Source: Vermamoeba vermiformis (Eukaryota). Taken from it: a stretch of 64,000 nucleotides of DNA. This document shows, piece by piece, positions 1 to 64,000 of this stretch. The position numbers were made by a program, and so were the translations under genes. A model generated the notes under the pieces. That model was not told the DNA's origin. It saw only the letters and a program-made list of their open reading frames with translations, and searched no databases. Location: the NCBI GenBank assembly GCA_045837725.1, contig JBEWZL010000282.1:62001-126000 (forward strand), given 5' to 3'. Within the stretch, counting starts at the first letter, position 1; each line of letters starts with the position of its first letter.

Positions 1-358
1 CCGGAACCAGAAAGAAAACTGAACGAACCTTAGCCGCTGTGTTCGAAGCTTCTCAGTCTCAATTCGAAGAGAATCTATGTTTAATTGAGTGGTGGGTAAC
101 TTGGGCATTTGTGGTGTTGCTGTTCTTGGACTCTTTGTAGTCTGTTTTAAAAAAAAATGAACTTTTTTTGTTTGTCCGTCGAACAACTACGACAAGAATG
201 CACTTAATTCTTCTCTAATTTAATTCTTGAGCATATTAAGAATTGAAATTGCACAAATGGGTACTGTCAGGTGATTCATTTAGGCGACATCGCGTGATCC
301 ACACAGAAAAACGAGTGTCAACAAATGAATATCCTTATTAAACAAATTTTCAGTACAT

Positions 359-1117
359 ATGCAACGCATTGTCACCGAAGCAATGAAAAGACAGACAAAA
401 ACGGCTTCGGCAATTAAATCCAGCAAACCGATCCGAAAGAAATTGCCGCCTTTCAATTACGGGAAAGATTTCAAGGCCATTGATGTTAGAAAAAATCCAG
501 AAGAATATCAAGTAGGAAAAGGTAATTATAAATCAGATTTCTCGCGTTCATATGAAAATAATTTTAGGTTGCAAACTGGAATACTGATCTGATCTTTCTT
601 TAGGAGAGCAAGGCGTGCTTTTAGTCGAGCCCTATAAATCAGAAATATGCCAATATTGGCGATTTAAGACGCCCGAGATCGCCGAGAACTCAGCGAAGAA
701 GATCTACTCGATGTTTTTGGATTACAAATCGAAAAATGACTTTGTAGGCAAGCATTCAGCCAATAAGTCCAAAATTATTGCCGTATGAATAATATATATG
801 CATTATTAGGAATGGATATGGCTAGGAAATTCTTACAAATGGGATACACGCGCTCGCGACGTTACGCGAACCATAAGACCGGCAGAAAATGGTCGGATCC
901 GAAGGAAAAAGGGAGTGATGACGAGTTTAAGGAGCATACAATACCTAACAAGATCGCAAAATCCAAGAAAGAACGTCAAAGCCAAGAATTGTTGCCGAAA
1001 GATGAAGATCCGATAAAAGCCGCCAGCGCTCGAGTATTTTACGGCTATTATTTGCAAGCGAGAGAAGACGACGAATATAAAAAGAAAAAGAAGGAGCATC
1101 AAGATCGTTATGGTTAA
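359..1117 (+). CDS. DUF4385-family protein (3 exons: 359-521, 604-747, 810-1117)
   Basis: Spliced translation YQVGKGEQGVLLVEPYKSEICQYWRFKTPEIA...DFVGMDMARKFLQMGYTRSRRYANHKTGRKW matches the recalled DUF4385 signature. The second intron is GC-AG. Confidence 0.85.
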
Positions 1118-1335
1118 CTGATCTGTCTTTTTTGATTAGGATAAACTAAAAACGATATTGCTAGCAATCTAATTTGAATTTTTTGATAGCTATTTATACG
1201 ATCAAGTTATCCATCTGTTCTAGGACCTCGTACAAATATGATCAAAATAGGATGAAAAACAAGTAAAGACAGCCGTTTAAAATGGATGAGATCCGGTCAA
1301 ACTTTGGTCAAACCAAAGAATTTATGGTAGCTAGG

Positions 1336-4300
1336 TTAAGTTTGAGTGGTGCAAGAATTGAATGCGGTCTCTTTGACCAAACACTCTCTGTACCACAACT
1401 GATGCTTCACTGGTCCACTGTTGTTCGGTACGGCGAGTGTGGTTGAGGACTGAGGTGCGACAAGTTGCGTGCCAGTCGCGGCAGACACGACACGATGCGT
1501 GAAATCAGTCGTCAAGTCAGCTGTCAGAGAACATTAGAAAGAGCTTTTTTACAAACTTAGGGCCTTACTTCTAGCGGTCGTTGTCTTAATTGTGAAGTCG
1601 CTAGTTTGGCCACTTGAGCATTGCGTTGGCTCTTGAACTGTCACTTCCACTTCAGGACCGAGAACAACTTGACATCCTCCCCAGTTGCGAATCAGTGACA
1701 GTTGATCGGCGTTCAGATCTGATTTTGACATTTTGACACTTAGATCAAAGTAAGAGCGGATAGTACAAACTTACCATGGAAGATGTAAGCGGGTTCTGAA
1801 TCGATTTCTGCGGCGTTCTTCAGCGCCATTGTCAAATTAACGCCGTACGAAGTGATGTACATGAGAGCCATCGCTTGACCAGCCTGAAGCGTCGTGTAAT
1901 ACGCTGGCGAAACCGAAAAATCATTACCGATTAACGGTGAAATTTTGCTCTTCTTAATATCTCGCCCTTTGGGTCCTAATAATTTTTTTGTTAGAATCGT
2001 CAGCTTTGTTGATGAATTGCTCTATGAACAAAATTCAATTCAATTCTATTCTTTGATCAATTAAAGTGTTTTTTTGTTCAAACAGCGTACCTGCTACATG
2101 CACCGATTCAATTACTGACGTATAACTTTCAGCAGGGTTCGTAAAGGACTCTCCAATGTCGCCTTCTTGCCAAGGGAAGCTAAACATAATTAGTATTAAG
2201 TTGACTCATAAGGCAGATTAATCCTTTCTTCACAAACGCCGGTCAAACCAAATTTTTTTGGCAACCGATACGATAATTTTTCATATGTGGTACTATTTAC
2301 AACTATATATGTAGTATAGTCGTGGTATTCGGCTGGAAAAATTTAACGATTAAGAGCCGAGATAAAATAAACTCATTTTGAAATTTCGTTGAAAGTCAAA
2401 CTTTGTCAACGCCACGCTTTCCCCGTCATTAAATGGATAAAAATATTACTTACCTAGTGTAATAACGACCACCGTTCATCGGACTACGATCTATACAATA
2501 GTCCCAAGTTCTCCAATCGCCGTACAATCGCACTCGCTCCGGCTGCGAGCCAATGTTGTTCATGAACAAAATACTGCGCACGTAACTCGTTTCTGAGAAA
2601 AAAAATTAGGGCTTGTACGATCATTAATATTTCCAAATTAGGCAATAATGAAAGTTAATTTTTAAAAATAATAATAAAATTGATAATTTAATTTGATGAA
2701 ATTAGTGCGTTAGAACTTACCGCTAGGAGCGCTAAAGTGTACGTAGCTCTCAAGATTATGAAATTGACCTCGCTTATTCTCATCTGAGTCTAGAAAATCA
2801 GGATACGCAGGACCCCAAATAGCACCGTAGTCACCGACGCATGTAAAATTGGCTGTTGGAACGTACACCAACCCCAAATTATAATCTATTGTATCGTTTT
2901 TGCCTGAGGTCAGCGGGACACCTTCAATTTAAAGGAAGTTAAATCCATCTATTGTTATTGAATATTATAATATTTTTTACCATTAATGCTGTACACATGC
3001 TCGCTCACAAAGCTACTGGAAGCAGACTGCCCGTAGAAATCATGGTAAGAACCCCAACCTTTGAGAATACTAAATGAATATGCAGCCTGTTTCAAATTAA
3101 CGTTAACACATTATTACTAATTATAGTAATGACTTACCGATCCACTGCCATCATTAGTACCAAAATACCATTTCGCGGGAGAATCTATGTATGCACCAAC
3201 TTCGAGATTAGTGCAGCTATTTTGAGCAAATGCACCGCAGACAAGCAATAATAACAGCACGCACACAACGGCCAAAGATGAGCGAGCGCCGAACATCGAG
3301 CTTAAAACTATAGTAATCGAGAGAACGGATCCGATGAGAGACGATGGTCGTGAGGCAGTAGACGTCTTAGTTTGAGTCGGTGTGTTGCTGGTGGGAGAAT
3401 TACTGGTCGTGGGAACGGCGGATGGCCCAGCTGTGACGCAAGCAGTGAAAGGCGTCTCTTTGATAAGACACTCTTTGTACCACAACTGATGCACGACTGC
3501 GCCAACGTCGTTTGGAACTGTGATCGTTGACGACGATTGAGGGGCAACGAGTTGATCACCAGTCTCGAGAACTACACGATGAGTGAAGGCACTTGTAAAG
3601 TCGGCTGAACAGACAGAGCGACATTAGTATCATAATAAGACATTCTAGGGATTTGCACGTACTTCTAGTGGTCGTTGTCTTGACATTGAAGTCGCTAGTT
3701 TGGCCACTCGAGCATTGCGTTGGCTCTTGAACTGTCACTTCCACACCAGGACCGAGAACAACTTGGCATCCTCCCCAGTTGCGAATCAGTGCCAGTTGAT
3801 CGGCGTTCAGATCTGATTTTGACGTGTTGACACTTAGATCAAAGTACCAGAGCGGTGATCGTCAAACGTACCGTGGAAGATGAAAGCGGGTTCAGCATCG
3901 ATATCAGCAGCGTTCTTCAGCGCATTGGTCCTATTTCTGCCGATGCTCACGACGAACATGAGAGCCATTTCTTGACCTGCTTCGAGCTCGGCATAGTCGA
4001 CAGGAGCAACCACTTGAGCGGCCATATCGTGAACAATAAGAACGTCAGAATAGCGACCCTTTGGACCTACAATGATTATTAGGAATGTATGTATCATAAG
4101 TATTAGTAAATACCTCCTACGTGGAGACTATTTGGAAATGCGGTGAATCTGGATGCCGGATCATCGTTGTTTGCACCTAGATCTCCGGCTTGCCAAGGGA
4201 ACCTATTAATAAAAATCGTATTAATAATATTAATTATATAAATAATTTATAGATAATGCATACATCGTTAGATAACGCCCCTCATTCGATACAGTGCTGA

Positions 4301-5057
4301 GATCTGCGGCGTATCTCGGCAAGAACCAATCACTGACCAGATGAACGCGTTCGGCAACGCTGCCAACGTTCTTTATGTACAAAACAGAACGAACGTAACT
4401 TGTTTCTAAAAATAGATCAGATCCGGTTATAGATTTTGCCGAATTTTAAGTCTTTGACTCACGCCTTGGTGCACTGTAGTGAACATAAGCTTCAAGGTTT
4501 TGATACCGACCACGAATCTTTTTATCAGCAGATCGGTAATCTGGATAAGCAGGACCCCAAAGTGCACTGTGATCTGTTTCGCAAGTAAAGTTTGCCGTTC
4601 TGATAAAAACTGAACCGGTATCTCCTGAGTAATTCTTTCCTCCGCTTAACGGAACGGCTGTTTTTAAATGAAATTAATATTAACGAATTTAGAAAAAATT
4701 CTAAAATATTAAATCCGTACCATTTATCCAATAGTTAAATAAATTATTGTAGTACCCATTTGATATAGTACCATAAGGGTCTAGCTTAACCTTATAACCG
4801 CTATTCATAATAAATTCGTACACGGTCTTTTTAAAAAAAAACGTGGGTTAGTTATTTTAAATGGTGAACTTACCACGGCCAATACTGCCTAATTATATTA
4901 TACTTACTGAAATCCCATTATCACTATCTTGAATTCCAAACGTCCAATTGCCGATAACACCGCTAGGATCGTTCATCTCTAAATCATTACTTGTGCACAA
5001 GGAGCCATGCACAGGAGCGAGGAGTACGCAAGCGATAAATATTGCGTATTTAAGCAT
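1336..5057 (-). CDS. Secreted/surface protein with two tandem homologous modules (multi-exon)
   Basis: Signal peptide MLKYAIFIACVLLAPVHG at 5057. Both modules share WGPAYPD, ETSYVRS, PWQxGD, GPKGR, ALKNAA, NWGGCQVVLGP and HQLWYxECL. They are joined in frame through ORF 3117-3494. Stop at 1336-1338. Confidence 0.7.
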
Positions 5058-5770
5058 TGTTGATGTTATCCAGAAAATAACAAATGAAGTCGGCAACCGT
5101 TATTAATAGCTAAAAAAGTAAATTTTGTTGGAAGGATTGCCAACAATACTGTCGTCGGTTTTTTGAGTTCTAATTAAGAGGAGCTCGTACCACAGCTGCC
5201 CTCACTTTGTAGCAATGTCATATAGACTTGCCACTGCATAAAGGTCGGAAGTAGTTGTAGGACTTGATCAGATCTAACGCGTGAATCCGCTCCTACCACT
5301 GGCAAAAATAATTAATTATTTTATAAATTATAATTTTCCATGATAATACAACAATTAATTATATAGGTGTATCGATGTGGGGTAATTTTGGAATTTTTTG
5401 AATTTATATTTTATTCTAGAATTACCTCATCAAGCAGTACTTCCCTGAAGACGCGTTCATAGTGTCTGATATTTGGCAACCAATTCAGCGATTTAGAAAG
5501 GCTTATTTCAGCGACATTGGTTATTAGTGCTCCGTCAGCTCGATCGTGGAAGATTTTCAAATGCCAGTTTGAAAAACTTTATTGCGCACCTTAAACGCTG
5601 CGCTAAAAATGCTCCATCGTTGAATTAGGTACACCTACTTGTACCAATGGCGAAATAGGCTCCGCGCGGAACGTAAGATACTTGTTACGTTGTTACGTAA
5701 TGAATCACAACCCAACAATAAATTCACTGGCCTTTGGGTCTTTAGATATTATATTAGCACAAAGCACCAG

Positions 5771-7560
5771 ATGTGGATTTTAGTAGCTTTGGTATTGTTT
5801 TTTGCGCTGATCCTGCTCGGATTCAAAAGGCGCTATGACAGATTCTCGCAATTCAAAGGCATCTCAGTATTGCAGCTCTTCTTTATAAAAAATATTCATC
5901 ACCGAATTACTGCCCTACGAAACGAGAAATTAGTTGTATTAAATACTCCTGCATTTTCAGCAATTTTGGCCACGACTCCGGACAGCGCTAAAGTACGACT
6001 TACTTCGTTAGAAGCGAATTGATTCTTAATATTTATATTTTTAGTTTATTTTATCTGATGCAGAAAGCTTCCCTAAGGCTCCTAGAAATGTTTTACCGAA
6101 GCAAAAAAAATATTTATTATTCAACAAGAATATTTTATTGACAAACGGCGATCAGTGGAGGTACGTGCAGCATTGAAATAATTATTTTTATGCTAATTAC
6201 ATCTTTTAGACAATATCGAAACGTTTTATCGCCACCATTCCATTTTGACGCAGTCAAGCAATGGATCCCGCACTTCCATCAACTTACTCTCGAACTCATG
6301 CAACACTGGACACCTCTTGTCAACAAAAACGAATCAATTGATATTGTACGATGGATGCCACTGTTCACGCTGGATGTGCTTGGTACCACTGTGTTGAGCA
6401 GATCTTTCGACGCGATGAAAGGCAAAGAAGACAAAGAACTAGCCGCCCTTTCAGTGCTATTACAAAGTGCAGTCAGACCGTCAATTATGGTCTTGGGCAT
6501 GGTAAGTGACACGATCATCATGCATCAATCTTTTCATCAAACCTAATCTTCTCTTGCAGCTTGAAAGATTGACGGGCATAACGATGTTGCACGAATTGTA
6601 CACGAACATTGAAATCTTGGACAAATTCTTCATCGAGATTATTAACGTAAGCCATAATCTATAGTTAATATTAACTTACTAACTTACTATGGAATTGTCT
6701 AGTCTCGTAGAAACAAAAAGACTAACGACGGAAAATTCGACTTGATCGATGTCATGTTGAGCGCTCATGACCCGACTTGGGATGATAACGAGGCAAGTAC
6801 AAGTACCGCAAACATCTCTAGCTAGGCAAGCACTAATATACAAGTACTATAGCTCGTGTCAAACGCGTTCATCATGTTCGTGGCAGGTCACGAAACAACC
6901 TCCACCGCACTGACTTGGTTGTTCTATCATTTGGCAAACAACAAGCACGTGCAAGAGAAAGTCGCGGAAGAAGTCCGAAGAGTGTTGAACGGCAAGCCAG
7001 TCGATCAAGATTCACTGAAAGAACTGACCTACATGAACAACGTCATCAAAGAAAATATGCGCATGCAACCACCAGTGTTGTTAACCGCTACACGTGTTGC
7101 TGAAAAGGACGTCGAGTACGAAGGCAAAGTTATTCCAAAGGGCGTAAGTATTCACATGTCAAAAGAATTCAAACGAGATGATTGACACGTGTCAAAATGT
7201 CAGGCTCGAGTCGGCGTTGACATTTACGCGATCCATCATTCCCCCGAGATCTGGGACAATCCTGAAGAGTTCAATCCCGATCGATTCAACAAGCCTACAG
7301 TGCCGTTCAGTTATCTTCCGTTCTCACTCAAGTCACGTGCTTGGTACGTTCTCTTTCATGAAAAATCTTGATAGATAGCTGATACGGATTCGTATTGCAG
7401 CCTTGGCAATCAATTCTCATTGGTGGAACAAGCAGTGTTTTTTGCAACGTTCTTACAACACTTCAAAGTCGACTCTGTTCGCGCGTTCAAACCGATCACT
7501 GGCAATCATCCGGCCTTCAACCAACCTAAAGAACTCAAAGTCAGCTTGAACAAGGTGTAA
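5771..7560 (+). CDS. Cytochrome P450 (multi-exon)
   Basis: N-terminal TM anchor, I-helix FVAGHETT, K-helix ENMR, PEEFNPDRF and heme motif PFSLKSRACLG (Cys codon split by an intron). Confidence 0.95.
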
Positions 7561-7813
7561 TTGTACACGTTAATGATTGATTAAGAGTTATTGTAAAGGT
7601 CCGTGTAAATAGATCTATTAGCTTAATATGTTTCAATTCTATTTAAATCGAACAAAATTAGTTGTAGTATTAATGACATAGAATTGTTATTCAAATCGTA
7701 CAACGGTTCTGGCCAACATCCGGATTCGCCGAAGTTGAGACTACAAAAGCAAATGGTACCGAATTATTAACGTATATCTAGAGGCTGATAGCTAATAAGA
7801 CACTTTTAATTAA

Positions 7814-10450
7814 TTAATACGCCTCCAATTTAACTAACTTCTCGCTCAGCTCCCACAATTCGGTTGCGGATTTGGGATCCAAGGCAATCTTGTTAAAAGG
7901 CTAAATAGCATTAAAGTCAATAAGCTGATTTGAGCGAAAAGTTATGCTATGGCGAAGTACCTGATTTTGACAGCTCCAGAAATAAAGGCAATCAGAAGAT
8001 CCGCGCAAGGCTGGAGACAAAGAGGCAAAAATAGCCGTGTAGGCTCCCTAAAAATAGAAAAATCGTAAGATAACGTCAAATATAGCCAATTGATATTTAA
8101 AGACGCTAATTTTGGCTTCAAATATTACCTCAGCAGGAGTTCGCCAGACCATGCCTTGAGGCAAAATGTCGTAGGCTTTGTCAAACAACCAAGCAACGAC
8201 TCCCGGCATATCGCGAGTGACGCTAGTCTTGACGCCCTATACAAAAAATAGTAGTTAAATCATCAATTTTCAGATCCGGATTTAAAAAAAATTAAATTTA
8301 AACGTCGTGGGACTTACTCCAGGGTGAACAGTAAATACATCGACGTTCTTAATGCCCTTGTTGACGAGTCTGCGCTTCAACTCGATCGACGCCATTTGAA
8401 TAGCCAATTTGCCGCGGACGTACGCAATGAACGGCGAGTAAACAGATCGTTCAAAGTTAACGTCTTCAAACCACGCGCCAACTACAAAGACGTTAGTACA
8501 AGATAAAATAGAAATTACTGTCAAATTGGCAATAGCAAAATGCAAAGTTTTTTCTCAGAAAAAACTTAGCTACAAAACTTAAGCAAAGCTCAATAGCTCA
8601 ATAACTCTGGCTTAATGCCCGATAGATCTATTATATATTGATGCTACTGCGATATGGGGATAGACAGAATACATAGACAGATCTAACGAACCTTTCTTCA
8701 TGACCCAACCAGCTAAAGTAGAGATCAACGTTAGTAACATAAAAATGACGGCTTAGAAACTATGGGGGGTACATAATAGAAGTAGATAGTAGATACGAAA
8801 GCAATGACTGTTTTCTTTCAAAACATCTCGATCTGCTTAATTTTTTTCAACGGATTCAAATTCTGAGCACTTATTCTCAGCTCATGTTATTGACTTAAAC
8901 TATAGCTAATGATATTAATAATATAATACTAGTCTACTTCAATCAAGCACTGATTCAACAGCTTGATCGCTGTTTCTTAGTATAGTACAAATGGCGCGTT
9001 TGCAAATCGAAGAAAATTACCAAAATAATTCAATGAGCTTAATATATCAATATTATACTATAATAGTAGTGCTATTCGCTATTATTATTGAAGTACTTAC
9101 CCCAGTTGTAAGTAGCGGATGTCAAGTTGACAATTCTTGAAGGTCCATTGCGAGCCAATTCGTCGATCAACAAACGAGACAACAAGAAGTGACCCAAATA
9201 GTTCTATATAATACGAATACGTTAATTAGTAACGGATCGAAGATGAAGGACAGAAGATCCGGATCTGATCGAAGCAATTTCGCTTAAGGCACAAGGTGCG
9301 ACTTGTAATCCACGAAACATTATTATTTAGCCATCTTGTATATGAAAAAAAATTAAATCTGCTTATCATGAAAATGCAAGCCAAGATCTGATTTCGGACC
9401 AGCGAGATCTAACTTAGAAGATAGTATAATTGATCCAATAATTATACTTACGATAGCAAAGTGCGATTCAATGCCGTCAACGGTCTTGCCGAATGGTTGG
9501 AACATAACACCAGCGTTATTCACCAACAAATTGATGCGCCAGCCTTTACGCTTGATCTCTTCAGCAAAAGCACGAACACTCTGTTGAGAACCGACATCGA
9601 GGGGCATATACTCGACATTGTAGGGCTTGGAGATGGCCGAGTTGCGCTTTTTGATGTCTGCAATTGCTTCGAGAGCTCGTTCTTTCGATCTGCAACCTAT
9701 TTTTAGAATTTAAAAAGGTTAGTTTCTTTTGCAGGAGCAAAACTTTAGTATTAGCAATCATATTAAAATAGTCATATGCATAATTAAATTTACTCAATGA
9801 CAGGTTTCGGTTAGGAATATGAAGTAAAGAGATAATTTAATAAAAATTAACGCCTTGATACTGCTGTTGATAATTCTCCGCTTATTAAAAAACTACTAAT
9901 AACCGGCTTTCAATATTGATCGCATTAATATATTTAAGCAACACTTACCAATGACAACGCGATAGCCGGTAGCGGCCAAGGCACGAGCGATCTCCAAACC
10001 AATTCCCGTATTTCCACCAGTAACGATGCAAGTATAACCAGTCATATCGCCTGCATCCTTAATAGCTTGGTCCACCTAAAAATAGCTTAAATTAATTTAC
10101 TAAATAAAAAAAATTGACGTAAAAGGTAGATCACCACTGTGAGAGTATATTAAATTCCGAAATTGTTAGAAACTAGTCTAATCCTACTCAATAAATTTTT
10201 TGCACGAATAATTAATGATTTTTAAAATAAATTAACCCAACTGACACACCGTAAAAATAGACGATCCGACAATTTAATTAATTTACCGCATTTAAGCCTG
10301 CGTAAAAGTGTTATAATAATTACTTACTATTTTTGAGCGCTGTCCGCGGTACCAAGTAAGGAAGTCCAGCTCCGCGACGGTGATCCACATTCCAACAAAA
10401 ATCAAAAAGAAGGTGTCCCACGCGTGGCGCAGTTTGCTAACGAGACTCAT
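7814..10450 (-). CDS. Short-chain dehydrogenase/reductase (retinol dehydrogenase/WWOX-like), multi-exon
   Basis: TGGNTGIG Rossmann motif (~9990-10025), LDVGSQQSV, LLVNNAGVM, NYLGHFL, VHPG and LWELSEKL. Confidence 0.9.
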
Positions 10451-10654
10451 GATTATATATAGCACCTAACTGCAATAATAAGTGTTGGTGGTGTGTTGTA
10501 TCGTGTTGGGATCAGTAACTAAATAAAAATCAAAACCCGCAACTAACAAGAGCACAAAATTAAATTAAACCAATCTTGTGCCTCTTACTTACCTCATCAT
10601 ATTTAATATTGCTCAATTATTACAAAGCAAACGAAAGCAAACGGACTGAAAGAT

Positions 10655-12116
10655 ATGCTTCGACAGATTTGGGCTCGTGCTTCAAAATTAGTAAGCAAAC
10701 AATCTGTTCAAGTAAAATAAGGATAATTTAATATAGAATCTACATTTGGCATTGAAATACAAGCGCTAGTTATTTTTTAATATTTATTTTTCAAAAATTA
10801 TTTGGATCTTGCAATTTCTGCTCTAATAATCCTTACAGGACAGGATCTCTATATTTGCATCAACCAATAGACGAAATTATTCGCAACAATCAAACGATTT
10901 GGTATTATGCGACTTCAAAAATGATAAGAAAATAGCCGTCTTAACGCTGAACAACTCTAAAAAACGCAATGCTCTGTCAAAAGACATGTTATTAGCGTTA
11001 AAAAATCGTTTGGAACAGGTTAAACAACAGTATCAAGGCAATGAAGGCACGAGAGTCGTTGTTTTGAAGGCTGATGGCCCTGTGTTCAGTTCAGGCCATG
11101 ATCTCAAGGAGGTAAATACTAGTTATAGCTACAGTAATTACAATAATTTATTATTATGCGCAAAATATTCAATAATTTTAAGATCCGCTTGCGTTTCAAA
11201 AGTAACCTTAAGTGTGTTAGGTCTTTTTGTTTATGATATTATTTAGCTAAATATCGCAAATTTATAGATTAATCAAGCCACTCGCAAAGAGCACGATGAA
11301 ATATTCGCATTATGTACGGAAGTTATGAACGCTGTTCAAGATCTGCCGCAGCCAGGTACGCACATTATTCTCGTCATCAATTATACGCGTATTTAATACG
11401 AAACACATAGTTATTGCACAAATTAATGGTTTGGCAACTGCTGCGGGCGCTCAACTTGTCGCGACGTGCGATCTAGCCTTGGCAACGAAACAATCAACAT
11501 TTGCAACACCCGGAGTTAAAATTGGCTTATTTTGGTATGAAATAATAAGCATAATATAGGCATATTAATAATGGTCCATTAGCACTACTCCCGGCGTTGC
11601 TATTGTCAGGAAAGTAACGCCACAAAGAAAGGCCTTAGAAATGTTGTTAACAGGCGATTCAATTACGTAAGTATTGTGCATTATAATATTCACGATATTA
11701 ATGACTAATATATATTTTTTGTTACTTATAGAGCTCAAGAAGCTCTTCAGTATGGCCTGTTGAATAAAGTAGTCGAAGATGAAAACGAACTTGAAAAAGA
11801 GACAGAAGCGCTCGCGCAGAAGCTAATCAACTCTAGCGCTGCTGTATTAGCACGTAAGTATATATATTATTGGCCTGTTGCATTGATGCAGATCAAGTTT
11901 AAAGACGCGATCGAGATCCAAAACAAGAATTATTTCTTATTTCCTTAATATTTAGTTGGCAAGAAGGCGTTCTATCAACAAATTAATATGCCGCAGAATG
12001 AAGCTTACACATATGCATGCAGCATAATGTCTGAAAATATAAATGAGATTGAAGATGCGAAAGAAGGGATTGGTGCATTCTTAGGCAAGCGTCATCCGAA
12101 GTGGTCTGGCAAATAG
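10655..12116 (+). CDS. ECHDC3: Enoyl-CoA hydratase/crotonase family, ECHDC3-like, mitochondrial presequence
   Basis: LNNSKKRNALS, GPVFSSGHDLKE, GLATAAGAQLVATCDL, FATPGVKIGLFCTTPGVA and EGIGAFLGKRHPKW. Confidence 0.85.
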
Positions 12117-12258
12117 ATCAATTGTGCGCAATAAATTCTTGTAAATTCGCTGATGAAAGATCTTTCGGAAACCGCCAGTAATTGGCGAGGCAAAAATTTA
12201 TTAACAAATCCAATAGACAAAATTTCGATATTAACTATAATATCGTATTATATATGCT

Positions 12259-13230
12259 TTAGCAAGTAGAAGGGCACTTAATAGAAGTAGTACCGAACCA
12301 GACGTGCATGGTGCTCCACAAAGAGAGACTGCTCCAGCCGCAATCGCCGCAGAAGTTCTTGCACATCAAATAACCGTTGATAGGGATGATGTCTATATAA
12401 ATAATATTATTAGCATAAGAATAGATTGCTAACAGAAGTCCGTGTCACGGATGTCGTTGGATGGAATTTCTTTTGTTTAGAATCGCTTACCCCATTGGTT
12501 GTGGCCGAATAAACCTTGTTGGACGCTCTTCGAGGCGAAGAAAACAGCGTTGAGGTTGCCGTTATTGTCGTACATAGGAACAAGAGGCAACAGATTTGAC
12601 GCGTTGTAAGACTAGAATTTAAAAATGTCAGCAAAATAATTTTTAAAATTAAAAACAATAATTTCGTACGATAATAGGAGCAGAAGCCAAGTCATATTCC
12701 CAATGACGACCCATTCCATCAATGCAGGCACCGCGAGACCATTGTTTAGCGGCAGCTTCGTCCTCGTTGGCAGGGACGCGTTGATTGATACCATCGGGGT
12801 TGATCACAATACGATCGCCAATAGGATCAGAGAAAGGAGTGTTGATAGTGCACAAGTTTGATTGAGCTGATCGAGTTGCAACCTTGATGCGGTATTGGGA
12901 ACTGTCAACCCAGAGGTAGTAACCACGGCTATTCCACAAATCGGGAACATCTCCGAAGACTTCAGTACCAAAGCCGCTAAGTTGGCCATTGGCAGCGAAG
13001 TAAAGCGTGATCGGGTAAGATTCGGTGGGGTAAGGATTCTTCTTGTTCCAGGCTTGTCCAATGGAAGGAATGCACGCAGAATTAGATTGCACCCAGCCGG
13101 CAGCAGAGGCAGCGTTAGTGGTAGTAGGCAAAGGCTGTTGATCGCCAGCGGAGTGAATCAGATCTTTGCCGAAGCCGTGAGCCAAGCAGACGATTGAAAG
13201 AGCGACAGTAAGATAAATAATTGCTCTCAT
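12259..13230 (-). CDS. Secreted Cys-containing protein of unknown function (multi-exon)
   Basis: Signal peptide MRAIIYLTVALSIVCLAHG, 193-aa first ORF with ACIDGMGRHWEYDL, and terminal exon MCKNFCGDCGW...STMHVWF...CPSTC*. Confidence 0.75.
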
Positions 13231-13721
13231 TTGTGTTGTTTTACGTTGTTAACAGCAAAGTGAATAAATAAACCATTCCAAAACTGCCGATTTTATGTCT
13301 GGCATTAAGCACGTGATAGTCCAGTTAGGAGAACCATGTCTGTTACTAAATTTGGCCTCCGGAAAAATATCAAACCCCTGAAATGGTGCACTCGTCATTC
13401 CCTGCTCATACGTGCAAAAAATATCGTTGGCAATCTTCGACAAACCTTTCCTAGGTCTTTCGGAACAACATTAATTGCCTGAATATCAGTCTAACGTTAA
13501 GACCGCAATCCTAATTCAACGTGCCAGACGCCAACGGCAGATCGGCATTCTAGAATCGAAGTTTATGGATCTGAAGTAAGTAACCGATCGAAAACAAAAT
13601 ATTGTGAACTTCAAAGAGGAATGATCCTTTTATTAATTTGTTACACTTTTAATTCAATATTTAGCCTCAGAAAGCCAATACTAAACAATTTTTAAGGAAC
13701 TCACGATCTGATAGAGATCCT

Positions 13722-14967
13722 TTAGTGAGCCAACTCGGGGAACTTGAGGGAGATAGCCATACCGACGAATTCCTGTAAGATACGTTAACATCGTGCCCCT
13801 GACACTAACGCACGTATTAAAGCGCTACGTACTTCAAATTCGAGGCTGTTGCTCTTGTCCAAGTCGTACTTGTCGAAGGTAGCCTTGACTTGCTCATCAG
13901 TGGCACCAGAAATGCCCAACCAAACGAGCTTAGACTTAACTTCTTCGCTGTCCAAGCTGCCTCCTTGGTCTATAATACAAATACCCCGGTGTTAATAGCT
14001 TGCATGGCTGCGAGTTGGATCGAGCACAAAGTACGTACCAGCATCGGCCTCAGTGAAGTGGTTGAAGCAGAAGCGAACGAAAGCGAGCAAAGTAACCAAT
14101 TGGTCAAAACTATAGAATAAGGTATAAGTACGGTCATAAGTATTTTAACATTTTTGGATCGAATCTGTGCCACTGGAAAACTGGCCGATTTCTCGGTTCA
14201 ATTTCGACGCAAGAATTGTTTGGCAAGCGCGCTGACACCAATATACGTATTGACTATAGTAAACTTACGAATAAGTGCCCTTCTTCTCACGGTCAACCAT
14301 GCCTTGGACCAAGTGGAGAGTCTTCTCGTGGAAATTGTAAGCCAATCCCTTCAAGACATCACCCAAAGTGCTAATGGGAGCAGTAGCGCCACCCTTGGAA
14401 GCAGCGTTGAATTGGTTCTATTGAATTTGGCTATCAATAATTGTTCTACGATTTTAAAAAGTATTTGGATTTGCAGCAAAAAATCAATTACGTGAATTAA
14501 ATCTCGTAACACTTACGCGAGCAGCAGTGAGCAAATCGTGCAACCACAAGTAGCTAAGGAAATCAATGACACCTTCAGCGCAATGTTAGCAAATGGAATT
14601 CCAACTACACAAAAACTTTTCAAATCGAGTCTCAAAACTTACCTTGGCTAAAGAAGTCAAGGACGGTGGACAAATTGCGAGACAATTTAGCATCAAAAGT
14701 AAATCCGTCTTGCTTGAGGACCTCACCGAAGTGGCTGACCTAATAAATAATTGCATTCAATAAAAATTTTTCTTATCGATATTTTTGCTTCTAAAAATAC
14801 CTCTACGGCTCCCTTGCCTTCCTTATCGAAAGATCTGAAGATTTGTTCGACCTTTGTGACCTCAGCTTGACGCTCAGGGGAAATCTGGAAAACTAAACTT
14901 AGAATCCTCTTTGGCGATTGACAAAAAAATTGCGACATACTTGAACTTGTTGTTGTTGTTCAGCCAT
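13722..14967 (-). CDS. Multi-EF-hand calcium-binding protein (possibly penta-EF-hand-like)
   Basis: IFRSFDKEGKGAVE and TFDKYDLDKSNSLEFEEF loops, with many short GT-AG introns. Confidence 0.8.
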
Positions 14968-15196
14968 TTTTATATGTCGTGTTGTTATGTAGGGTTACTG
15001 CTATCAATCTTTATTTTCGATTTTTGTTCGTCCAAGCCAAAAAAAAACGGCCAAAAAATTCAGGCCAAAATATTCATCGCATCCACGTTCGCGAACAAGG
15101 AGGAGGTCAAATTCCAACAGCGTTAACTACTGTACAAATATTATATTATTTTAATACAATCGCGTATTTTTTAGCAGATTCGATTGATTTTTTCAA

Positions 15197-16372
15197 ATGG
15201 CGCGATTACTCACCACGCTGGCTTGCAAAGCTATATTACGCAACACATCTGTCAGATCAACATATTTTCTCGTGCGGAAGAGTAATAAAGTCAATGCCAA
15301 GCTCGATCAGTCTCGTGCGTTTACACGATCAACAGTTTTAGCGCATGTCAAGCCCATTAGCCACTCTCTTCAAGTTAGATATTTTTCAAATACTTTAGAT
15401 GGCAAGCCTGACGTACCTGGAGCAAAAACAATCGACTCAGAAATCAAAAAAGTAGATGGTAATTTTTTTTTGCTTTGTTTTGAGATTGTTGGGCTCTCCG
15501 TCGTGTAATTCATATCAAGACATTATTATACAAAATATTTCTGACCTATTTTAATTTTATAGAGACATTTAGACGCGTTCAGTGGTTTTACAAACTTCCT
15601 CAAGAGCGCAGATTGACGTCTATTCCAGATCTACTATTAGATGTCGAGGAATTAATTAAAAGCCCTATTTTTGATCAATTTAAGGCATTTATCTATCAAC
15701 CACTTATGGCTGTGTGCGTTGGATGCATCGAAGAGCTCGAAAATGGCTTAGATAATTCAGCATGGCAACGATTCGAGAATAGAATGCAAGAAAATAATGA
15801 TACTAAGCAATTTATTGCCGAAGTACGATCATTGCGCGAAGAAGTAAGGAAAGAAAAAGCAGCTAGGAACGCACCTTCAGATCCGATCAATTTTGACAAT
15901 TTAAAGCTTCATCCGCACGTTAGGTAAGTATAAAAATACGACTTTTAACCATTTTTAACCAAAAATACTTACAGGGCACATTTCCACCGTGGACTTTTTT
16001 ACTTCACGGGTGAGCCAGTTCACCTATCGCGTATGGTCCAAGCTTATCACTTAGCAGCTATTGGAACTGAGGATCGTGACGAGTGTGTCAAGTATATGCA
16101 AGATTGTAGTGTGGCATTGGTAAGCTAGCATTACATACAATTTTTCATTGGACCCAAGATCCGGATCAACATCGATACTTTTTGCAATTTTTTTGACTTT
16201 TAATTTGTTATTATAGAGCACTATTATGATATACAACCCTCAGACAGCACACATATTCATGAACATTGGAAAATCAGCGGAGTTGGAACAAACTCTCGCG
16301 CCAATGATTTTCGATATTGTTGGCCGATTAGACGAGCAGTTTTCAAGAAGCAAAACAGGCAATAAACAATAA
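15197..16372 (+). CDS. Hypothetical protein with putative mitochondrial presequence
   Basis: Arg/Lys/Ser-rich N-terminus MARLLTTLACKAILRN and consistent exons with GT-AG junctions. No family recognised. Confidence 0.6.
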
Positions 16373-16387
16373 TAACAACAAATTTCA

Positions 16388-18141
16388 TCATTTAAATTTG
16401 CCCATGATACAAATCTCGTTGCCGTGGTAAGCTAAATGACGCGTGACATATTGACACTCTTGGTGCTTTTCAAACAAGCTTCCAATGTCTTTTAGTACGG
16501 GCATATGTTGCTCGTCCCTAGTATAAAAAATATCAGATACTGGTGCTTGAGTAAAGCGAGTAGCATTGAGCCAATGACTGCGATCTAGATCCGGTACGTA
16601 CCCAACAAATTTTATCGTCCACACGAAGTTTTTCATTTTCTTCGCTTTTATCCAATTTTCAAGAACTATTAATGAGTGCTCTGGTGGAATTGACACGTCA
16701 GTAAATAACCAGTCTACTGGACTTTCTGGCATCCACTTTTCTGTTATTTGAAATTGTTAATATAGCTCAGGTGAGCGTAATATTAATTAATAGACGTACT
16801 AGCGTCGCCAACGTGATGTTTTAAACGAGGATTTTTTGTTAGTTGCGGATCTACCAAAGCAGCTTTATCTACCGATTCGACTTGCGCCCTATGACATTAA
16901 CAAAATTGAAATTAGATAATTGAATAATAGCTTCGATAAATACGACGTACCCCTTGTCTAATAGACACCACGTCCAACCGCCAGGAAAATTTCCTAATTC
17001 GGCAACTTTACTGCCGTTGAGCGTAGTGATATTCAAATGTTGAAAAATCTGTATTATAAGTTCATATAAGTAACGCGATAGGTCTAGTAGCATCGTTTTC
17101 AACTATTACCTCTTCTATTTTCTTATATGCGAACGAGGGAGGCAATTTTGTGGTTGGTGTTGGGGCGATCCCGCCTACAAATGGTAACGGCTTATGCCAA
17201 TAAAAGGAGTAGTTTAATATGCTATGAGATATGGCTATTTCATCTTTGGATTTCATAAACATTTGAACCAAGTGCTCGCCAGGTACTGGATTTTCTGAAT
17301 TAGATCCTGTTAGCATCAGTTTTTCTCGAAATTATTATGAATTTAATCCATTATATGGATATTATTATAAAACCCATATTTACCTTCATATTTTAACAAA
17401 CGATGGAGTTTTCTGCGTTTTTCTTTCATTACGTCTACAAATGTTTCTTGAACGAGCTTCATTCGTCCATTAAGTTGCTTCTCTCCAACTATTATATTAA
17501 AGATGTCATTATAATACAAGTCAATTAAGACTTACCTAAAGAATGTACGAGCCAAGGCTGAGCATCGTCTTTCATTTTTGAAATTACGTAGTCTGAGCAA
17601 TCAGCGGCCAAGCTCTTAACGCTATCTATGCTCATAATATAATCAGTAAATATAATATAAGTGAATAGTTGTTTACCTCTTTTGATTGTTTGGTAGTTAG
17701 GGATCGACTGAAGTGACCAAGTGGGTTCGTACTCGGTTTTAGTGGGTATCGTGCAGTCTATCCATCCATTGTATTGGTTTAATTCCTAGAAATGCAAATT
17801 AATGCTTACTGAGTGCGTGCATCTTGAAATAAACCAAGATCGCGAACTGATCTGTCTTAGAAATGATGTAGATAATTATATAAAATAATATTTGCTTGCC
17901 GTTAAATTATGTTAACGCTTAGGGCGCATTTGCTTCGCATAAAATAACTTACATGAATTTCTAGATTTGATCTGAGTTCGCTTTCGACGTGGGCCTCATT
18001 ACCAGGCTTACAGAGCCAAAGATATTTAGTGCTATATTTTTTTGAATTTTTTCTATGCTTAGACAGCAGATTATTGACGATGAACGATCTAGAGTGGCTT
18101 TTGTGGCTAGCAAAACTTGCCACAACTCGGAGCGCTTTCAT
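16388..18141 (-). CDS. RlmM-like (FtsJ-fold) rRNA 2'-O-methyltransferase, putative mitochondrial
   Basis: PPSFAYKKIEEIF...ELGNFPGGWTWCLLDKG...AVD...GDA...PVDWLFTDV resembles RlmM motifs (APSRSxLKLEEA, DLGAxPGGWT). Basic presequence-like N-terminus. Confidence 0.7.
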
Positions 18142-18259
18142 CGGCACAAACAAACGTCTTTTAAATTGTTGTGCTTATATTGAGGTGGAGTGTAAAAGTA
18201 AATTAAGCCCTGAACGGAAAATTCAAAATCGATCTGGCCCAATTTTAACCTCTTCGCGT

Positions 18260-20046
18260 TTATTCTATATTATAAACCGTGTTTCCTTTACAAATTACTT
18301 CTTTTAGCGAGTTTAATTTCGTAAAATAGCTCGAAGGTATCTTTTTGAGGTTAGTTACTTCTAACACTTTAAGAGCCGTCAAGGTGGTTAGCTGCAAAAG
18401 CTTTTTGAAATCATATATTTTGAAGAACGCTAATCTGTTCAAGCACGTCATTTGTTCTAGCGTCTTCCATAATAAAAATTCTTCGTTGTCGTTTGTTACG
18501 CGCAGATGCCGCAGCCGATGAACTAGAAGTGAGTCGTAATCAGTGCCTGGTTGTAATGGGCAACATAATCGCGTGATGTTTGTAGATGATATAGTCGGCA
18601 ATACATATGCAGAGGTAGTTCCAAGAATATCGAGACTTGCTAAATTTGGTAATGTTGATAGATCCAGATCTCCTCCAAAGCAATTCGTCGATTCAATCGC
18701 GAGTACTTTGAGCATAGTAAGACTGTTTATGAACGTTGAATTATGCGATGATGATATGCCGGTGATTTTAAGGCAAGTCAAGTTCGTCAAGCTGGAGATC
18801 GGATCGTAATTGACCATTGCTTCTTTATCGAGCTGATTAAGCACTAATACTCTTAATGTGCTAATAATAGCAAGTGGGGAAACATCTACACACCTTTCGA
18901 AGCTCCATTGAATTGTCTTCAACTTCGAAGAATTCACGAACGAAAATAATTCGCCGTTAAACAAGTTGTGTGCACTGATTTTGAAGTTCTCTAAGCTAGT
19001 CATTGCTAATAAAAATTCAAACAATGAATCTTGCTTAATTTGGTCATCGTTGCTTGGTAAAGTGTAGATCGAGTTTCTTCATACTTGTTAAATGCCTTAA
19101 TGAACCACTAACATTATCATCTATTGACTGGCACTTCATTAATAGTCTTGTCAACATCCTATTATGTTCAAAGTTGTAACTAACATCATTGCGCTGTATT
19201 ATTAACTTCAGATCTTCTAACGCAGTAAAATGATCTAATTCAACTGGCAAACTCAAGTCCAATTTTAATCTCTTCAAGTTGACAAATCGCTTTAATGCTT
19301 CAGAGTTGATAATAATATTATAAGTTCCGCCTGCTAGCAGGAGTTTCGTGAGTCTGCTCGGATTTGCAACAAGATCGAACGGATTTGAATCGATGTACTG
19401 TACATGGAGCTCTATACTTTCTAAACGTGATAACAAAGGCAGAGTATAATTTATACACCGTCTAGCATGAAATCTATCGTCATCACGGTCCCAAGATGCT
19501 TCATTATATCTAAACTCTTTCAGATTCGTTAAATGAAGCAGTAATTGGAACGGATATTTGGTTCTGCACCATGGCTTGAATTTAACGAGCTGAGTCATCA
19601 CTTGGAATTTCAGCCAGGGATTATGTATGTCGCGCCAGTAACTCCGATCTGAAATCCGATCGAGCTCCAAACTTGTCAGATTCGTTAACTTCGTCACATG
19701 ATCAACGAAATCTTCTATTTTGATATTCTTAAACTTGTTAAATGCTATACTGAACGGTTGCTGTATTTTTGAATAGGTGTCAATGATTCTCGATATATTC
19801 TCGGATGTAGCTCCGTAGACTTTGAAGTAATCAAGCGGACATAGCTTTCTCCAAAATGTACTTGTGGTTCTAATATTAATTTTGGATTGGCTGTCCAAAT
19901 ATTGAGAAATATAGACTTGTAATTCTGTCGGTAGATCATCCTGTTCGAAAAAAATTTAACAGATAATTCTATTAAGCATTAAAAAATGTATTAATAGACG
20001 AATTATAATGTAAAAATATATTCTAAAGTATAATCCTACTTGCCAT
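18260..20046 (-). CDS. F-box/LRR protein, copy 1 (one +1 frameshift near 19050; possible pseudogene)
   Basis: F-box MDDLPTELQVYISQYLD followed by LxxLTNLxxL repeats in ORFs 19044-19898 and 18260-19024. ATG-only first exon inferred from the paralogues. Confidence 0.75.
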
Positions 20047-20277
20047 TCGAAATAAAATCTTTTGTCTCGATCGAGGAGATAGATAGATGCTGGATGTAGG
20101 TTGCAAAGGATTGAAAGGCTAAGAAAACGATTGCTCACGGATCTATTTGGCTTTTAATATGCACGCGTCCATTAAGATGAGGTTACATGAGGCGTGTAAC
20201 AATAAAAATGGAAAGAAAAAATTGCGACGCGATATCGCTAAAAAAGGCGAGATTCGCTGAAGCTACTTAATAGTTGT

Positions 20278-21971
20278 TTATTTCAGGGAGAAGTTATAAA
20301 TATGCTTGAAGGCATGCACAACTTCGGTCGCGACTGTACCTTGCAACGCAAGACGAGCAAGTTGAGTGAATGGTTTCAAACTAAGCACATCCTCGTCTCC
20401 GTTGAGATCTCTTATCGTGAGCGACTTCAATCTCGTGAGCATTGTAACGCATTGCCAGAATCCTTTTGATTTAGCTGACGACAAATCAAGAGACTGAAGA
20501 TCCGTCATTTTAGCTAATCCGCTCATGTCGAAATCTTCGTTGGTATGGATACCCAAATTGGTTAATCTCGTTAATGAGTCTAATCCGTTAATGCAATAGG
20601 GTGCCTCTACTGTAATACGTAACTTTAACTGCTCCAAGTTCGTCAAATCCGCTAACTTTATCATGTTCAGATCCGCTTTGTTATCCAGTGTTAAATCTTT
20701 TAACTTCGTTAAATGACTTATATATTCAGCACTTGGGTATTTTGAGTACAGTGACTGCAGCATCGTCAAATTAGTCAAATGAGTCAACCAATTCAAGTTC
20801 CATCCATCGTTGATTGCAACGCTCTCTAGCATTGTTAAACGTGAAATGGCGGATGAAATTTCGACTTTTTGCAGTTGATAAGGAAATATGCTTGAGCTTA
20901 GTCGTCATAATGAACGGACACACCAGATCTGCTTTGAATTTTGCGTACTGACCAGAAATGTTTAATTCTTCTAGATCCGTTAACGCTGTCAGAAATTCCA
21001 TTGGCGGAATTAATCTCTCAGTATTGTAGTTGACAGTTAATGAAATTAGTTTTGTCAGGCAGGTCAGCTCGTTTGGTCGAAGGTGTGGATCTGCAAGCTG
21101 CAATTGCGTCAAATTCGTGTTTAAATCCAATCGATCCGCAATTGCTCCTCGAACGTTTAGACTTTCCAAATTTGGTAATAAGCTGTGTGGAAATACTTGT
21201 CTGTCAATCCATAGCAAGTGTTTTAGGCCTGTCAAACGCGTCACCAAGTCAACATCCAACTTCAACGTTCCTCCTGTAGAAAAAGCGACCAATGACGTGA
21301 GTTTTTCAGGGAATTTCAAGTGTTCGAATATCTCCGCGTTATTGTGCCAGAATTCGAAATCGAGACTTTGTAGATTGGTCAATACTGTCAAATGGCTAAG
21401 TACACTATCGTCCACCCCACTTAGCATTGGTTATATTTGGTAAATAAGGCAGTAACGTTCGATATGATAGTTGATATCTATCTTGCACATCGAGGCATTG
21501 CAGGTTGGTTAAGGTTGTTAAAAGGATCCATTGTTCGGAGATCGGCCAATCAACTTCTTTATGGAGAACAGCTAATTTAGTGAGGTTCGTTAATCGACTA
21601 ATAGTGAAAAATTCATCCAATGATCTCGTATTTGATTTGCTCCAAACAGTATTTAATCGTGGATTTTGGAAGGTAATGCCGATCGGATGTGAGTATTTTG
21701 ACATCCTCTCTATAATTGCTGGTATTTGCTCTCTGTTAACATTATAAATTATAAAGTCATCATAATTGATTATTTTGAACCATTCTGTGTTCGTTAGTCG
21801 AGCACAAAATCTTGATCTGTCATCCAAAAAGTCGACAATTAGTTTTTTTAGTTCCGATGGCAATAAATCCTACGAAAATAATTTTTCATTAATATACTGG
21901 CGATTACATTAATTTACGATTAAATATTAAAAGGTAACCACAACAACTTCAAACGAACCGTCTCTTACCAT
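20278..21971 (-). CDS. F-box/LRR protein, copy 2 (two +1 frameshifts; possible pseudogene)
   Basis: ATG|gtaaga intron then DLLPSELKKLIVDFLD F-box. LRRs run across three overlapping ORFs. Confidence 0.75.
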
Positions 21972-22146
21972 GGCAAGTCTTAAATTTAGTTGAAAGCCTG
22001 CAACTATAATTAATTCTGTTACGTTTGAGGTGAGCAAAACGAAAAAAGCTCTCTCCCGCGTTTAGTCAAATTCTGATTTATTTTGGTGATATCGCCAAAT
22101 TTTAGTGAGACTGAGAGGCGAACGGGTTCCGAGATAACAGTATGGT

Positions 22147-23789
22147 TTATATTAATTTGTAAATATGAGTCAAATGTGCCTGAATTTCGGGCAGTACAGG
22201 TACATATGTACGCACAAGGCGAGTTAGCTTCGGCAATTGCTTTAGGCTTAGAGCTCTTGTTTTATCGACTTTATCGTTGATAGTAAGATCTTCCAAGCCG
22301 CTAAGTCTAGTTATTTCATTCCAAAAATCTTTGGTGCGACGAGGTTCGTACAAACACTTCAGATCTGTTTTCGTTACGAGGCCTAAGTCCGTATCTTCAT
22401 TGACTACATATAAATGTGTAAGCCTTGTTAATGCGTCCAAACCAGCGATTCTCGCGTCAACACCAGTTACTAGGACATTCAGATGTAAACGTTCCAGATT
22501 GGTGAGATCCCCTAACGTGAATCCAAGCTTTAACGGTCTCGAATGTTGTATCGAGAGCTTTTTAAGCTTCGTCAGCGTTGATACGAACAAGTGGTCAGTA
22601 CTTTCGTTTTGAAGCAATTGTAGTGACGTCAAGTTGATTAGCTGAGTTAAAAAGTCTGCATTTTTGGTATTCCTAAACTTAGCGCTTTCTACGGTGATTA
22701 ATCGGGAGATATGCTCTGTGATTTCTAAACTCTTTGAGGTCAATATAAGCCGGGTGAGATGCATTGAACCAACGAATGAAGCAAACGCCGTGTCAATGTT
22801 GTTACAGGTAAATGTCAGATCTTCGAGACGTGTCAACGCTGTCAAATATTCCATCGGTTCAATCGCACGATCGCCAGTAAAATCAATAGCTAACGACTTC
22901 AGTTTTGTCAGAGAGGCCAAGTCGGTTAAGGAGGTTGCCGTCGATGTTTGAAATTTCAGTCTTGTCAACTTTGGACTGAATAATCTATCCTCCAATGACA
23001 GTATTTTGGGTCTGCCAGTTTGCACCAAACTTTCTAAATTTGGTAATAAGCTGTGCGGAAATTGCTGGTGACTATTCCAGGACAAACGTTGAAGGCCTGT
23101 TAAACGCGTCACGGCGTCGAGTTCGAGCATAATTGCGCCATACATGTTAACAGCCAATGACGTCAGTTTTCCGGGAAATTTCAGTAATTCGAAGACTTGT
23201 ACATCTAGGGGCTCATGAGAGCCTGCTCGTTGAGTCAACTCCATTTTGAGACTTTGCAAATTCGTCAGACTTGGTAACAATGGTAAGATGTTCCGATAAA
23301 ATCCATCAATCCAAGCCAGGTTAGGCAAGTGCGGCATTAATTCTTGTTGCACTCTACTTCTATCAGGGAAAATATCCAGTCTTTTTAAATTGGTCAAAGT
23401 CGTCAAGCGGATCCAACTTGCAATAGGGAGGTAATAGTCTTGATCAGGGATAATAAACTTCGTTAAGTTCGTCAAACGAGATATTTCAAGCAGTTCTGTG
23501 AATGTGTCTGAAGGGCCAATGTTTTTGAAGTTCGTTTTGGACAAAGTAAGACCGATCGGATGCGTTAATTTTGATAACTTGTCAATAACTTCCGATAATT
23601 GATCTCTCGTCACGAAATTAATATTAAAATTGTTGATTATGATAATCTTTTGCCATTCGGTGCATACTACGCGGCAATTCAGTCTAGATCTGCCATCCAA
23701 AAAATCCAAAATTTGCTTGGTGATTTCCAGCGGCAAAAAATCCTACAAAAATATGCATAAATATCAAAATTAATTAAAATTATGATGAT
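22147..23789 (-). CDS. F-box/LRR protein, copy 3 (intact)
   Basis: ATG|gtaaga intron then DFLPLEITKQILDFLD F-box and a 529-aa LRR ORF. Clear paralogue of copy 2. Confidence 0.9.
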
Positions 23790-24038
23790 TAAAATATCGG
23801 GAACAAATCTACAATAAATCAGATTTTACTGCAGTCGTTCTCTTACCATTGCTAGGCCTTCGTGTGTAAATGAACAATAATAATAAAATTTTTTTTGCTA
23901 CGTAATGTTCATAGACTGACTTTAATACAATAGAGTCGCGATGAGTGGAGTTTGAAAGAAATTCACCCAATGTCCCGTGTAACGGGACCGACCTTCGCTA
24001 AACGTCATTTTATCAACTGCGGTAAGCTAATATTAAAT

Positions 24039-25817
24039 ATGACTAGAGGGCACTGATTGCCATAACATTAGAGAAATGAAAAACTTGTGTCAAACTTTTT
24101 ATTTGCAACAACACGCACACATCCATGGCCACGAGCAGTATAAATATAAATATACCTGTTAATTATATTGAAGAGGCTCCCGAAGTGTTTCGTAGTGCTG
24201 AAGAGGCTTTGATCTCTTTTGACTTCGCCAAATCCAAAGAACTCTTTCAAACTGCTGGTAAAATTATTAACAAATTAAAATAATAACTAATTTTGATATT
24301 TTATAATTATTATGCCTTGCAATAACTCGTTTGTAATTTTGGATAAATAATTTATTAATTTTATTCAGTTCAAAATATTCCAGCGGCGTCAATTTACAAT
24401 AGAGTTGCTACGGAATATGTACATTCGTTAAATGATATCGATCAAGAAAATACAGGTACGTAATAGTCCTTATTAAATCATCATAACTAATTTTCACGCG
24501 ACAGAAATTCACAATGCACGAACTAATGAAGAAAAATTAGTTTTAATTGAAAAAAGAGTACGTAATTAACAAATTACAATTTATTTCTTGGAAAATTTAG
24601 CGATATTGTTCAGATCTTGATCCGAGCTCGGATCAAAACGATCCATGACTTTGCTTTATTATTGTATACTAACCCAATATATAATATTATTAGGTAGGCA
24701 ATGCTATATTAATGAGCAAAAAAAGACACGCAATATTCAATTGTGCATTACAATCGTGCGTTGAAATTTGCAGGCTACAATGACCAAGAAAAAATGGAGA
24801 TTGATGGCAGCATTCTCGATAATAGGCCTGAATTTAATACAACACATAATAATATAGCTATATTATTCAATAATCGAGCTACTGCGTTGCATATGCTTGC
24901 TGCTTCCGGATCCAACGTCAATGAAAATTTATTGCTGGCACTTAAAGACGCTGAAAAATCATTGCAATTTGATCCCGAGTATATCAAAGTAAGAATATAA
25001 TGCACGTGCTTTAATTATCGTCATTACGAAGGTGTTCGCAAAATTTTGATTTTTTCCTCACTTCGTAATGACACTTTGACACTCGTAAAACTTAAATTAA
25101 TCCGTTAAAAAATATGAAAATTTAAGTGGCAATGCCTAATTATGAATATTTTAGCATATGACTTAATTCGGATGTTGAAATAATCATTATGCAGACTCGT
25201 ACTTATTGTTCGTTTGACAGGCACATTGGCGCCGAGGATCATTATTATTGCGATTAGGTCGACATAAAGAGGCTATTAAGAGTTTAAAACGCGCTTATTC
25301 TTTGCATCAGTCGGATCAGATCGCAACGTAAGTACAACACTCAAAAAATTTTTCCCTATTCTCCTTTTAAATATCAACGAGAATATATTTTAGGGGTATT
25401 TATATACTATTTTATTATATATGATTTTTAATTGAGTTATTTTTAGTGAATTAAATAAAGCAAAAGTCGCGTGGCACAACACGCAGGAGTACAAGTTGAA
25501 GCAATATGTGGCGTATGATAGAGCCGCAGTACCTTCGCGACAAGACGTGTGGAAAGCAGCCGAGTCCTCAAATATGAAGCAGTTATTAGCGGACCCTGAA
25601 ATGCGTCGGACTTTGTTCAAGATCTACCAAGATCCATCGACTATCAAAGTTATTGCCGAAGTAAGTCAAAACATCCTATCGATAAAATTAGTGCTCTTAT
25701 ATATTTAAATATGATAATAGTACTAATAAAACCATATAGGACGTTAAGAAGAAAGAGCAACTTGAAGATCTGATGAGAAATTTTTATTACGATTTTCAGC
25801 TTGATATTGAAGATTAG
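24039..25817 (+). CDS. TPR-repeat protein with C-terminal STI1/DP-like domain
   Basis: LFNNRATAL...ALKDAEKSLQFDPEYIKAHWRRG TPR helices and QLLADPEMRRTLFKIYQDP. Confidence 0.75.
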
Positions 25818-26039
25818 ACGGGAGCTTCTTGTACATACATTCCCTTTGGATAATGTAAATAGTGAGTAGATTATTTAATCTGATTTTTTTGACCCGATTT
25901 CTCGAGCAGATTGTTTCGGACAAAAAATTTGTGCGTTGTGCTCCAAAATCTTAATGGCGCCGAAAATAGCGTAATTTTGTATAATATTAATTATATTAGA
26001 CACAAGCAAGTTATTTTTACGCTTTCAAACTTGCAAGAA

Positions 26040-28000
26040 ATGTCAGCAGATCTGATCGCGAAAGCTGAAGAATACGCCAAGCTGTATTACGACGTATTAT
26101 TAAAGGATGTCGTGCCATTTTGGCTTAAAAATAGTATTGATACTAAATATGGAGGCTATTTTACTTGCTTAGACCGAGACGGTAAGATCTCTCATTGAAT
26201 TCAAAAAATGCCTACTAAAATCAATTAATATGCAGGCAAGGTATTCGAAACAGATAAATTTATGTGGTGAGTATCATAATAACAAAATAATATTTGATTG
26301 CCCGGAGCGCAAAGATATTTTTTACGAGAGGATCTAGTTTTGACATTTCGTTTAGGTTGCAAGGCCGTGAAGTCTATATGTTCTCTAAGCTATATGTAGA
26401 GCTTAAAAATCAATATCCGACTGAAGCTGAAGAATGGCTTAAGGCTGCAAAACTTGGTGCTGAATTTTTGAAGCAACGCGGATGTGACAGCAACGGCCGG
26501 TTTTATTTTTCAGTTACTAGAAAAGGCGAGCCTATAGTACAACCTTATTCTATATTTAGGTACGACTAAGGATACTATAATTTGAACTAATTTTAAATAG
26601 TGATTGTTTTGCTGCAATTGCATTTGGCGCTTATTTTATGGCGAGTGGCGAGCAATGGGCCAAAGAATTAACGACAAAAATTTATACAAACATTCAAGCG
26701 ATCAAATCCAATCCTAAAGGTCAATACAACAAATTATTCCCTGGCACTCGGTAAGTCCCCTGAAGAGAATTTTTTTTGACACTTTGACACGTGTCACAAG
26801 CTCCGCCATCATTGCGACGAAATAGTTTCCTTATTTGCACAAACAATGAGACAAGGTGTCAAAAAATGACACGTGCCGTCATGAACTAATTTTTGCAATG
26901 TTTTTGTAGTGACCTCACAGGCCTCAGTTTGCCAATGATCGATCTCAATTTAAGTCTCGAATTATTGCACTTAATACCCGAAGAAAAAGACATGTTCACC
27001 AAACGCGCCGTGGACAACATAAATTACATCAGTACGTATCAAACGAAATTTATTACCATAAAAGGAAATTACTAACGAATCATATGATCGTAGTGAATAC
27101 TTTCGTCGATCAAAAGCGAAATTTGTTGCGTGAAAATGCGTTCATTGGTGAACGAAAAGATTCGGAGGACGATCCGATGGATCATTTTGAGGGTCGTGTT
27201 GTGAACCCTGGCCACGTCTTAGAGGTGAGTCATATCAAACAGTTGTTATTAATACTAATAGTACCCGACAAGGCCTTATGGTTCTTAATGACCGCAGCTC
27301 ATGATTTGAAGCACACGGGTCGGATTGACAGCGACAAGTTGATCGGTCAGTGTGGCTCGATTATGTTAAGTACGCTGGACTTTGGCTGGGACAAACAGTA
27401 CGGCGGAATATTTTACTTTTTGGACGTTGATAACAAGCCTACGCAACAACTTGAATGGGATCAGAAACTTTGGTACGGAGCTTTTGGTTGTGCCACGTGT
27501 CATGACGCAATTTTTTCACCGGTCAACTTGACACGTGTCATTTATTATCCTCCGTTGATCAGTTCATAGTGATGCAATCGTTCATGAAATTATTGTTTGA
27601 CGTAGATTAAGGAGCTCGAAGTGACACGTGTCAAGTTTATTCGTTCACTAGAGCTAATCTTATCTTCAGGTGGGTACACTTTGAAGCACTATATGCAGTA
27701 GCCTTTGCGTTCTATTTGACGGAAAAAGAAGAATTCGCGCAATGGTATCATAAACTGCACGAGTACTTGTGGTCCAAGTTCTACGATCCACCTCACGGCG
27801 AAGTACGTCGGTTATTTCTCTCTTAACAATCAAAATGATATAGTAATTATGTATAATAGTTCTGGGGCTATTTGAATCGTCGCGGCGAAGTCTTGTTGGA
27901 ATTGAAAGGCGGCAAATGGAAAGGATTCTTCCACGTCCCGCGCGCTTTGTTATTGCTCGCTCAGGTCTTTGAAAAGATCCAAAAAATACAGAAAAAATAA
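26040..28000 (+). CDS. RENBP: N-acylglucosamine 2-epimerase (AGE/renin-binding protein family)
   Basis: [63 protein letters not shown] and [12 protein letters not shown]. Confidence 0.9.
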
Positions 28001-28181
28001 CCAAAACAAACCTTATATACGTTTCCATATTTCTAACTTCTTAATTGCGAATCATTGGTTATACAATAAATTTATGCTTTGTCGGCGGTGCTCATTTTTT
28101 CAATTCAGTGAAACTTTTGACAACACACCACGGCACTCAAACTTAATATTATAAAGATAGTATTATATTGTTATAAGAACC

Positions 28182-30278
28182 ATGTCTAACGAAGCACAGC
28201 CCACAAACCAACAACCTCAGAGATCTGCTGAAGAAATCCAACAAGAACTGGACGAATACAGACGTGCGCAAAGAGAGCGGTATTTGGTAAGGAAAATAGG
28301 AAATTAATAGAATATTAAATTACATATTACGAATTATAATTATGCCAAGCAATTCTTAAAATTAGAAAATTGGATCCAGTTTTCAATCTGGATGCAAATT
28401 CGCGCCGAAAGGTTCAGACCAATATTAATTATTAATATTGATACTAGAACTATTATTAACTACTCCTTGCGTTAGAGGAGCGTCATATTAGCTTGGTTTT
28501 TATTGAAATTTCGAAAAGAATTGGCAGAAAGTGCTCTTCTTTTTTATTCTCTCGAGGCAAAAATCTGATTAAATCGATTATATTCATCACACTACAACAT
28601 AATAATGGAATATTTATTTTTATTGGCAATTGCGTTTATTGTATTTCGATTCTTATCGAAACTAATGGAAGTCAATACCGGATTACAGAGACAAACTGGC
28701 CAAGCACCTCGAAATATAGCACAGAATACTAGAATAGAGCCTGTAATTAATAGGCAACCTCAGAATACTGATAACGGTGAGTTAATAAAGATAAATTTTC
28801 AGAAAACAGATTCAGATCTGATTCTCGACTTTTCTAGGAACAATTCGCAGAGTAGGAGGTACTGCTACGACTACTAATCGCCAGATTGATTATAGTACCC
28901 AAGTCTCATCGGCTTCGTCGAACAACAATAACCTAAGCAATGTCGATCGAGATCGGCAACTCGCTGACGACGAAGAATTTGCGCGTCGTTTGCAGCGCGA
29001 AGAGTTGTTAGAGGCCCAGAGAGAAGAACAAGCGCAACATCAGGGCAGTGTACCGTTCAGATACAATACTGGATTTTTCCATCCCGCAATGCGACAAGCG
29101 AATCTGCGTGATAGCCATACGTCGTTAGACGACGACAACGATGGTAAATATAGATTATTTAGTCATTAAGATATATTTTGTGCTATTTAAATTATATTTA
29201 AGGTAAAAAAAATTCGGATCGTCAAGCTGCGTAAAATTTTAAGGCTTTGTTTTGCTTCCTATTGAAAATATTAGTATAATAATGATTAATAAGCTTGTTT
29301 AATCTCTTAATAATATATTTTAGCCATTTGAAGCTGAATTTGAATTGGATCTGACAAATTTTTATTTCTACAGAGGAAGACTATGAAGTGTTGCCGTACA
29401 GTCGCGAAGAGATGTACGAGACTGATGACCCTGAAGATATTATTAGAAATATTTTCCCGCCCATTCGAACTATTGTGCCGCAAGAGGTATGTTTTTTCAA
29501 AACCACATCCGCCTTAACAAAAAAAATCTCCAGAATACTTGTTATCGTACGATAACAATAATGGATAATAATATTAAAGTGCTAGTTGGTAATAATCAAG
29601 GTCATCTTAACTAAATGAATATTTTTCAGACGCATCCAGTCAATCAGTTTTTGCGAAATTTGCTCCTTTCAGCGCGAACAGGCCAAGACTTGCAAAATTT
29701 GCCGCGCCAAAGAATAGTTTTCCCGCCACAATTCTTTCAATTGCAGGGCTTTGATTCAGTGCCACCTCATTTGCGCGAAATGTTGCATGGCGACAGCGAT
29801 ACCAGTTACGAACGATTGTTAGAGCTTTGTAAGTACTAGAATAGGTCGTAGATATATATAGAGCGTATATTAATATTTATTTTTGTTAGCTGAAGCATTG
29901 CAACCTGTTTCTCGTGGAGCAGATCCCGAACGAGTACGTAGATTCGCTTAAAGTTTTTTAATTTAATTGAAAAATTTCATCGTATATGTTATAATAGAGG
30001 TATGATATTAAATAATATTATTTTAGATTGAAAGTCTGCCTTCAAGACAGTTCCACGAAAAGGCGCAGGATCCATCAAGCGCGCAACAAAACGAACAAGA
30101 ATCGAGTTCTAGTACCACGTGCAATATATGTCTCGATGATTTCAAAGAAAAAGATGTCGTTACTACATTGCCGCAGTGTTTACACTCGTTCCACAAGACG
30201 TGCATTTCGAAGTGGCTGGCCATTAACAAGATCTGTCCCGTGTGTCGCACTGACATTACTGAGGCACTACACGCTTAA
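28182..30278 (+). CDS. RING-H2 E3 ubiquitin ligase with N-terminal hydrophobic segments
   Basis: C-terminal CAICLDDF...LPQCLHSFHKTCISKWLAINKICPVCR, SYERLLEL motif and a DEEFARRLQ UIM-like segment. Confidence 0.85.
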
Positions 30279-30523
30279 TAATAAACATTAGGGTAGCTAT
30301 TTATGTTAAAATAGTCTATGTTTGGTTTGCATCCCAGTACATATTTGAGGTTAAAACATCTGTGCTGACATTTTGACACTTTGACACTTTGACATGTGGC
30401 TCGCCAATTGGCGGACTTGCCTAAATTTAATACCAAGTATGGAAAAATCGTTCTGTCGTCAACTTGAAAAACACCAAAAGCGTACCGGAGAAATTCTTTT
30501 ATTTTGTCACCGTGTTGACGTCA

Positions 30524-32025
30524 CTAGATGATTTCAAAGCACTATCTATCGCGACCAGTGCTTCACGTCCTCCCAAACGCAATGCAATGTGTTGTGGCTG
30601 TGACACTTGACAGTCCTCCGCTGACGGATTAATGCGAATCAATGTCGATTGTTTCCATTGTTTGACACTTTGTGACACGTTAGAAGATTGTAATTTACAG
30701 ATCGCACTTAATCGTAGTACTTACATCCAATCACTGTTCATTTGCACTGTTGGCACAGCTTTTCCAGCACCAATTTCTATTCAGTATAATTACTGATAAT
30801 GTCGTGAGGTTCAATAATTTGTTGCAAACGTACCTATAATTACAAACTTTGCACTCGTTTTGTCAATAGTCTTTAGCCATTTATGGTAATTTTCAATTTG
30901 ATTTGCCTCACGCTGTTTTGAGAATCCAAGATCACCTTGAAGAACATAAGTTAGCGCATATTAATTACCAATAGGTAGCTGAGTACTTACCAAACATAAG
31001 GACATTAGGCCGCGCAATTTTTTGACACTTTTGACACTTTGGTAACTCGCCTTGAGCTTTGTACGTCGACACGTCAACTTCGGGCAACTATTGACAAAAT
31101 CAATACCATTGTTAATTACGTACTAATAAACTATGTAATGTTAGGACGTACGTTGAATTCACTCACGTTCCAGACAGCGTCAGTACAATGATTGGGCAAG
31201 CAACATTGAACGTGGTGGATCGAGCCGTGGTACTCGTCAACGCGATCTGCTGCAAAACCAACACGCTATGATACGATACGTTAGTTAATATTGATATAAT
31301 TACGATTGATATGAAATCGGGGTATTTATACTCAGATCTAAGACAGATCTGGAAACTTACGAAAAAGTGACCATCGACATTTGAAGTGAATACGAAATGT
31401 TCCTTATGAAGAGTATCGATCCATTTCTTCAATATCGTATAGCCCTCGTGGGGTGTTGCATCAGTGAATAGTCTGTTGCTATAATAAATTCATATTAATT
31501 AGGCGCTAGTGTTCAAAAGTATGCCCCATGCAAAACTTTTGCGACCTAACTTTACGTCACCTAACGCGAGATAAAAATCATTGATGGTATTGCTTAAAAA
31601 GCTTACCAGCTGGTCCAATAACCCCATGCAAATGAAGGATCATCGTGGAACCATTGCGGAGTGCAAGTTTGTTCGAAATTTAGGCCCATCTCCTTGATCA
31701 CCGGATGCGCTTTCCAAAATCCTTGTGGACCGCGATAATCAGGCAAACCCGAGTCTAAATAATTAATAATACTATTTTCAGCTTGTGGCTAAGCTTACCA
31801 ACACCCATGCCAGCGCCAGCAGCGATCAGAATGAAATCTGCTTCACGAATAGCAGCTGCAGCGCGTTGAATATCGTGGTTCACTATTTCTATAATTATAA
31901 TAAATTTTGGTTAACAAATCTATCGCAAGCAATGGCTTGTAATACTGGCCGTTGATTTACAAAAAATTAAGCAAAATTAAGTCGTATTGTTAGCGATAAT
32001 GGAGATGCTACTTACGTGCTTCCAT
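30524..32025 (-). CDS. Sir2-family NAD-dependent deacylase
   Basis: AAGAGMGVDSGLPDYRG, FTSNVDGHF, EYHGSIHHVQC, CQKC..ARPNVLMFGD, IEIGAGKAVPTV and LIRINP. Confidence 0.92.
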
Positions 32026-32319
32026 GTTGTCTATCATTAAATTAACATTAGTTCGAGTCCTATTTTATGGCAGGTACTTTTGGTCCCGCTGTTTGGATCG
32101 CAGTAATGCAGCCCCATTTATTTGAATTTCTACGAATTTCTTGAGCGACGTTTGGCCACTACATGACGTTCTAATGTGTTCTATTTGGCCCACGGACGTT
32201 CGAATATCTGCTTTTAAGAGCGCTGAATTTTTTTAGCCTTTCACTCTCCGAAATTTCTAAATCCAGGTCCCGAGCTGCATCGAAAAGAGGCTTGTTTGTC
32301 TCGAGGTAATTCATTTTAT

Positions 32320-33878
32320 TTACACATTGTTTTGTTGGCTAGGTTCTTCGCGGTGGTACTTGGCTTTTTCTTGCGCAGATCTAACATCCAAATAAATTCC
32401 ATTGGCCACAAAAATAGATCCGATTAAATAATACACTGAGAGTGGCTTAGCAAACAATACAAACGATAGTAATATCGTCACTGCTTTGCGTAATGATGTT
32501 ACAAAGACAACAGTGAACGCATCCGAAACTTTCAATAGTGCCATGATAAATACAAGGCCTATATAATTTAACGTACTATTCAGTAGTGTTAAAGTTAAAA
32601 TGAACGGATTTTTCTGATAAAAACTAATGCCGCCTATTAACTCGTCGCGGCCAAATAAGGCTAAAAACGCGAACAAAAACAACGCGCCCATAGCATAGGG
32701 ATACGCGATCTAGTATAAAATTGATAAAATTAGTTGTTCCGCTGGTGAATTCTTTAGTTATTAATCGAACTTACTGTCTCTGTTCGTGTCGCTTTAAATT
32801 GTTGCAATAACCGCTCGGAATAATTGCCGATAAATGCATCGCAAACCAACGCCAATAACACCAATATAACACCTATTATTTTATAATTATATTATTAGTA
32901 CGATCGAGCTTTATACGGTATACAAAGTCATACCTAAGGTTTGAAATTTTGGATGTACCTCCATGTCACCTAATGTGAAGAGTACGAGGCCAAGAAACAG
33001 ATTAACAGCACTAATAATACCATATTATTAATAACTTAGCCATAAATAATCGTTCATTGAGCAAGTATCGATATTTAAGTTCGGATCTTATACTTTTATA
33101 GACTGTTAAATAATACCTCGCGTATTCCAACAAATTAAATTTCTTTCCCATAATAAAAATAGCGCCGATCATAACAAATATAATTCTCGCTGATTTAAAT
33201 AACACCTATGAAGGGTTGATTAGTCGTTCAAAAACTACAAAGGAATAATGCCCGTACCCAAGTTGGAAAGTTCAATATTAATAGAGAATAGGCTCCAAAC
33301 GCTACTGAAAGTGCGCTAAAAAGTGCTAATTTGGCGTGTTCTATGAGGGGTCCTTGCCTAATATAGAAAATATAAGATCCGTACATAATAATCCTCTAAT
33401 TTTACCAAACACAATACTTTTTATATTAATTTGAATATGGCATATAATATGTTCGTGTAATAGTATTTACGTACCTTTTCTCTCCTTTGTAGATGTGTTC
33501 TATGAAAGCGAATAAAGCAGCCGTTGAAAACATAATCATTGTTTGCACGCCACTATATTCGAATCCTTCAAGCTCAAAAATAAATTCCTAATAATGATCA
33601 ATCAATAACGGCAAAAAGAGCAACAACGGGAAGTAAAAACGGAAAATAAAATAAATCAATTAACCTCACATTGAGTGGATCTTTGTTATTTAAGCAATAG
33701 TTATTAGCTAAATAATATTTTAGAATTTTCCTGCATATTTCGGACAGCAACTTACATGGATCAAGAAAAACGATAAAAATACAACGAAGATCCCCGTCAC
33801 AATAATTCCTAGTTGCCTCTTATTGGAATAATTATGCAATGGAATGGTAAATAAATAAAATTCATCGTTTTGTTGCAT
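32320..33878 (-). CDS. SLC35B/UAA-family nucleotide-sugar or PAPS transporter (SLC35B3-like)
   Basis: LNFPTWVLFKSAR, FTLGD, LVCDAFIGNYSE and VTSLRKAVTILLSFVLFAKP, with multiple TM segments. Confidence 0.85.
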
Positions 33879-33981
33879 GTTCGACGATGATATCAAATTA
33901 ACTGGTTTTTATCGTGCGTTGAAAACCTCAAAGACCATTATTTCCTTTTCGCAATAATAGACACCACAACGAATCAAAGGT

Positions 33982-36268
33982 ATGTCGGGATTGATAAATT
34001 TGCCAACGGAGCTGTTGGACTTGATCGTCAGCTGTGGATTGGACCTACTCGACTTGGGCGCGTTATTCTTGACGTCAAAAGAGTCCAAAATAAAATTCTC
34101 TGATGTAAGACTGCAGCAAATATTCATGGATAATACATCGTACGTACGAGCAAGCATAAAATAACGTTAATAAATTTTTAAAATTATTTTTTCGTTTAGT
34201 ATTCCTTAAGACCCAATAATTGCCTATACCAGACTTTTCAATATATTTTGTAACTGATTTAATTTTAAAAAATAGACTAAGGCTTAGGAGTCCTAAAACC
34301 GGCGCCAACCTCCGTACTAGTTTTGTAGATAGTGTAGCACGAGTACGGCCATTTGAAATGTAGGATAATGATAACATTGTTCGATAGAAATGCATTCATA
34401 GCAATGATCCAACGGGCATTGAAGTTTGCTTCGGAAAAAAGCGGATTTCGTCAGCGATCTCAAGTTTATTTACGACAACTTCGTCGTCTCTATTCTCGGG
34501 TCTTAATCGATTAGACTTTTCGAAGGAAATATTTGATAAAGACGCCGATTTGGTCTTATCCTACGTTATTCAAGTAAGTTTCTTAAAAATAGTTTAGCCG
34601 GATCTGATCTAACGTTCCTTGCAGTATTTTCTCGCTAATATTCCTGAAAGAGCGAATAGAGCCAAAGAAATTATCCCTCTAGTCACTCAATTAGCAGAAA
34701 GCTTTATTCAATTTCAAAAACCGACCTTTGAGAAACATTTGAACGAAGTGCTGGTACACAAAAAGACCTTGTTAGTCGTACTAGATTTCTTCAACAACGA
34801 ATTTGGTATTGTATTTGGCTGGTTGGGCATAGATTCATCTTATCAGATCGGACCGGTAAGTTCATCCTAGTAGACGTTACAACTCCACTCTTAATTTAGC
34901 TCATTTATTTATACTCGCAATCAATACACGTAACTATGACTAAGACATACTGTGCATTTAAGGGCGATATCGCCTTTTTTTCAGGTCATATGACCAGCGC
35001 ATTTTTCCAGTACAAAAATTTGACCTCGTTTGAAACTAGGCCGAAACTCCGCCTGCCAAAGCTATTTTGAGATGTTTCGATAAATACCCGAAATACTCCG
35101 GTAATATGAATCAGGCTTTGGTCGATGTTGGAATGAGCAACAAAAATTTGAAGAGTGGATCCAAGGTACTTTTGAACGCTAATTGTAACTGCTACAATGA
35201 AGTACTTATATGATATGTATACAGGTGACACTTCTCGAGTACACGTGTCTCACCGGATCAATTCGAATGTTCAATATTGCTTTACAACACGGAGCCGAGT
35301 TCGACAAGAGCAAGCCTTACCTTCCTTTGCTATTAGCCGCGAACAAATTAGAAACAATAGAATTCTTGGAACAATTGGTTAAAATGGGCGCTGGTGGGTA
35401 TCATAATATTATTATTGCTATCTGGATACTTAAATATAGTACTATTGTCAGATTTCAACGTACCAATTCCCTCGGCAATTTTCAACGAAGAAATTTATGC
35501 GGCTATTGGAGAATCAACTTCGATTCTAAATTACTTCGCTTGCAAGACAGATGATGATACTAATACGTAAGCTATTAAGATCTATAACTAGGACTAAGTT
35601 TACTTTTTAGCCCCGTGATCGAGTACATTCTTTCGAAGGGCGGAAAATTGCTGCCTCCCGAACTTGAAGCGAATTTAAAAGAAGAACCAAATAGTATTAG
35701 ATATCGTGTAGCTAAAGCTAGTCAAATCGAGAGTTATCATTCATTCAATAGAGCTGTGTAAGAGATCCGTTACAAAACAGAAATTTCAGGACAAACTTTC
35801 TAATTACTTTATATCGACAGTAAATTGGAAATAATGGAAGAAATGCTACAAAATAATAAGGCACTAGTATTTAGCGATGAAAAAGAGGTCATGGTAAAGC
35901 TGAAGATGGATCTGGTCGAAGGTCAAAAACGCTACAAATTCTCTCTTGGTCAGCCGAGCATCTTTAAAGGCTTCTGGCATATCGAAAATAATTTCTTGGT
36001 ATGTAAGGCTGATAGAAAGAAAAGTACCCGGTACATACCCACCAAAACGAGATCCACTCGAATTCTTCAACCTACTTATGCACAAATCGATCAAGTTTTT
36101 AAGTATAGACTCTTTCGGTAAGTCCTAGGAATCTGTATATCAATATATTGAGTGTATTAATAACATTCTACAAAGAACTTGGCTCGATCAGTTGGCGATC
36201 GTACCAGATTGCGACGACAACCTGTCCAAAGAGAAGCTATTCAACAAAATGGTATTATGCAAGCATAA
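33982..36268 (+). CDS. F-box protein with ankyrin-like repeats (multi-exon; 3' structure uncertain)
   Basis: N-terminal LINLPTELLDLI F-box, LLEYTCLTGSIRMFNIALQHGA and VIEYILSKGG ankyrin-like motifs. Confidence 0.6.
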
Positions 36269-36477
36269 ATAAATAAATGTTGTATTATAATATGCATTGT
36301 ATAAATAAAGAAGTTCAGAAACGGAGATACGGAGTGTAAAGAAGCGAGGTGCACTCCTTTCTACATTCGAACGGGCATTTATTGCTCACATAGAGCTACA
36401 ACGAATGACAATATTATTTACAATGCGTAACATATTTATACAAGCAGACACGTGACATGTGATTCTGCTCCGCCTCT

Positions 36478-36494
36478 TCATAGGAGCTTGTAAG
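36478..36494 (+). repeat. Left target-site duplication TCATAGGAGCTTGTAAG
   Basis: Identical to 43763-43779. Flanking bases differ on both sides. Confidence 0.95.
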
Positions 36495-36530
36495 GAAAAA
36501 AATGGGAGGACCACAACTGATTGGAACTAC

Positions 36531-39500
36531 ATGCACAAGCTCAAACTCAATGTAATCGTAAGTACTCTACTAACCCTTATTTTTGTAGGTCTGATCTTTC
36601 TCGAATCTCAACCAATTATTAACGAAAATTTAAATCTAACGAACAAACACCTCAAAAAATCGAATGTTGAATTCCCAAAGCATATTTGCCCAGGGATAAT
36701 TGAATTTCAAACTCTCTCTGTGGAGATGAGATCGAAACCTGAAAATCAAATAAATCGAAATTATCAAAAATACACCTTACTCTATACTTCATTAAAGTAT
36801 AATTATAAAATTACGAATATTAAATCTATTTTTAGACAGACAGGCCAAAAAACCGCAACACGATCTACGCTACTTGATCAAAATTATCGGCAATGGAAGA
36901 TTCAGACGTCATATGTTTTAGATCTTTCGAGAATCTTCTCAGCCGACAAGTATAATTTAAGTAAGAAAGACTCTTTAAATTTTGTAAGTTCAACGACCTT
37001 TAACCACACTATGAATAACAATAACAATCTCAAAGACTTCCTCGACGATGAAAACATGGGAGAAGCCCTGGCTAGCATGTTCCCGATCGATGTGATTGAT
37101 GACTCCATTGAGTCATCCTCGATTGAGGAGAAGTCTGATCGGGTGGAACCGATCAACCAAGAACACGCAGCGAAGAAGCGCAAGCTCGATCAGACCTCCT
37201 TCTTGATAACTGCAAAGGAGACTCGAGCTAACGCACCACCACCAAGAACGACGAAAGCTCCGGTATTTAAACCAAAGGCCAAAGAACCGAAGAACATCAA
37301 AGATCACGTCGAAGAGCAACGAAAACTGAACGACTTCCGAAACAAGCAACGCTCCTATGCTACCTCTTTCCACCGATTCTACGTGCCAACAGACAAGAAG
37401 ATCTACATTGACGTAGAAAAGCCCAATACCAACCAGATATTGAGAGAAGAACCCAACGATGCCGCTACACCCCCAAACCTGTATGATGGCTATTACTGGA
37501 TCGTAGTAGTGGGACTCGACGACAACTGGTCAAAGTCCCAACTCAAGCAAGTGTTTAAAACTACGCCGCAAGAAGTTGTTGCTGGAAGGATTGAGAAGCA
37601 AGGCAGAGACTGGTTCTTTCCCTTCCGTTCCCAAAAGAGTGCCCAACTAGCACGAGACAACGTCTTCGACAAACTGAAGGCAACGCCAATGAAACCTGCC
37701 CCTCTGGTTCGAGTACAACCTACCAAACCACAAGTTGTTAAAGAGGTGCTGATCCGCAAAGTCAAAACAAGAGATGCAGAAGGCGAACTCATCGAACAGA
37801 GCTGGGTTGGAAAACTCCCGATCAAGAGCATTACAATTCGACCGTCAAAAGCCCCAGGCAAAGAAGAGCTGAATAACATTTTCATCGAACTCGACGAACT
37901 CGAAGACCACAATGATATCTTCCTCTATGGTGGCCTCATCAGACTTAACCAGACTGACTACTCCATTGTTCCATGCTTCCCGCGCGAACGGATGCTCCAA
38001 GCATATCGAATTCCCAATGACCCCATGTGGTTGGATCACCAATGGGTGAAAGAGAGATTCGACCTCTTGCTTAATGGCATGTCAATCACAATTACCGAAG
38101 TTTTTGTACCAACGGAAGCAGATGGAAATGTTTCACAAAACGCCCTTGTTCTCTTCGAGACAGCAGAAGATGCACTAAAAGCTACCACACAGTTCTTCGC
38201 TTTCACTTGGGGACCAATGAAAGCCGAGGCGAATATCACGTTCCAATCGCCAATCTGGCAACGAAACAAGGTAAGCATAATTCTAAGCATAACTAATACA
38301 AATACTAACAATCCTATTATAGACCAGAAAGTAGCTCAGTACGAGCACAAATGCTACCAGAGTATAACACTGAAACTCTTTTTAACGAACGCAGACATCA
38401 TTTATATTTTATTACTATATACACACGTTAGACTACATTATATTAAAAACCAAATAAAGACACTACTTCTAGTTACATTATTGCTTCGTGCTTCGTCAAT
38501 TCCAATCCAGCTCGTTCAGTTCTTACATAGAATACCTACAGGCCAACGCAAACAAAGAGTAAGACACAACGCTAAGAAGCAACAATTAATAGATAACCGA
38601 GTGTCCCTTTACATTGATAATAAACTAGTATCAAGGCCAGCCCTATCCAAAATTAACAAAAAAAATGTAACCATATTAATAAAAAACGAACTAAAACTAA
38701 AACCAAACCAATACAGGGTAACCTTCAATAAGTACAATAAAAATATTTTTATTGCACTGAAACTTGTTGGTGGAAACAATCTTCTAAACAAGAAAATATT
38801 AGCCTACTTCGATAATGAATTTTATGAAGGAACAATTATACAAGCAAAAAAGAACTACAAATATACAATTAAATGGGACAATGGTGACGACAACTCTGAT
38901 ATCTACCTTCATCCGTATGACAACACTCATCAGCCACGTCATGATGCGTGGTTCCTTAAAGATGAAGAACCCATAACAATAGAAACTAATGAAATAAAGA
39001 TCGCATTCAAAAACATTAACGGTAAATTCAATGACATGATCTCAGACATCGAAAGTACAATGAGGGCAAACCGACTCGACTTTCTTTGTATCCAAGAACT
39101 GAAACTTAATTCTGAGCAGTACATTGAACCTATCCAAGGATACACAATGATTAAAAACCTAAAACCGCGCTCAATGATAGAGGACGAATATGTAGCACGT
39201 AAAACAGCCGAGATACAAAAACGGACAACTAACGACGATAAAAAGGAACACGACATCAAAATGATACTCAAAGACAAGGCAAAAGATAAAGGGGGAGTGG
39301 CTATCCTCCTCCGAAACTGCTGGGAACCATTTATTCAAGAAGTTATTAAAGACGATATCGAACACCGTTTCATTCATATAAGGCTTCGCATTAATAACAA
39401 TGACATATGGATAACAAACATATATGCACACAGCGACGGTACTATAACTGAAAAAGAAGCTCTTTTCGACAGAGTTTTAGAAATTAATAGCGGTAACCTG

Positions 39501-41975
39501 ATCTCGGAAAATTTGCGTATAATAGGGGGTGACTTCAATTGCATATACGAAAAAAGAGATCGAATCAGCTACAGTAAGAAGAACAAAACATTCGAGGCAG
39601 CTTTACAACCAAGCATAGCAAAAAAATTAGAAACCAACTACTTCATTGACGTATATCGCTCAATGAACCCTTTAAAGAAAGGTTTCACACACTATACTAA
39701 TAACATAAATAACCCATCAATCGATAATATATACCTCAACAAAGCCAGAATAGACTATGTATATATCAACGACGAAAAGATTGACCATGTTATTGATAGC
39801 AAAGTTGAAAAAAAGAATGACTATATAGAATCAGACCATAGACTACTAATAACATCAATTAAATCAATAAATGCGATCTCATTAACAAGTGCACCTACCC
39901 GGCAATTCATCAACACAAGAGAACTTAACCGCGACAAGGTACAACAAGCGGTCAAAGACATAAGTGAGAGTAACGCATCAATTCTGAATATTAGCCTGAA
40001 CGATAACATTAAGAGTATGAATAAGACTCTTAAAAACTGGGCTGCAAAGCTCAGAGCAAAATTCCAAAAAGAAAACAAGCGACGAGAACAAAAGAAAATC
40101 GATAAACGATTGCTCCCGATAAAGAAAGCACTACGGCATATTAATAATATTATTATGCTTCATAATAAAAATGAGAAGTCGCAAGGCTTGTTTACAAGTA
40201 AATTAAATAAGATCCTCAACAAGTTTGATTATGACAACATCAAAATTGAACTCGATTTCAATATATTAAATAATATCAGAAATCGCTTGACTAAGGAACG
40301 TAAAAAGATAATGTGCGTCATCAAGAAAGATGAAATTAATGAACGAATACGGAGAAGGCTACAGATCCGAGACCATAACTTCAGCCAGTACATTCGACTA
40401 ATTTTTGGAAAAGACATGGGTACGGAAATAAACTTCATAAAAGAGAATGATGAAATTCTTACCTCGAAAGAAGATATTAAGCGAGTAATCCAACAATACT
40501 GGGAAAAAATGTTAACCACGAAAACAGGCGCCAACAATGAACCAAAAGCATGGCTCCAAAAAGAAATTGCCATTGAGTATAGCCCAGACCTAATGAGAGA
40601 AATAACATTAGAAGAGTTAAAAGCAACTATTGAGCGAATGAACAACCATAAGTCACCAGGACCGGACAACATCCCGGTGGATCTAATCAAACTCTTCTCA
40701 GATAATGAATTAGGCCAATACGTAACCTTGATGAATAACTGCCTTAGAGATGGAGATATTCCCAATGAGTGGCGAAAAGGTACGATCCGGCTTATTCACA
40801 AAGACGGAAACAGGGGCGAGCCAGGTAACTATCGTCCAATCACTCTCCTGCAAACCACGTACAAAATATTCAGTACTATTATAAGAGATAGATTAACTGA
40901 CTATTGTGAAACAAACAAACTATTTTCTAATTATCAGACAGGATTTCGTAAAAATAAAAGTGCGCACGATAATATTACCATTCTAAAAGCAATAATCGAG
41001 GACAGTAAATTAGGGAAAGAACTGAATATCACCTACCTAGACTTTAAAAAGGCTTACGACAGTGTGGAACATTGGGCAATTCGAGAAGTGTTAGAATACT
41101 ACAAAGTTGATTTGCGATTAGTAAACTTAATCGAAAATATGTACAAAGACAACAAATTAAGAATTAACGTCAATAACGAATTAACGGACGAATTCAATTG
41201 CAATCGAGGGGTAAAACAAGGAGATGGCCTTTCGCCATTAATATTTTTAATCTTCATAAACCCCATCCTAACCTTAATTGAAGAGAAACACAAAGGATAT
41301 GCATTCTATAACAACGAAGAACTTACAATTCCTCTACTGGCCTTCGCAGACGATGTCGCGCTCATCTCTGATAACTTCGAACAAATCAAAGAGATGAATA
41401 AATTAATAGAGCAGTTCTCGTTAACATATGGTATCAAGATTAACCATAACAAGTCAGCGTTCACTAGCAACAACCTACATAACAATACAATTAATTACTA
41501 CGGAAAAAATATTAAATACAATAGACCGGACGAAAGCTATAAGTATCTAGGACTATTTGTTAACCTCAATAATGACGACAGCGAGTCGCAAGCCCATTAC
41601 GTGGCAAAGACTCGTCAAAGACTTAATATAATTAAACGTAAAAAACTCAATATTAATCTCAAAGTGGAACTTGTCAAAAAAGTCATTTATCCGTGCATTC
41701 AATACTTAATGCCAGTAATATTAATTGATAGTGTTAAAGCAAATGAACTAAATGAGGAAATAATGCACATAATAAAATATACAATACCGATCCGCCGCAA
41801 TTCAAATAACGAACAGTTCTACTTACCCCGAGAACTCGGTGGTCTTAACCTCCCACCAATAGCTGATTTAAACAAAAAAATACTATGCAAACACTTCTTT
41901 GAACGGGGCCTTAACGGAGACCAAAAAATACTTACGCAAGTTATTTATTTTAGTCTACTTAAATATATGGTTTAA
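36531..41975 (+). CDS. Retrotransposon polyprotein: hydrophobic leader - RRM-type ORF1 - LKLVGG - Tudor-like - APE endonuclease - reverse transcriptase
   Basis: APE motifs NING, CIQE, GGVAILL, NIYA, GDFN, RIDY and SDH. RT motifs KSPGPD, NYRPITLL, QTGFR, LDFKKAYDSV, GVKQGDGLSP, FADD, YKYLG and LPRELGGL. First in-element in-frame ATG is 36531. Confidence 0.92.
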   Translation: MHKLKLNVIVSTLLTLIFVGLIFLESQPIINENLNLTNKHLKKSNVEFPKHICPGIIEFQTLSVEMRSKPENQINRNYQKYTLLYTSLKYNYKITNIKSIFRQTGQKTATRSTLLDQNYRQWKIQTSYVLDLSRIFSADKYNLSKKDSLNFVSSTTFNHTMNNNNNLKDFLDDENMGEALASMFPIDVIDDSIESSSIEEKSDRVEPINQEHAAKKRKLDQTSFLITAKETRANAPPPRTTKAPVFKPKAKEPKNIKDHVEEQRKLNDFRNKQRSYATSFHRFYVPTDKKIYIDVEKPNTNQILREEPNDAATPPNLYDGYYWIVVVGLDDNWSKSQLKQVFKTTPQEVVAGRIEKQGRDWFFPFRSQKSAQLARDNVFDKLKATPMKPAPLVRVQPTKPQVVKEVLIRKVKTRDAEGELIEQSWVGKLPIKSITIRPSKAPGKEELNNIFIELDELEDHNDIFLYGGLIRLNQTDYSIVPCFPRERMLQAYRIPNDPMWLDHQWVKERFDLLLNGMSITITEVFVPTEADGNVSQNALVLFETAEDALKATTQFFAFTWGPMKAEANITFQSPIWQRNKVSIILSITNTNTNNPIIDQKVAQYEHKCYQSITLKLFLTNADIIYILLLYTHVRLHYIKNQIKTLLLVTLLLRASSIPIQLVQFLHRIPTGQRKQRVRHNAKKQQLIDNRVSLYIDNKLVSRPALSKINKKNVTILIKNELKLKPNQYRVTFNKYNKNIFIALKLVGGNNLLNKKILAYFDNEFYEGTIIQAKKNYKYTIKWDNGDDNSDIYLHPYDNTHQPRHDAWFLKDEEPITIETNEIKIAFKNINGKFNDMISDIESTMRANRLDFLCIQELKLNSEQYIEPIQGYTMIKNLKPRSMIEDEYVARKTAEIQKRTTNDDKKEHDIKMILKDKAKDKGGVAILLRNCWEPFIQEVIKDDIEHRFIHIRLRINNNDIWITNIYAHSDGTITEKEALFDRVLEINSGNLISENLRIIGGDFNCIYEKRDRISYSKKNKTFEAALQPSIAKKLETNYFIDVYRSMNPLKKGFTHYTNNINNPSIDNIYLNKARIDYVYINDEKIDHVIDSKVEKKNDYIESDHRLLITSIKSINAISLTSAPTRQFINTRELNRDKVQQAVKDISESNASILNISLNDNIKSMNKTLKNWAAKLRAKFQKENKRREQKKIDKRLLPIKKALRHINNIIMLHNKNEKSQGLFTSKLNKILNKFDYDNIKIELDFNILNNIRNRLTKERKKIMCVIKKDEINERIRRRLQIRDHNFSQYIRLIFGKDMGTEINFIKENDEILTSKEDIKRVIQQYWEKMLTTKTGANNEPKAWLQKEIAIEYSPDLMREITLEELKATIERMNNHKSPGPDNIPVDLIKLFSDNELGQYVTLMNNCLRDGDIPNEWRKGTIRLIHKDGNRGEPGNYRPITLLQTTYKIFSTIIRDRLTDYCETNKLFSNYQTGFRKNKSAHDNITILKAIIEDSKLGKELNITYLDFKKAYDSVEHWAIREVLEYYKVDLRLVNLIENMYKDNKLRINVNNELTDEFNCNRGVKQGDGLSPLIFLIFINPILTLIEEKHKGYAFYNNEELTIPLLAFADDVALISDNFEQIKEMNKLIEQFSLTYGIKINHNKSAFTSNNLHNNTINYYGKNIKYNRPDESYKYLGLFVNLNNDDSESQAHYVAKTRQRLNIIKRKKLNINLKVELVKKVIYPCIQYLMPVILIDSVKANELNEEIMHIIKYTIPIRRNSNNEQFYLPRELGGLNLPPIADLNKKILCKHFFERGLNGDQKILTQVIYFSLLKYMV
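37011..38334 (+). CDS. Predicted spliced ORF1 protein (37011-38270 + 38323-38334, 423 aa), RRM-like nucleic-acid-binding protein
   Basis: GC-richer block starting at ATG 37011. RRM-like segments WIVVVGLDDNWSKSQLKQVF...WFFPFRSQKSAQLA and ALVLFETAEDALKA. Ends RNK|TRK* if intron 38271-38322 is removed. Confidence 0.55.
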
Positions 41976-43638
41976 TAGTAAGTGGCCTAAAGGAAAAATT
42001 ATCGGAGAATCAATAGAGCATAAAATATTCAACATCGTAAGAGAAAATAATATAGAAATAAAAGATTCGGAGGACGATCCAACAGATCTCGCAAAGTACA
42101 TCCCTAATGTACCACTGGTCGATAAATTGAAACGCATCAATGTACAAAAAACAAGTAACTTAATCTCTAAAACATACGAACAATATGGTAACTGGCTAAT
42201 AGGAATTGTAGAAATTAATAGTCGGGCAAGAGACGAGACTGAGAGAATAACCCTTGATGAATACAATACTATCAAGAATATTTTATGCACTCGTAATACA
42301 ACTATATTCAAAGAACATATCCCAATAGAACGGAAAACAAAAAGAATAATGCTAGAAAACGGACCGATAAAAATTAACGATAGAGTCGCAATATGGACAG
42401 ACGGATCTTATGACAAAAAAACAAATAAGGCCGCCTTTGCTGTGTGGTATAATACAAATCGTTTTATACAGCAAAGAACGAATGACGACCAAAATATCTT
42501 CCAATCCGAATTGGAAGCTATTGAAAAAGCTCTTAAAACATCCCGCGAATTTAATAAGATAATTATATTCACGGACTCACTCAGCGCTATTAATCTAATT
42601 CAACAAATAACGAAAAATAAACTAACAAAAAAACACTTACACGGAAAATACCATCCGATCATTAATCGACTAGCGAAACAACTGAAGCGTCGAGACGTGA
42701 TCTTCGAACACATACCTAGTCATATAAATAAGAAGTTAGCAAAATTAGAGAACGAGAAAGAGCACAGTAAAAAACAGAAATTACTGTCACGATTGAAAGA
42801 GCTAGAAAATAAATACGGCGCAATACTTGCCCATATAATAAACGGAAATGAAACGGTAGATAAACTAGCGGTAGAAGCAAAAGACTTACCACTAAACCGC
42901 AAAAAGCCCAAAGGAATGAAAAGGTTCGTATTTGAAATTGAGGAGATAATAACAACGGCTCCGATCGATGTCCTAATAAAAAATAATCAGACTCAGCACC
43001 ACAAAGAAACTATTAAAAATAAGAAGTCCAAAAAGGACCGAGAAATACATCTAAACCAACAAAAACTAATAGACCATGAATCGTCGCGAGAGGTACTCTC
43101 ACAAAATGATTCTATGGTTAATTTCGTATGGAAACTAAGGAATAAACAACTCAATGGCAAAGCAGAAATGACCCGAAAGATCAGAAAAACAGGAGAGGAT
43201 CGAGATAACCTCCGTTTAAAAGAACTATACCAGGACACTATATGTATATTCTGTAATCACGATAAAGAAAATACGGAACATATTCTGAATTTTTGCCCTG
43301 AATGGGACATAGCCCGTTCCGAGATGCACGAAGAAATTAAAAATTATTTAGGCAATATTAAAGTTAACGATTGGACAGATAGAAAAATAAATGATAACGA
43401 AGAAAAAAAGATATGCTCTTTTGGATACTTTCCAAAGAGCGTACGAATAGAAATTAAAAAACAAATAAAAAATAAAAAATTAATCCACAAAAAATGCTCA
43501 GACCTCTTTTACATTCATATGAAACACCTCCGTATAATTTATCGAGAACGATGTAAAAGATATTTTGAGTACTTACGTGATAAATTCCATGATAATAAAG
43601 AGATCCTCCAGAGGAGCAGATCAAAGGACTATGGCTAA
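41899..43638 (+). CDS. Retrotransposon C-terminal part: RNase H and CCHC zinc finger (+1 frame relative to RT)
   Basis: IWTDGS, ELEAI, IIFTDS, HIPSH and GNETVDKLA (RNase H); CIFC...ENTEHILNFC (finger). Confidence 0.9.
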   Translation: MNGALTETKKYLRKLFILVYLNIWFNSKWPKGKIIGESIEHKIFNIVRENNIEIKDSEDDPTDLAKYIPNVPLVDKLKRINVQKTSNLISKTYEQYGNWLIGIVEINSRARDETERITLDEYNTIKNILCTRNTTIFKEHIPIERKTKRIMLENGPIKINDRVAIWTDGSYDKKTNKAAFAVWYNTNRFIQQRTNDDQNIFQSELEAIEKALKTSREFNKIIIFTDSLSAINLIQQITKNKLTKKHLHGKYHPIINRLAKQLKRRDVIFEHIPSHINKKLAKLENEKEHSKKQKLLSRLKELENKYGAILAHIINGNETVDKLAVEAKDLPLNRKKPKGMKRFVFEIEEIITTAPIDVLIKNNQTQHHKETIKNKKSKKDREIHLNQQKLIDHESSREVLSQNDSMVNFVWKLRNKQLNGKAEMTRKIRKTGEDRDNLRLKELYQDTICIFCNHDKENTEHILNFCPEWDIARSEMHEEIKNYLGNIKVNDWTDRKINDNEEKKICSFGYFPKSVRIEIKKQIKNKKLIHKKCSDLFYIHMKHLRIIYRERCKRYFEYLRDKFHDNKEILQRSRSKDYG

Positions 43639-43762
43639 AAACTGTGACGACTGAGGGAAAAGAGCGTTCGCACATGAATAATACCTCGGAAATGAGGTTG
43701 TCTCTTTTCGACTCTGACTTAACTAACAATTAAGTCAAAAGAAAAAAACTAAACTAAACTAA

Positions 43763-43779
43763 TCATAGGAGCTTGTAAG
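43763..43779 (+). repeat. Right target-site duplication TCATAGGAGCTTGTAAG
   Basis: Identical to 36478-36494 and directly follows the AAAAAAACTAAACTAAACTAA tail. Confidence 0.95.
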
Positions 43780-43854
43780 TTGCGGCGAAATTTTTATGCG
43801 ATTTTGCGTCCGTGGATAACACAAATAAGACAATATTATTGAGTAAATAACAAA

Positions 43855-45373
43855 ATGGATATCGATAGCCCAAGCGAAGGAGTTCCGCTGGAGATGTGGA
43901 ACGCCATCTTGCATTTTTTGGATTGTCAAACCTTAGCCGTGGCTCAGCGCGTTTGCAAAGATTTTTATCATTTGTCTGTACGAGAAGAACATTGGAAAAA
44001 AGAAGCGTTAGCCTTATTCTCATCGGTAATATTAATTTTTTCGATTTTTTTCGAATTGAATAAAATTCCGAATACTGATTTTCTGAAAATAGAATATCAC
44101 GCCTTATTTTACAGAAAAATACAGCTCTAACGCGAGTTGGCGAAAGTTAATTAAAGATATTAAACGTAAGTCGCTTACAAAAGCAGATCGTAGATGCAGC
44201 TTATTCAAAATTTTTACAGAACACGATATGTCCGGTTCCTGGGAGATATATATACGTCTAGACGATCATTTTGACGTATTTACTATTTTTGGTCGCTGGG
44301 AAATCACGAATAACTCGTCCCGCTTTTGCAGCAAAATTCTTCATGGATTTGGCAATGCCCCGTGGGGACCTTTCTCGACAATAGGCTGTAATATAGGCCC
44401 TCATTATTCTCTACTCCATACATATAACGAAGGAGCATATTATTCAAGTAAGCCACCAAAAGAAAAGGTCACGCGACGATCGGATCTGAAAGTAACATTT
44501 CCTTTTTAGGTTACATTGGTACCATTGATGAAGATGCTAAGACTAAGGCTAAAATACTATATGGACCTTATAAAACGAACTGGTAAGGGCTAGTAACTGA
44601 AAAAATATGTCGAAAAAGTTCTGACCGGATCTATTTCCTTATTAGGGAAGACTTAACTGGTTCATTTGTTGCTATAAATACTTCTACGACATTAGACCGC
44701 AAGCAAGTAATCGAAATTTTACGCGAGCGACTCCACAAAGTTAGTAGAACTCGAGATGAAAAATGTACGTCCAAAAATATTCATTACAAATTATTCTAAT
44801 GAACTTTGGTTATTATATAGATGACGAAATATTATCAAAATTAGCAGGAAAATTATTTGAAGTATCATTTACAGCTGATGAAGCCTGTTTGGTATGTCAC
44901 ATCCGAGATCAAATCCATAACTTTCATGAAATTTGCTTTACTTATTATTATTTTTATTATAGAAGGACGACAATATGCCTGAAAAGTTCAAATTTACCTT
45001 TAGATTGAACTACAGCACCAATAAGAAAGGTCTTAAAGGATTCATCGTGACAACGGATCGCGGATTCGTTCCAATGGCGCTAATCAAGTCGTCGTTAGTA
45101 TTAGGTACTATACTAGATAATATGATACAAGTATCGTTTGTTGTTTGGAAAGCACAACATTCTTATACTACAATAACGGCACTGTTCAATTTCGAATTGT
45201 CCGAAAAGCAAGTTGAAATGTCCGAGAACGGCGTTATTACCAAACAAAATATTTGCAATATTATGCTGGATGGTAGCTATGTTTGGAGCGATAATAATGA
45301 CCCGTTAAATTACGGCAAAGTTATCGGACATTCAATCGATGACAAAAGCTCAACAAACAATCGACGAAAATAA
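43855..45373 (+). CDS. F-box protein (multi-exon)
   Basis: VPLEMWNAILHFLDCQTLAVAQRVCKDFYHL..EEHWK F-box. Downstream exons have GT-AG junctions. Confidence 0.8.
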
Positions 45374-45409
45374 ATAAAATTAATTGATTTTTCTCCAAAA
45401 AAGGGAAAT

Positions 45410-47013
45410 TTAATAATTATGACGGCGCGTCAGTGTTTTTATTGCGTTATGAACCAATTGAAAAACAGGCTTTGAATCTTCTTGTTGGAATTTCGCTTGT
45501 AAAGTGAATACTTGCTCTAATACCTCCGAATAATCTCTATATTCGTATCCAGGTACTCGTATAAATTTGAAGATTTGGAGCCAGATCTCTAGTGGGAACA
45601 GATCCAGAGATTCGGATCGGCGAGCAAGATTCCAAATCGTAAGTATCATATTCAAGTTTGCTTTATGTTGCTTCCTTCTATTCCTCGTGAGATGTCTTGC
45701 TATTAAGGTACTAACTGAATTTTCTTCGTCAATTTTCGTAGCACTGAACTCGATCTTGTTCAACGCGCTGTCGATCTGGCAGCGCATTAATTCAATCAAA
45801 CTCTCGTGCGATGGTATATCATTGTCTTTAATATTCAGATGCGTTAGTGTGCTATTTTCATAGAGTCCTTCAATAATCTTGCTTAGGCCAAAAGACCGAA
45901 GTTGGTTGTGCGACAGATCCAGATGTAGCAACGTTTTGTTTTTCTTCAATACTTCGCAAAGTGCATATGCCCCGTTAGTTGGAATAGGACATAAGCTCAT
46001 ATTCAAGCTTCGTATTATTTGGTTTGATATTAAGGCTTCTTGAAGTTGTTTTGAAATTTGCGGATCTTCGAACAGATCTGACGCCATGCTGAGCGATGTA
46101 ATTGACTTGTTTGTAGTTATTAATTCTATTAATGAATTCGTGGAATTTCTGTTGAAGCTATTTTTGAGAATATTTAATTCGGTCAATGTTGAATTGCAGC
46201 TTTAATCCTTCGACCAGTGCGACACATCCGTCTTCAGACTTGTATCCACTTTCAACTAATTCTAATATTCGTAATGTGCTATTTATCTTGAGCATGTCGC
46301 CTATACTCTTCCAAGCGTCGTATTCAAGCGTGTTGTAACTCAGATCGAGTTTCGTAATGGATGTGTTTTTCGTCAAAGCGTTGCATAATCGAATACATCC
46401 TTCATTTTCTATTTGGTTGCCTTGTAATATTAACGTGGTCAATGTCCTATTGTGATTCTCTATAACTTCGCTGATAAAACTAAGTCCTTTGTCTTCGATC
46501 GAGCTGCCATCCAAAAAATTCAGTATTTTTATCGTCTTATTGACTTTAATTAATTCCGCGAAATATTTGCATGAATTAGGCTTGACGCTGCCTAGAGCCA
46601 GCTCGGTAATCGATTGATTTTCTTTCAATGTTTCGGCTAGCAAAAAACACCATTCTTTGCGAAACATGAACTCTATATATAATGTCTTGACTATAGTACT
46701 GTTCCTTATAGTATTGCAAGCAAAGCACCAATCATCCGTCGACAACGAACCAAGATCTCGTGGACCAAGGTAAATAAAATCTGTTGCAAGACCTTCTGGC
46801 CGTCGCTCTTTAATTAATTTAGCTAATTCACTCGTGTAAGATGGTATATTCTAACGAAATAATGATTAATGACGGATCCAAAAATTTTGATTTTTTTCGA
46901 TCTCAAATAATTCCCTTAATTTAATTCGAACTCATATTAATAAAATACTGTTGCAATTGGTATCCATAGTATATGGTAATTGTTAATATAATATTTACCT
47001 CAGTGTTGGACAT
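45410..47013 (-). CDS. RNI-like (NLRC3-type) LRR protein with C-terminal F-box-like motif; +1 frameshift near 46200
   Basis: NxTLxxLxLxxN 28-aa repeats in ORFs 46158-46745 and 45410-46186, and LDLFPLEIWLQIFKFI near the C-terminus. Confidence 0.8.
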
Positions 47014-47258
47014 TTTGTTCAGATATTTTTCTCCATCCAATTCCATTATCGGTCTTAAACTTGAGTTCGAGGTTACCAAGCAGCATTATTATAGTGTAAT
47101 CTTTTTTACACTAGTGTGGTTGTGCTGTTATTGCAGACGCGAGAACAAAAAAAATCGTCTCGGTCGAAAATCAAGCTGACTGCGACACCATTAACTTAAA
47201 AGACATTTTATGTTTTTTTTGACACTTTTAATGACACTTTAGACATGCGAGTAAAATT

Positions 47259-49017
47259 TTATTCGAATACAACATCAGCGTGGATCCTGTTCTTCCTCAA
47301 GAAATTGAACCAAGACTTGTGCTTTTGAAACGTCATTAAGCTGCTGAAAATGCCTTTAAAGTAAACAGATTTCAGTTGTGGCATTGATTTCAAGAAACTT
47401 TTGATTTCTTCCTCGACGTCGGATCCGACCACTGGCGTTACGTCGCACAACGTGACTCGCTCCAAATTGCTTAATTTCGTTAAATAAGGCATTATATTTT
47501 CATTGGTTGAATTTGACTCTTCTAATGAAAGTTCTCTGATTGTTAGTGGCAAATTGCAATTTTCTTTGATCAGCTCCGTTATGAAGGATCCGTGTAACGA
47601 CAATGACTGTAGGTTTGTCAATTTCAATAAAGCTCGTATATTCTCGTTTGTATAATCGATGCTGCCAACTGACAATTTCTTCAGTTGTTCCGCGTTTGGT
47701 GGCAAAATGAAACTTCCTCGGATCTTGAACGTTGTAAGGTTCGGAAAATTGCTTAGGAATGCTTCTGAGACATTTGAGAGGTATCTAAGTGATAAGTACT
47801 TGACTTGCGGCATTTTGAATGTCAAATCGACTGTTTTGGATTTAAAATAGGTGCCTATCTCCAGCTGCGTCAGATGTTGGAAATTTTGTAGCGAATTAAT
47901 TTCTTCGAATTCTGCGTCGAATAACTTCAGTGCTTCGAGTTGCGTTAATTGAGACATCTCCATAACATAACCGTTGCTATTAATCTGCAATCTTTTCAGT
48001 TTTGTAAATAGATCGAACATGGGTCTTTGAGGAACGCCTTTCGGGATCTGTACAATGCAGCGCAAGTCCGTTAAGTGCTTAAAAGCTGTAATATATTCTA
48101 CTAAGAACGGACTGCAATTTATGAACAAAGACCGCAAGCCAGTCAATCTTGTAAATTGGCCAAATGAGTCCCTACAAGCAGTGGATCCGTTAGTATTGTT
48201 TTGAACTCAGTCATAAATGTTATTCTATGCCATTGAACGTACTCGTCTGCCCACTTGCATTCAGGAATCGATAATTTTCGGAGATTAGTAAGGTACCCGA
48301 TCGCCGCTACAAAAACTAGATCAGCCAAAAAGGTCATATAGAAGAGCTTATACTTACGTAAAATCATCGCAGTAGAATTAATATCAAATCTCAGTTCTTC
48401 AAGAGCGGTCAAGTACTGCACATATTGAGATAAATCTTGGGTAAAAGAGACTGGCGTCAAAAAAAATTAGTCATGATCGTTAAAATCATATTCGTTACCA
48501 TTATTATAGCATAATCTCTTTAATGACGAAAATCGAGTCAAAATGCTCGGCTTCAAGTCGAATCCAACGATAGGGTATTGGGGAAAAACGAGTTCTCGAA
48601 GCCAACCTCCAGTATTGCGAAAATCTCTGCACACTAAATAATATAAGCAACATAACAATATTGGGCGTGGTCAATACCTTCATTAAAGTGTATTTTGACC
48701 GACAAAGTGCATCTCTGATAAATCTCCGTTTGAAGCTCGACAGGAAGGTCCAAAAAATACTCAACTACCATAAATGATACGTAAGTAAAATATTAACTAT
48801 TATATAGATGAAATTAATTTTATTGAATTTTTCTGCGTTAAGATCAGATCGTCGACCTGTCTGAATCAGATTCGCCTCTCAGTTGCCTCGTATAATAATA
48901 TAACTTACATTTTTCGTTGAACAGGGCGTCATCTTCATCGTCCTCCGTTTTACGGTGCTTATTTGGCTGGTCCTTCTCTTCGTCGAGCTTTCTCTTGCGG
49001 GAACTTCGCGTCTGCAT
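47259..49017 (-). CDS. F-box/LRR-type protein (multi-exon)
   Basis: Basic N-terminus RKRKLDE, LVCRDF F-box-like segment and LRRs in ORF 47259-48146. Confidence 0.7.
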
Positions 49018-49282
49018 CCTCGGAGCCTCTACTTCAACGAACTATAGTAGTCCTGCAAGGGTTTGTTTGTTGCAAATATCTTCAGAACAAACCAGCTATA
49101 GCTTATTATCGTTCACGTGGCAGTAACTTCTATTTTAGGAGCAGGACAAAATTTATCGCAAATTTTAACGGCATTTTGATTAACGGTACCAGAATATACG
49201 TATAATATAAATCTTTACATTTGTCTTATATACGTAGTAGTAAACAGCTACATATTTATTACACCTTCTGATAGCGTGCGAG

Positions 49283-50742
49283 GTTAGAACTTGTAGACTT
49301 GTTGGGCAGTGTAGTTCATCTTCTTCAACAAACCAGTCAACTCGCCTTGAGAGTAGTCGGGAGCCTTGTTGCCAGAGAGGTGGTTCATCATACCGCCAGG
49401 ACCACAGACCTGCGAAATTTGATCAGATCCGCACCGAAAAAATTGCCTTATTAGGAAACGAGCAATTATGACAAAATGAGATCTGTATTGGCAATAAAGA
49501 AAATAGACTTACCAAGACCAAGGAATCATCGCTGGGAGCAGGCATGTGCTTCTTGATGTGCTCTTCAGTCACGTAACCAACGCCTTGGTTCCAGTTCTTG
49601 CCAGGCTTTTCAACGACGTAGAACACTTTGAAGTTCTTGTGCTTCTTGGTCAAAGCGTCCAATCTGTCCTTCAACAAGATATCTTCTTCACCGATGTTAG
49701 CGAAGATCAAGCTGAGCTCGGTCTTGTCTTGAGGGTTCTTCAAGATTTCATGAATAACCTGCATAATATTATTAGTACGAGTTCTAACATTTAACATCAT
49801 TCCAAGCTAAGCTTGACAGGTGTCACTTTTCGGAGCGGATCTGACACGTGCAAAAACGGATCCGGCAGAGAATTATAAGCAACTTGATAGACATACCTGC
49901 AACATAGGGGTGATACCAGTGCCACCAGCAATCATTCCAATCTTTTTCTTCATGTTAGGCTCAATTTGCAACTTCTTGAGCGGGCCCTTAATGTCGAGGG
50001 TGTCACCGGGCTTCAACTCGTGGAAGTGAGTGGACATGGGTCCGTTGGGGTACTTCTTGATCAAAAAGTCGACGTAGCCTTTCTATAAATGGAAGTAAGG
50101 TTTAGCTAAACCCGTGTCATCGGAGTTTTACGGAGATTTTTTTACCTCGTCGTAAGTGATCGGGGTGTAAGGTCTAACAACAGGGTTGCCCTTATCGTCT
50201 TTAGGGTCGTTCTTAGCGCCCTTAGTCAACACGCAGCTAGCAACAGGCATGCCTATAAAAGGAAATTAGAATTAGCACGCGAGTATTACGACCACAAATC
50301 TTAGGCTCACCCAACTTATGCTCAGCTGATTGCAAATCGAAGCGGAAGATAGAGGTATTGTGATTAACTATACAAATATAATTATTAGCATTTTTTTTGG
50401 ATTTTTTTGGGTTTTTGATTACCCTTTTGGATCTCGCGCAACTTGAAAGATCTCCATTCATCAGGACTCAAAGCCAATAACTCCTTCTTACCATCGGCAT
50501 AGGCCTATATGATTTATTTAATTAGCTTTTGAAACTCCGTCACTTTTGATTTTCTTTCCCCGTACCTTGTTGTATTGAGAGTAGGCAAAAAATCCAGCGG
50601 CGGTAGTGCCTACTAAGCCCACAGTAAATAAGGTCTTTTGGGCAGAAGGAGCAGCCTTAGCGGATGTAAAAAGTTTTTGAGATTGCAATCTGGTTTGAGA
50701 AGCAACTTGGCGAATGCCAGCGGCTAATCTTGAGGCAAACAT
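49283..50742 (-). CDS. NADH-cytochrome b5 reductase, mitochondrial MCR1-like
   Basis: [46 protein letters not shown] and VCGPGG. Presequence plus TM segment. Confidence 0.95.
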
Positions 50743-51373
50743 TTTCCTATAATTAAAAATAAATATTAATAATATCCACAACGTTAATTGATTTAATTAG
50801 TGGCGAAGTCACGCTAGATCCTTCACAAAAACAAACAGAGCGGTATCCAAGCACGACGCATTTCGCAACGGAACAAAATTACTAAAGCGTACCTGTTGTG
50901 GTGGACAAAAGAATGGAATTAAAATGAATAGAACCATCAGGAACACTGGAATCTTTGATTGACTGAAATTTCGCCGAAGCGTTCTTTGTGGTGCAGCTCA
51001 GTTCGGTATCAATAGCAAGGCCGGGAACATGAATATTCGCCACTTGTATCCAGAAAAAACTACCAATTCATTTGGAGATTTGAACGGAGAAACCTGTAAA
51101 CTGCATCCGCTGTTCTTGTAAATGTACTGTACTCAAGGGTCGTGGATCATTATCCAGCAGACCATCCTTTTCTACAACAGGCAAAGGTTACGTGTGGCAA
51201 GAAGGGTCGAATCGGAAATCGGAGTTGTACTAAAGGCACTTCACAGATCTCGTTGGAATATTTACATCAAGGCTTCTTTCGGCCTTGTTCTTCCGTCTTT
51301 TATTTTACAAAATTGGGGACTACACTAGTCCTTAATAATAAATATTTACATTCGTTGTTTTTCGGATTTGTTC

Positions 51374-52798
51374 TTAGCTTATAGTACACCCTTTTGTATT
51401 GCCAGCGGCTAAGCCGAGAGCTTCAATAGCCCTTGTTAGTCGCGTTTTCGTCTTAGTCAGTTCTAGCAACTAAAGGAAAATCGTTAGAAAAAGATCCGCC
51501 GCTGTTTTGAAGGAACAAATCCCGAAAAAGAAAAATTTTTAGATTGCTTTTGATCTATGAGATATAATTACGATACTCGCGTCCGTTAGATTGTCTACGA
51601 AAGTTTGACGGAGCGAGTATTGCGATCACGATTCGATTCAGCAAGATCAACCTACGTCGCGCGACTTTTGGCCAAATACAGTTATATCGCTGCAAAGACC
51701 CCTTATCACGCTCCATAGGCCAATCTTACCGCATATAAACGAATTTGTATAATGTAGATAGATTTAGTGTACTTACGTCTTGTTTTTGTTTGTGAGGCAC
51801 GCTGAGGATAGACGAAATCCAAAACGAGAATGCTTTAGGACGAGCAGGCATAGTACCAAATCGCTGAGTAAGGTCAGCCATCGTCACAACTTCAGTATTG
51901 CCGGTCTCTGGCGCACTAGCATTGGCTAAATATTTGTTCAATGTTCTCTTAGCTTTGGCGACTTGCACGACGTTATCTGAACTCTCTTCTTCATCTTCAT
52001 CGTCAATATATTTAACTTTAGCCGTAGTGTATCCGTCTTGTTGGCCAAAGGATAAGACTTTGAACCGCCGATCTCCGCGAGTCACGAGGATTTGTCGCCC
52101 ATCTGGAAGAACGTTGCTTGATTCAATGACTGTCGTTGTTCCTATCTTGCTTGGCTCGCCGTTGACATTCAATAGAACACCAAAGGTCCTTGTTCCTTCA
52201 AGACAGCGGCGGACCATAAGACGATAACGTGGCTCGAAGACGTGGAGGTGTAATGGCATTCCAGGGAACAGAACATAGTCTAACATGAATATAGGCAGCT
52301 GGAAAGTGTGGTCGCGCATTGATTGAGCCTCTGATAATCGTTGCTTATACTCATCGGCAAAACACTTTTGAATTATTGTCGAGACTAATACATTGATTGC
52401 GTGGTCTGGTAGCATATGTACTGTAGATCTGCACATTGGGCTGTATTAAATACGAATTAATTTTGCACATTGACTAGGGTTTGAAAAGGGAATCCTACCA
52501 AGACGTGCTATGATCTAAAGCTCTAAACAAGTAAAAATTAATAATTAGGTTTAATAAATACGTGATGCATTATTACTAACCTTAATATACATTCGCGGCA
52601 ATATGTGTGGCCTACAAGGAAAAAAAAACGAATTATTAGCCAAATTGCAAAACACCGATGAGATCGGAGTATATTCGAAGGCATACCACAAGGCGTTGTT
52701 ACTGGCTCAAATAATAAACATTGGCACAAAGGACACATAAATTCTTCTTTGGATATGGTGGCTGACTCAGCAGCCGAAGACTTTGTTTCCACAGACAT
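51374..52798 (-). CDS. RING finger plus LON N-terminal substrate-binding domain protein (LONRF-like)
   Basis: CPLC..LFEPVTTPCGHTYCREC...CPMCR, then LPIF..VLFPGMPLHLHVFEPRYRLMVRRCL and LPDGR. Ends GCTIS*. Confidence 0.9.
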
Positions 52799-53642
52799 TA
52801 GATGTAGTTGCTCTTGTGTGCTTTTACCAAATTCATACGATAGTATGTGGTTGTTAACTCCGAGTAATAAATAATTTGAATCTTCCCTTTCGCTCGCTCT
52901 GGTTGTCGTTGTCTCGCGCCTGTGCATTTGCCTAAAAAGGTCAATAAGAGATTAAAATGGTGAGATTTCGTTTTCGGCAGTTTTTCTCCGAGGAAATCCT
53001 TCGCAAAACGTTTTGTGCGATGAAAAACAATCTCTCTTTCATGAAGGATATCGCGCGATGTTCACTTCCTGTTCGATAGGTCAAATTAAGGCGCCTTCAT
53101 ACAAGCTATCGAAGAGGCACGATACATCCGGATGCAGCAAGAAAAATTGTTTTTTGAGTACAAGAGTACTGAATGAATGATGTGCTCATCCGCGTACACC
53201 CACCTATCACGCATTGCATGTATTATGAACAAAAGCCATTCTCTATCAACTCGATAAAGAAAATCAACGAAAAACTTTCCTTCCCGTGTACGCACTCAGC
53301 GGCATTGCCAACCCTAGCAATCCATAAGTACAATTTGTACGTATGATATCTCTAATTAAAGAGCGATTATGGTTTGGTCTGCCTTGCTATCGATACCCTT
53401 TTCAAAAATAGTTTAGCAACGCTTACTTGAAGTAAGATCAAAACACTGAGAATTCAAATTCCATCCAAATGATCCATCTTTTGATAATCACAAAAATTAG
53501 CACCATTCGGTCGATTAGAGATTAACCGCTATTGCCTCGTTTCTTGTGCTAGTCTCGCGACCAGGAAACAACTTTTTTGGGTTTGTATTTTTCGTTCGCG
53601 GTACTTACAAACTCCATCAACTATTTATATATAAACAGCGCA

Positions 53643-54972
53643 ATGTTAATTATCTTTGACGAACGACAGAAGAAGGACTTGGGCTTTTTGCGCGATCAAC
53701 CTATTGAAAGTATCCTTTGAAGCTGATTTTTATTAGCCTTCACCAAAATTATTTAATATACGCGTAATATTGTAATTTAAAAGGATATAATAACGTAATA
53801 ACTCGAAGGTTTATTGCTGGATCTATTTTCTTTAATTGATCTTCTCTAGTTACGCAAGAATTTTGCAAAATCACGTTAGAATTTATTAGAAAAGGTGTAT
53901 CAAATACAAAGATCTATGTCGGAGCTGCAAGTAAGTTAATACAGATTTTTAGTAAAATTCTATCGAAATTGCAAAATAATCAGGCAATTATTTTAACGCT
54001 AAAATTGCATATCATAAATTGTTATGCCGTGCAAATATTTATAATATTTTATTTCGAATTTATCTGTTCAAAAACGTGCAATTATTAATTTGAGGACGAT
54101 CTGCGTCTCAATTATCTTTGATTAGTTAGATTACAATCTACAAAGCTTAAATAGCGATATTGTATTGACCGCGCGTCTTTTTGATAGAGAAACTTGGAGT
54201 TACACCGGATGTCATTGAAGGCGTGATTTTAGCATTGAGTCACATGCTTACAGAAGGCGCGAAGCTTTTAGTCAATGAAGTTGATTTTATGGACTCACTG
54301 CTCGTATTGAACTTGCCTGAGCCTATTTGCAAAGCTCTATGCGAGGTAATAAGCGAGATCCAAAACGAACGGGTGCTCGATCCAGATCCGTTTCAGCTGA
54401 AGCTTTCTTCTAATTCTATAGTTATACTTACTCTTATATATGCATATTAGATTCATTTGGCCAATAGATCAGAAGTCAGAACGCTTTTGGCTAATTTTAC
54501 TTTGGGCTTGCCGTACTTTAAAGATATGGACTGGAGACTCGATATTGAAGTAAGTCAAAGCCTATATAATAATTAATATCCTATATGGCACATATTTACT
54601 CGCGTATTAACCTCACAAATGCTTAACCTGAATTTTTCTGGATGTAGTTGGCGAGTCGATCGTTACACAAGCAAGCTAAGCCTGTATTTATTATGCAACT
54701 GAATACTATCAAAAACGGAGGTAAGTATGCGCGAAATTACGCAGTCAACTCAATTATACAAGCTAATGTTAAATATTTAATGTACTTTCTTTTCGGATGT
54801 ACCTTCGCGATTCATCGAGCGGACTCTAATAATTTTATTTTTTATTATAGATGTTAAGAGCCAATATTTGCAAACAGATTATACGAATTTGAAGCATATC
54901 AGAGAAGAATTAGAATCGGCGTTGGAAGAGCTCAACGAACCTTACGTTAAGAGAGTCGAAAGAAACGTCTAA
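53643..54972 (+). CDS. COMMD2: COMM domain-containing protein 2
   Basis: Spliced protein MLIIFDERQKKDLGFL...KIYVGAAKKL...DMDWRLDIELASRSLHKQAKP...LQTDYTNLKHIREELESALEE closely parallels recalled COMMD2 over its full length. Confidence 0.9.
53710..53849 (+). other. U12-type (minor spliceosome) GT-AG intron
   Basis: 5' site GTATCCTTT and branch-like TTTTCTTTAAT about 13 nt before the AG. Its removal restores the COMMD2 frame. Confidence 0.75.
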
Positions 54973-55422
54973 GGGCACGTCGCGACGAATAATATTGTAA
55001 GAGATAATTATAGCTTATTTAGCGAGACTATTCGAGAATAGTCGTCTTGCTGTGTATAAAGTTTCAGATTGAATCCGGATTTGCCTCAGTTGACAAAAAT
55101 CGCATTGCTGACGATTCTGTGCTAAATACGAGAAAGATTTATATCGACGGTATCGTACTGGTCGGTCTGAAAGTCTGAATCGTCATTCTTGGGAACTTTT
55201 ATGCGCAATAACAAAAGCTGAGAATTTTCAAAGAAGGATCCGCAGAAAAGAAAAAAACTTGCGTCTGTTCTTTTCAATCTCTTCTACAAGAACAGAAACA
55301 CAACACAAACAAATACATGAACTATAACAACTACTTTAACAACTACTTCAATTATTTCAACTCCAACAAGAGTTCTCCATCTCGACACAACCCCGAAGAA
55401 GAAGAATAAAACAACAAAAATC

Positions 55423-55716
55423 ATGAGCGACAACGATTGTAGAAGTAAACCGCGGTCAATGTCTTGGATGTTTTTCCCAAGCAAGCCGTTCTTTCGATCT
55501 AACTCCAGATCGATGAAGATGTTCAATTTCGGAATGTTCTGCAGTAGCCAATTCATAATGATGTCTATGGTTTTCAAAGAAAATCAAAAACAAAACGAAG
55601 CTATGAGCAAGAAGTCCAATCTCAGCGAGAAAGTCTCGAAGATCAAGAACAAGATTCGTCAAGTCTTTATGGATCCCTATGATAATCGACCCTCTGGTGC
55701 CTTCGGTTTTCGATAA
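55423..55716 (+). CDS. Small hypothetical protein
   Basis: 97-aa ORF in a GC-richer block, open upstream to about 55321. No family recognised. Confidence 0.35.
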   Translation: MSDNDCRSKPRSMSWMFFPSKPFFRSNSRSMKMFNFGMFCSSQFIMMSMVFKENQKQNEAMSKKSNLSEKVSKIKNKIRQVFMDPYDNRPSGAFGFR

Positions 55717-56178
55717 ATTTCGAACCGTATCAACAGCGACCACTCGAGTGCCTGTTATCTGTAAATAGCATTTTTATCCGTAATTTCTTTTTTTAATCAA
55801 ATTCAGCTTGATAAGCGCGCTTTTTCGTTATGTACATAACCAAAATAAAGTAATCAGCTCGTGGTAGCGCCCTGCGCGAGCTTTTTATGGAAAGTTCTTT
55901 GTCATTACCCTTTATGTCCACTACTTTCACAACGAATTCTATACTATTCCTGTATTGTACGAGAGTTACAGATCGTAGCGCGAATTGGGTCGCGCAAAGT
56001 TCAAAAAAAATCTATTTTTATCTAGATAACGTAAATTTAAAAAAACTATTGATTAATTCAAATAAGTGTTCCGCTTGGAAATCTACGAGATGAATCGCTC
56101 CGTAAATATTATTTTTTTGTTCGCAAAGCAACAATACCAAATCTCGTGGGTTCGTTAGCGCATCCGGTTAAAGTTACT

Positions 56179-57940
56179 ATGGTTCGGCTAGGCAAGTATG
56201 ATTTAAAACGTTTAGACATACAGCTTTAAGACTAATATGATTTAAAAGGAGGTGTTATTCTACTACTAGTGGCCATTGTAAGCTTGGTTAAAGCTACTTT
56301 GATTGTGCATCTGAAAAATGACACTTCTGAAATTGATGTGTCGTTTAAAGCTGTCTACGCGCAATCATCTCCTTACCCCTTCAATGTCCATGGAAGGTTT
56401 TATATTATGCAAACAACAGATGTAGAAGAATTACCAGAGGATCTTTCCGGAGTTATCGTTCTTGGTAACGCCAATTCAACCGCAGACGAGCTTGCATTCA
56501 TCCATCGAACATACGAAAACAAGGGATTGGTAATAGAAATAATATTAAATTTTAATTTATTATTGCCTAGTAATCCTTTTCGCCTAGGGCTACGTTGCGC
56601 AGTATCCAGATTTCGTTATGTTTTTCAAAAACATGATTCCCTTGCCCTTCGTCTGTATTTTATCTAACGTAAGTTGATTATTAAAATACTTCGGTTGCCT
56701 GATTTAATTCTAAATATAGGACTCAGCGATAATTTATGATCTGTGGGAAAAATCGAATCGGACTTTGTCTGTCACTATAATATCAGGTACTGTGTTTATT
56801 ACCCTCGTCTAGTAGATATTAATGACTTTTGTATCTCAGATGACAACTATCAAATTTCATTGGGGAGAAGTGCCGGATCTGTTTTCTTGCTAGTTATCAC
56901 CATAGCGGTACTCTTAGCAACACTTGCGTATGTGTGCTATCAACTTCATTCATTTAAAGACGGTGCCTCTGTCACAAAAATAGCTTTAGTTGGTGTTTTG
57001 ATATCGAACTTAGGTAAGAAAAGTTGTTCAAAGTAGTAGATCCGATGACACGATTTTTGACACTTTGACACTTTGACAGGTTTAATCGCAGAAAGAATTG
57101 CTACGTTCTTTCTAATATATACGAACTACGTTCCAATGGCAATCCTTCCTCCAATCGCCGTCATCGGACCACCATTCGTTGCTTTCTCGGCTATCTTCAT
57201 TAGTCTGTACTGGTCTACTCTCGCATTCCCTAACTCAGTCAAAATGAAGAGCAAACAAGTCTTTCTTCCCGTGCTAGCGATATGGGTCGTAAGTCAGCAT
57301 ATAGCTCATGCTAGTCTTAGTGACGTGAGCATGAATTGACATTTTTGATAGGCGGGGCTGATCACCTTTGCAGTAGCACTGGCAACCGGACTTAACGAAG
57401 TAATCTCTGCTCTGCAAATAGCCTTCGCAATCATCATTTGTGTAAGTAATTAAGGCTGAATGATGAAATGGAGATGAATAATAATCCTATGAAAGGTGTC
57501 GGCAACGTACTTCTTAGTTGTTGGAGGCATACTGATTAGAATACTAAAAAAAGGCAATAAGATTATTGCAACGAAACGAAAAGTCAACAAAAGAGTAAGT
57601 ATTTCCGAATGGATCCAATCGCCAACTAATTGAAATTTCGCAGTTGACGTATATGTTAATATTAGCGGGTATCAGCATGTACGGCATTGTTATTGTAGGA
57701 ATCTTCATCAGCTTGTACCGTCCGTCTTCCAGCCCTCCTTTCTTCGCTCGGTTAATTCCGGCAGAAAACACGTACTTTGCCACACGAGCGCTATTAAGTC
57801 TCTTTTGCACTTGCTCTGTCGCGACACTTGCAGCGCTGTTTAAGAAGCCTAAAGCCAACAAAACAAACGTAGAGTTGAAGGTTGGGACTTCAGACGAGGA
57901 CAAAAGGACACCTCATTCACGATTCAACGAAGCGCGATAG
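56179..57940 (+). CDS. Signal peptide, extracellular domain and multipass (about 7 TM, GPCR-like) membrane protein, copy 1
   Basis: Hydrophobic exons with ISLYWSTLAFP, MKSKQV and RKSTKELTYMLILAGIS. Paralogous to 59689-60535 and 60779-62670. Confidence 0.75.
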
Positions 57941-58018
57941 TGACACTTGCCTTATTTGGTAAAAACGCATGACATTAGGTATGACATTGTAATGGTGGGT
58001 TAAATGTCTTTGTATGTT

Positions 58019-59544
58019 TTAATGATCGTCTTTGAATGAAGGTTTAGGCTCGTTCTTCGCGGTGGCTTTAGACCACACTAATGGCTCGTACCAGTCACGT
58101 GGCAATCCTGCTTCAGATCTGGCTTCGTGATTGATCGGCGGAGGCTATGAAAATCGTTAGATATTACGATTACGCGTGTATATATAAATTAGTGATCTTA
58201 CCATTAATCCATGGTGCTGTCTAACGTATTGTTGGAATTGTTTGGCTGGATCCGCAACTTGATCTTTCTCGCATAAATATTTGAACCTTTAAATGTCGTT
58301 ATAATCCCAATATATTAACATTATTAGTATTATAGTATCTTACCAAGTCATTCCGACGCGCACATGCTGAATTTCCTCGCGGCAGATCTGATCGATAATT
58401 TTCGAACTGATCTTATCGCCTTGAGATACGAATTTGTTGACTAATCTTCCCCATGAATCAAGACCACGTGCTTCTTGTACTAATTGAATGATTGCTACAC
58501 GTGCTTTAATGTCGTATTTTGTTCTTTCAGCGCTCTAAATCCAAAAAAAATTAATTTGCGATTACTTCGTTTCAATTTATTATAAAAATATCGCCTAATA
58601 TATAATTAGTATTTTTAAGGTTTTTACTTACGCCCCAAAGGCCGTCATGGGCTGGAATAGATCCGTAAGATCCACCAAGTTGTTCCAATCGATTACATAA
58701 CATTAGAAAATGTCTAGACTCGTCTCCAGCGACCAATATCTAAATATTATTAGCGAAATTTCGCTGAAAAAAATTTACGTACAAAGTCTCGATAAAATTG
58801 TTCGGGCAGATCTGTACGCGGGAATCGCAACATTGTATCCCATGCCATATCAATAGCATTAAGTTCAATATCTATTAGATGCCAGCCTTAGTATGATGTT
58901 ATGGCTTAATAGTCATAGAGTTCTTACGTGCAAGATTATGAAGAAGGAAAAATGACAGATCCACACCGAGTGTTTTATGATTTGGCATTTCCTTAGTAAT
59001 TACTGTATAATATGATAGTAATTAGCATTAATGATTTTATCATGCTTGTGTTTATATACCTAATTTTGGCTTCTCTGGACGGGTCGGAACATCCGGTGCA
59101 GGTAAGTTGAGTTCAGATCCAATCCGCAGCGGCTGCAAGAAAGGGTAAGCACAAGCATCAATATTAATATTATAATTACCTTGTTTTTTGTCTCTTCATA
59201 TTCGTGAACGATTTTGAAGGCCTCACAAGACAGCTGGGCTTTTAACTTCGCATCTGAAGTTGACAAGATCTCAGCAGCTTGTTCAAAAATTGACAAACTA
59301 TATTAAGAAAAAATATATATTAATATTTTATGGAATATATAGACTATAATGGCCGAGAAAAAGACCGCAAGTATTTTAGAAAAATAATTAATTTATTGGA
59401 TCCGCTGTCAGTGAATGGTAAGGGTACATAACGATCAAATTATAAGTACCTTTTGAAATCTGATTTTTTTCTTCGTAACTCCTTGAATAGGAATGTCCTA
59501 CTGTTTATGATGGATCTCGATCTGCGAACGAAGGTAGCCAACAT
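58019..59544 (-). CDS. DUF455 ferritin-like domain protein
   Basis: LHNLAHIELNAIDMAWD, DESRHF, YGSIPAHDGLW, QEARGLD and EEIQHVRVG. Confidence 0.9.
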
Positions 59545-59688
59545 GATGTTCAACACCGTTACTTATATGTCCAATATTTAAGTAGTGTAAAGTGCCAATA
59601 TCTGCTATTGGTGGTGTTTATCAAAAAGGTTTGCCAAATATAAATTGGCGATCGCACAGGATCTCGCGTGAACCACTGAGTTTGGACA

Positions 59689-60535
59689 GGTCTGCTCACT
59701 GAACGAATCATCATGTTACTGTCCCTATACACCAATTATATCGTCAGTACCATCGCGCCTCCAATCTCAATCATCGGACCGATGTTCATTGCCTTCTCAG
59801 CCGTGTTTATCAGTCTCTACTGGTCTACTCTCGCGTTCCCGACAACACTTAAAATGAAGAGCAAGCAAGTCTTTCTTCCCGTTTTAGCCGTTTGTGTAGT
59901 ACGTGCATTGCTTAGTCGAAGCAGTAGTATCGAATAATAATTGTTTGTTAGGTCGCGTTGCTGGCCTATGCGGTGACACTTTCCATGGGCGTTGGAATCG
60001 TTACTTTTGGACTTCAAGTGACTTTCGTTATTATAATCTTCGTAAGTCCTAAGTGATGCAATCAAATAGCATTATTTCCATTCTCTAATTGTTTTATCAT
60101 AGATCGTTGCAACGTACTTCATTGTGGTCGGTGGCATTCTCATTCGAACACTCAACAAAGGCAATAAAGTCGTTGCAACGAAGCGAAAGATTACTAAACG
60201 AGTAAGGCTAGCCCCGTCAATTAATCTCGTATAAAGATATAAGTGGCTTTATTAACGCTAATATTTTGTAGTTGACGTACATGCTGATCTTAGCTGGCAT
60301 TAGTATGTACGGCGTTGTTATCGACGGTCTGTTCATCAGCGCGTATTCACACTCACCTGAAAGCACATTCTACGCAACACGTGCCGTCCTTAGTGTCTTT
60401 TGTGCGTGCTCTATAGCGACATTAGCAGCGTTATTTCAGAAACCTAAGGCTCAAAAGCTGACCTCTGGACTGAACGGTGGATCTTCTGGCGATGACAAGA
60501 CTTCGAATTATTCGCGGTTCAACGAACCACGATAA
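59689..60535 (+). CDS. Multipass membrane protein, copy 2 (C-terminal exons only; N-terminal half not found)
   Basis: Exons homologous to the last four exons of copies 1 and 3, beginning at acceptor ggacag|GT CTG CTC. Confidence 0.6.
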
Positions 60536-60778
60536 AGCAATGTATTTATAAATTTAACTTAAATCATTTGGCTAGCTTATTTTTACGTATAATTCAAAAA
60601 AGAAATTGTGGTTCCTGTCAAGGCACGTCAACTGCTCGTCTTTGATCACCGACCTGTTGCAATCCAACACATCCGTTGACACGTGTCAGCGGTTTTCTTC
60701 TCCGTTAACTTTTTTTTTGAATTTTATTCTCTAATTGAATTGAAAGCTGCGTATACACCTGGTAGACGTTGAAGTGAT

Positions 60779-62670
60779 ATGCATGGCGGTCAAAGGTAAT
60801 TAAAAATTGCTAAGTGTCAGATCCAATTTAATGTGCCTTCAATTCGATTAATTTTACAAATAAAAGTAAACAAAAAACTAATATTAAATATTTTAATCCC
60901 AAATCAAGCTTGCTATCAACTTGATAAGAATTTACTTTTTAAATTCACTTGCATTAAAAATATTCTGCCCGACAATACTTACTCGATTCCATTTAGACTT
61001 TTGGTCATATATTGCTTTGTATTATTAGCAATTTTTGGCGTTACGCAAGCTACATTAATTGTGCATCTGAAAAACGACGCTTCACAAAATGACGTGCATT
61101 TCCAAGCAAGCTACGCTCCAACATCTCCTACCCCATTCAATCTCATTGGAAAGCTATATATTATGACGACAACGGATATTGAAGAGTTGCAAGCGTTGGA
61201 TCTGGATGGAGCGATCGTTCTTGGATCTCGTGTCAATACAACTCAACTAGACTTCGACTTCTCGGAACTAGTCTACGAAAAGAAAGGATTGGTAATTATA
61301 GCATGACATTAACGAAATATTAACCTAAGTACCAGGGTTACATCACGCAAGTCCCGAGCAAACTGTTGGGAATGGCGTTTCCTTCTATTTATCGCCTTCC
61401 TGTCGTTAGCGTCATATACGAGGTAATATATTAAGCTTACTGCAACAAAGAGTTAAATGGTCATTCGGTCAGGATGCGCTTGCCGTTGAGGATCTGTGGG
61501 AAAAGTCCAATCGAACGTTAACGGTCACTATAATATCAGGTACTACCACTCATATAATAGCCATATTAAATCTCATGATATCTTCTGTTAGATGATAACG
61601 AACAAATGGCGGTCGGAAGAAGCGGAGGCTCGGTGTTCCTCATAGTTATTAACTTGGTGATACTCTTAGCAACACTAGTATATGTATGCTTTCAACTTCA
61701 TTCGTTCAAAGAAGGCGCCTCTGTAACAAAAATAGCGCTATTGGGCGTTTTACTAGCAAATCTAGGTAAGAATTACTGCTCAAAGTGGTGGATCCAGAAG
61801 TTGGTCATTTTCGCACGTGTTGACTGACACTTTTGACAGGCCTTATCGCGGAGCGGGTACTAATGCTCCTATTCATATTTACACCATACATAACGACCCT
61901 CGTCCCCATCCCAATTTCACTAATTGGACCAATGTTCATCGCTTTCTCGTCGATCTTCATCAGTCTGTACTGGTCCACTCTCGCGTTTCCGTCGCAAGTC
62001 AAAATGAAGAGTAAACAAGTCTCGCTTCCTATTCTAGCTTTCGCACTGGTAGGCGTTACTACGAGCCTTGACTTTAATCGCATTTAACGCTTGCTTATAA
62101 GGTTGCTTTTGCTGCCTTCACGGTCACAGTAGCACTTGACCTCGCTGCAGCGGCGATTATAATTCAGATTTGCTTCGTCGTTATAATGTTGGTAAGTCGC
62201 ACGTAGTTAAAGGTACCATCCGTACTAACGCTTTCCTCGTAAGATCATCGCTACGTATTATGTTATTATGGGAGCCATCCTCATTCGAACACTCAACAAG
62301 GGCAATAAAATTGTTGCAACGAAACGCAAAATAACCAAACGAGTAAGGCTTGACACGTGTCAATTAATTGCAATTCGATATCGATGACTAATCACGCAAA
62401 AAATAGTTGACTTACATGCTGATCTTGACTGGCATCAGTTTGTATGCTATTGTGGCGGTTGCAATTTTGATGAGTCTGTACTTTGGTCCGCCAATCAGTG
62501 TCTTCTATACAACGCGAGTAATGCTTAGTCTCTTCTGCGCGTGTTCAGTGGCAACTCTTGCGGCGCTGTTTAAGAAACCTAAAGCTCAAAAACGAAGTTC
62601 AGAAGTTAGAACGTCCGCCTCGTCGTCGGGTTATAACGACCCTAATTCCTTGCACTTAACTGAAACGTAA
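60779..62670 (+). CDS. Signal peptide, extracellular domain and multipass membrane protein, copy 3
   Basis: ATLIVHLKND, GRSGGSVFL, KEGASVTKIAL and ISLYWSTLAFP shared with copy 1. Confidence 0.8.
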
Positions 62671-62786
62671 TGATAAGATATGATGTGATATGATAATATA
62701 AATAAAACGGTTGTATTTTGTATTGCGCACAAGATCTGCGTTTTCAAGTGAAAATTTATGAAGTAGATTAAATACAGAGTACCTTT

Positions 62787-64000
62787 TTACAGCTTGAGCT
62801 TGCTCAAACGAGCTTTCATTGCACAATCGTTGAATGCTCTAATATAATTATCGCACAGAGTCAAATCACTCTTGTTCTCTGAATAGCACTTGGTCATCGC
62901 GATCTGCTCTTTTTCGCACACAGACACTTGTTCTTGTGTTGATGCTCGACCAGCACTAATAATATAATACTGTCAGTGACTGCTAGCTAATAAATATATC
63001 TAATAAAAAATCACAAGAGGCTTATTAAGTTGAAAAAATATGTAAAAAGTGTGCGTGTGCACGCAAGTTACGCGCTCAATTTAACGATATCATAATATTA
63101 TTCGATAATAATTTGCAATGTAATGTATAATAGATGACATCTATATAACATAGGTATATCGAATACTAATAAGTATCATTTGTAATCGCGTACGATACGC
63201 TCCAAAATGCCCCAACGCAATTGTATAAAAAATTGATTGCCAGTTGAAATCAATATTAAATATTATTAATATTACGCGATAGTACTTACTTAGTCTCGTT
63301 AAATTGGTCAACTATGCTCTTGATAGCATTAGCTTGTCGTTCCTCTTGTTCTTGCAACTGTTTCATGTTTTCCTCCATCTGCTTTACTTTTTCGTCTCGT
63401 TGCTTTTCAATTTTGTTCAAAATACTGCTCTTAGTGTCTTTAATAGTCTCAGCAGGAACTTCAGTATTAGCAGCGGGCTGTCTGTGTCTGGCAGATCGAG
63501 TTCGATCGGAGCGGTCTGGATGTGCTTCTAAATTATTAACTGCATCGTGCATAGTCTCAGCCATTAAATCATCGACACGTGATTCGTTTAATTTGTGGTG
63601 TTTGTTGTCATAGACATCTGTAACTGGTTCTTCTCGATCTGATTGTCCTTGTGGCACATGAGACTCTTCATGATTTTCTTGTACGTGCCCTAGTATAATA
63701 ATATTAATACGAAATTATAAGAGGTAAAAATTATTGGCGTTTATTGAATGGAAATAATAAAATCTTCGTGAACTTACTTGGAACAAATACTGGCCTTCGT
63801 ACTCCTAAAAATACGTTAATAATTAATACAAAATATAATAATAATTATTAGCGAGTCTCCTTCGAAACAGCAGGATCTATTTCAAAAATTATTTAATCTT
63901 ACCTGCGCTTACTCTGGCTCGTTTACGAGCAGCCAATTCATCTACAACAGTTTCATCGAACTAAATATATTATCATATTAAAATACTGTTTCAAGCATTG
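62787..64000 (-). CDS. Coiled-coil protein with C-terminal twin CX9C (CHCH) motif, Mic19/CHCHD3-like; 5' end outside the window
   Basis: Terminal exon VCEKEQIAMTKCYSENKSDLTLCDNYIRAFNDC and coiled-coil ORF 63286-63657. Confidence 0.6.

Follow-up and report, generated by a model that had tools for sequence, protein, structure and literature searches.

How can an intron persist inside a LINE, and what might its removal do? Introns are expected to be lost when retrotransposition proceeds via a spliced mRNA, and splicing of human L1 transcripts is regarded as a dead end. The question is raised by an element in the window analysed here, a stretch of DNA of 64,000 nucleotides (64 kb), for which an initial annotation had proposed a single intron at the end of ORF1: its splicing would release a free ORF1 protein, and its retention would read through into the endonuclease and reverse transcriptase (APE-RT). 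The novelty of the locus is that two host-type introns flank the ORF1 of a LINE, and both are spliced in assembled RNA. A scheme that combines this splicing with retention of the introns in a second RNA form is, by a modest preponderance, the best explanation overall.

Element boundaries and classification

The features of the locus are presented in Table 1. The element is its own sole blastn match against the 64-kb window and has no LTRs, and tblastn with five of its protein parts finds no second copy there; the databases searched likewise contain no relative near enough for a comparison of the introns. Since its k-mer depth in DNA run X2 (519-578) is near that of the single-copy flanks (422-557), the element is taken to be present once. 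The hallmarks of a LINE were found, namely an APE domain N-terminal to the RT, an RT of LINE type, a target-site duplication (TSD) and a short-repeat tail, with no LTRs. RNase H and a weak zf-RVT match are also present, yet these are not decisive for the clade (L1, Tad1, I, R1, others). Taken as a whole, the locus is probably best explained as a young full-length APE-type LINE with one continuous frame in its unspliced RNA, which comprises the 5' region, ORF1, the linker, a Tudor-like stretch, the APE domain and the RT.

The present copy may be defective, given the frame break upstream of RNase H. DNA run X2 shows no indel at that position, and a third intron was discarded as the cause of the break (41872-41975), no donor-like GT being found by eye in the permitted interval. 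An Rfam scan of positions 35500-44500 at E up to 1 returned no small-RNA gene at the insertion site.

Table 1. Coordinates of the features of the element within the 64-kb window.
Feature	Position	Strand	Description
TSD, left copy	36478-36494	.	17 bp, identical to 43763-43779; longest string common to both flanks
Element, full-length APE-type non-LTR retrotransposon	36495-43762	+	7,268 bp, TSD-bounded, no terminal repeats; APE, RT, RNase H and zf-RVT domains
5' region	36495-36983	+	No stop in the polyprotein frame, which has ATGs at 36531 and 36726; 3' end is exon 1 of the spliced RNA
Intron 1	36984-37035	+	52 nt, GTAAGT...AAG; holds ATG 37011; spliced in X4 record 10
ORF1 exon	37036-38270	+	Coding from ATG 37056; GC 0.48 against 0.32-0.35 around; strong codon-frame signal
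Intron 2	38271-38322	+	52 nt; GTAAGC donor, TACTAAC at 38303-38309, TATAG 3' end; AAG codon ends at 38270
ORF1 tail after splicing	38323-38334	+	Three codons and TAG (stop 38332-38334); X4 record 12 continues to 38393
AT-rich linker	38323-38756	+	144 codons, open only in the polyprotein frame, without in-frame ATG
ORF2 conserved N-terminal part	38757-39011	+	Relatives P0003, P0007, P0002 and P0004 align from here
APE endonuclease domain	39012-39773	+	PF03372, E=3.3e-6, residues 852-1105 of the long ORF; L1 endonuclease structures, E ~1e-6
Reverse transcriptase domain	40794-41555	+	PF00078, E=1.3e-38; R2 and LINE-1 ORF2p structures, E 1e-44 to 1e-26
Antisense introns	40848-41036, 41099-41326	-	189 nt and 228 nt; antisense RNA over the RT region
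Frame break between RT and RNase H	41872-41975	+	Frame 0 ends at 41973-41975; frame +1 open from 41872
RNase H	42382-42732	+	PF00075, E=3.6e-13; in +1 frame ORF 41899-43638
zf-RVT-like	43105-43299	+	PF13966, E=0.0018, under the cut-off; in +1 frame ORF 41899-43638
3' untranslated region	43639-43762	+	Short AAACT-type repeats at its end
TSD, right copy	43763-43779	.	17 bp, perfect match to the left copy

Introns flanking ORF1

The intron of the initial annotation (intron 2) is present in the sequence as it had been described, with donor, TACTAAC, 3' end and length all in agreement. It had been called host-sized, and its length and signals do match those of the putative host introns of the window, which measure 48-70 nt and carry GTAAG and CTRAY, with a cluster at 50-69 nt of 19 observed against approximately 8.5 in shuffles. 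The host is an AT-rich eukaryote, and one of its LON-domain exons finds its best matches, at just 37% identity, in eukaryotes of scattered affiliation. The strict pattern GTAAG..TACTAAC..YAG occurs twice in the window, both strands counted, against 0.06 expected, and one of 100 shuffles reached two. Because a looser host-type pattern is expected by chance within the 7-kb element, however, sequence alone is only suggestive of an intron, and the openness of the 17 codons of intron 2 is by itself insignificant (P ~0.23).

The removal of the intron was observed in X4, an assembled run from a near-identical strain, whose RNA label is a guess and in whose contigs rare forms are lost and the ends of RNAs are not visible. 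X4 behaves as RNA: its depth varies between 0 and 1541 over the window, it holds four canonical splice joints (two per strand), and ORF2 lacks sense coverage in it. In contig record 12 (891 nt, depth 18.2), positions 38268/70 are followed directly by 38321/23, so that exactly 52 nt with GT..AG ends are skipped at the junction proposed for verification (38270/38323). Intron 2 is hence confirmed as real and removed in assembled RNA, as seen in the contigs of one run with a guessed RNA label. Among the contigs of DNA run X2, none carries the joint, and there is no intron-less DNA form in that run.

The claim of a single intron was borne out for intron 2, but a second one of the same length, intron 1, is also spliced in X4, where contig record 10 (461 nt, depth 12.1) passes from 36983 directly to 37036, the skipped piece having GT..AG ends; this joint, too, is found in none of the contigs of X2. 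The GC-rich ORF1 exon lies between the two introns, its borders coinciding with theirs to the base. Both are spliceosomal by their GT..AG ends, branch-point motif, host-like length and removal in assembled RNA. The expectation that the intron persists through transposition agrees with the genomic copy, an insertion flanked by a perfect 17-bp TSD, which retains both introns.

Transcripts of the element

X4 contains no assembled sense form other than the spliced one, which has a depth of 12-19.6. This is also the depth of the contigs over the ORF1 exon, which show 5 substitutions across the listed pieces; exons 1 and 3 in X4 consist of element sequence, and for them no differences are listed. 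The contig that holds the first joint starts at 36896, within the 5' region, and no sense-strand contig lies on the element past 38393. Sense contigs ending by that position fit a short ORF1-only RNA, although the end of an RNA is not provable from contigs. Neither unspliced sense RNA nor sense RNA of ORF2 occurs in the X4 contigs or in the reads of runs X16 and X18.

X16 and X18 are raw RNA-seq of organism A, of which approximately 1.85 billion letters were read each, yielding 13 and 15 reads, respectively, all partly on the element. Given that the reads are so few and partial, the element is silent or absent in these runs. A diverged paralogue in organism A is represented by 4 reads of X18 and, sharing the variant at 38264 with them, 5 reads of X16. 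The 4 X18 reads lack the intron, their exon end being followed at once by the three codons and stop seen in the element, which is the sole hint that the junction is conserved between copies.

Antisense RNA over the RT region is spliced as well. The two antisense joints are in X4 contig record 13 (depth 5.1) and read CT..AC on the plus strand, the introns being GTAGGT...GCAG and GTAAGT...TGTAG on the minus strand.

ORF1 exon and 5' region

Doubly spliced, ORF1 encodes 408 amino acids from ATG 37056. The predicted truncation of ORF1 by splicing is found in the spliced sequence, in which the stop follows three codons beyond the second junction. A free ORF1 product is therefore encoded by the spliced RNA, as anticipated, yet with 408 rather than 423 residues and a start at 37056, because the ATG assumed previously (37011) sits inside intron 1, which is spliced in X4.

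The label ORF1 denotes position in the element alone, without homologue or domain. No relatives were found among proteins of 222-709 aa, and a search of 1.84 billion representatives returned none for the ORF1 part, all 59 matches being located in query residues 583-1200 (the ORF2 part). No Pfam family is matched even at E up to 10, and thus no RRM, CCHC, coiled-coil or Transposase_22; PDB sequences yield 0 matches; and the 66 pattern stretches obtained from a metagenome scan with the ORF1 query include 0 relatives. The AF2 model of ORF1 is unusable (mean pLDDT 35), and its predicted beta-alpha-beta-beta-alpha pattern would be a mere hint of an RRM.

Upstream of intron 1, frame 0 of the 5' region contains no stop over 162 codons, with a probability of being open of approximately 4e-6. 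Once stops are disregarded, this region shows no codon-usage preference for frame 0.

Polyprotein frame and ORF2

Frame 0 is free of stops from 36456 to 41972, and this range includes intron 1, ORF1, intron 2 and the linker; the claim that intron 2 is stop-free in the polyprotein frame is hence confirmed. Frame 0 of the linker is free of stops, whereas the other frames contain 23 and 10, P(open) being ~8e-6 to 1e-5. With stops ignored, its codon log-odds are -0.4 in frame 0 against -17.9 and -12.3, which amounts to 12-17 nats in favour of frame 0.

A Tudor-like stretch lies at approximately 38790-38888 (Tudor_3, E=0.008, under the Pfam cut-off). The invariant columns N86 and G89 of the APE domain correspond to an N..G motif at 39012 and 39021. 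Past intron 2, the frame has its first Met at 39036, downstream of this motif, and there is no in-frame AUG between the intron and the motif. A metagenome scan with ORF2 alignment A1 returned three loci, of which L002 and L003 are weak (21-35% identity), and L001 was rejected as a relative, being a contig of prokaryotic origin that carries a gene for exonuclease III.

No protease domain was found in the Pfam search, the linker included, and no 2A (NPGP) motif was noticed on reading the polyprotein translation. Given the lack of both, a fusion of ORF1 and ORF2 would act uncleaved or be cut by host enzymes. A ubiquitin-like cleavage module ending in G-G before the conserved part of ORF2 was considered and rejected: it has no Pfam or Atlas match, and the predicted model is all-beta (mean pLDDT 56), without the helix expected of a beta-grasp fold. 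A similar G-G-like motif is present in relative P0003 at the same alignment position.

Proposed mechanism and alternative explanations

At the RNA level, the first half of a copia-like logic is observed, in that the spliced RNA encodes the ORF1 protein alone. For the second half, the layout of the reading frame suggests that the unspliced RNA would be the template of an ORF1-APE-RT fusion. After splicing, the ORF2 frame is open from 38075 and overlaps the end of ORF1; a -1 frameshift in the spliced RNA was rejected, as no slippery heptamer X XXY YYZ occurs in the stretch that takes in this overlap (38000-38334). With no AUG that ORF2 could use and no frameshift site in the overlap, endonuclease and RT would be made only from unspliced RNA, as a fusion translated through the retained introns. 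If so, splicing would create two classes of transcript, a plentiful message for ORF1 alone and a rare RNA serving as polyprotein message and template, and the excess of ORF1 protein would be set by splicing, as it is in Ty1/copia elements with a short GAG RNA. Because the transposed copy keeps both introns, the form copied into new insertions would be the unspliced RNA, and the introns would be preserved by the preference of the RT for the mRNA that encodes it (cis-preference). That obligatory intron retention has evolved in an APE-type LINE, with the rare unspliced RNA as the sole source of the fusion and the sole copied template, such that the introns persist, is a tentative reading that we hold at slightly under even chances.

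Splicing might instead be incidental, or damage imposed by the host as at the cryptic sites of human L1, in which case the element would be a single-ORF polyprotein LINE and its spliced RNAs dead ends. This is unlikely, given that the introns coincide exactly with the edges of the ORF1 exon and with the step in GC content, that the TACTAAC of intron 2 is perfect and the strict pattern is restricted to two places in the window, that the product is a complete ORF with its stop three codons after the junction and no junction downstream, and that the spliced RNA is the sole sense form assembled, at the depth given above. Human L1, however, is spliced at functional sites to the detriment of its retrotransposition, as the authors of that work conclude (PMC5860796), and the antisense RNA over the RT region of the present element is also spliced at canonical sites, which suggests the host spliceosome acts on element transcripts without obvious purpose. 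Alternatively, the ORF1 block could be a separate module acquired by the LINE, such as a host exon captured or transduced along with pieces of the neighbouring introns. It would then be expressed as a normal short mRNA, the frame that reads through would be secondary, and the RT would be made otherwise. This would suit the GC content and codon signal of the exon, which are unlike the rest, the lack of similarity of ORF1 to known LINE ORF1 or any other protein, and the end of X4 sense contigs by 38393. We consider it improbable, as the exon lies within a TSD-bounded element, exons 1 and 3 of the X4 RNA are element sequence, tblastn detects no host paralogue of ORF1 in the window, and frame 0 is open on both sides for 162 and 144 codons, which would be needless for a passive passenger.

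Termination-reinitiation of ORF2 is reported for human L1. A comparable process here would translate ORF2 from spliced full-length RNA after the ORF1 stop, and the retained-intron fusion would never be made. It would leave unexplained why the introns, the unconserved linker of 144 codons and the 5' region of 162 codons share a single open frame and why the transposed copy retains both introns, and no spliced RNA reaching ORF2 is assembled in X4; hence, although the overlap of the spliced ORF2 frame with the end of ORF1 suits coupling and the missing AUG of ORF2 would be tolerable under AUG-independent initiation, we judge it very unlikely.

Comparison with known systems

The closest analogue of the splicing and retention scheme is the short-GAG (shGAG) strategy of Ty1/copia elements, which is also that of Drosophila copia. 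In copia, splicing is coupled to premature termination. The likeness consists of one long frame in the unspliced RNA and a short spliced RNA for the first protein. Plant elements such as EVD have this arrangement, in which the short RNA serves the structural protein and is proposed to raise its amount above that of the catalytic proteins (PMC5580714). Those are LTR elements whose protease cleaves the polyprotein, whereas the present one is a non-LTR LINE of TPRT type with no protease. Moreover, one intron removes the protease region there, while two introns bracket the first gene here, and termination of the short RNA is suggested here by contig ends. With no LTRs and no protease domain in Pfam, the element does not belong to the copia group, although it may operate in a similar way.

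Human LINE-1 is likewise an APE-type LINE with a working donor and acceptor in its 5'UTR/ORF1 region. Its splicing, including that which produces SpIREs, is described as inhibiting retrotransposition and giving non-functional ORF1p variants and spliced genomic copies (PMC5860796). In contrast, the spliced RNA here is a complete ORF1 message, and run X2 contains no spliced DNA copy. Penelope-like elements (PLEs) keep spliceosomal introns, which is 'highly unusual among retroelements', and have an intron near the 5' end that overlaps the choice of start codon (PMC8557442). The present element resembles them in genomic copies that retain introns after transposition and in the bearing of a 5' intron on the choice of start, but PLEs encode a GIY-YIG endonuclease and a telomerase-like RT rather than an APE and a LINE RT.

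Among non-LTR elements, TART has antisense RNAs with several introns of 53-104 nt and one of 489 nt, and transcripts of Tad, a LINE-like element of Neurospora, are reported with introns (PMC1636488). TART resembles the present element in its spliced antisense transcripts; the difference is that the TART introns lie on the antisense strand and play no part in coding. The intron of Tad may be a closer precedent; it was reportedly described by Sewell and Kinsey in 1996. Ribosome-skipping 2A peptides occur in APE-type non-LTR elements (PMC3708506). They too separate products encoded in one frame, by translational recoding rather than by splicing, and no NPGP was noticed here. In the literature covered, which lies largely outside subscription journals and supplements, no LINE was found in which an intron between ORF1 and ORF2 is used in this way.

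Implications

For annotation, the locus calls for caution: gene finders would take the ORF1 exon as a host gene and the remainder as a separate RT gene. If the scheme is true, the 17 residues encoded by intron 2 would be a marker peptide that distinguishes the fusion from free ORF1 protein, and the element would offer a natural test system for cis-preference, as its RT would be encoded only in intron-bearing RNA. It would represent a second independent origin of the strategy of making a structural protein by splicing and the enzyme by read-through, which is documented so far for LTR elements. It would thus be convergent with copia in an element that uses TPRT, and the first LINE with an ORF1:ORF2 ratio set by the spliceosome.

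Architecture and age of the element

The element is a full-length, recently inserted APE-type non-LTR retrotransposon, as indicated by the perfect direct repeat bounding a 7,268-bp unit, the short AAACT-type repeats at its 3' end, the APE and RT domains of its long reading frame, and the absence of internal or terminal repeats. Against solved structures, the RT part matched R2 and LINE-1 ORF2p (E from 1e-44 to 1e-26), and the endonuclease part matched the L1 endonuclease. In X2, the DNA run from the source sample, k-mer depth is equal for the element (519-578) and its single-copy flank (422-557), and hence the element is single copy in that genome. No relative or domain is detectable for ORF1, which is named by position.

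Coordinates of the element, its parts and neighbouring features
Feature	Coordinates	Details
Direct repeat	36478-36494, 43763-43779	17 bp
Long reading frame	36459-41975	1,838 codons; contains intron 2; Exo_endo_phos (APE), RVT_1
5' region	36495-36983	162 codons stop-free in polyprotein frame; in-frame ATGs 36531, 36726
Intron-like string	36558-36588	31 nt; GTAAGT, TACTAAC 36568-36574, TAG
Intron 1	36984-37035	52 nt; GTAAGT...AAG
ORF1 exon	37036-38270	ends in AAG
Intron 2	38271-38322	52 nt; GTAAGC, TACTAAC 38303-38309, TATAG
Linker	38323-38756	AT-rich
Stop after splicing	38332-38334	TAG, ending the next four codons
G-G motif	38769-38774	beginning of conserved ORF2 part
Tudor-like match	38790-38888	E 0.008, under cut-off
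Frame break	41872-41975	A6 run inside
+1 frame ORF	41899-43638	RNase H; weak zf-RVT match
Candidate host intron	6647-6702	56 nt; neighbour candidate 6502-6559
Antisense contig (X4)	40725-41327, minus	canonical introns 40848-41036, 41099-41326
Antisense open frame	40229-40795	188 codons; no Pfam match
Upstream flank	36335-36480	146 nt
F-box/leucine-rich-repeat ORF clusters	18260-23742, 45410-48206, minus

A frame break separates the RT from the RNase H/zinc-finger part; no intron was found there by eye, and no indel polymorphism was seen in X2. A distant relative, P0004, is encoded on an 18.8-kb contig by an ORF of 1,178 aa that stops at roughly the corresponding position. The break may therefore not be damage but a trait of the family, with a separate ORF or recoding. 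At the other end of ORF2, a motif similar to the G-G motif is present in the relative P0003, and the weak match downstream of it marks a candidate Tudor-like module ahead of the endonuclease, which could be a targeting domain.

Splicing of two introns

The initial annotation proposed intron 2 as a switch between a free ORF1p and an RT polyprotein, and its coordinates and signals were all found as described. On both strands, the 64 kb contain two instances of the strict pattern (GTAAG donor, TACTAAC, YAG) against 0.06 expected, a count reached in 1 of 100 shuffles. A looser pattern picks out putative host introns that carry GTAAG donors and CTRAY branch motifs; their lengths concentrate at 50-69 nt, with 19 found where 20 block shuffles give about 8.5. 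Taken by itself, the sequence is suggestive of a real intron 2. The sole other GTAAGC...TACTAAC...YAG string in the window is likely a host intron. The 31-nt string in the 5' region is unsupported as an intron, since the putative host introns are longer and X4 does not cover the place.

Four public runs were mapped on 36300-44000: X2; X16 and X18, raw RNA-seq labelled as the source species (organism A; about 1.85 billion letters read each); and X4, an assembled run from a near-identical strain (organism B, 37% of sampled words). The RNA label of X4 ("RNA?") is the tool's guess; we take the run to be RNA because its depth varies from 0 to 1541 along the stretch, it contains four canonical splice joints (two per strand), and it has no sense coverage of ORF2.

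In one X4 contig (record 12; 891 nt, depth 18.2), 38268/70 is followed directly by 38321/23, and the 52 nt left out have GT..AG ends. The contig has four substitutions on its 818-nt part and none on its 73-nt part. X2 presents no joint of any kind across 36300-44000. These runs give the decisive evidence that intron 2 is real and is spliced in assembled RNA. A second contig (record 10; 461 nt, depth 12.1) lacks intron 1, which had been overlooked. Two spliced introns, not one, are therefore confirmed, on the basis of a single assembled run whose RNA label is a guess, and of one genomic copy. X16 and X18, with 13 and 15 partially matching reads on the element, are uninformative for splicing of this copy.

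The spliced product

The proposed 423-aa ORF1p does end at the predicted stop, but its start, ATG 37011, sits inside intron 1; with both introns removed, ORF1 runs from ATG 37056 and has 408 aa. At 0.48, the GC content of the ORF1 exon exceeds that of ORF2 (0.35), the 5' region and the linker (0.32 each) and the two introns (0.33 and 0.25), and the edges of the GC-rich block are the two introns, exact to the base. The X4 sense contigs span 36896-38393 and nothing further, with bin means consistent with a contig ending at 38393. This suggests a short RNA carrying ORF1 alone, contigs being unable to reveal RNA ends.

Nine organism A reads (five from X16, four from X18) match about 30 nt at the ORF1 exon end, with one substitution (38264 A>T). 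The four X18 reads pass from the exon end directly to the three codons and the stop that follow intron 2, with no intron between, and then into unlike sequence; such a continuation is absent from the five X16 reads. This looks like a diverged paralogue sharing the exon junction, yet the source could instead be an intron-less gene, as DNA for the putative paralogue was not seen. The reads are a small hint of junction conservation.

Access to ORF2

Over 36456-41972, stops are absent from the frame at position mod 3 = 0 and present throughout both other frames. Intron 2 is accordingly stop-free in the polyprotein frame, as annotated, although its 17 codons by themselves are not significant (0.23). 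The unconserved linker would stay open by chance with a probability of order 1e-5, and the 5' region with one of about 4e-6. When stops are disregarded, a codon model trained on ORF2 still favours the polyprotein frame in the linker, by 12-17 nats, but finds no such preference in the 5' region. The openness of the 5' region may reflect selection only to keep stops out downstream of an early AUG in the full-length RNA.

Similarity to the nearest relatives (27-30% identity for P0004 and P0003, 23-24% for P0007 and P0002) starts at about 38757 and takes in 39012 and 39021, where the endonuclease residues are invariant. The first in-frame Met past intron 2, at 39036, lies behind these residues, so no AUG-initiated ORF2 could be complete. 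Nor does the overlap of the ORF1 and ORF2 frames in spliced RNA contain an X XXY YYZ heptamer. The linker has no protease, and no 2A motif was seen on reading the polyprotein translation. The genomic copy, itself a transposed copy, still has both introns in place, and its template RNA was therefore unspliced; X2 contains no intron-less form. Unspliced sense RNA of the element was not seen among X4 contigs or X16 and X18 reads. Given the open frame, an ORF2 lacking a usable AUG, the missing heptamer and the kept introns, read-through of retained introns would be the simplest source of endonuclease and RT. The same four points make it reasonable that cis-preference would keep the introns in place. 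The proposed switch is thus partly supported: splicing that closes ORF1 at the predicted stop is seen in X4, and the retention half is inferred from these points.

Antisense RNA and surroundings

X4 also contains a spliced antisense contig over the RT region, and the antisense open frame appears to mirror the coding strand. In the upstream flank, X2 depth is about twice that of the surroundings, X4 depth reaches 1541, and contigs of both runs take a different course past 36480. Elsewhere there must be another copy of the stretch, one that is highly expressed. It matched no Rfam family. In the F-box/leucine-rich-repeat clusters, at the two junctions read (near 19050 and 20800), each ORF overlaps its neighbour in another frame and an intron signal is lacking in between, which suggests frameshifted pseudogenes of an expanded family.

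Comparison with known systems

Human L1 RNA is spliced, but the authors of that work concluded that splicing acts against retrotransposition and makes the spliced copies dead ends (PMC5860796). Penelope-like elements keep introns, for which they were termed "highly unusual among retroelements" (PMC8557442). Introns are listed for transcripts of L1, Tad, kangaroo-1, Penelope and Athena, and multiple antisense introns for TART (PMC1636488). A LINE with introns bracketing ORF1, or parting ORF1 from ORF2, was not found in the literature searched, which covered few subscription journals. The closest working analogue is the strategy described for Ty1/copia, where alternative splicing coupled to premature termination yields a short RNA dedicated to GAG (PMC5580714), although the element, having neither LTRs nor a protease, is not a member of that family. 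It appears, then, that a LINE uses a copia-like splicing switch, and we lean slightly towards the full mechanism.

Follow-up and report, generated by a model that had tools for sequence, protein, structure and literature searches.

A LINE retrotransposon of Vermamoeba vermiformis with a candidate ubiquitin-like unit ahead of its endonuclease and reverse transcriptase

The window, meaning the whole 64,000-nucleotide stretch of V. vermiformis DNA analysed here, carries a young, complete APE-type LINE (Table 1). The element has an APE endonuclease followed by a reverse transcriptase (RT) on one strand, a target-site duplication and an A-rich 3' tail, and it is without terminal repeats. Its domains by Pfam are APE, RT, RNase H and zf-RVT, and the region at 36001-44000 has an AT skew of +0.20 to +0.30. 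Searches of the 64-kb window with blastn and tblastn found no second copy of the element, and an Rfam scan at gathering scores returned 0 families for the window, which takes in the 146-bp repeat at 36335-36480.

A 1839-codon stop-free frame (36456..41975; its product is called P0001 below) runs through the leader, ORF1, APE and RT. Over 36495-37055 this frame 0 has 0 stops, and the other two frames have 16 and 16. The leader ORF encodes a hydrophobic N-terminal stretch at about 36552-36602, and the ORF1 body matches 0 Pfam families at E up to 10. Alignment of the APE with relatives begins at about residue 845. Downstream, the +1-frame ORF is matched by PF00075 (E 3.9e-13) and by zf-RVT (E 0.0018, below its own cut-off). 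The earlier note had stated that neither a protease nor a 2A (NPGP) motif is evident, and both statements hold. No protease family is among the Pfam matches of the element, and a regular-expression scan found no NPGP or 2A-type motif in any of its three sense frames, including any D(V/I)ExNPGP-type motif upstream of the APE.

Table 1. Features of the LINE element, with positions in the window
Feature	Position	Strand	Basis
5' target-site duplication (T)CATAGGAGCTTGTAAG	36478..36494	+	16-17 bases recurring at 43763-43779
Full-length non-LTR (LINE) retrotransposon, 7268 bp, sense strand A-rich	36495..43762	+	Duplication on both sides
Leader ORF, frame 0, from first in-frame ATG	36531..36983	+	Stop counts and translation
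Intron 1, 52 nt, GTAAGT...AG	36984..37035	+	GT..AG joint 36983>37036 in X5 contig; joint missing from X1 DNA contigs
ORF1 body, M201-K605 of P0001	37056..38270	+	Spliced-form ORF 37056..38334
Intron 2, 52 nt, GTAAGC...TACTAAC...TAG	38271..38322	+	Joint 38268>38321 in X5 contig, depth 18.2
TAG stop codon of ORF1, brought into frame by removal of intron 2	38332..38334	+	Sequence
AATAAA, possibly the poly(A) signal of a short transcript with ORF1 only	38453..38458	+	Sequence
Hydrophobic, signal-peptide-like segment IKTLLLVTLLLRASSIPIQLVQFL, I667-L690	38454..38525	+	Kyte-Doolittle mean 1.96, best 15-residue window
Candidate ubiquitin-like (beta-grasp) unit, N714-G773	38595..38774	+	AlphaFold and structural neighbours
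LKLVGG tail with diGly G772-G773 (38769-38774); proposed cleavage right after 38774	38757..38774	+	Sequence and translation
Tudor-like beta barrel, about residues 778-820	38787..38915	+	Sub-threshold Pfam, predicted strands, structural neighbours
APE endonuclease domain	39012..39773	+	PF03372, E 3.3e-06, residues 853-1106
Reverse transcriptase domain	40794..41555	+	PF00078, E 1.3e-38, residues 1447-1700
+1-frame ORF: RNase H at 42382-42732, zinc-binding region at the C-terminus (about 43105-43299)	41872..43638	+	
Frame 0 stop TAA; reading goes on in the +1 frame	41973..41975	+	Relatives align with frame 0 nearly to the stop
3' target-site duplication	43763..43779	+	A-rich (TAAAC)-like tail just before

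Two 52-nt introns interrupt the element, each seen as a GT..AG joint in X5 contigs with at least 99% identity to the window; X5 and X6 are taken as RNA by guess only, and the joints are not in the X1 DNA contigs. The second joint fits equally 2 bases further right. If retained, intron 2 is stop-free in frame 0. Once it is removed, ORF1 runs on through 38323-38334 as T-R-K-stop, and fusion of ORF1 to ORF2 is restricted to unspliced RNA. The fused leader/ORF1 precursor envisaged in the earlier note therefore stands for RNA that keeps the 52-nt intron and falls for spliced RNA, where ORF1 ends at its stop. In X10 RNA-seq, 25 reads break off from the window sequence at 38269; after that come the post-intron letters, the TAG among them. 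These reads with the intron 2 junction and the ORF1 stop come from a diverged family member, so separate ORFs may be the normal state, in which ORF2 would be started by another route. Sense coverage in X5 stops somewhere between 38393 and 38585, and the AATAAA at 38453-38458 is a candidate poly(A) signal.

Because the genomic copy retains the intron, the RNA that transposed was unspliced. The spliced RNA makes ORF1 alone, and therefore ORF2 is most likely translated as part of a fusion, from intron-retaining RNA. Over 38271-38790, frame 0 has 0 stops, compared with 23 and 13 in the other frames. No in-frame ATG for ORF2 occurs from 38271 to 39036, a position that already falls within the APE, a gap of about 700 nt from the ORF1 stop onward. 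Codon-usage likelihood mildly favours frame 0, with a tie with another frame in 38325-38594. As a separate route to fusion, -1 frameshifting was considered and rejected, there being no X XXY YYZ heptamer in 38070-38400 in the spliced form.

The tail of ubiquitin is LRLRGG. Positions 38757-38774 (ctg aaa ctt gtt ggt gga) encode L768-K-L-V-G-G773 of P0001, which matches it at 5 of 6 positions with K counted for R, and the longer stretch 38595-38774 encodes N714..G773, terminating in NKNIFIALKLVGG. The diglycine comes directly after the last predicted strand (763-770) and is followed by NNLL..., with 6 residues between GG and the Tudor-like barrel and with the APE and RT beyond. The letters and the frame thus bear out the placement of LKLVGG before the Tudor-APE-RT block, the observation from which the earlier note had started. 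Chance expectation was estimated from 20,000 shuffles of P0001 and is post hoc, the motif having been chosen by a reader from a very large scan. A strict L[KR]L.GG tail arises in 0.00245 of shuffles when the whole protein is counted and in 0.00015 when only the 240-residue interdomain zone (residues 606-845) is. The looser [LIVMF][KR][LIVMF].GG arises in 0.023 and 0.0026, respectively. The pattern hydrophobic-x-hydrophobic-x-GG is common (0.14 of shuffles), with 3 sites in P0001 and 28 sites in the best 150 of 104,798 relatives, mostly within APE and RT motifs. Those same best 150 of 104,798 have 0 occurrences of the strict tail.

Structure prediction suggests that the 60 residues ending in this tail may form a small beta-grasp domain. 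A single-sequence AlphaFold run on residues 696-776 gave a beta-beta-alpha-beta-beta arrangement at a mean pLDDT of 65.2, with strands at 718-720 and 723-726, a helix at 735-746 and strands at 753-760 and 763-770. Four of the 5 models in that run reached only pLDDT 44-53, and in a 165-residue run (pLDDT 37.6) the same residues were unstructured at a pLDDT of about 30. The ubiquitin-like tail may have biased the short model. When it was compared with 48,161 solved chains by VIA-align, about 46 of the 50 nearest entries listed were ubiquitin-like, a count read from entry titles. The classes include ubiquitin, UBL, UBX, SUMO, ISG15, FAT10, Atg12, PB1 and FERM-F1, and the neighbours span model residues of about 18-81 at an rmsd of about 3 A over about 60 residues. 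The Z scores are 3.5-4.7 (maximum 4.7), below the Z of 8 from which the tool's note takes scores as meaningful. Foldseek against the PDB gave no hit up to E 0.001; its weak rows hold a few ubiquitin entries (E 2-4, TM 0.36-0.39) amid unrelated rows.

Sequence comparison is silent on the unit. Three cuts of the region gave no ubiquitin-family Pfam match at E up to 10, a PDB sequence search gave 0 matches at E up to 10, and ESM Atlas had no usable match for residues 690-850. The profile and structure check that the earlier note had called for on the stretch before GG thus came out divided, with the beta-beta-alpha-beta-beta arrangement in one of two AlphaFold runs and no Pfam ubiquitin match. 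The unit has 60 residues, compared with 72-76, and it presumably is without the beta4/3-10 loop region of ubiquitin. Because it is short and misses this region, its recognition by ubiquitin-specific enzymes is doubtful.

The segment that follows the diglycine resembles a Tudor-like barrel. Six related Pfam families, including Tudor_3, Tudor_5, chromo and Agenet, match it at E 0.007-0.09, all below their cut-offs. Spindlin-4 comes out as its best structural neighbour, at Z 5.5 and an rmsd of 1.3 across 46 residues, from a model with a pLDDT of only about 56, and several further Tudor entries are among the neighbours of this low-confidence model.

Relatives were taken as the best 150 of 104,798 library proteins matching at E up to 0.001, and one of them has a clear ubiquitin domain in the corresponding place. 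P0008, a distant relative, is a LINE protein of 2588 residues in a single ORF, from a 7988-nt JGI contig, and is 30% identical over APE-RT. Its ubiquitin domain (PF00240, E 1.3e-13, residues 861-929) ends in ...NLCGG933, and the APE begins at about 967, with 34 residues from GG to APE. The order of parts is the same as in the window: an N-terminal hydrophobic stretch, an ORF1-like part, a basic region, a hydrophobic segment, the ubiquitin-like unit with its GG, and the APE. This is the one statistically supported ubiquitin-like domain among the 18 relatives, from the best 150 of 104,798, that have at least 30 residues upstream of the APE. P0146 has ...IDINMRIRGG four residues upstream of its APE, a ubiquitin-like reading made by eye only, and its 74-residue piece has no Pfam match at E up to 10. 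Of the same 18 relatives, 13 have a hydrophobic 15-mer upstream of the APE, compared with 8 of 248 control blocks. Small residues often come next and then the APE directly, and the hydrophobic TLLLVTLLLRASS of the window is similar to LLLLTLLPRASAS of P0151.

No close relatives came to light in these searches. The pre-APE part of the window's protein aligns with none of 151 other proteins (the best 150 relatives and the element's own P0002), and jackhmmer with the leader, ORF1, linker, ubiquitin-like candidate and Tudor pieces had no match among the 151. BLASTP of the unit with the P0008 domain gave only E 0.16, and jackhmmer with the P0008 domain against 152 proteins returned P0008 itself only. 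Word-indexed homologue searches found none for P0001 640-1110 (near lengths) or 655-860 (shorter lengths), and for P0008 780-1290 only P0008 itself. Metagenome scans with window positions 38418-39785 and with P0008 found no relative, as did scans of viral contigs. For the P0008 piece, ESM Atlas returned endonuclease clusters only (score 0.83), which is a lead only.

The best single reading of the locus, which we hold tentatively, is that the element carries a degenerate ubiquitin-like cleavage cassette. Unspliced genomic RNA would be read as one giant frame comprising the leader, ORF1, the retained intron, a hydrophobic and basic linker, the 60-residue LKLVGG unit, the Tudor-like barrel, APE and RT, and spliced RNA without the 52-nt intron would give the ORF1 protein alone. 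The unit would fold as a degenerate beta-grasp domain, and a host deubiquitinase or Ubl protease would cut at its diGly tail, freeing a Tudor-APE-RT protein with the new N-terminus NNLLNKK.... The motif, the anatomy of the element, the splice joints and the open frame are direct observations, while translation of the fusion, the beta-grasp fold and the cleavage are inferences. A need for such a cassette is plausible, counting the open frame 0, the missing ORF2 ATG, the absence of a protease and a 2A motif, and the unspliced state of the transposing RNA. The ubiquitin-like character itself, as proposed in the earlier note, draws support from the tail, the domain boundary, the short AlphaFold model and P0008; the sequence searches, the Z scores and the longer AlphaFold run do not back it.

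LKLVGG could instead be a chance motif in a poorly structured linker. This linker would be an N-terminal extension of ORF2 made without cleavage, either within an uncleaved fusion or from a start of its own, by termination-reinitiation or at a non-AUG codon after the ORF1 stop in spliced RNA. We regard this as possible, if on the unlikely side. It would account for a unit with no sequence similarity to ubiquitin that is unstructured in the longer AlphaFold run, has a weak VIA Z and lacks a significant Foldseek match. A chance origin also suits a tail picked by eye out of a very large scan, in a protein where the hydrophobic-x-hydrophobic-x-GG pattern occurs 3 times and is expected in 14% of shuffles, while the normal ORF1 stop in spliced RNA is like that of ordinary two-ORF LINEs. 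It fits less well with the rarity of the strict tail (0.00245, whole protein) and its absence from the best 150 of 104,798 relatives, with the concentration of about 46 of 50 structural neighbours in one fold class, and with a real ubiquitin domain at the corresponding place in P0008. Further points against it are the stretch of about 700 nt past the ORF1 stop without an in-frame ATG and an ORF1/ORF2 overlap without a -1 slippery heptamer.

The same fold evidence is also consistent with a real ubiquitin-like domain that stays uncut. Such an integral domain would recruit a host partner (the proteasome, UBA/UIM proteins or, jointly with the Tudor-like barrel, chromatin factors) or aid the folding of the large ORF2 protein, with the GG as a remnant of its origin. 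Among the structural neighbours, many are integral, for example those in USP7, USP11, TBCB/E, midnolin and SF3A1, and a domain with no profile match may be too diverged for ubiquitin-specific enzymes. As a rule, however, integral ubiquitin-like domains are missing a terminal diGly, and the GG lies exactly at the domain end both here and in P0008. Fusion of the upstream ORF1 to the enzyme would also be left unexplained, and we consider an uncut domain unlikely. Quite improbable, in our view, is a separation of ORF1 from ORF2 that depends on the hydrophobic segment at 38454-38525 and not on GG. The segment might serve as a membrane anchor or a signal-peptidase-type site, or it might be the translated pyrimidine tract of a putative second splice acceptor. 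The frequency of hydrophobic 15-mers in the relatives, the small residues and APE that often follow, and the resemblance between the window and P0151 all speak for such a role, and CAG| at 38510/38511 or 38519/38520 would connect ORF1 and ORF2 in frame. No run showed a joint to 38511 or 38520, though, and the window's segment is 175 residues upstream of the APE and does not adjoin it. A signal-peptidase cut would probably put the enzyme in the ER lumen, at odds with a nuclear enzyme.

If the cleavage cassette is real, it would add to a short list. To our knowledge, few cases of control over the ORF1:ORF2 ratio or of separation from a single ORF are known in LINEs, for example reinitiation and 2A skipping, and a host-cut ubiquitin-type cassette would be a third route to ORF1/ORF2 separation. 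Natural ubiquitin fusion genes (polyubiquitin and ubiquitin-ribosomal protein) are arranged head-to-tail and are cut after GG by host enzymes; unlike the unit here, they are host genes with canonical ubiquitin. Full-text literature searches, outside subscription journals and Repbase reports, found no paper on ubiquitin domains of non-LTR retrotransposons or on ORF1-ORF2 fusion by intron retention.

The closest viral counterpart is found in the cytopathogenic pestiviruses. The earlier note had said that their polyproteins use captured ubiquitin for cleavage, and PMC8310069 agrees: BVDV Osloss, CP1 and CP Rit have ubiquitin insertions, after which cellular ubiquitin C-terminal hydrolases cut. 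There too, a ubiquitin unit placed right before an enzyme marks the site where the polyprotein is processed, and the cut creates the N-terminus of the enzyme. The pestivirus inserts, however, are near-identical to host ubiquitin, sit in an RNA virus and have been shown to be cleaved (PMC8310069), whereas the unit described here is a predicted one of 60 residues without a sequence match, in a LINE. Odon et al. (2013, PMC3708506) describe 2A-like recoding sequences at the ORF2 N-terminus of APE-type LINEs. They resemble the cassette in their place just upstream of the APE and in the proposal that they separate an upstream product from a single ORF, permitting ORF1 and ORF2 to merge. They differ in acting by ribosome skipping at NPG|P, a motif that the sense frames of the window's element lack, and the words ubiquitin, signal and hydrophobic are absent from Odon et al. 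(2013).

The splicing pattern has its own parallel in the shGAG strategy of Ty1/Copia elements. According to Oberlin et al. (2017, PMC5580714), splicing and early termination there produce a short RNA for the structural protein, and the unspliced RNA encodes the whole polyprotein. The spliced contigs of the window's element likewise span ORF1 and end near the AATAAA. The Ty1/Copia elements are LTR elements with their own protease, whereas this is a LINE without one, and its early termination is putative. A cassette combined with intron retention would, if true, parallel the strategies of retroviruses, pestiviruses and Ty1/Copia in another class of element. By extension, a clade of LINEs might run a Gag/Gag-Pol-like programme while lacking its own protease, a broader proposal that we think doubtful. 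Spliced, early-ending RNA would give ORF1 and intron-retaining RNA the polyprotein, from which host deubiquitinases would free the enzyme at a captured ubiquitin cassette, canonical in P0008 and a 60-residue mini beta-grasp here. P0008 is like the window's element in its order of parts and in a ubiquitin-type unit ending in GG shortly upstream of the APE. It differs in that its Pfam ubiquitin domain is clear (about 73 residues), no Tudor-like barrel follows, and nothing in it aligns with the window's pre-APE part. As a bona fide ubiquitin-APE-RT protein, P0008 renders the idea of a host-cut cassette directly testable.

The LKLVGG motif lies within a complete, recently inserted non-LTR retrotransposon, whose A-rich sequence, closing in a likewise A-rich (TAAAC)-like tail, is bracketed by direct repeats. 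Neither blastn nor tblastn found a second copy in the window. In DNA contigs of the public run X1, the element (depth 519-578) is covered about as deeply as the pieces flanking it (420-560) and is therefore about single-copy there. Among the library matches listed, the closest protein shares only 35% identity with the element and none aligns upstream of the APE; homologue, metagenome and viral-contig searches found no close relatives. The earlier note had placed the motif directly before a Tudor-APE-RT block, in an element with no evident protease or 2A motif, and its description is correct. A small beta barrel begins six residues past the GG, followed by the APE and RT. The barrel's Pfam matches (Tudor_3, Tudor_5, MORC2 chromo-like domain and Agenet) all fall below threshold (E 0.007-0.09); the best structural neighbor of its low-confidence model is Spindlin-4 (Z 5.5, rmsd 1.3 Å, 46 residues), with several Tudor entries next. 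The element's Pfam matches include no protease family, and its sense frames hold no 2A-type motif.

Features of the element and its surroundings (P0001 is the element's long frame-0 protein; Ubl, ubiquitin-like)
Feature	Position	Strand	Details
Element	36495-43762	+	7268 bp
Direct repeats	36478-36494; 43763-43779		16-17 bp, (T)CATAGGAGCTTGTAAG
P0001 frame	36456..41975	+	1839 codons, stop-free
Intron 1	36984-37035	+	joint 36983>37036; GTAAGT..AG; 52 nt
Intron 2	38271-38322	+	joint 38268>38321, fits also 2 bases rightward; GTAAGC, TACTAAC branch-point-like word, TAG; 52 nt
Hydrophobic stretches	about 36552-36602; 38454-38525		start of leader ORF; before Ubl candidate
Ubl candidate	38595-38774	+	N714..G773, 60 residues
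diGly motif	38757-38774	+	ctg aaa ctt gtt ggt gga; L768-K-L-V-G-G773
APE	P0001 residues 853-1106		PF03372
RT	P0001 residues 1447-1700		PF00078
RNase H + zinc-binding C-terminal region	41872..43638		+1 frame
CT..AC joints	40846-41036; 41098-41327; 42712-42887		X5 and X6 contigs
146-bp repeat	36335-36480		TG...CA
Flanking host DNA	18260-23742; 26913-27569; 43857-44030; 45410-48206; 51726-52445

The fused leader/ORF1 precursor proposed in the earlier note needs a qualification: the fusion depends on intron retention. Public runs were compared with the window over 36300-43900. Contigs of X5, which match the window at 99% identity or more and are RNA by our guess, carry two sense-strand GT..AG joints that are missing from the X1 DNA contigs; at 52 nt, each spliceosomal intron shifts the frame. 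With intron 2 removed, ORF1 ends in ...Q-R-N-K|T-R-K-stop (TAG at 38332-38334). Raw RNA-seq reads of X10, labeled as the same species, are <90% alike to the window, which marks them as products of a diverged member of the family. Of these, 25 part from the window at 38269, and their next bases are those that follow the intron, the same TAG among them. On the sense strand, X5 covers 36896-38393, near the end of which lies an AATAAA (38453-38458), and its coverage is zero over 38586 to 40617. The spliced RNA thus encodes ORF1 alone and may end early, contigs being no guide to transcript ends or amounts. In Ty1/Copia elements, an excerpt of PMC5580714 describes splicing and early termination yielding an RNA for the structural protein only.

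Several results indicate that the long frame is still meaningful. Over 38271-38790, frame 0 is free of stops, against 23 and 13 in the other two; over the leader (36495-37055), the counts are 0, 16 and 16. There is no in-frame ATG for ORF2 between 38271 and 39036, a position already within the APE, and where the ORFs briefly overlap after splicing no -1 slippery heptamer occurs. The inserted copy retains both introns, so it was copied from unspliced RNA. Most simply, an intron-retaining genomic RNA would be translated into an ORF1-ORF2 polyprotein. The open leader could instead be a separate upstream ORF, since it stays open for 182 codons after splicing too; with either reading of the leader, how the enzyme gets released is a real question.

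By sequence the candidate is not ubiquitin-like: Pfam (three cuts of the region) matched none of the ubiquitin families at E up to 10, a PDB sequence search found nothing at the same limit, and an Atlas search found nothing. Structure prediction for a beta-grasp fold, suggested in the earlier note, gave a mixed answer. A single-sequence AlphaFold run of 165 residues left the candidate disordered (pLDDT about 30), whereas the best model of an 81-residue run (residues 696-776) reached a mean pLDDT of 65.2 (the other four, 44-53), with strands 718-720 and 723-726, helix 735-746, and strands 753-760 and 763-770 leading into V-G-G. Foldseek matched nothing at E 0.001 or below. Exhaustive alignment against 48,161 solved chains gave the USP7 Ubl as best neighbor (rmsd 2.8 Å, 63 residues aligned) at Z 4.7, and the neighbors' Z values fall short of the level called meaningful in the tool's own guidance. 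Judged by entry titles, some 46 of the 50 neighbors listed are ubiquitin, UBL, UBX, DWNN, SUMO, ISG15, FAT10, Atg12, PB1 or FERM-F1 domains. This agreement is striking. It is offset by the low Z values, by the small size of the domain, by a prediction made from a single sequence and by the ubiquitin-like tail, which may have steered the network. A ubiquitin-like fold is plausible, not established.

Relatives give the arrangement a precedent. Of the 150 best library matches, 18 extend 30 residues or more upstream of the APE. One of them, P0008 (2588 residues; JGI, contig 7988 nt), has a PF00240 ubiquitin domain (861-929, E 1.3e-13) with the end ...NLCGG933, with the APE from about 967. Its part order mirrors the element's: an N-terminal hydrophobic stretch, an acidic/basic ORF1-like part, a hydrophobic segment, Ubl-GG and APE. 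This broad group therefore does include a GG-ending ubiquitin unit immediately ahead of the APE, with statistical support in 1 of the 18. BLASTP of the candidate against this sole true Ubl among the relatives gave E 0.16, GG aligned to GG. P0146 carries ...GKTIDSETPINQLQLLNNQTIDINMRIRGG four residues ahead of its APE, by eye like the C-terminal half of ubiquitin and without Pfam support. A jackhmmer search of 152 proteins (relatives plus the element's own), with the P0008 Ubl as query, turned up no other case.

The reading we favor, tentatively, is a degenerate ubiquitin-like cassette upstream of Tudor-APE-RT in the polyprotein of the intron-retaining RNA: a host deubiquitinase or Ubl protease would cut at its diGly and so release Tudor-APE-RT. 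The nearest working analogue, in an excerpt of PMC8310069, comes from cytopathogenic pestiviruses: cellular ubiquitin C-terminal hydrolases cut their ubiquitin insert and so form the NS3 N-terminus. The candidate sits in the same place, before the APE, as 2A-like sequences of other LINE clades, proposed in an excerpt of PMC3708506 to permit ORF1-ORF2 merger. A full-text search covering few subscription journals and no Repbase reports found no paper on intron-retention fusion of LINE ORFs or on a ubiquitin domain in non-LTR retrotransposons; either may have been described before.

Only somewhat less likely than the favored reading is that the motif arose by chance within a linker, with ORF2 uncleaved or independently started. 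L[KR]L.GG appeared anywhere in 0.00245 of 20,000 shuffles of P0001 and within residues 606-845 in 0.00015, a post hoc test of a motif chosen by eye from a very large scan. The looser hydrophobic-x-hydrophobic-x-GG, with three sites in the real protein, occurred in 0.14 of shuffles; in the 150 best relatives it falls mostly within APE and RT motifs, and the strict form is absent from all 150. A real UBL that stays uncleaved, to which the model's neighbors would equally apply, is less probable still. Least probable of all is that a hydrophobic segment, or else a second splice acceptor, separates ORF1 from ORF2. In 13 of the 18 relatives (P0003, P0008, P0009, P0016, P0019, P0021, P0022, P0024, P0028, P0038, P0043, P0065 and P0151) a strongly hydrophobic stretch resembling a signal peptide does lie upstream of the APE, vs 8 of 248 equal-length control blocks downstream, often trailed by small residues and then directly the APE; the stretch may be a feature of the protein itself or a pyrimidine tract that happens to be translated. 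The full-text search found nothing relevant on such segments before ORF2.

Downstream, a TAA (41973-41975) closes the RT frame. X1 DNA contigs match the window around 41960-41985 without difference, so the frame change is not an assembly slip; it may stem from a mutation, reflect a programmed +1 shift or mark another intron. GTAAGT occurs at 41978-41983, directly past the stop. The CT..AC joints suggest that spliced antisense transcripts cross the RT and RNase H region. The 146-bp repeat, which abuts the 5' target-site duplication, matches no Rfam family and has different flanking sequence in other contigs; in X1 it is about twice as deep as the element, depth in X5 (1541) and X6 (418) is very high, and it looks like a solo LTR or small expressed repeat. 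The flanking host DNA holds an F-box/LRR gene cluster with short introns, a LON substrate-binding domain gene and a GlcNAc 2-epimerase-like ORF.
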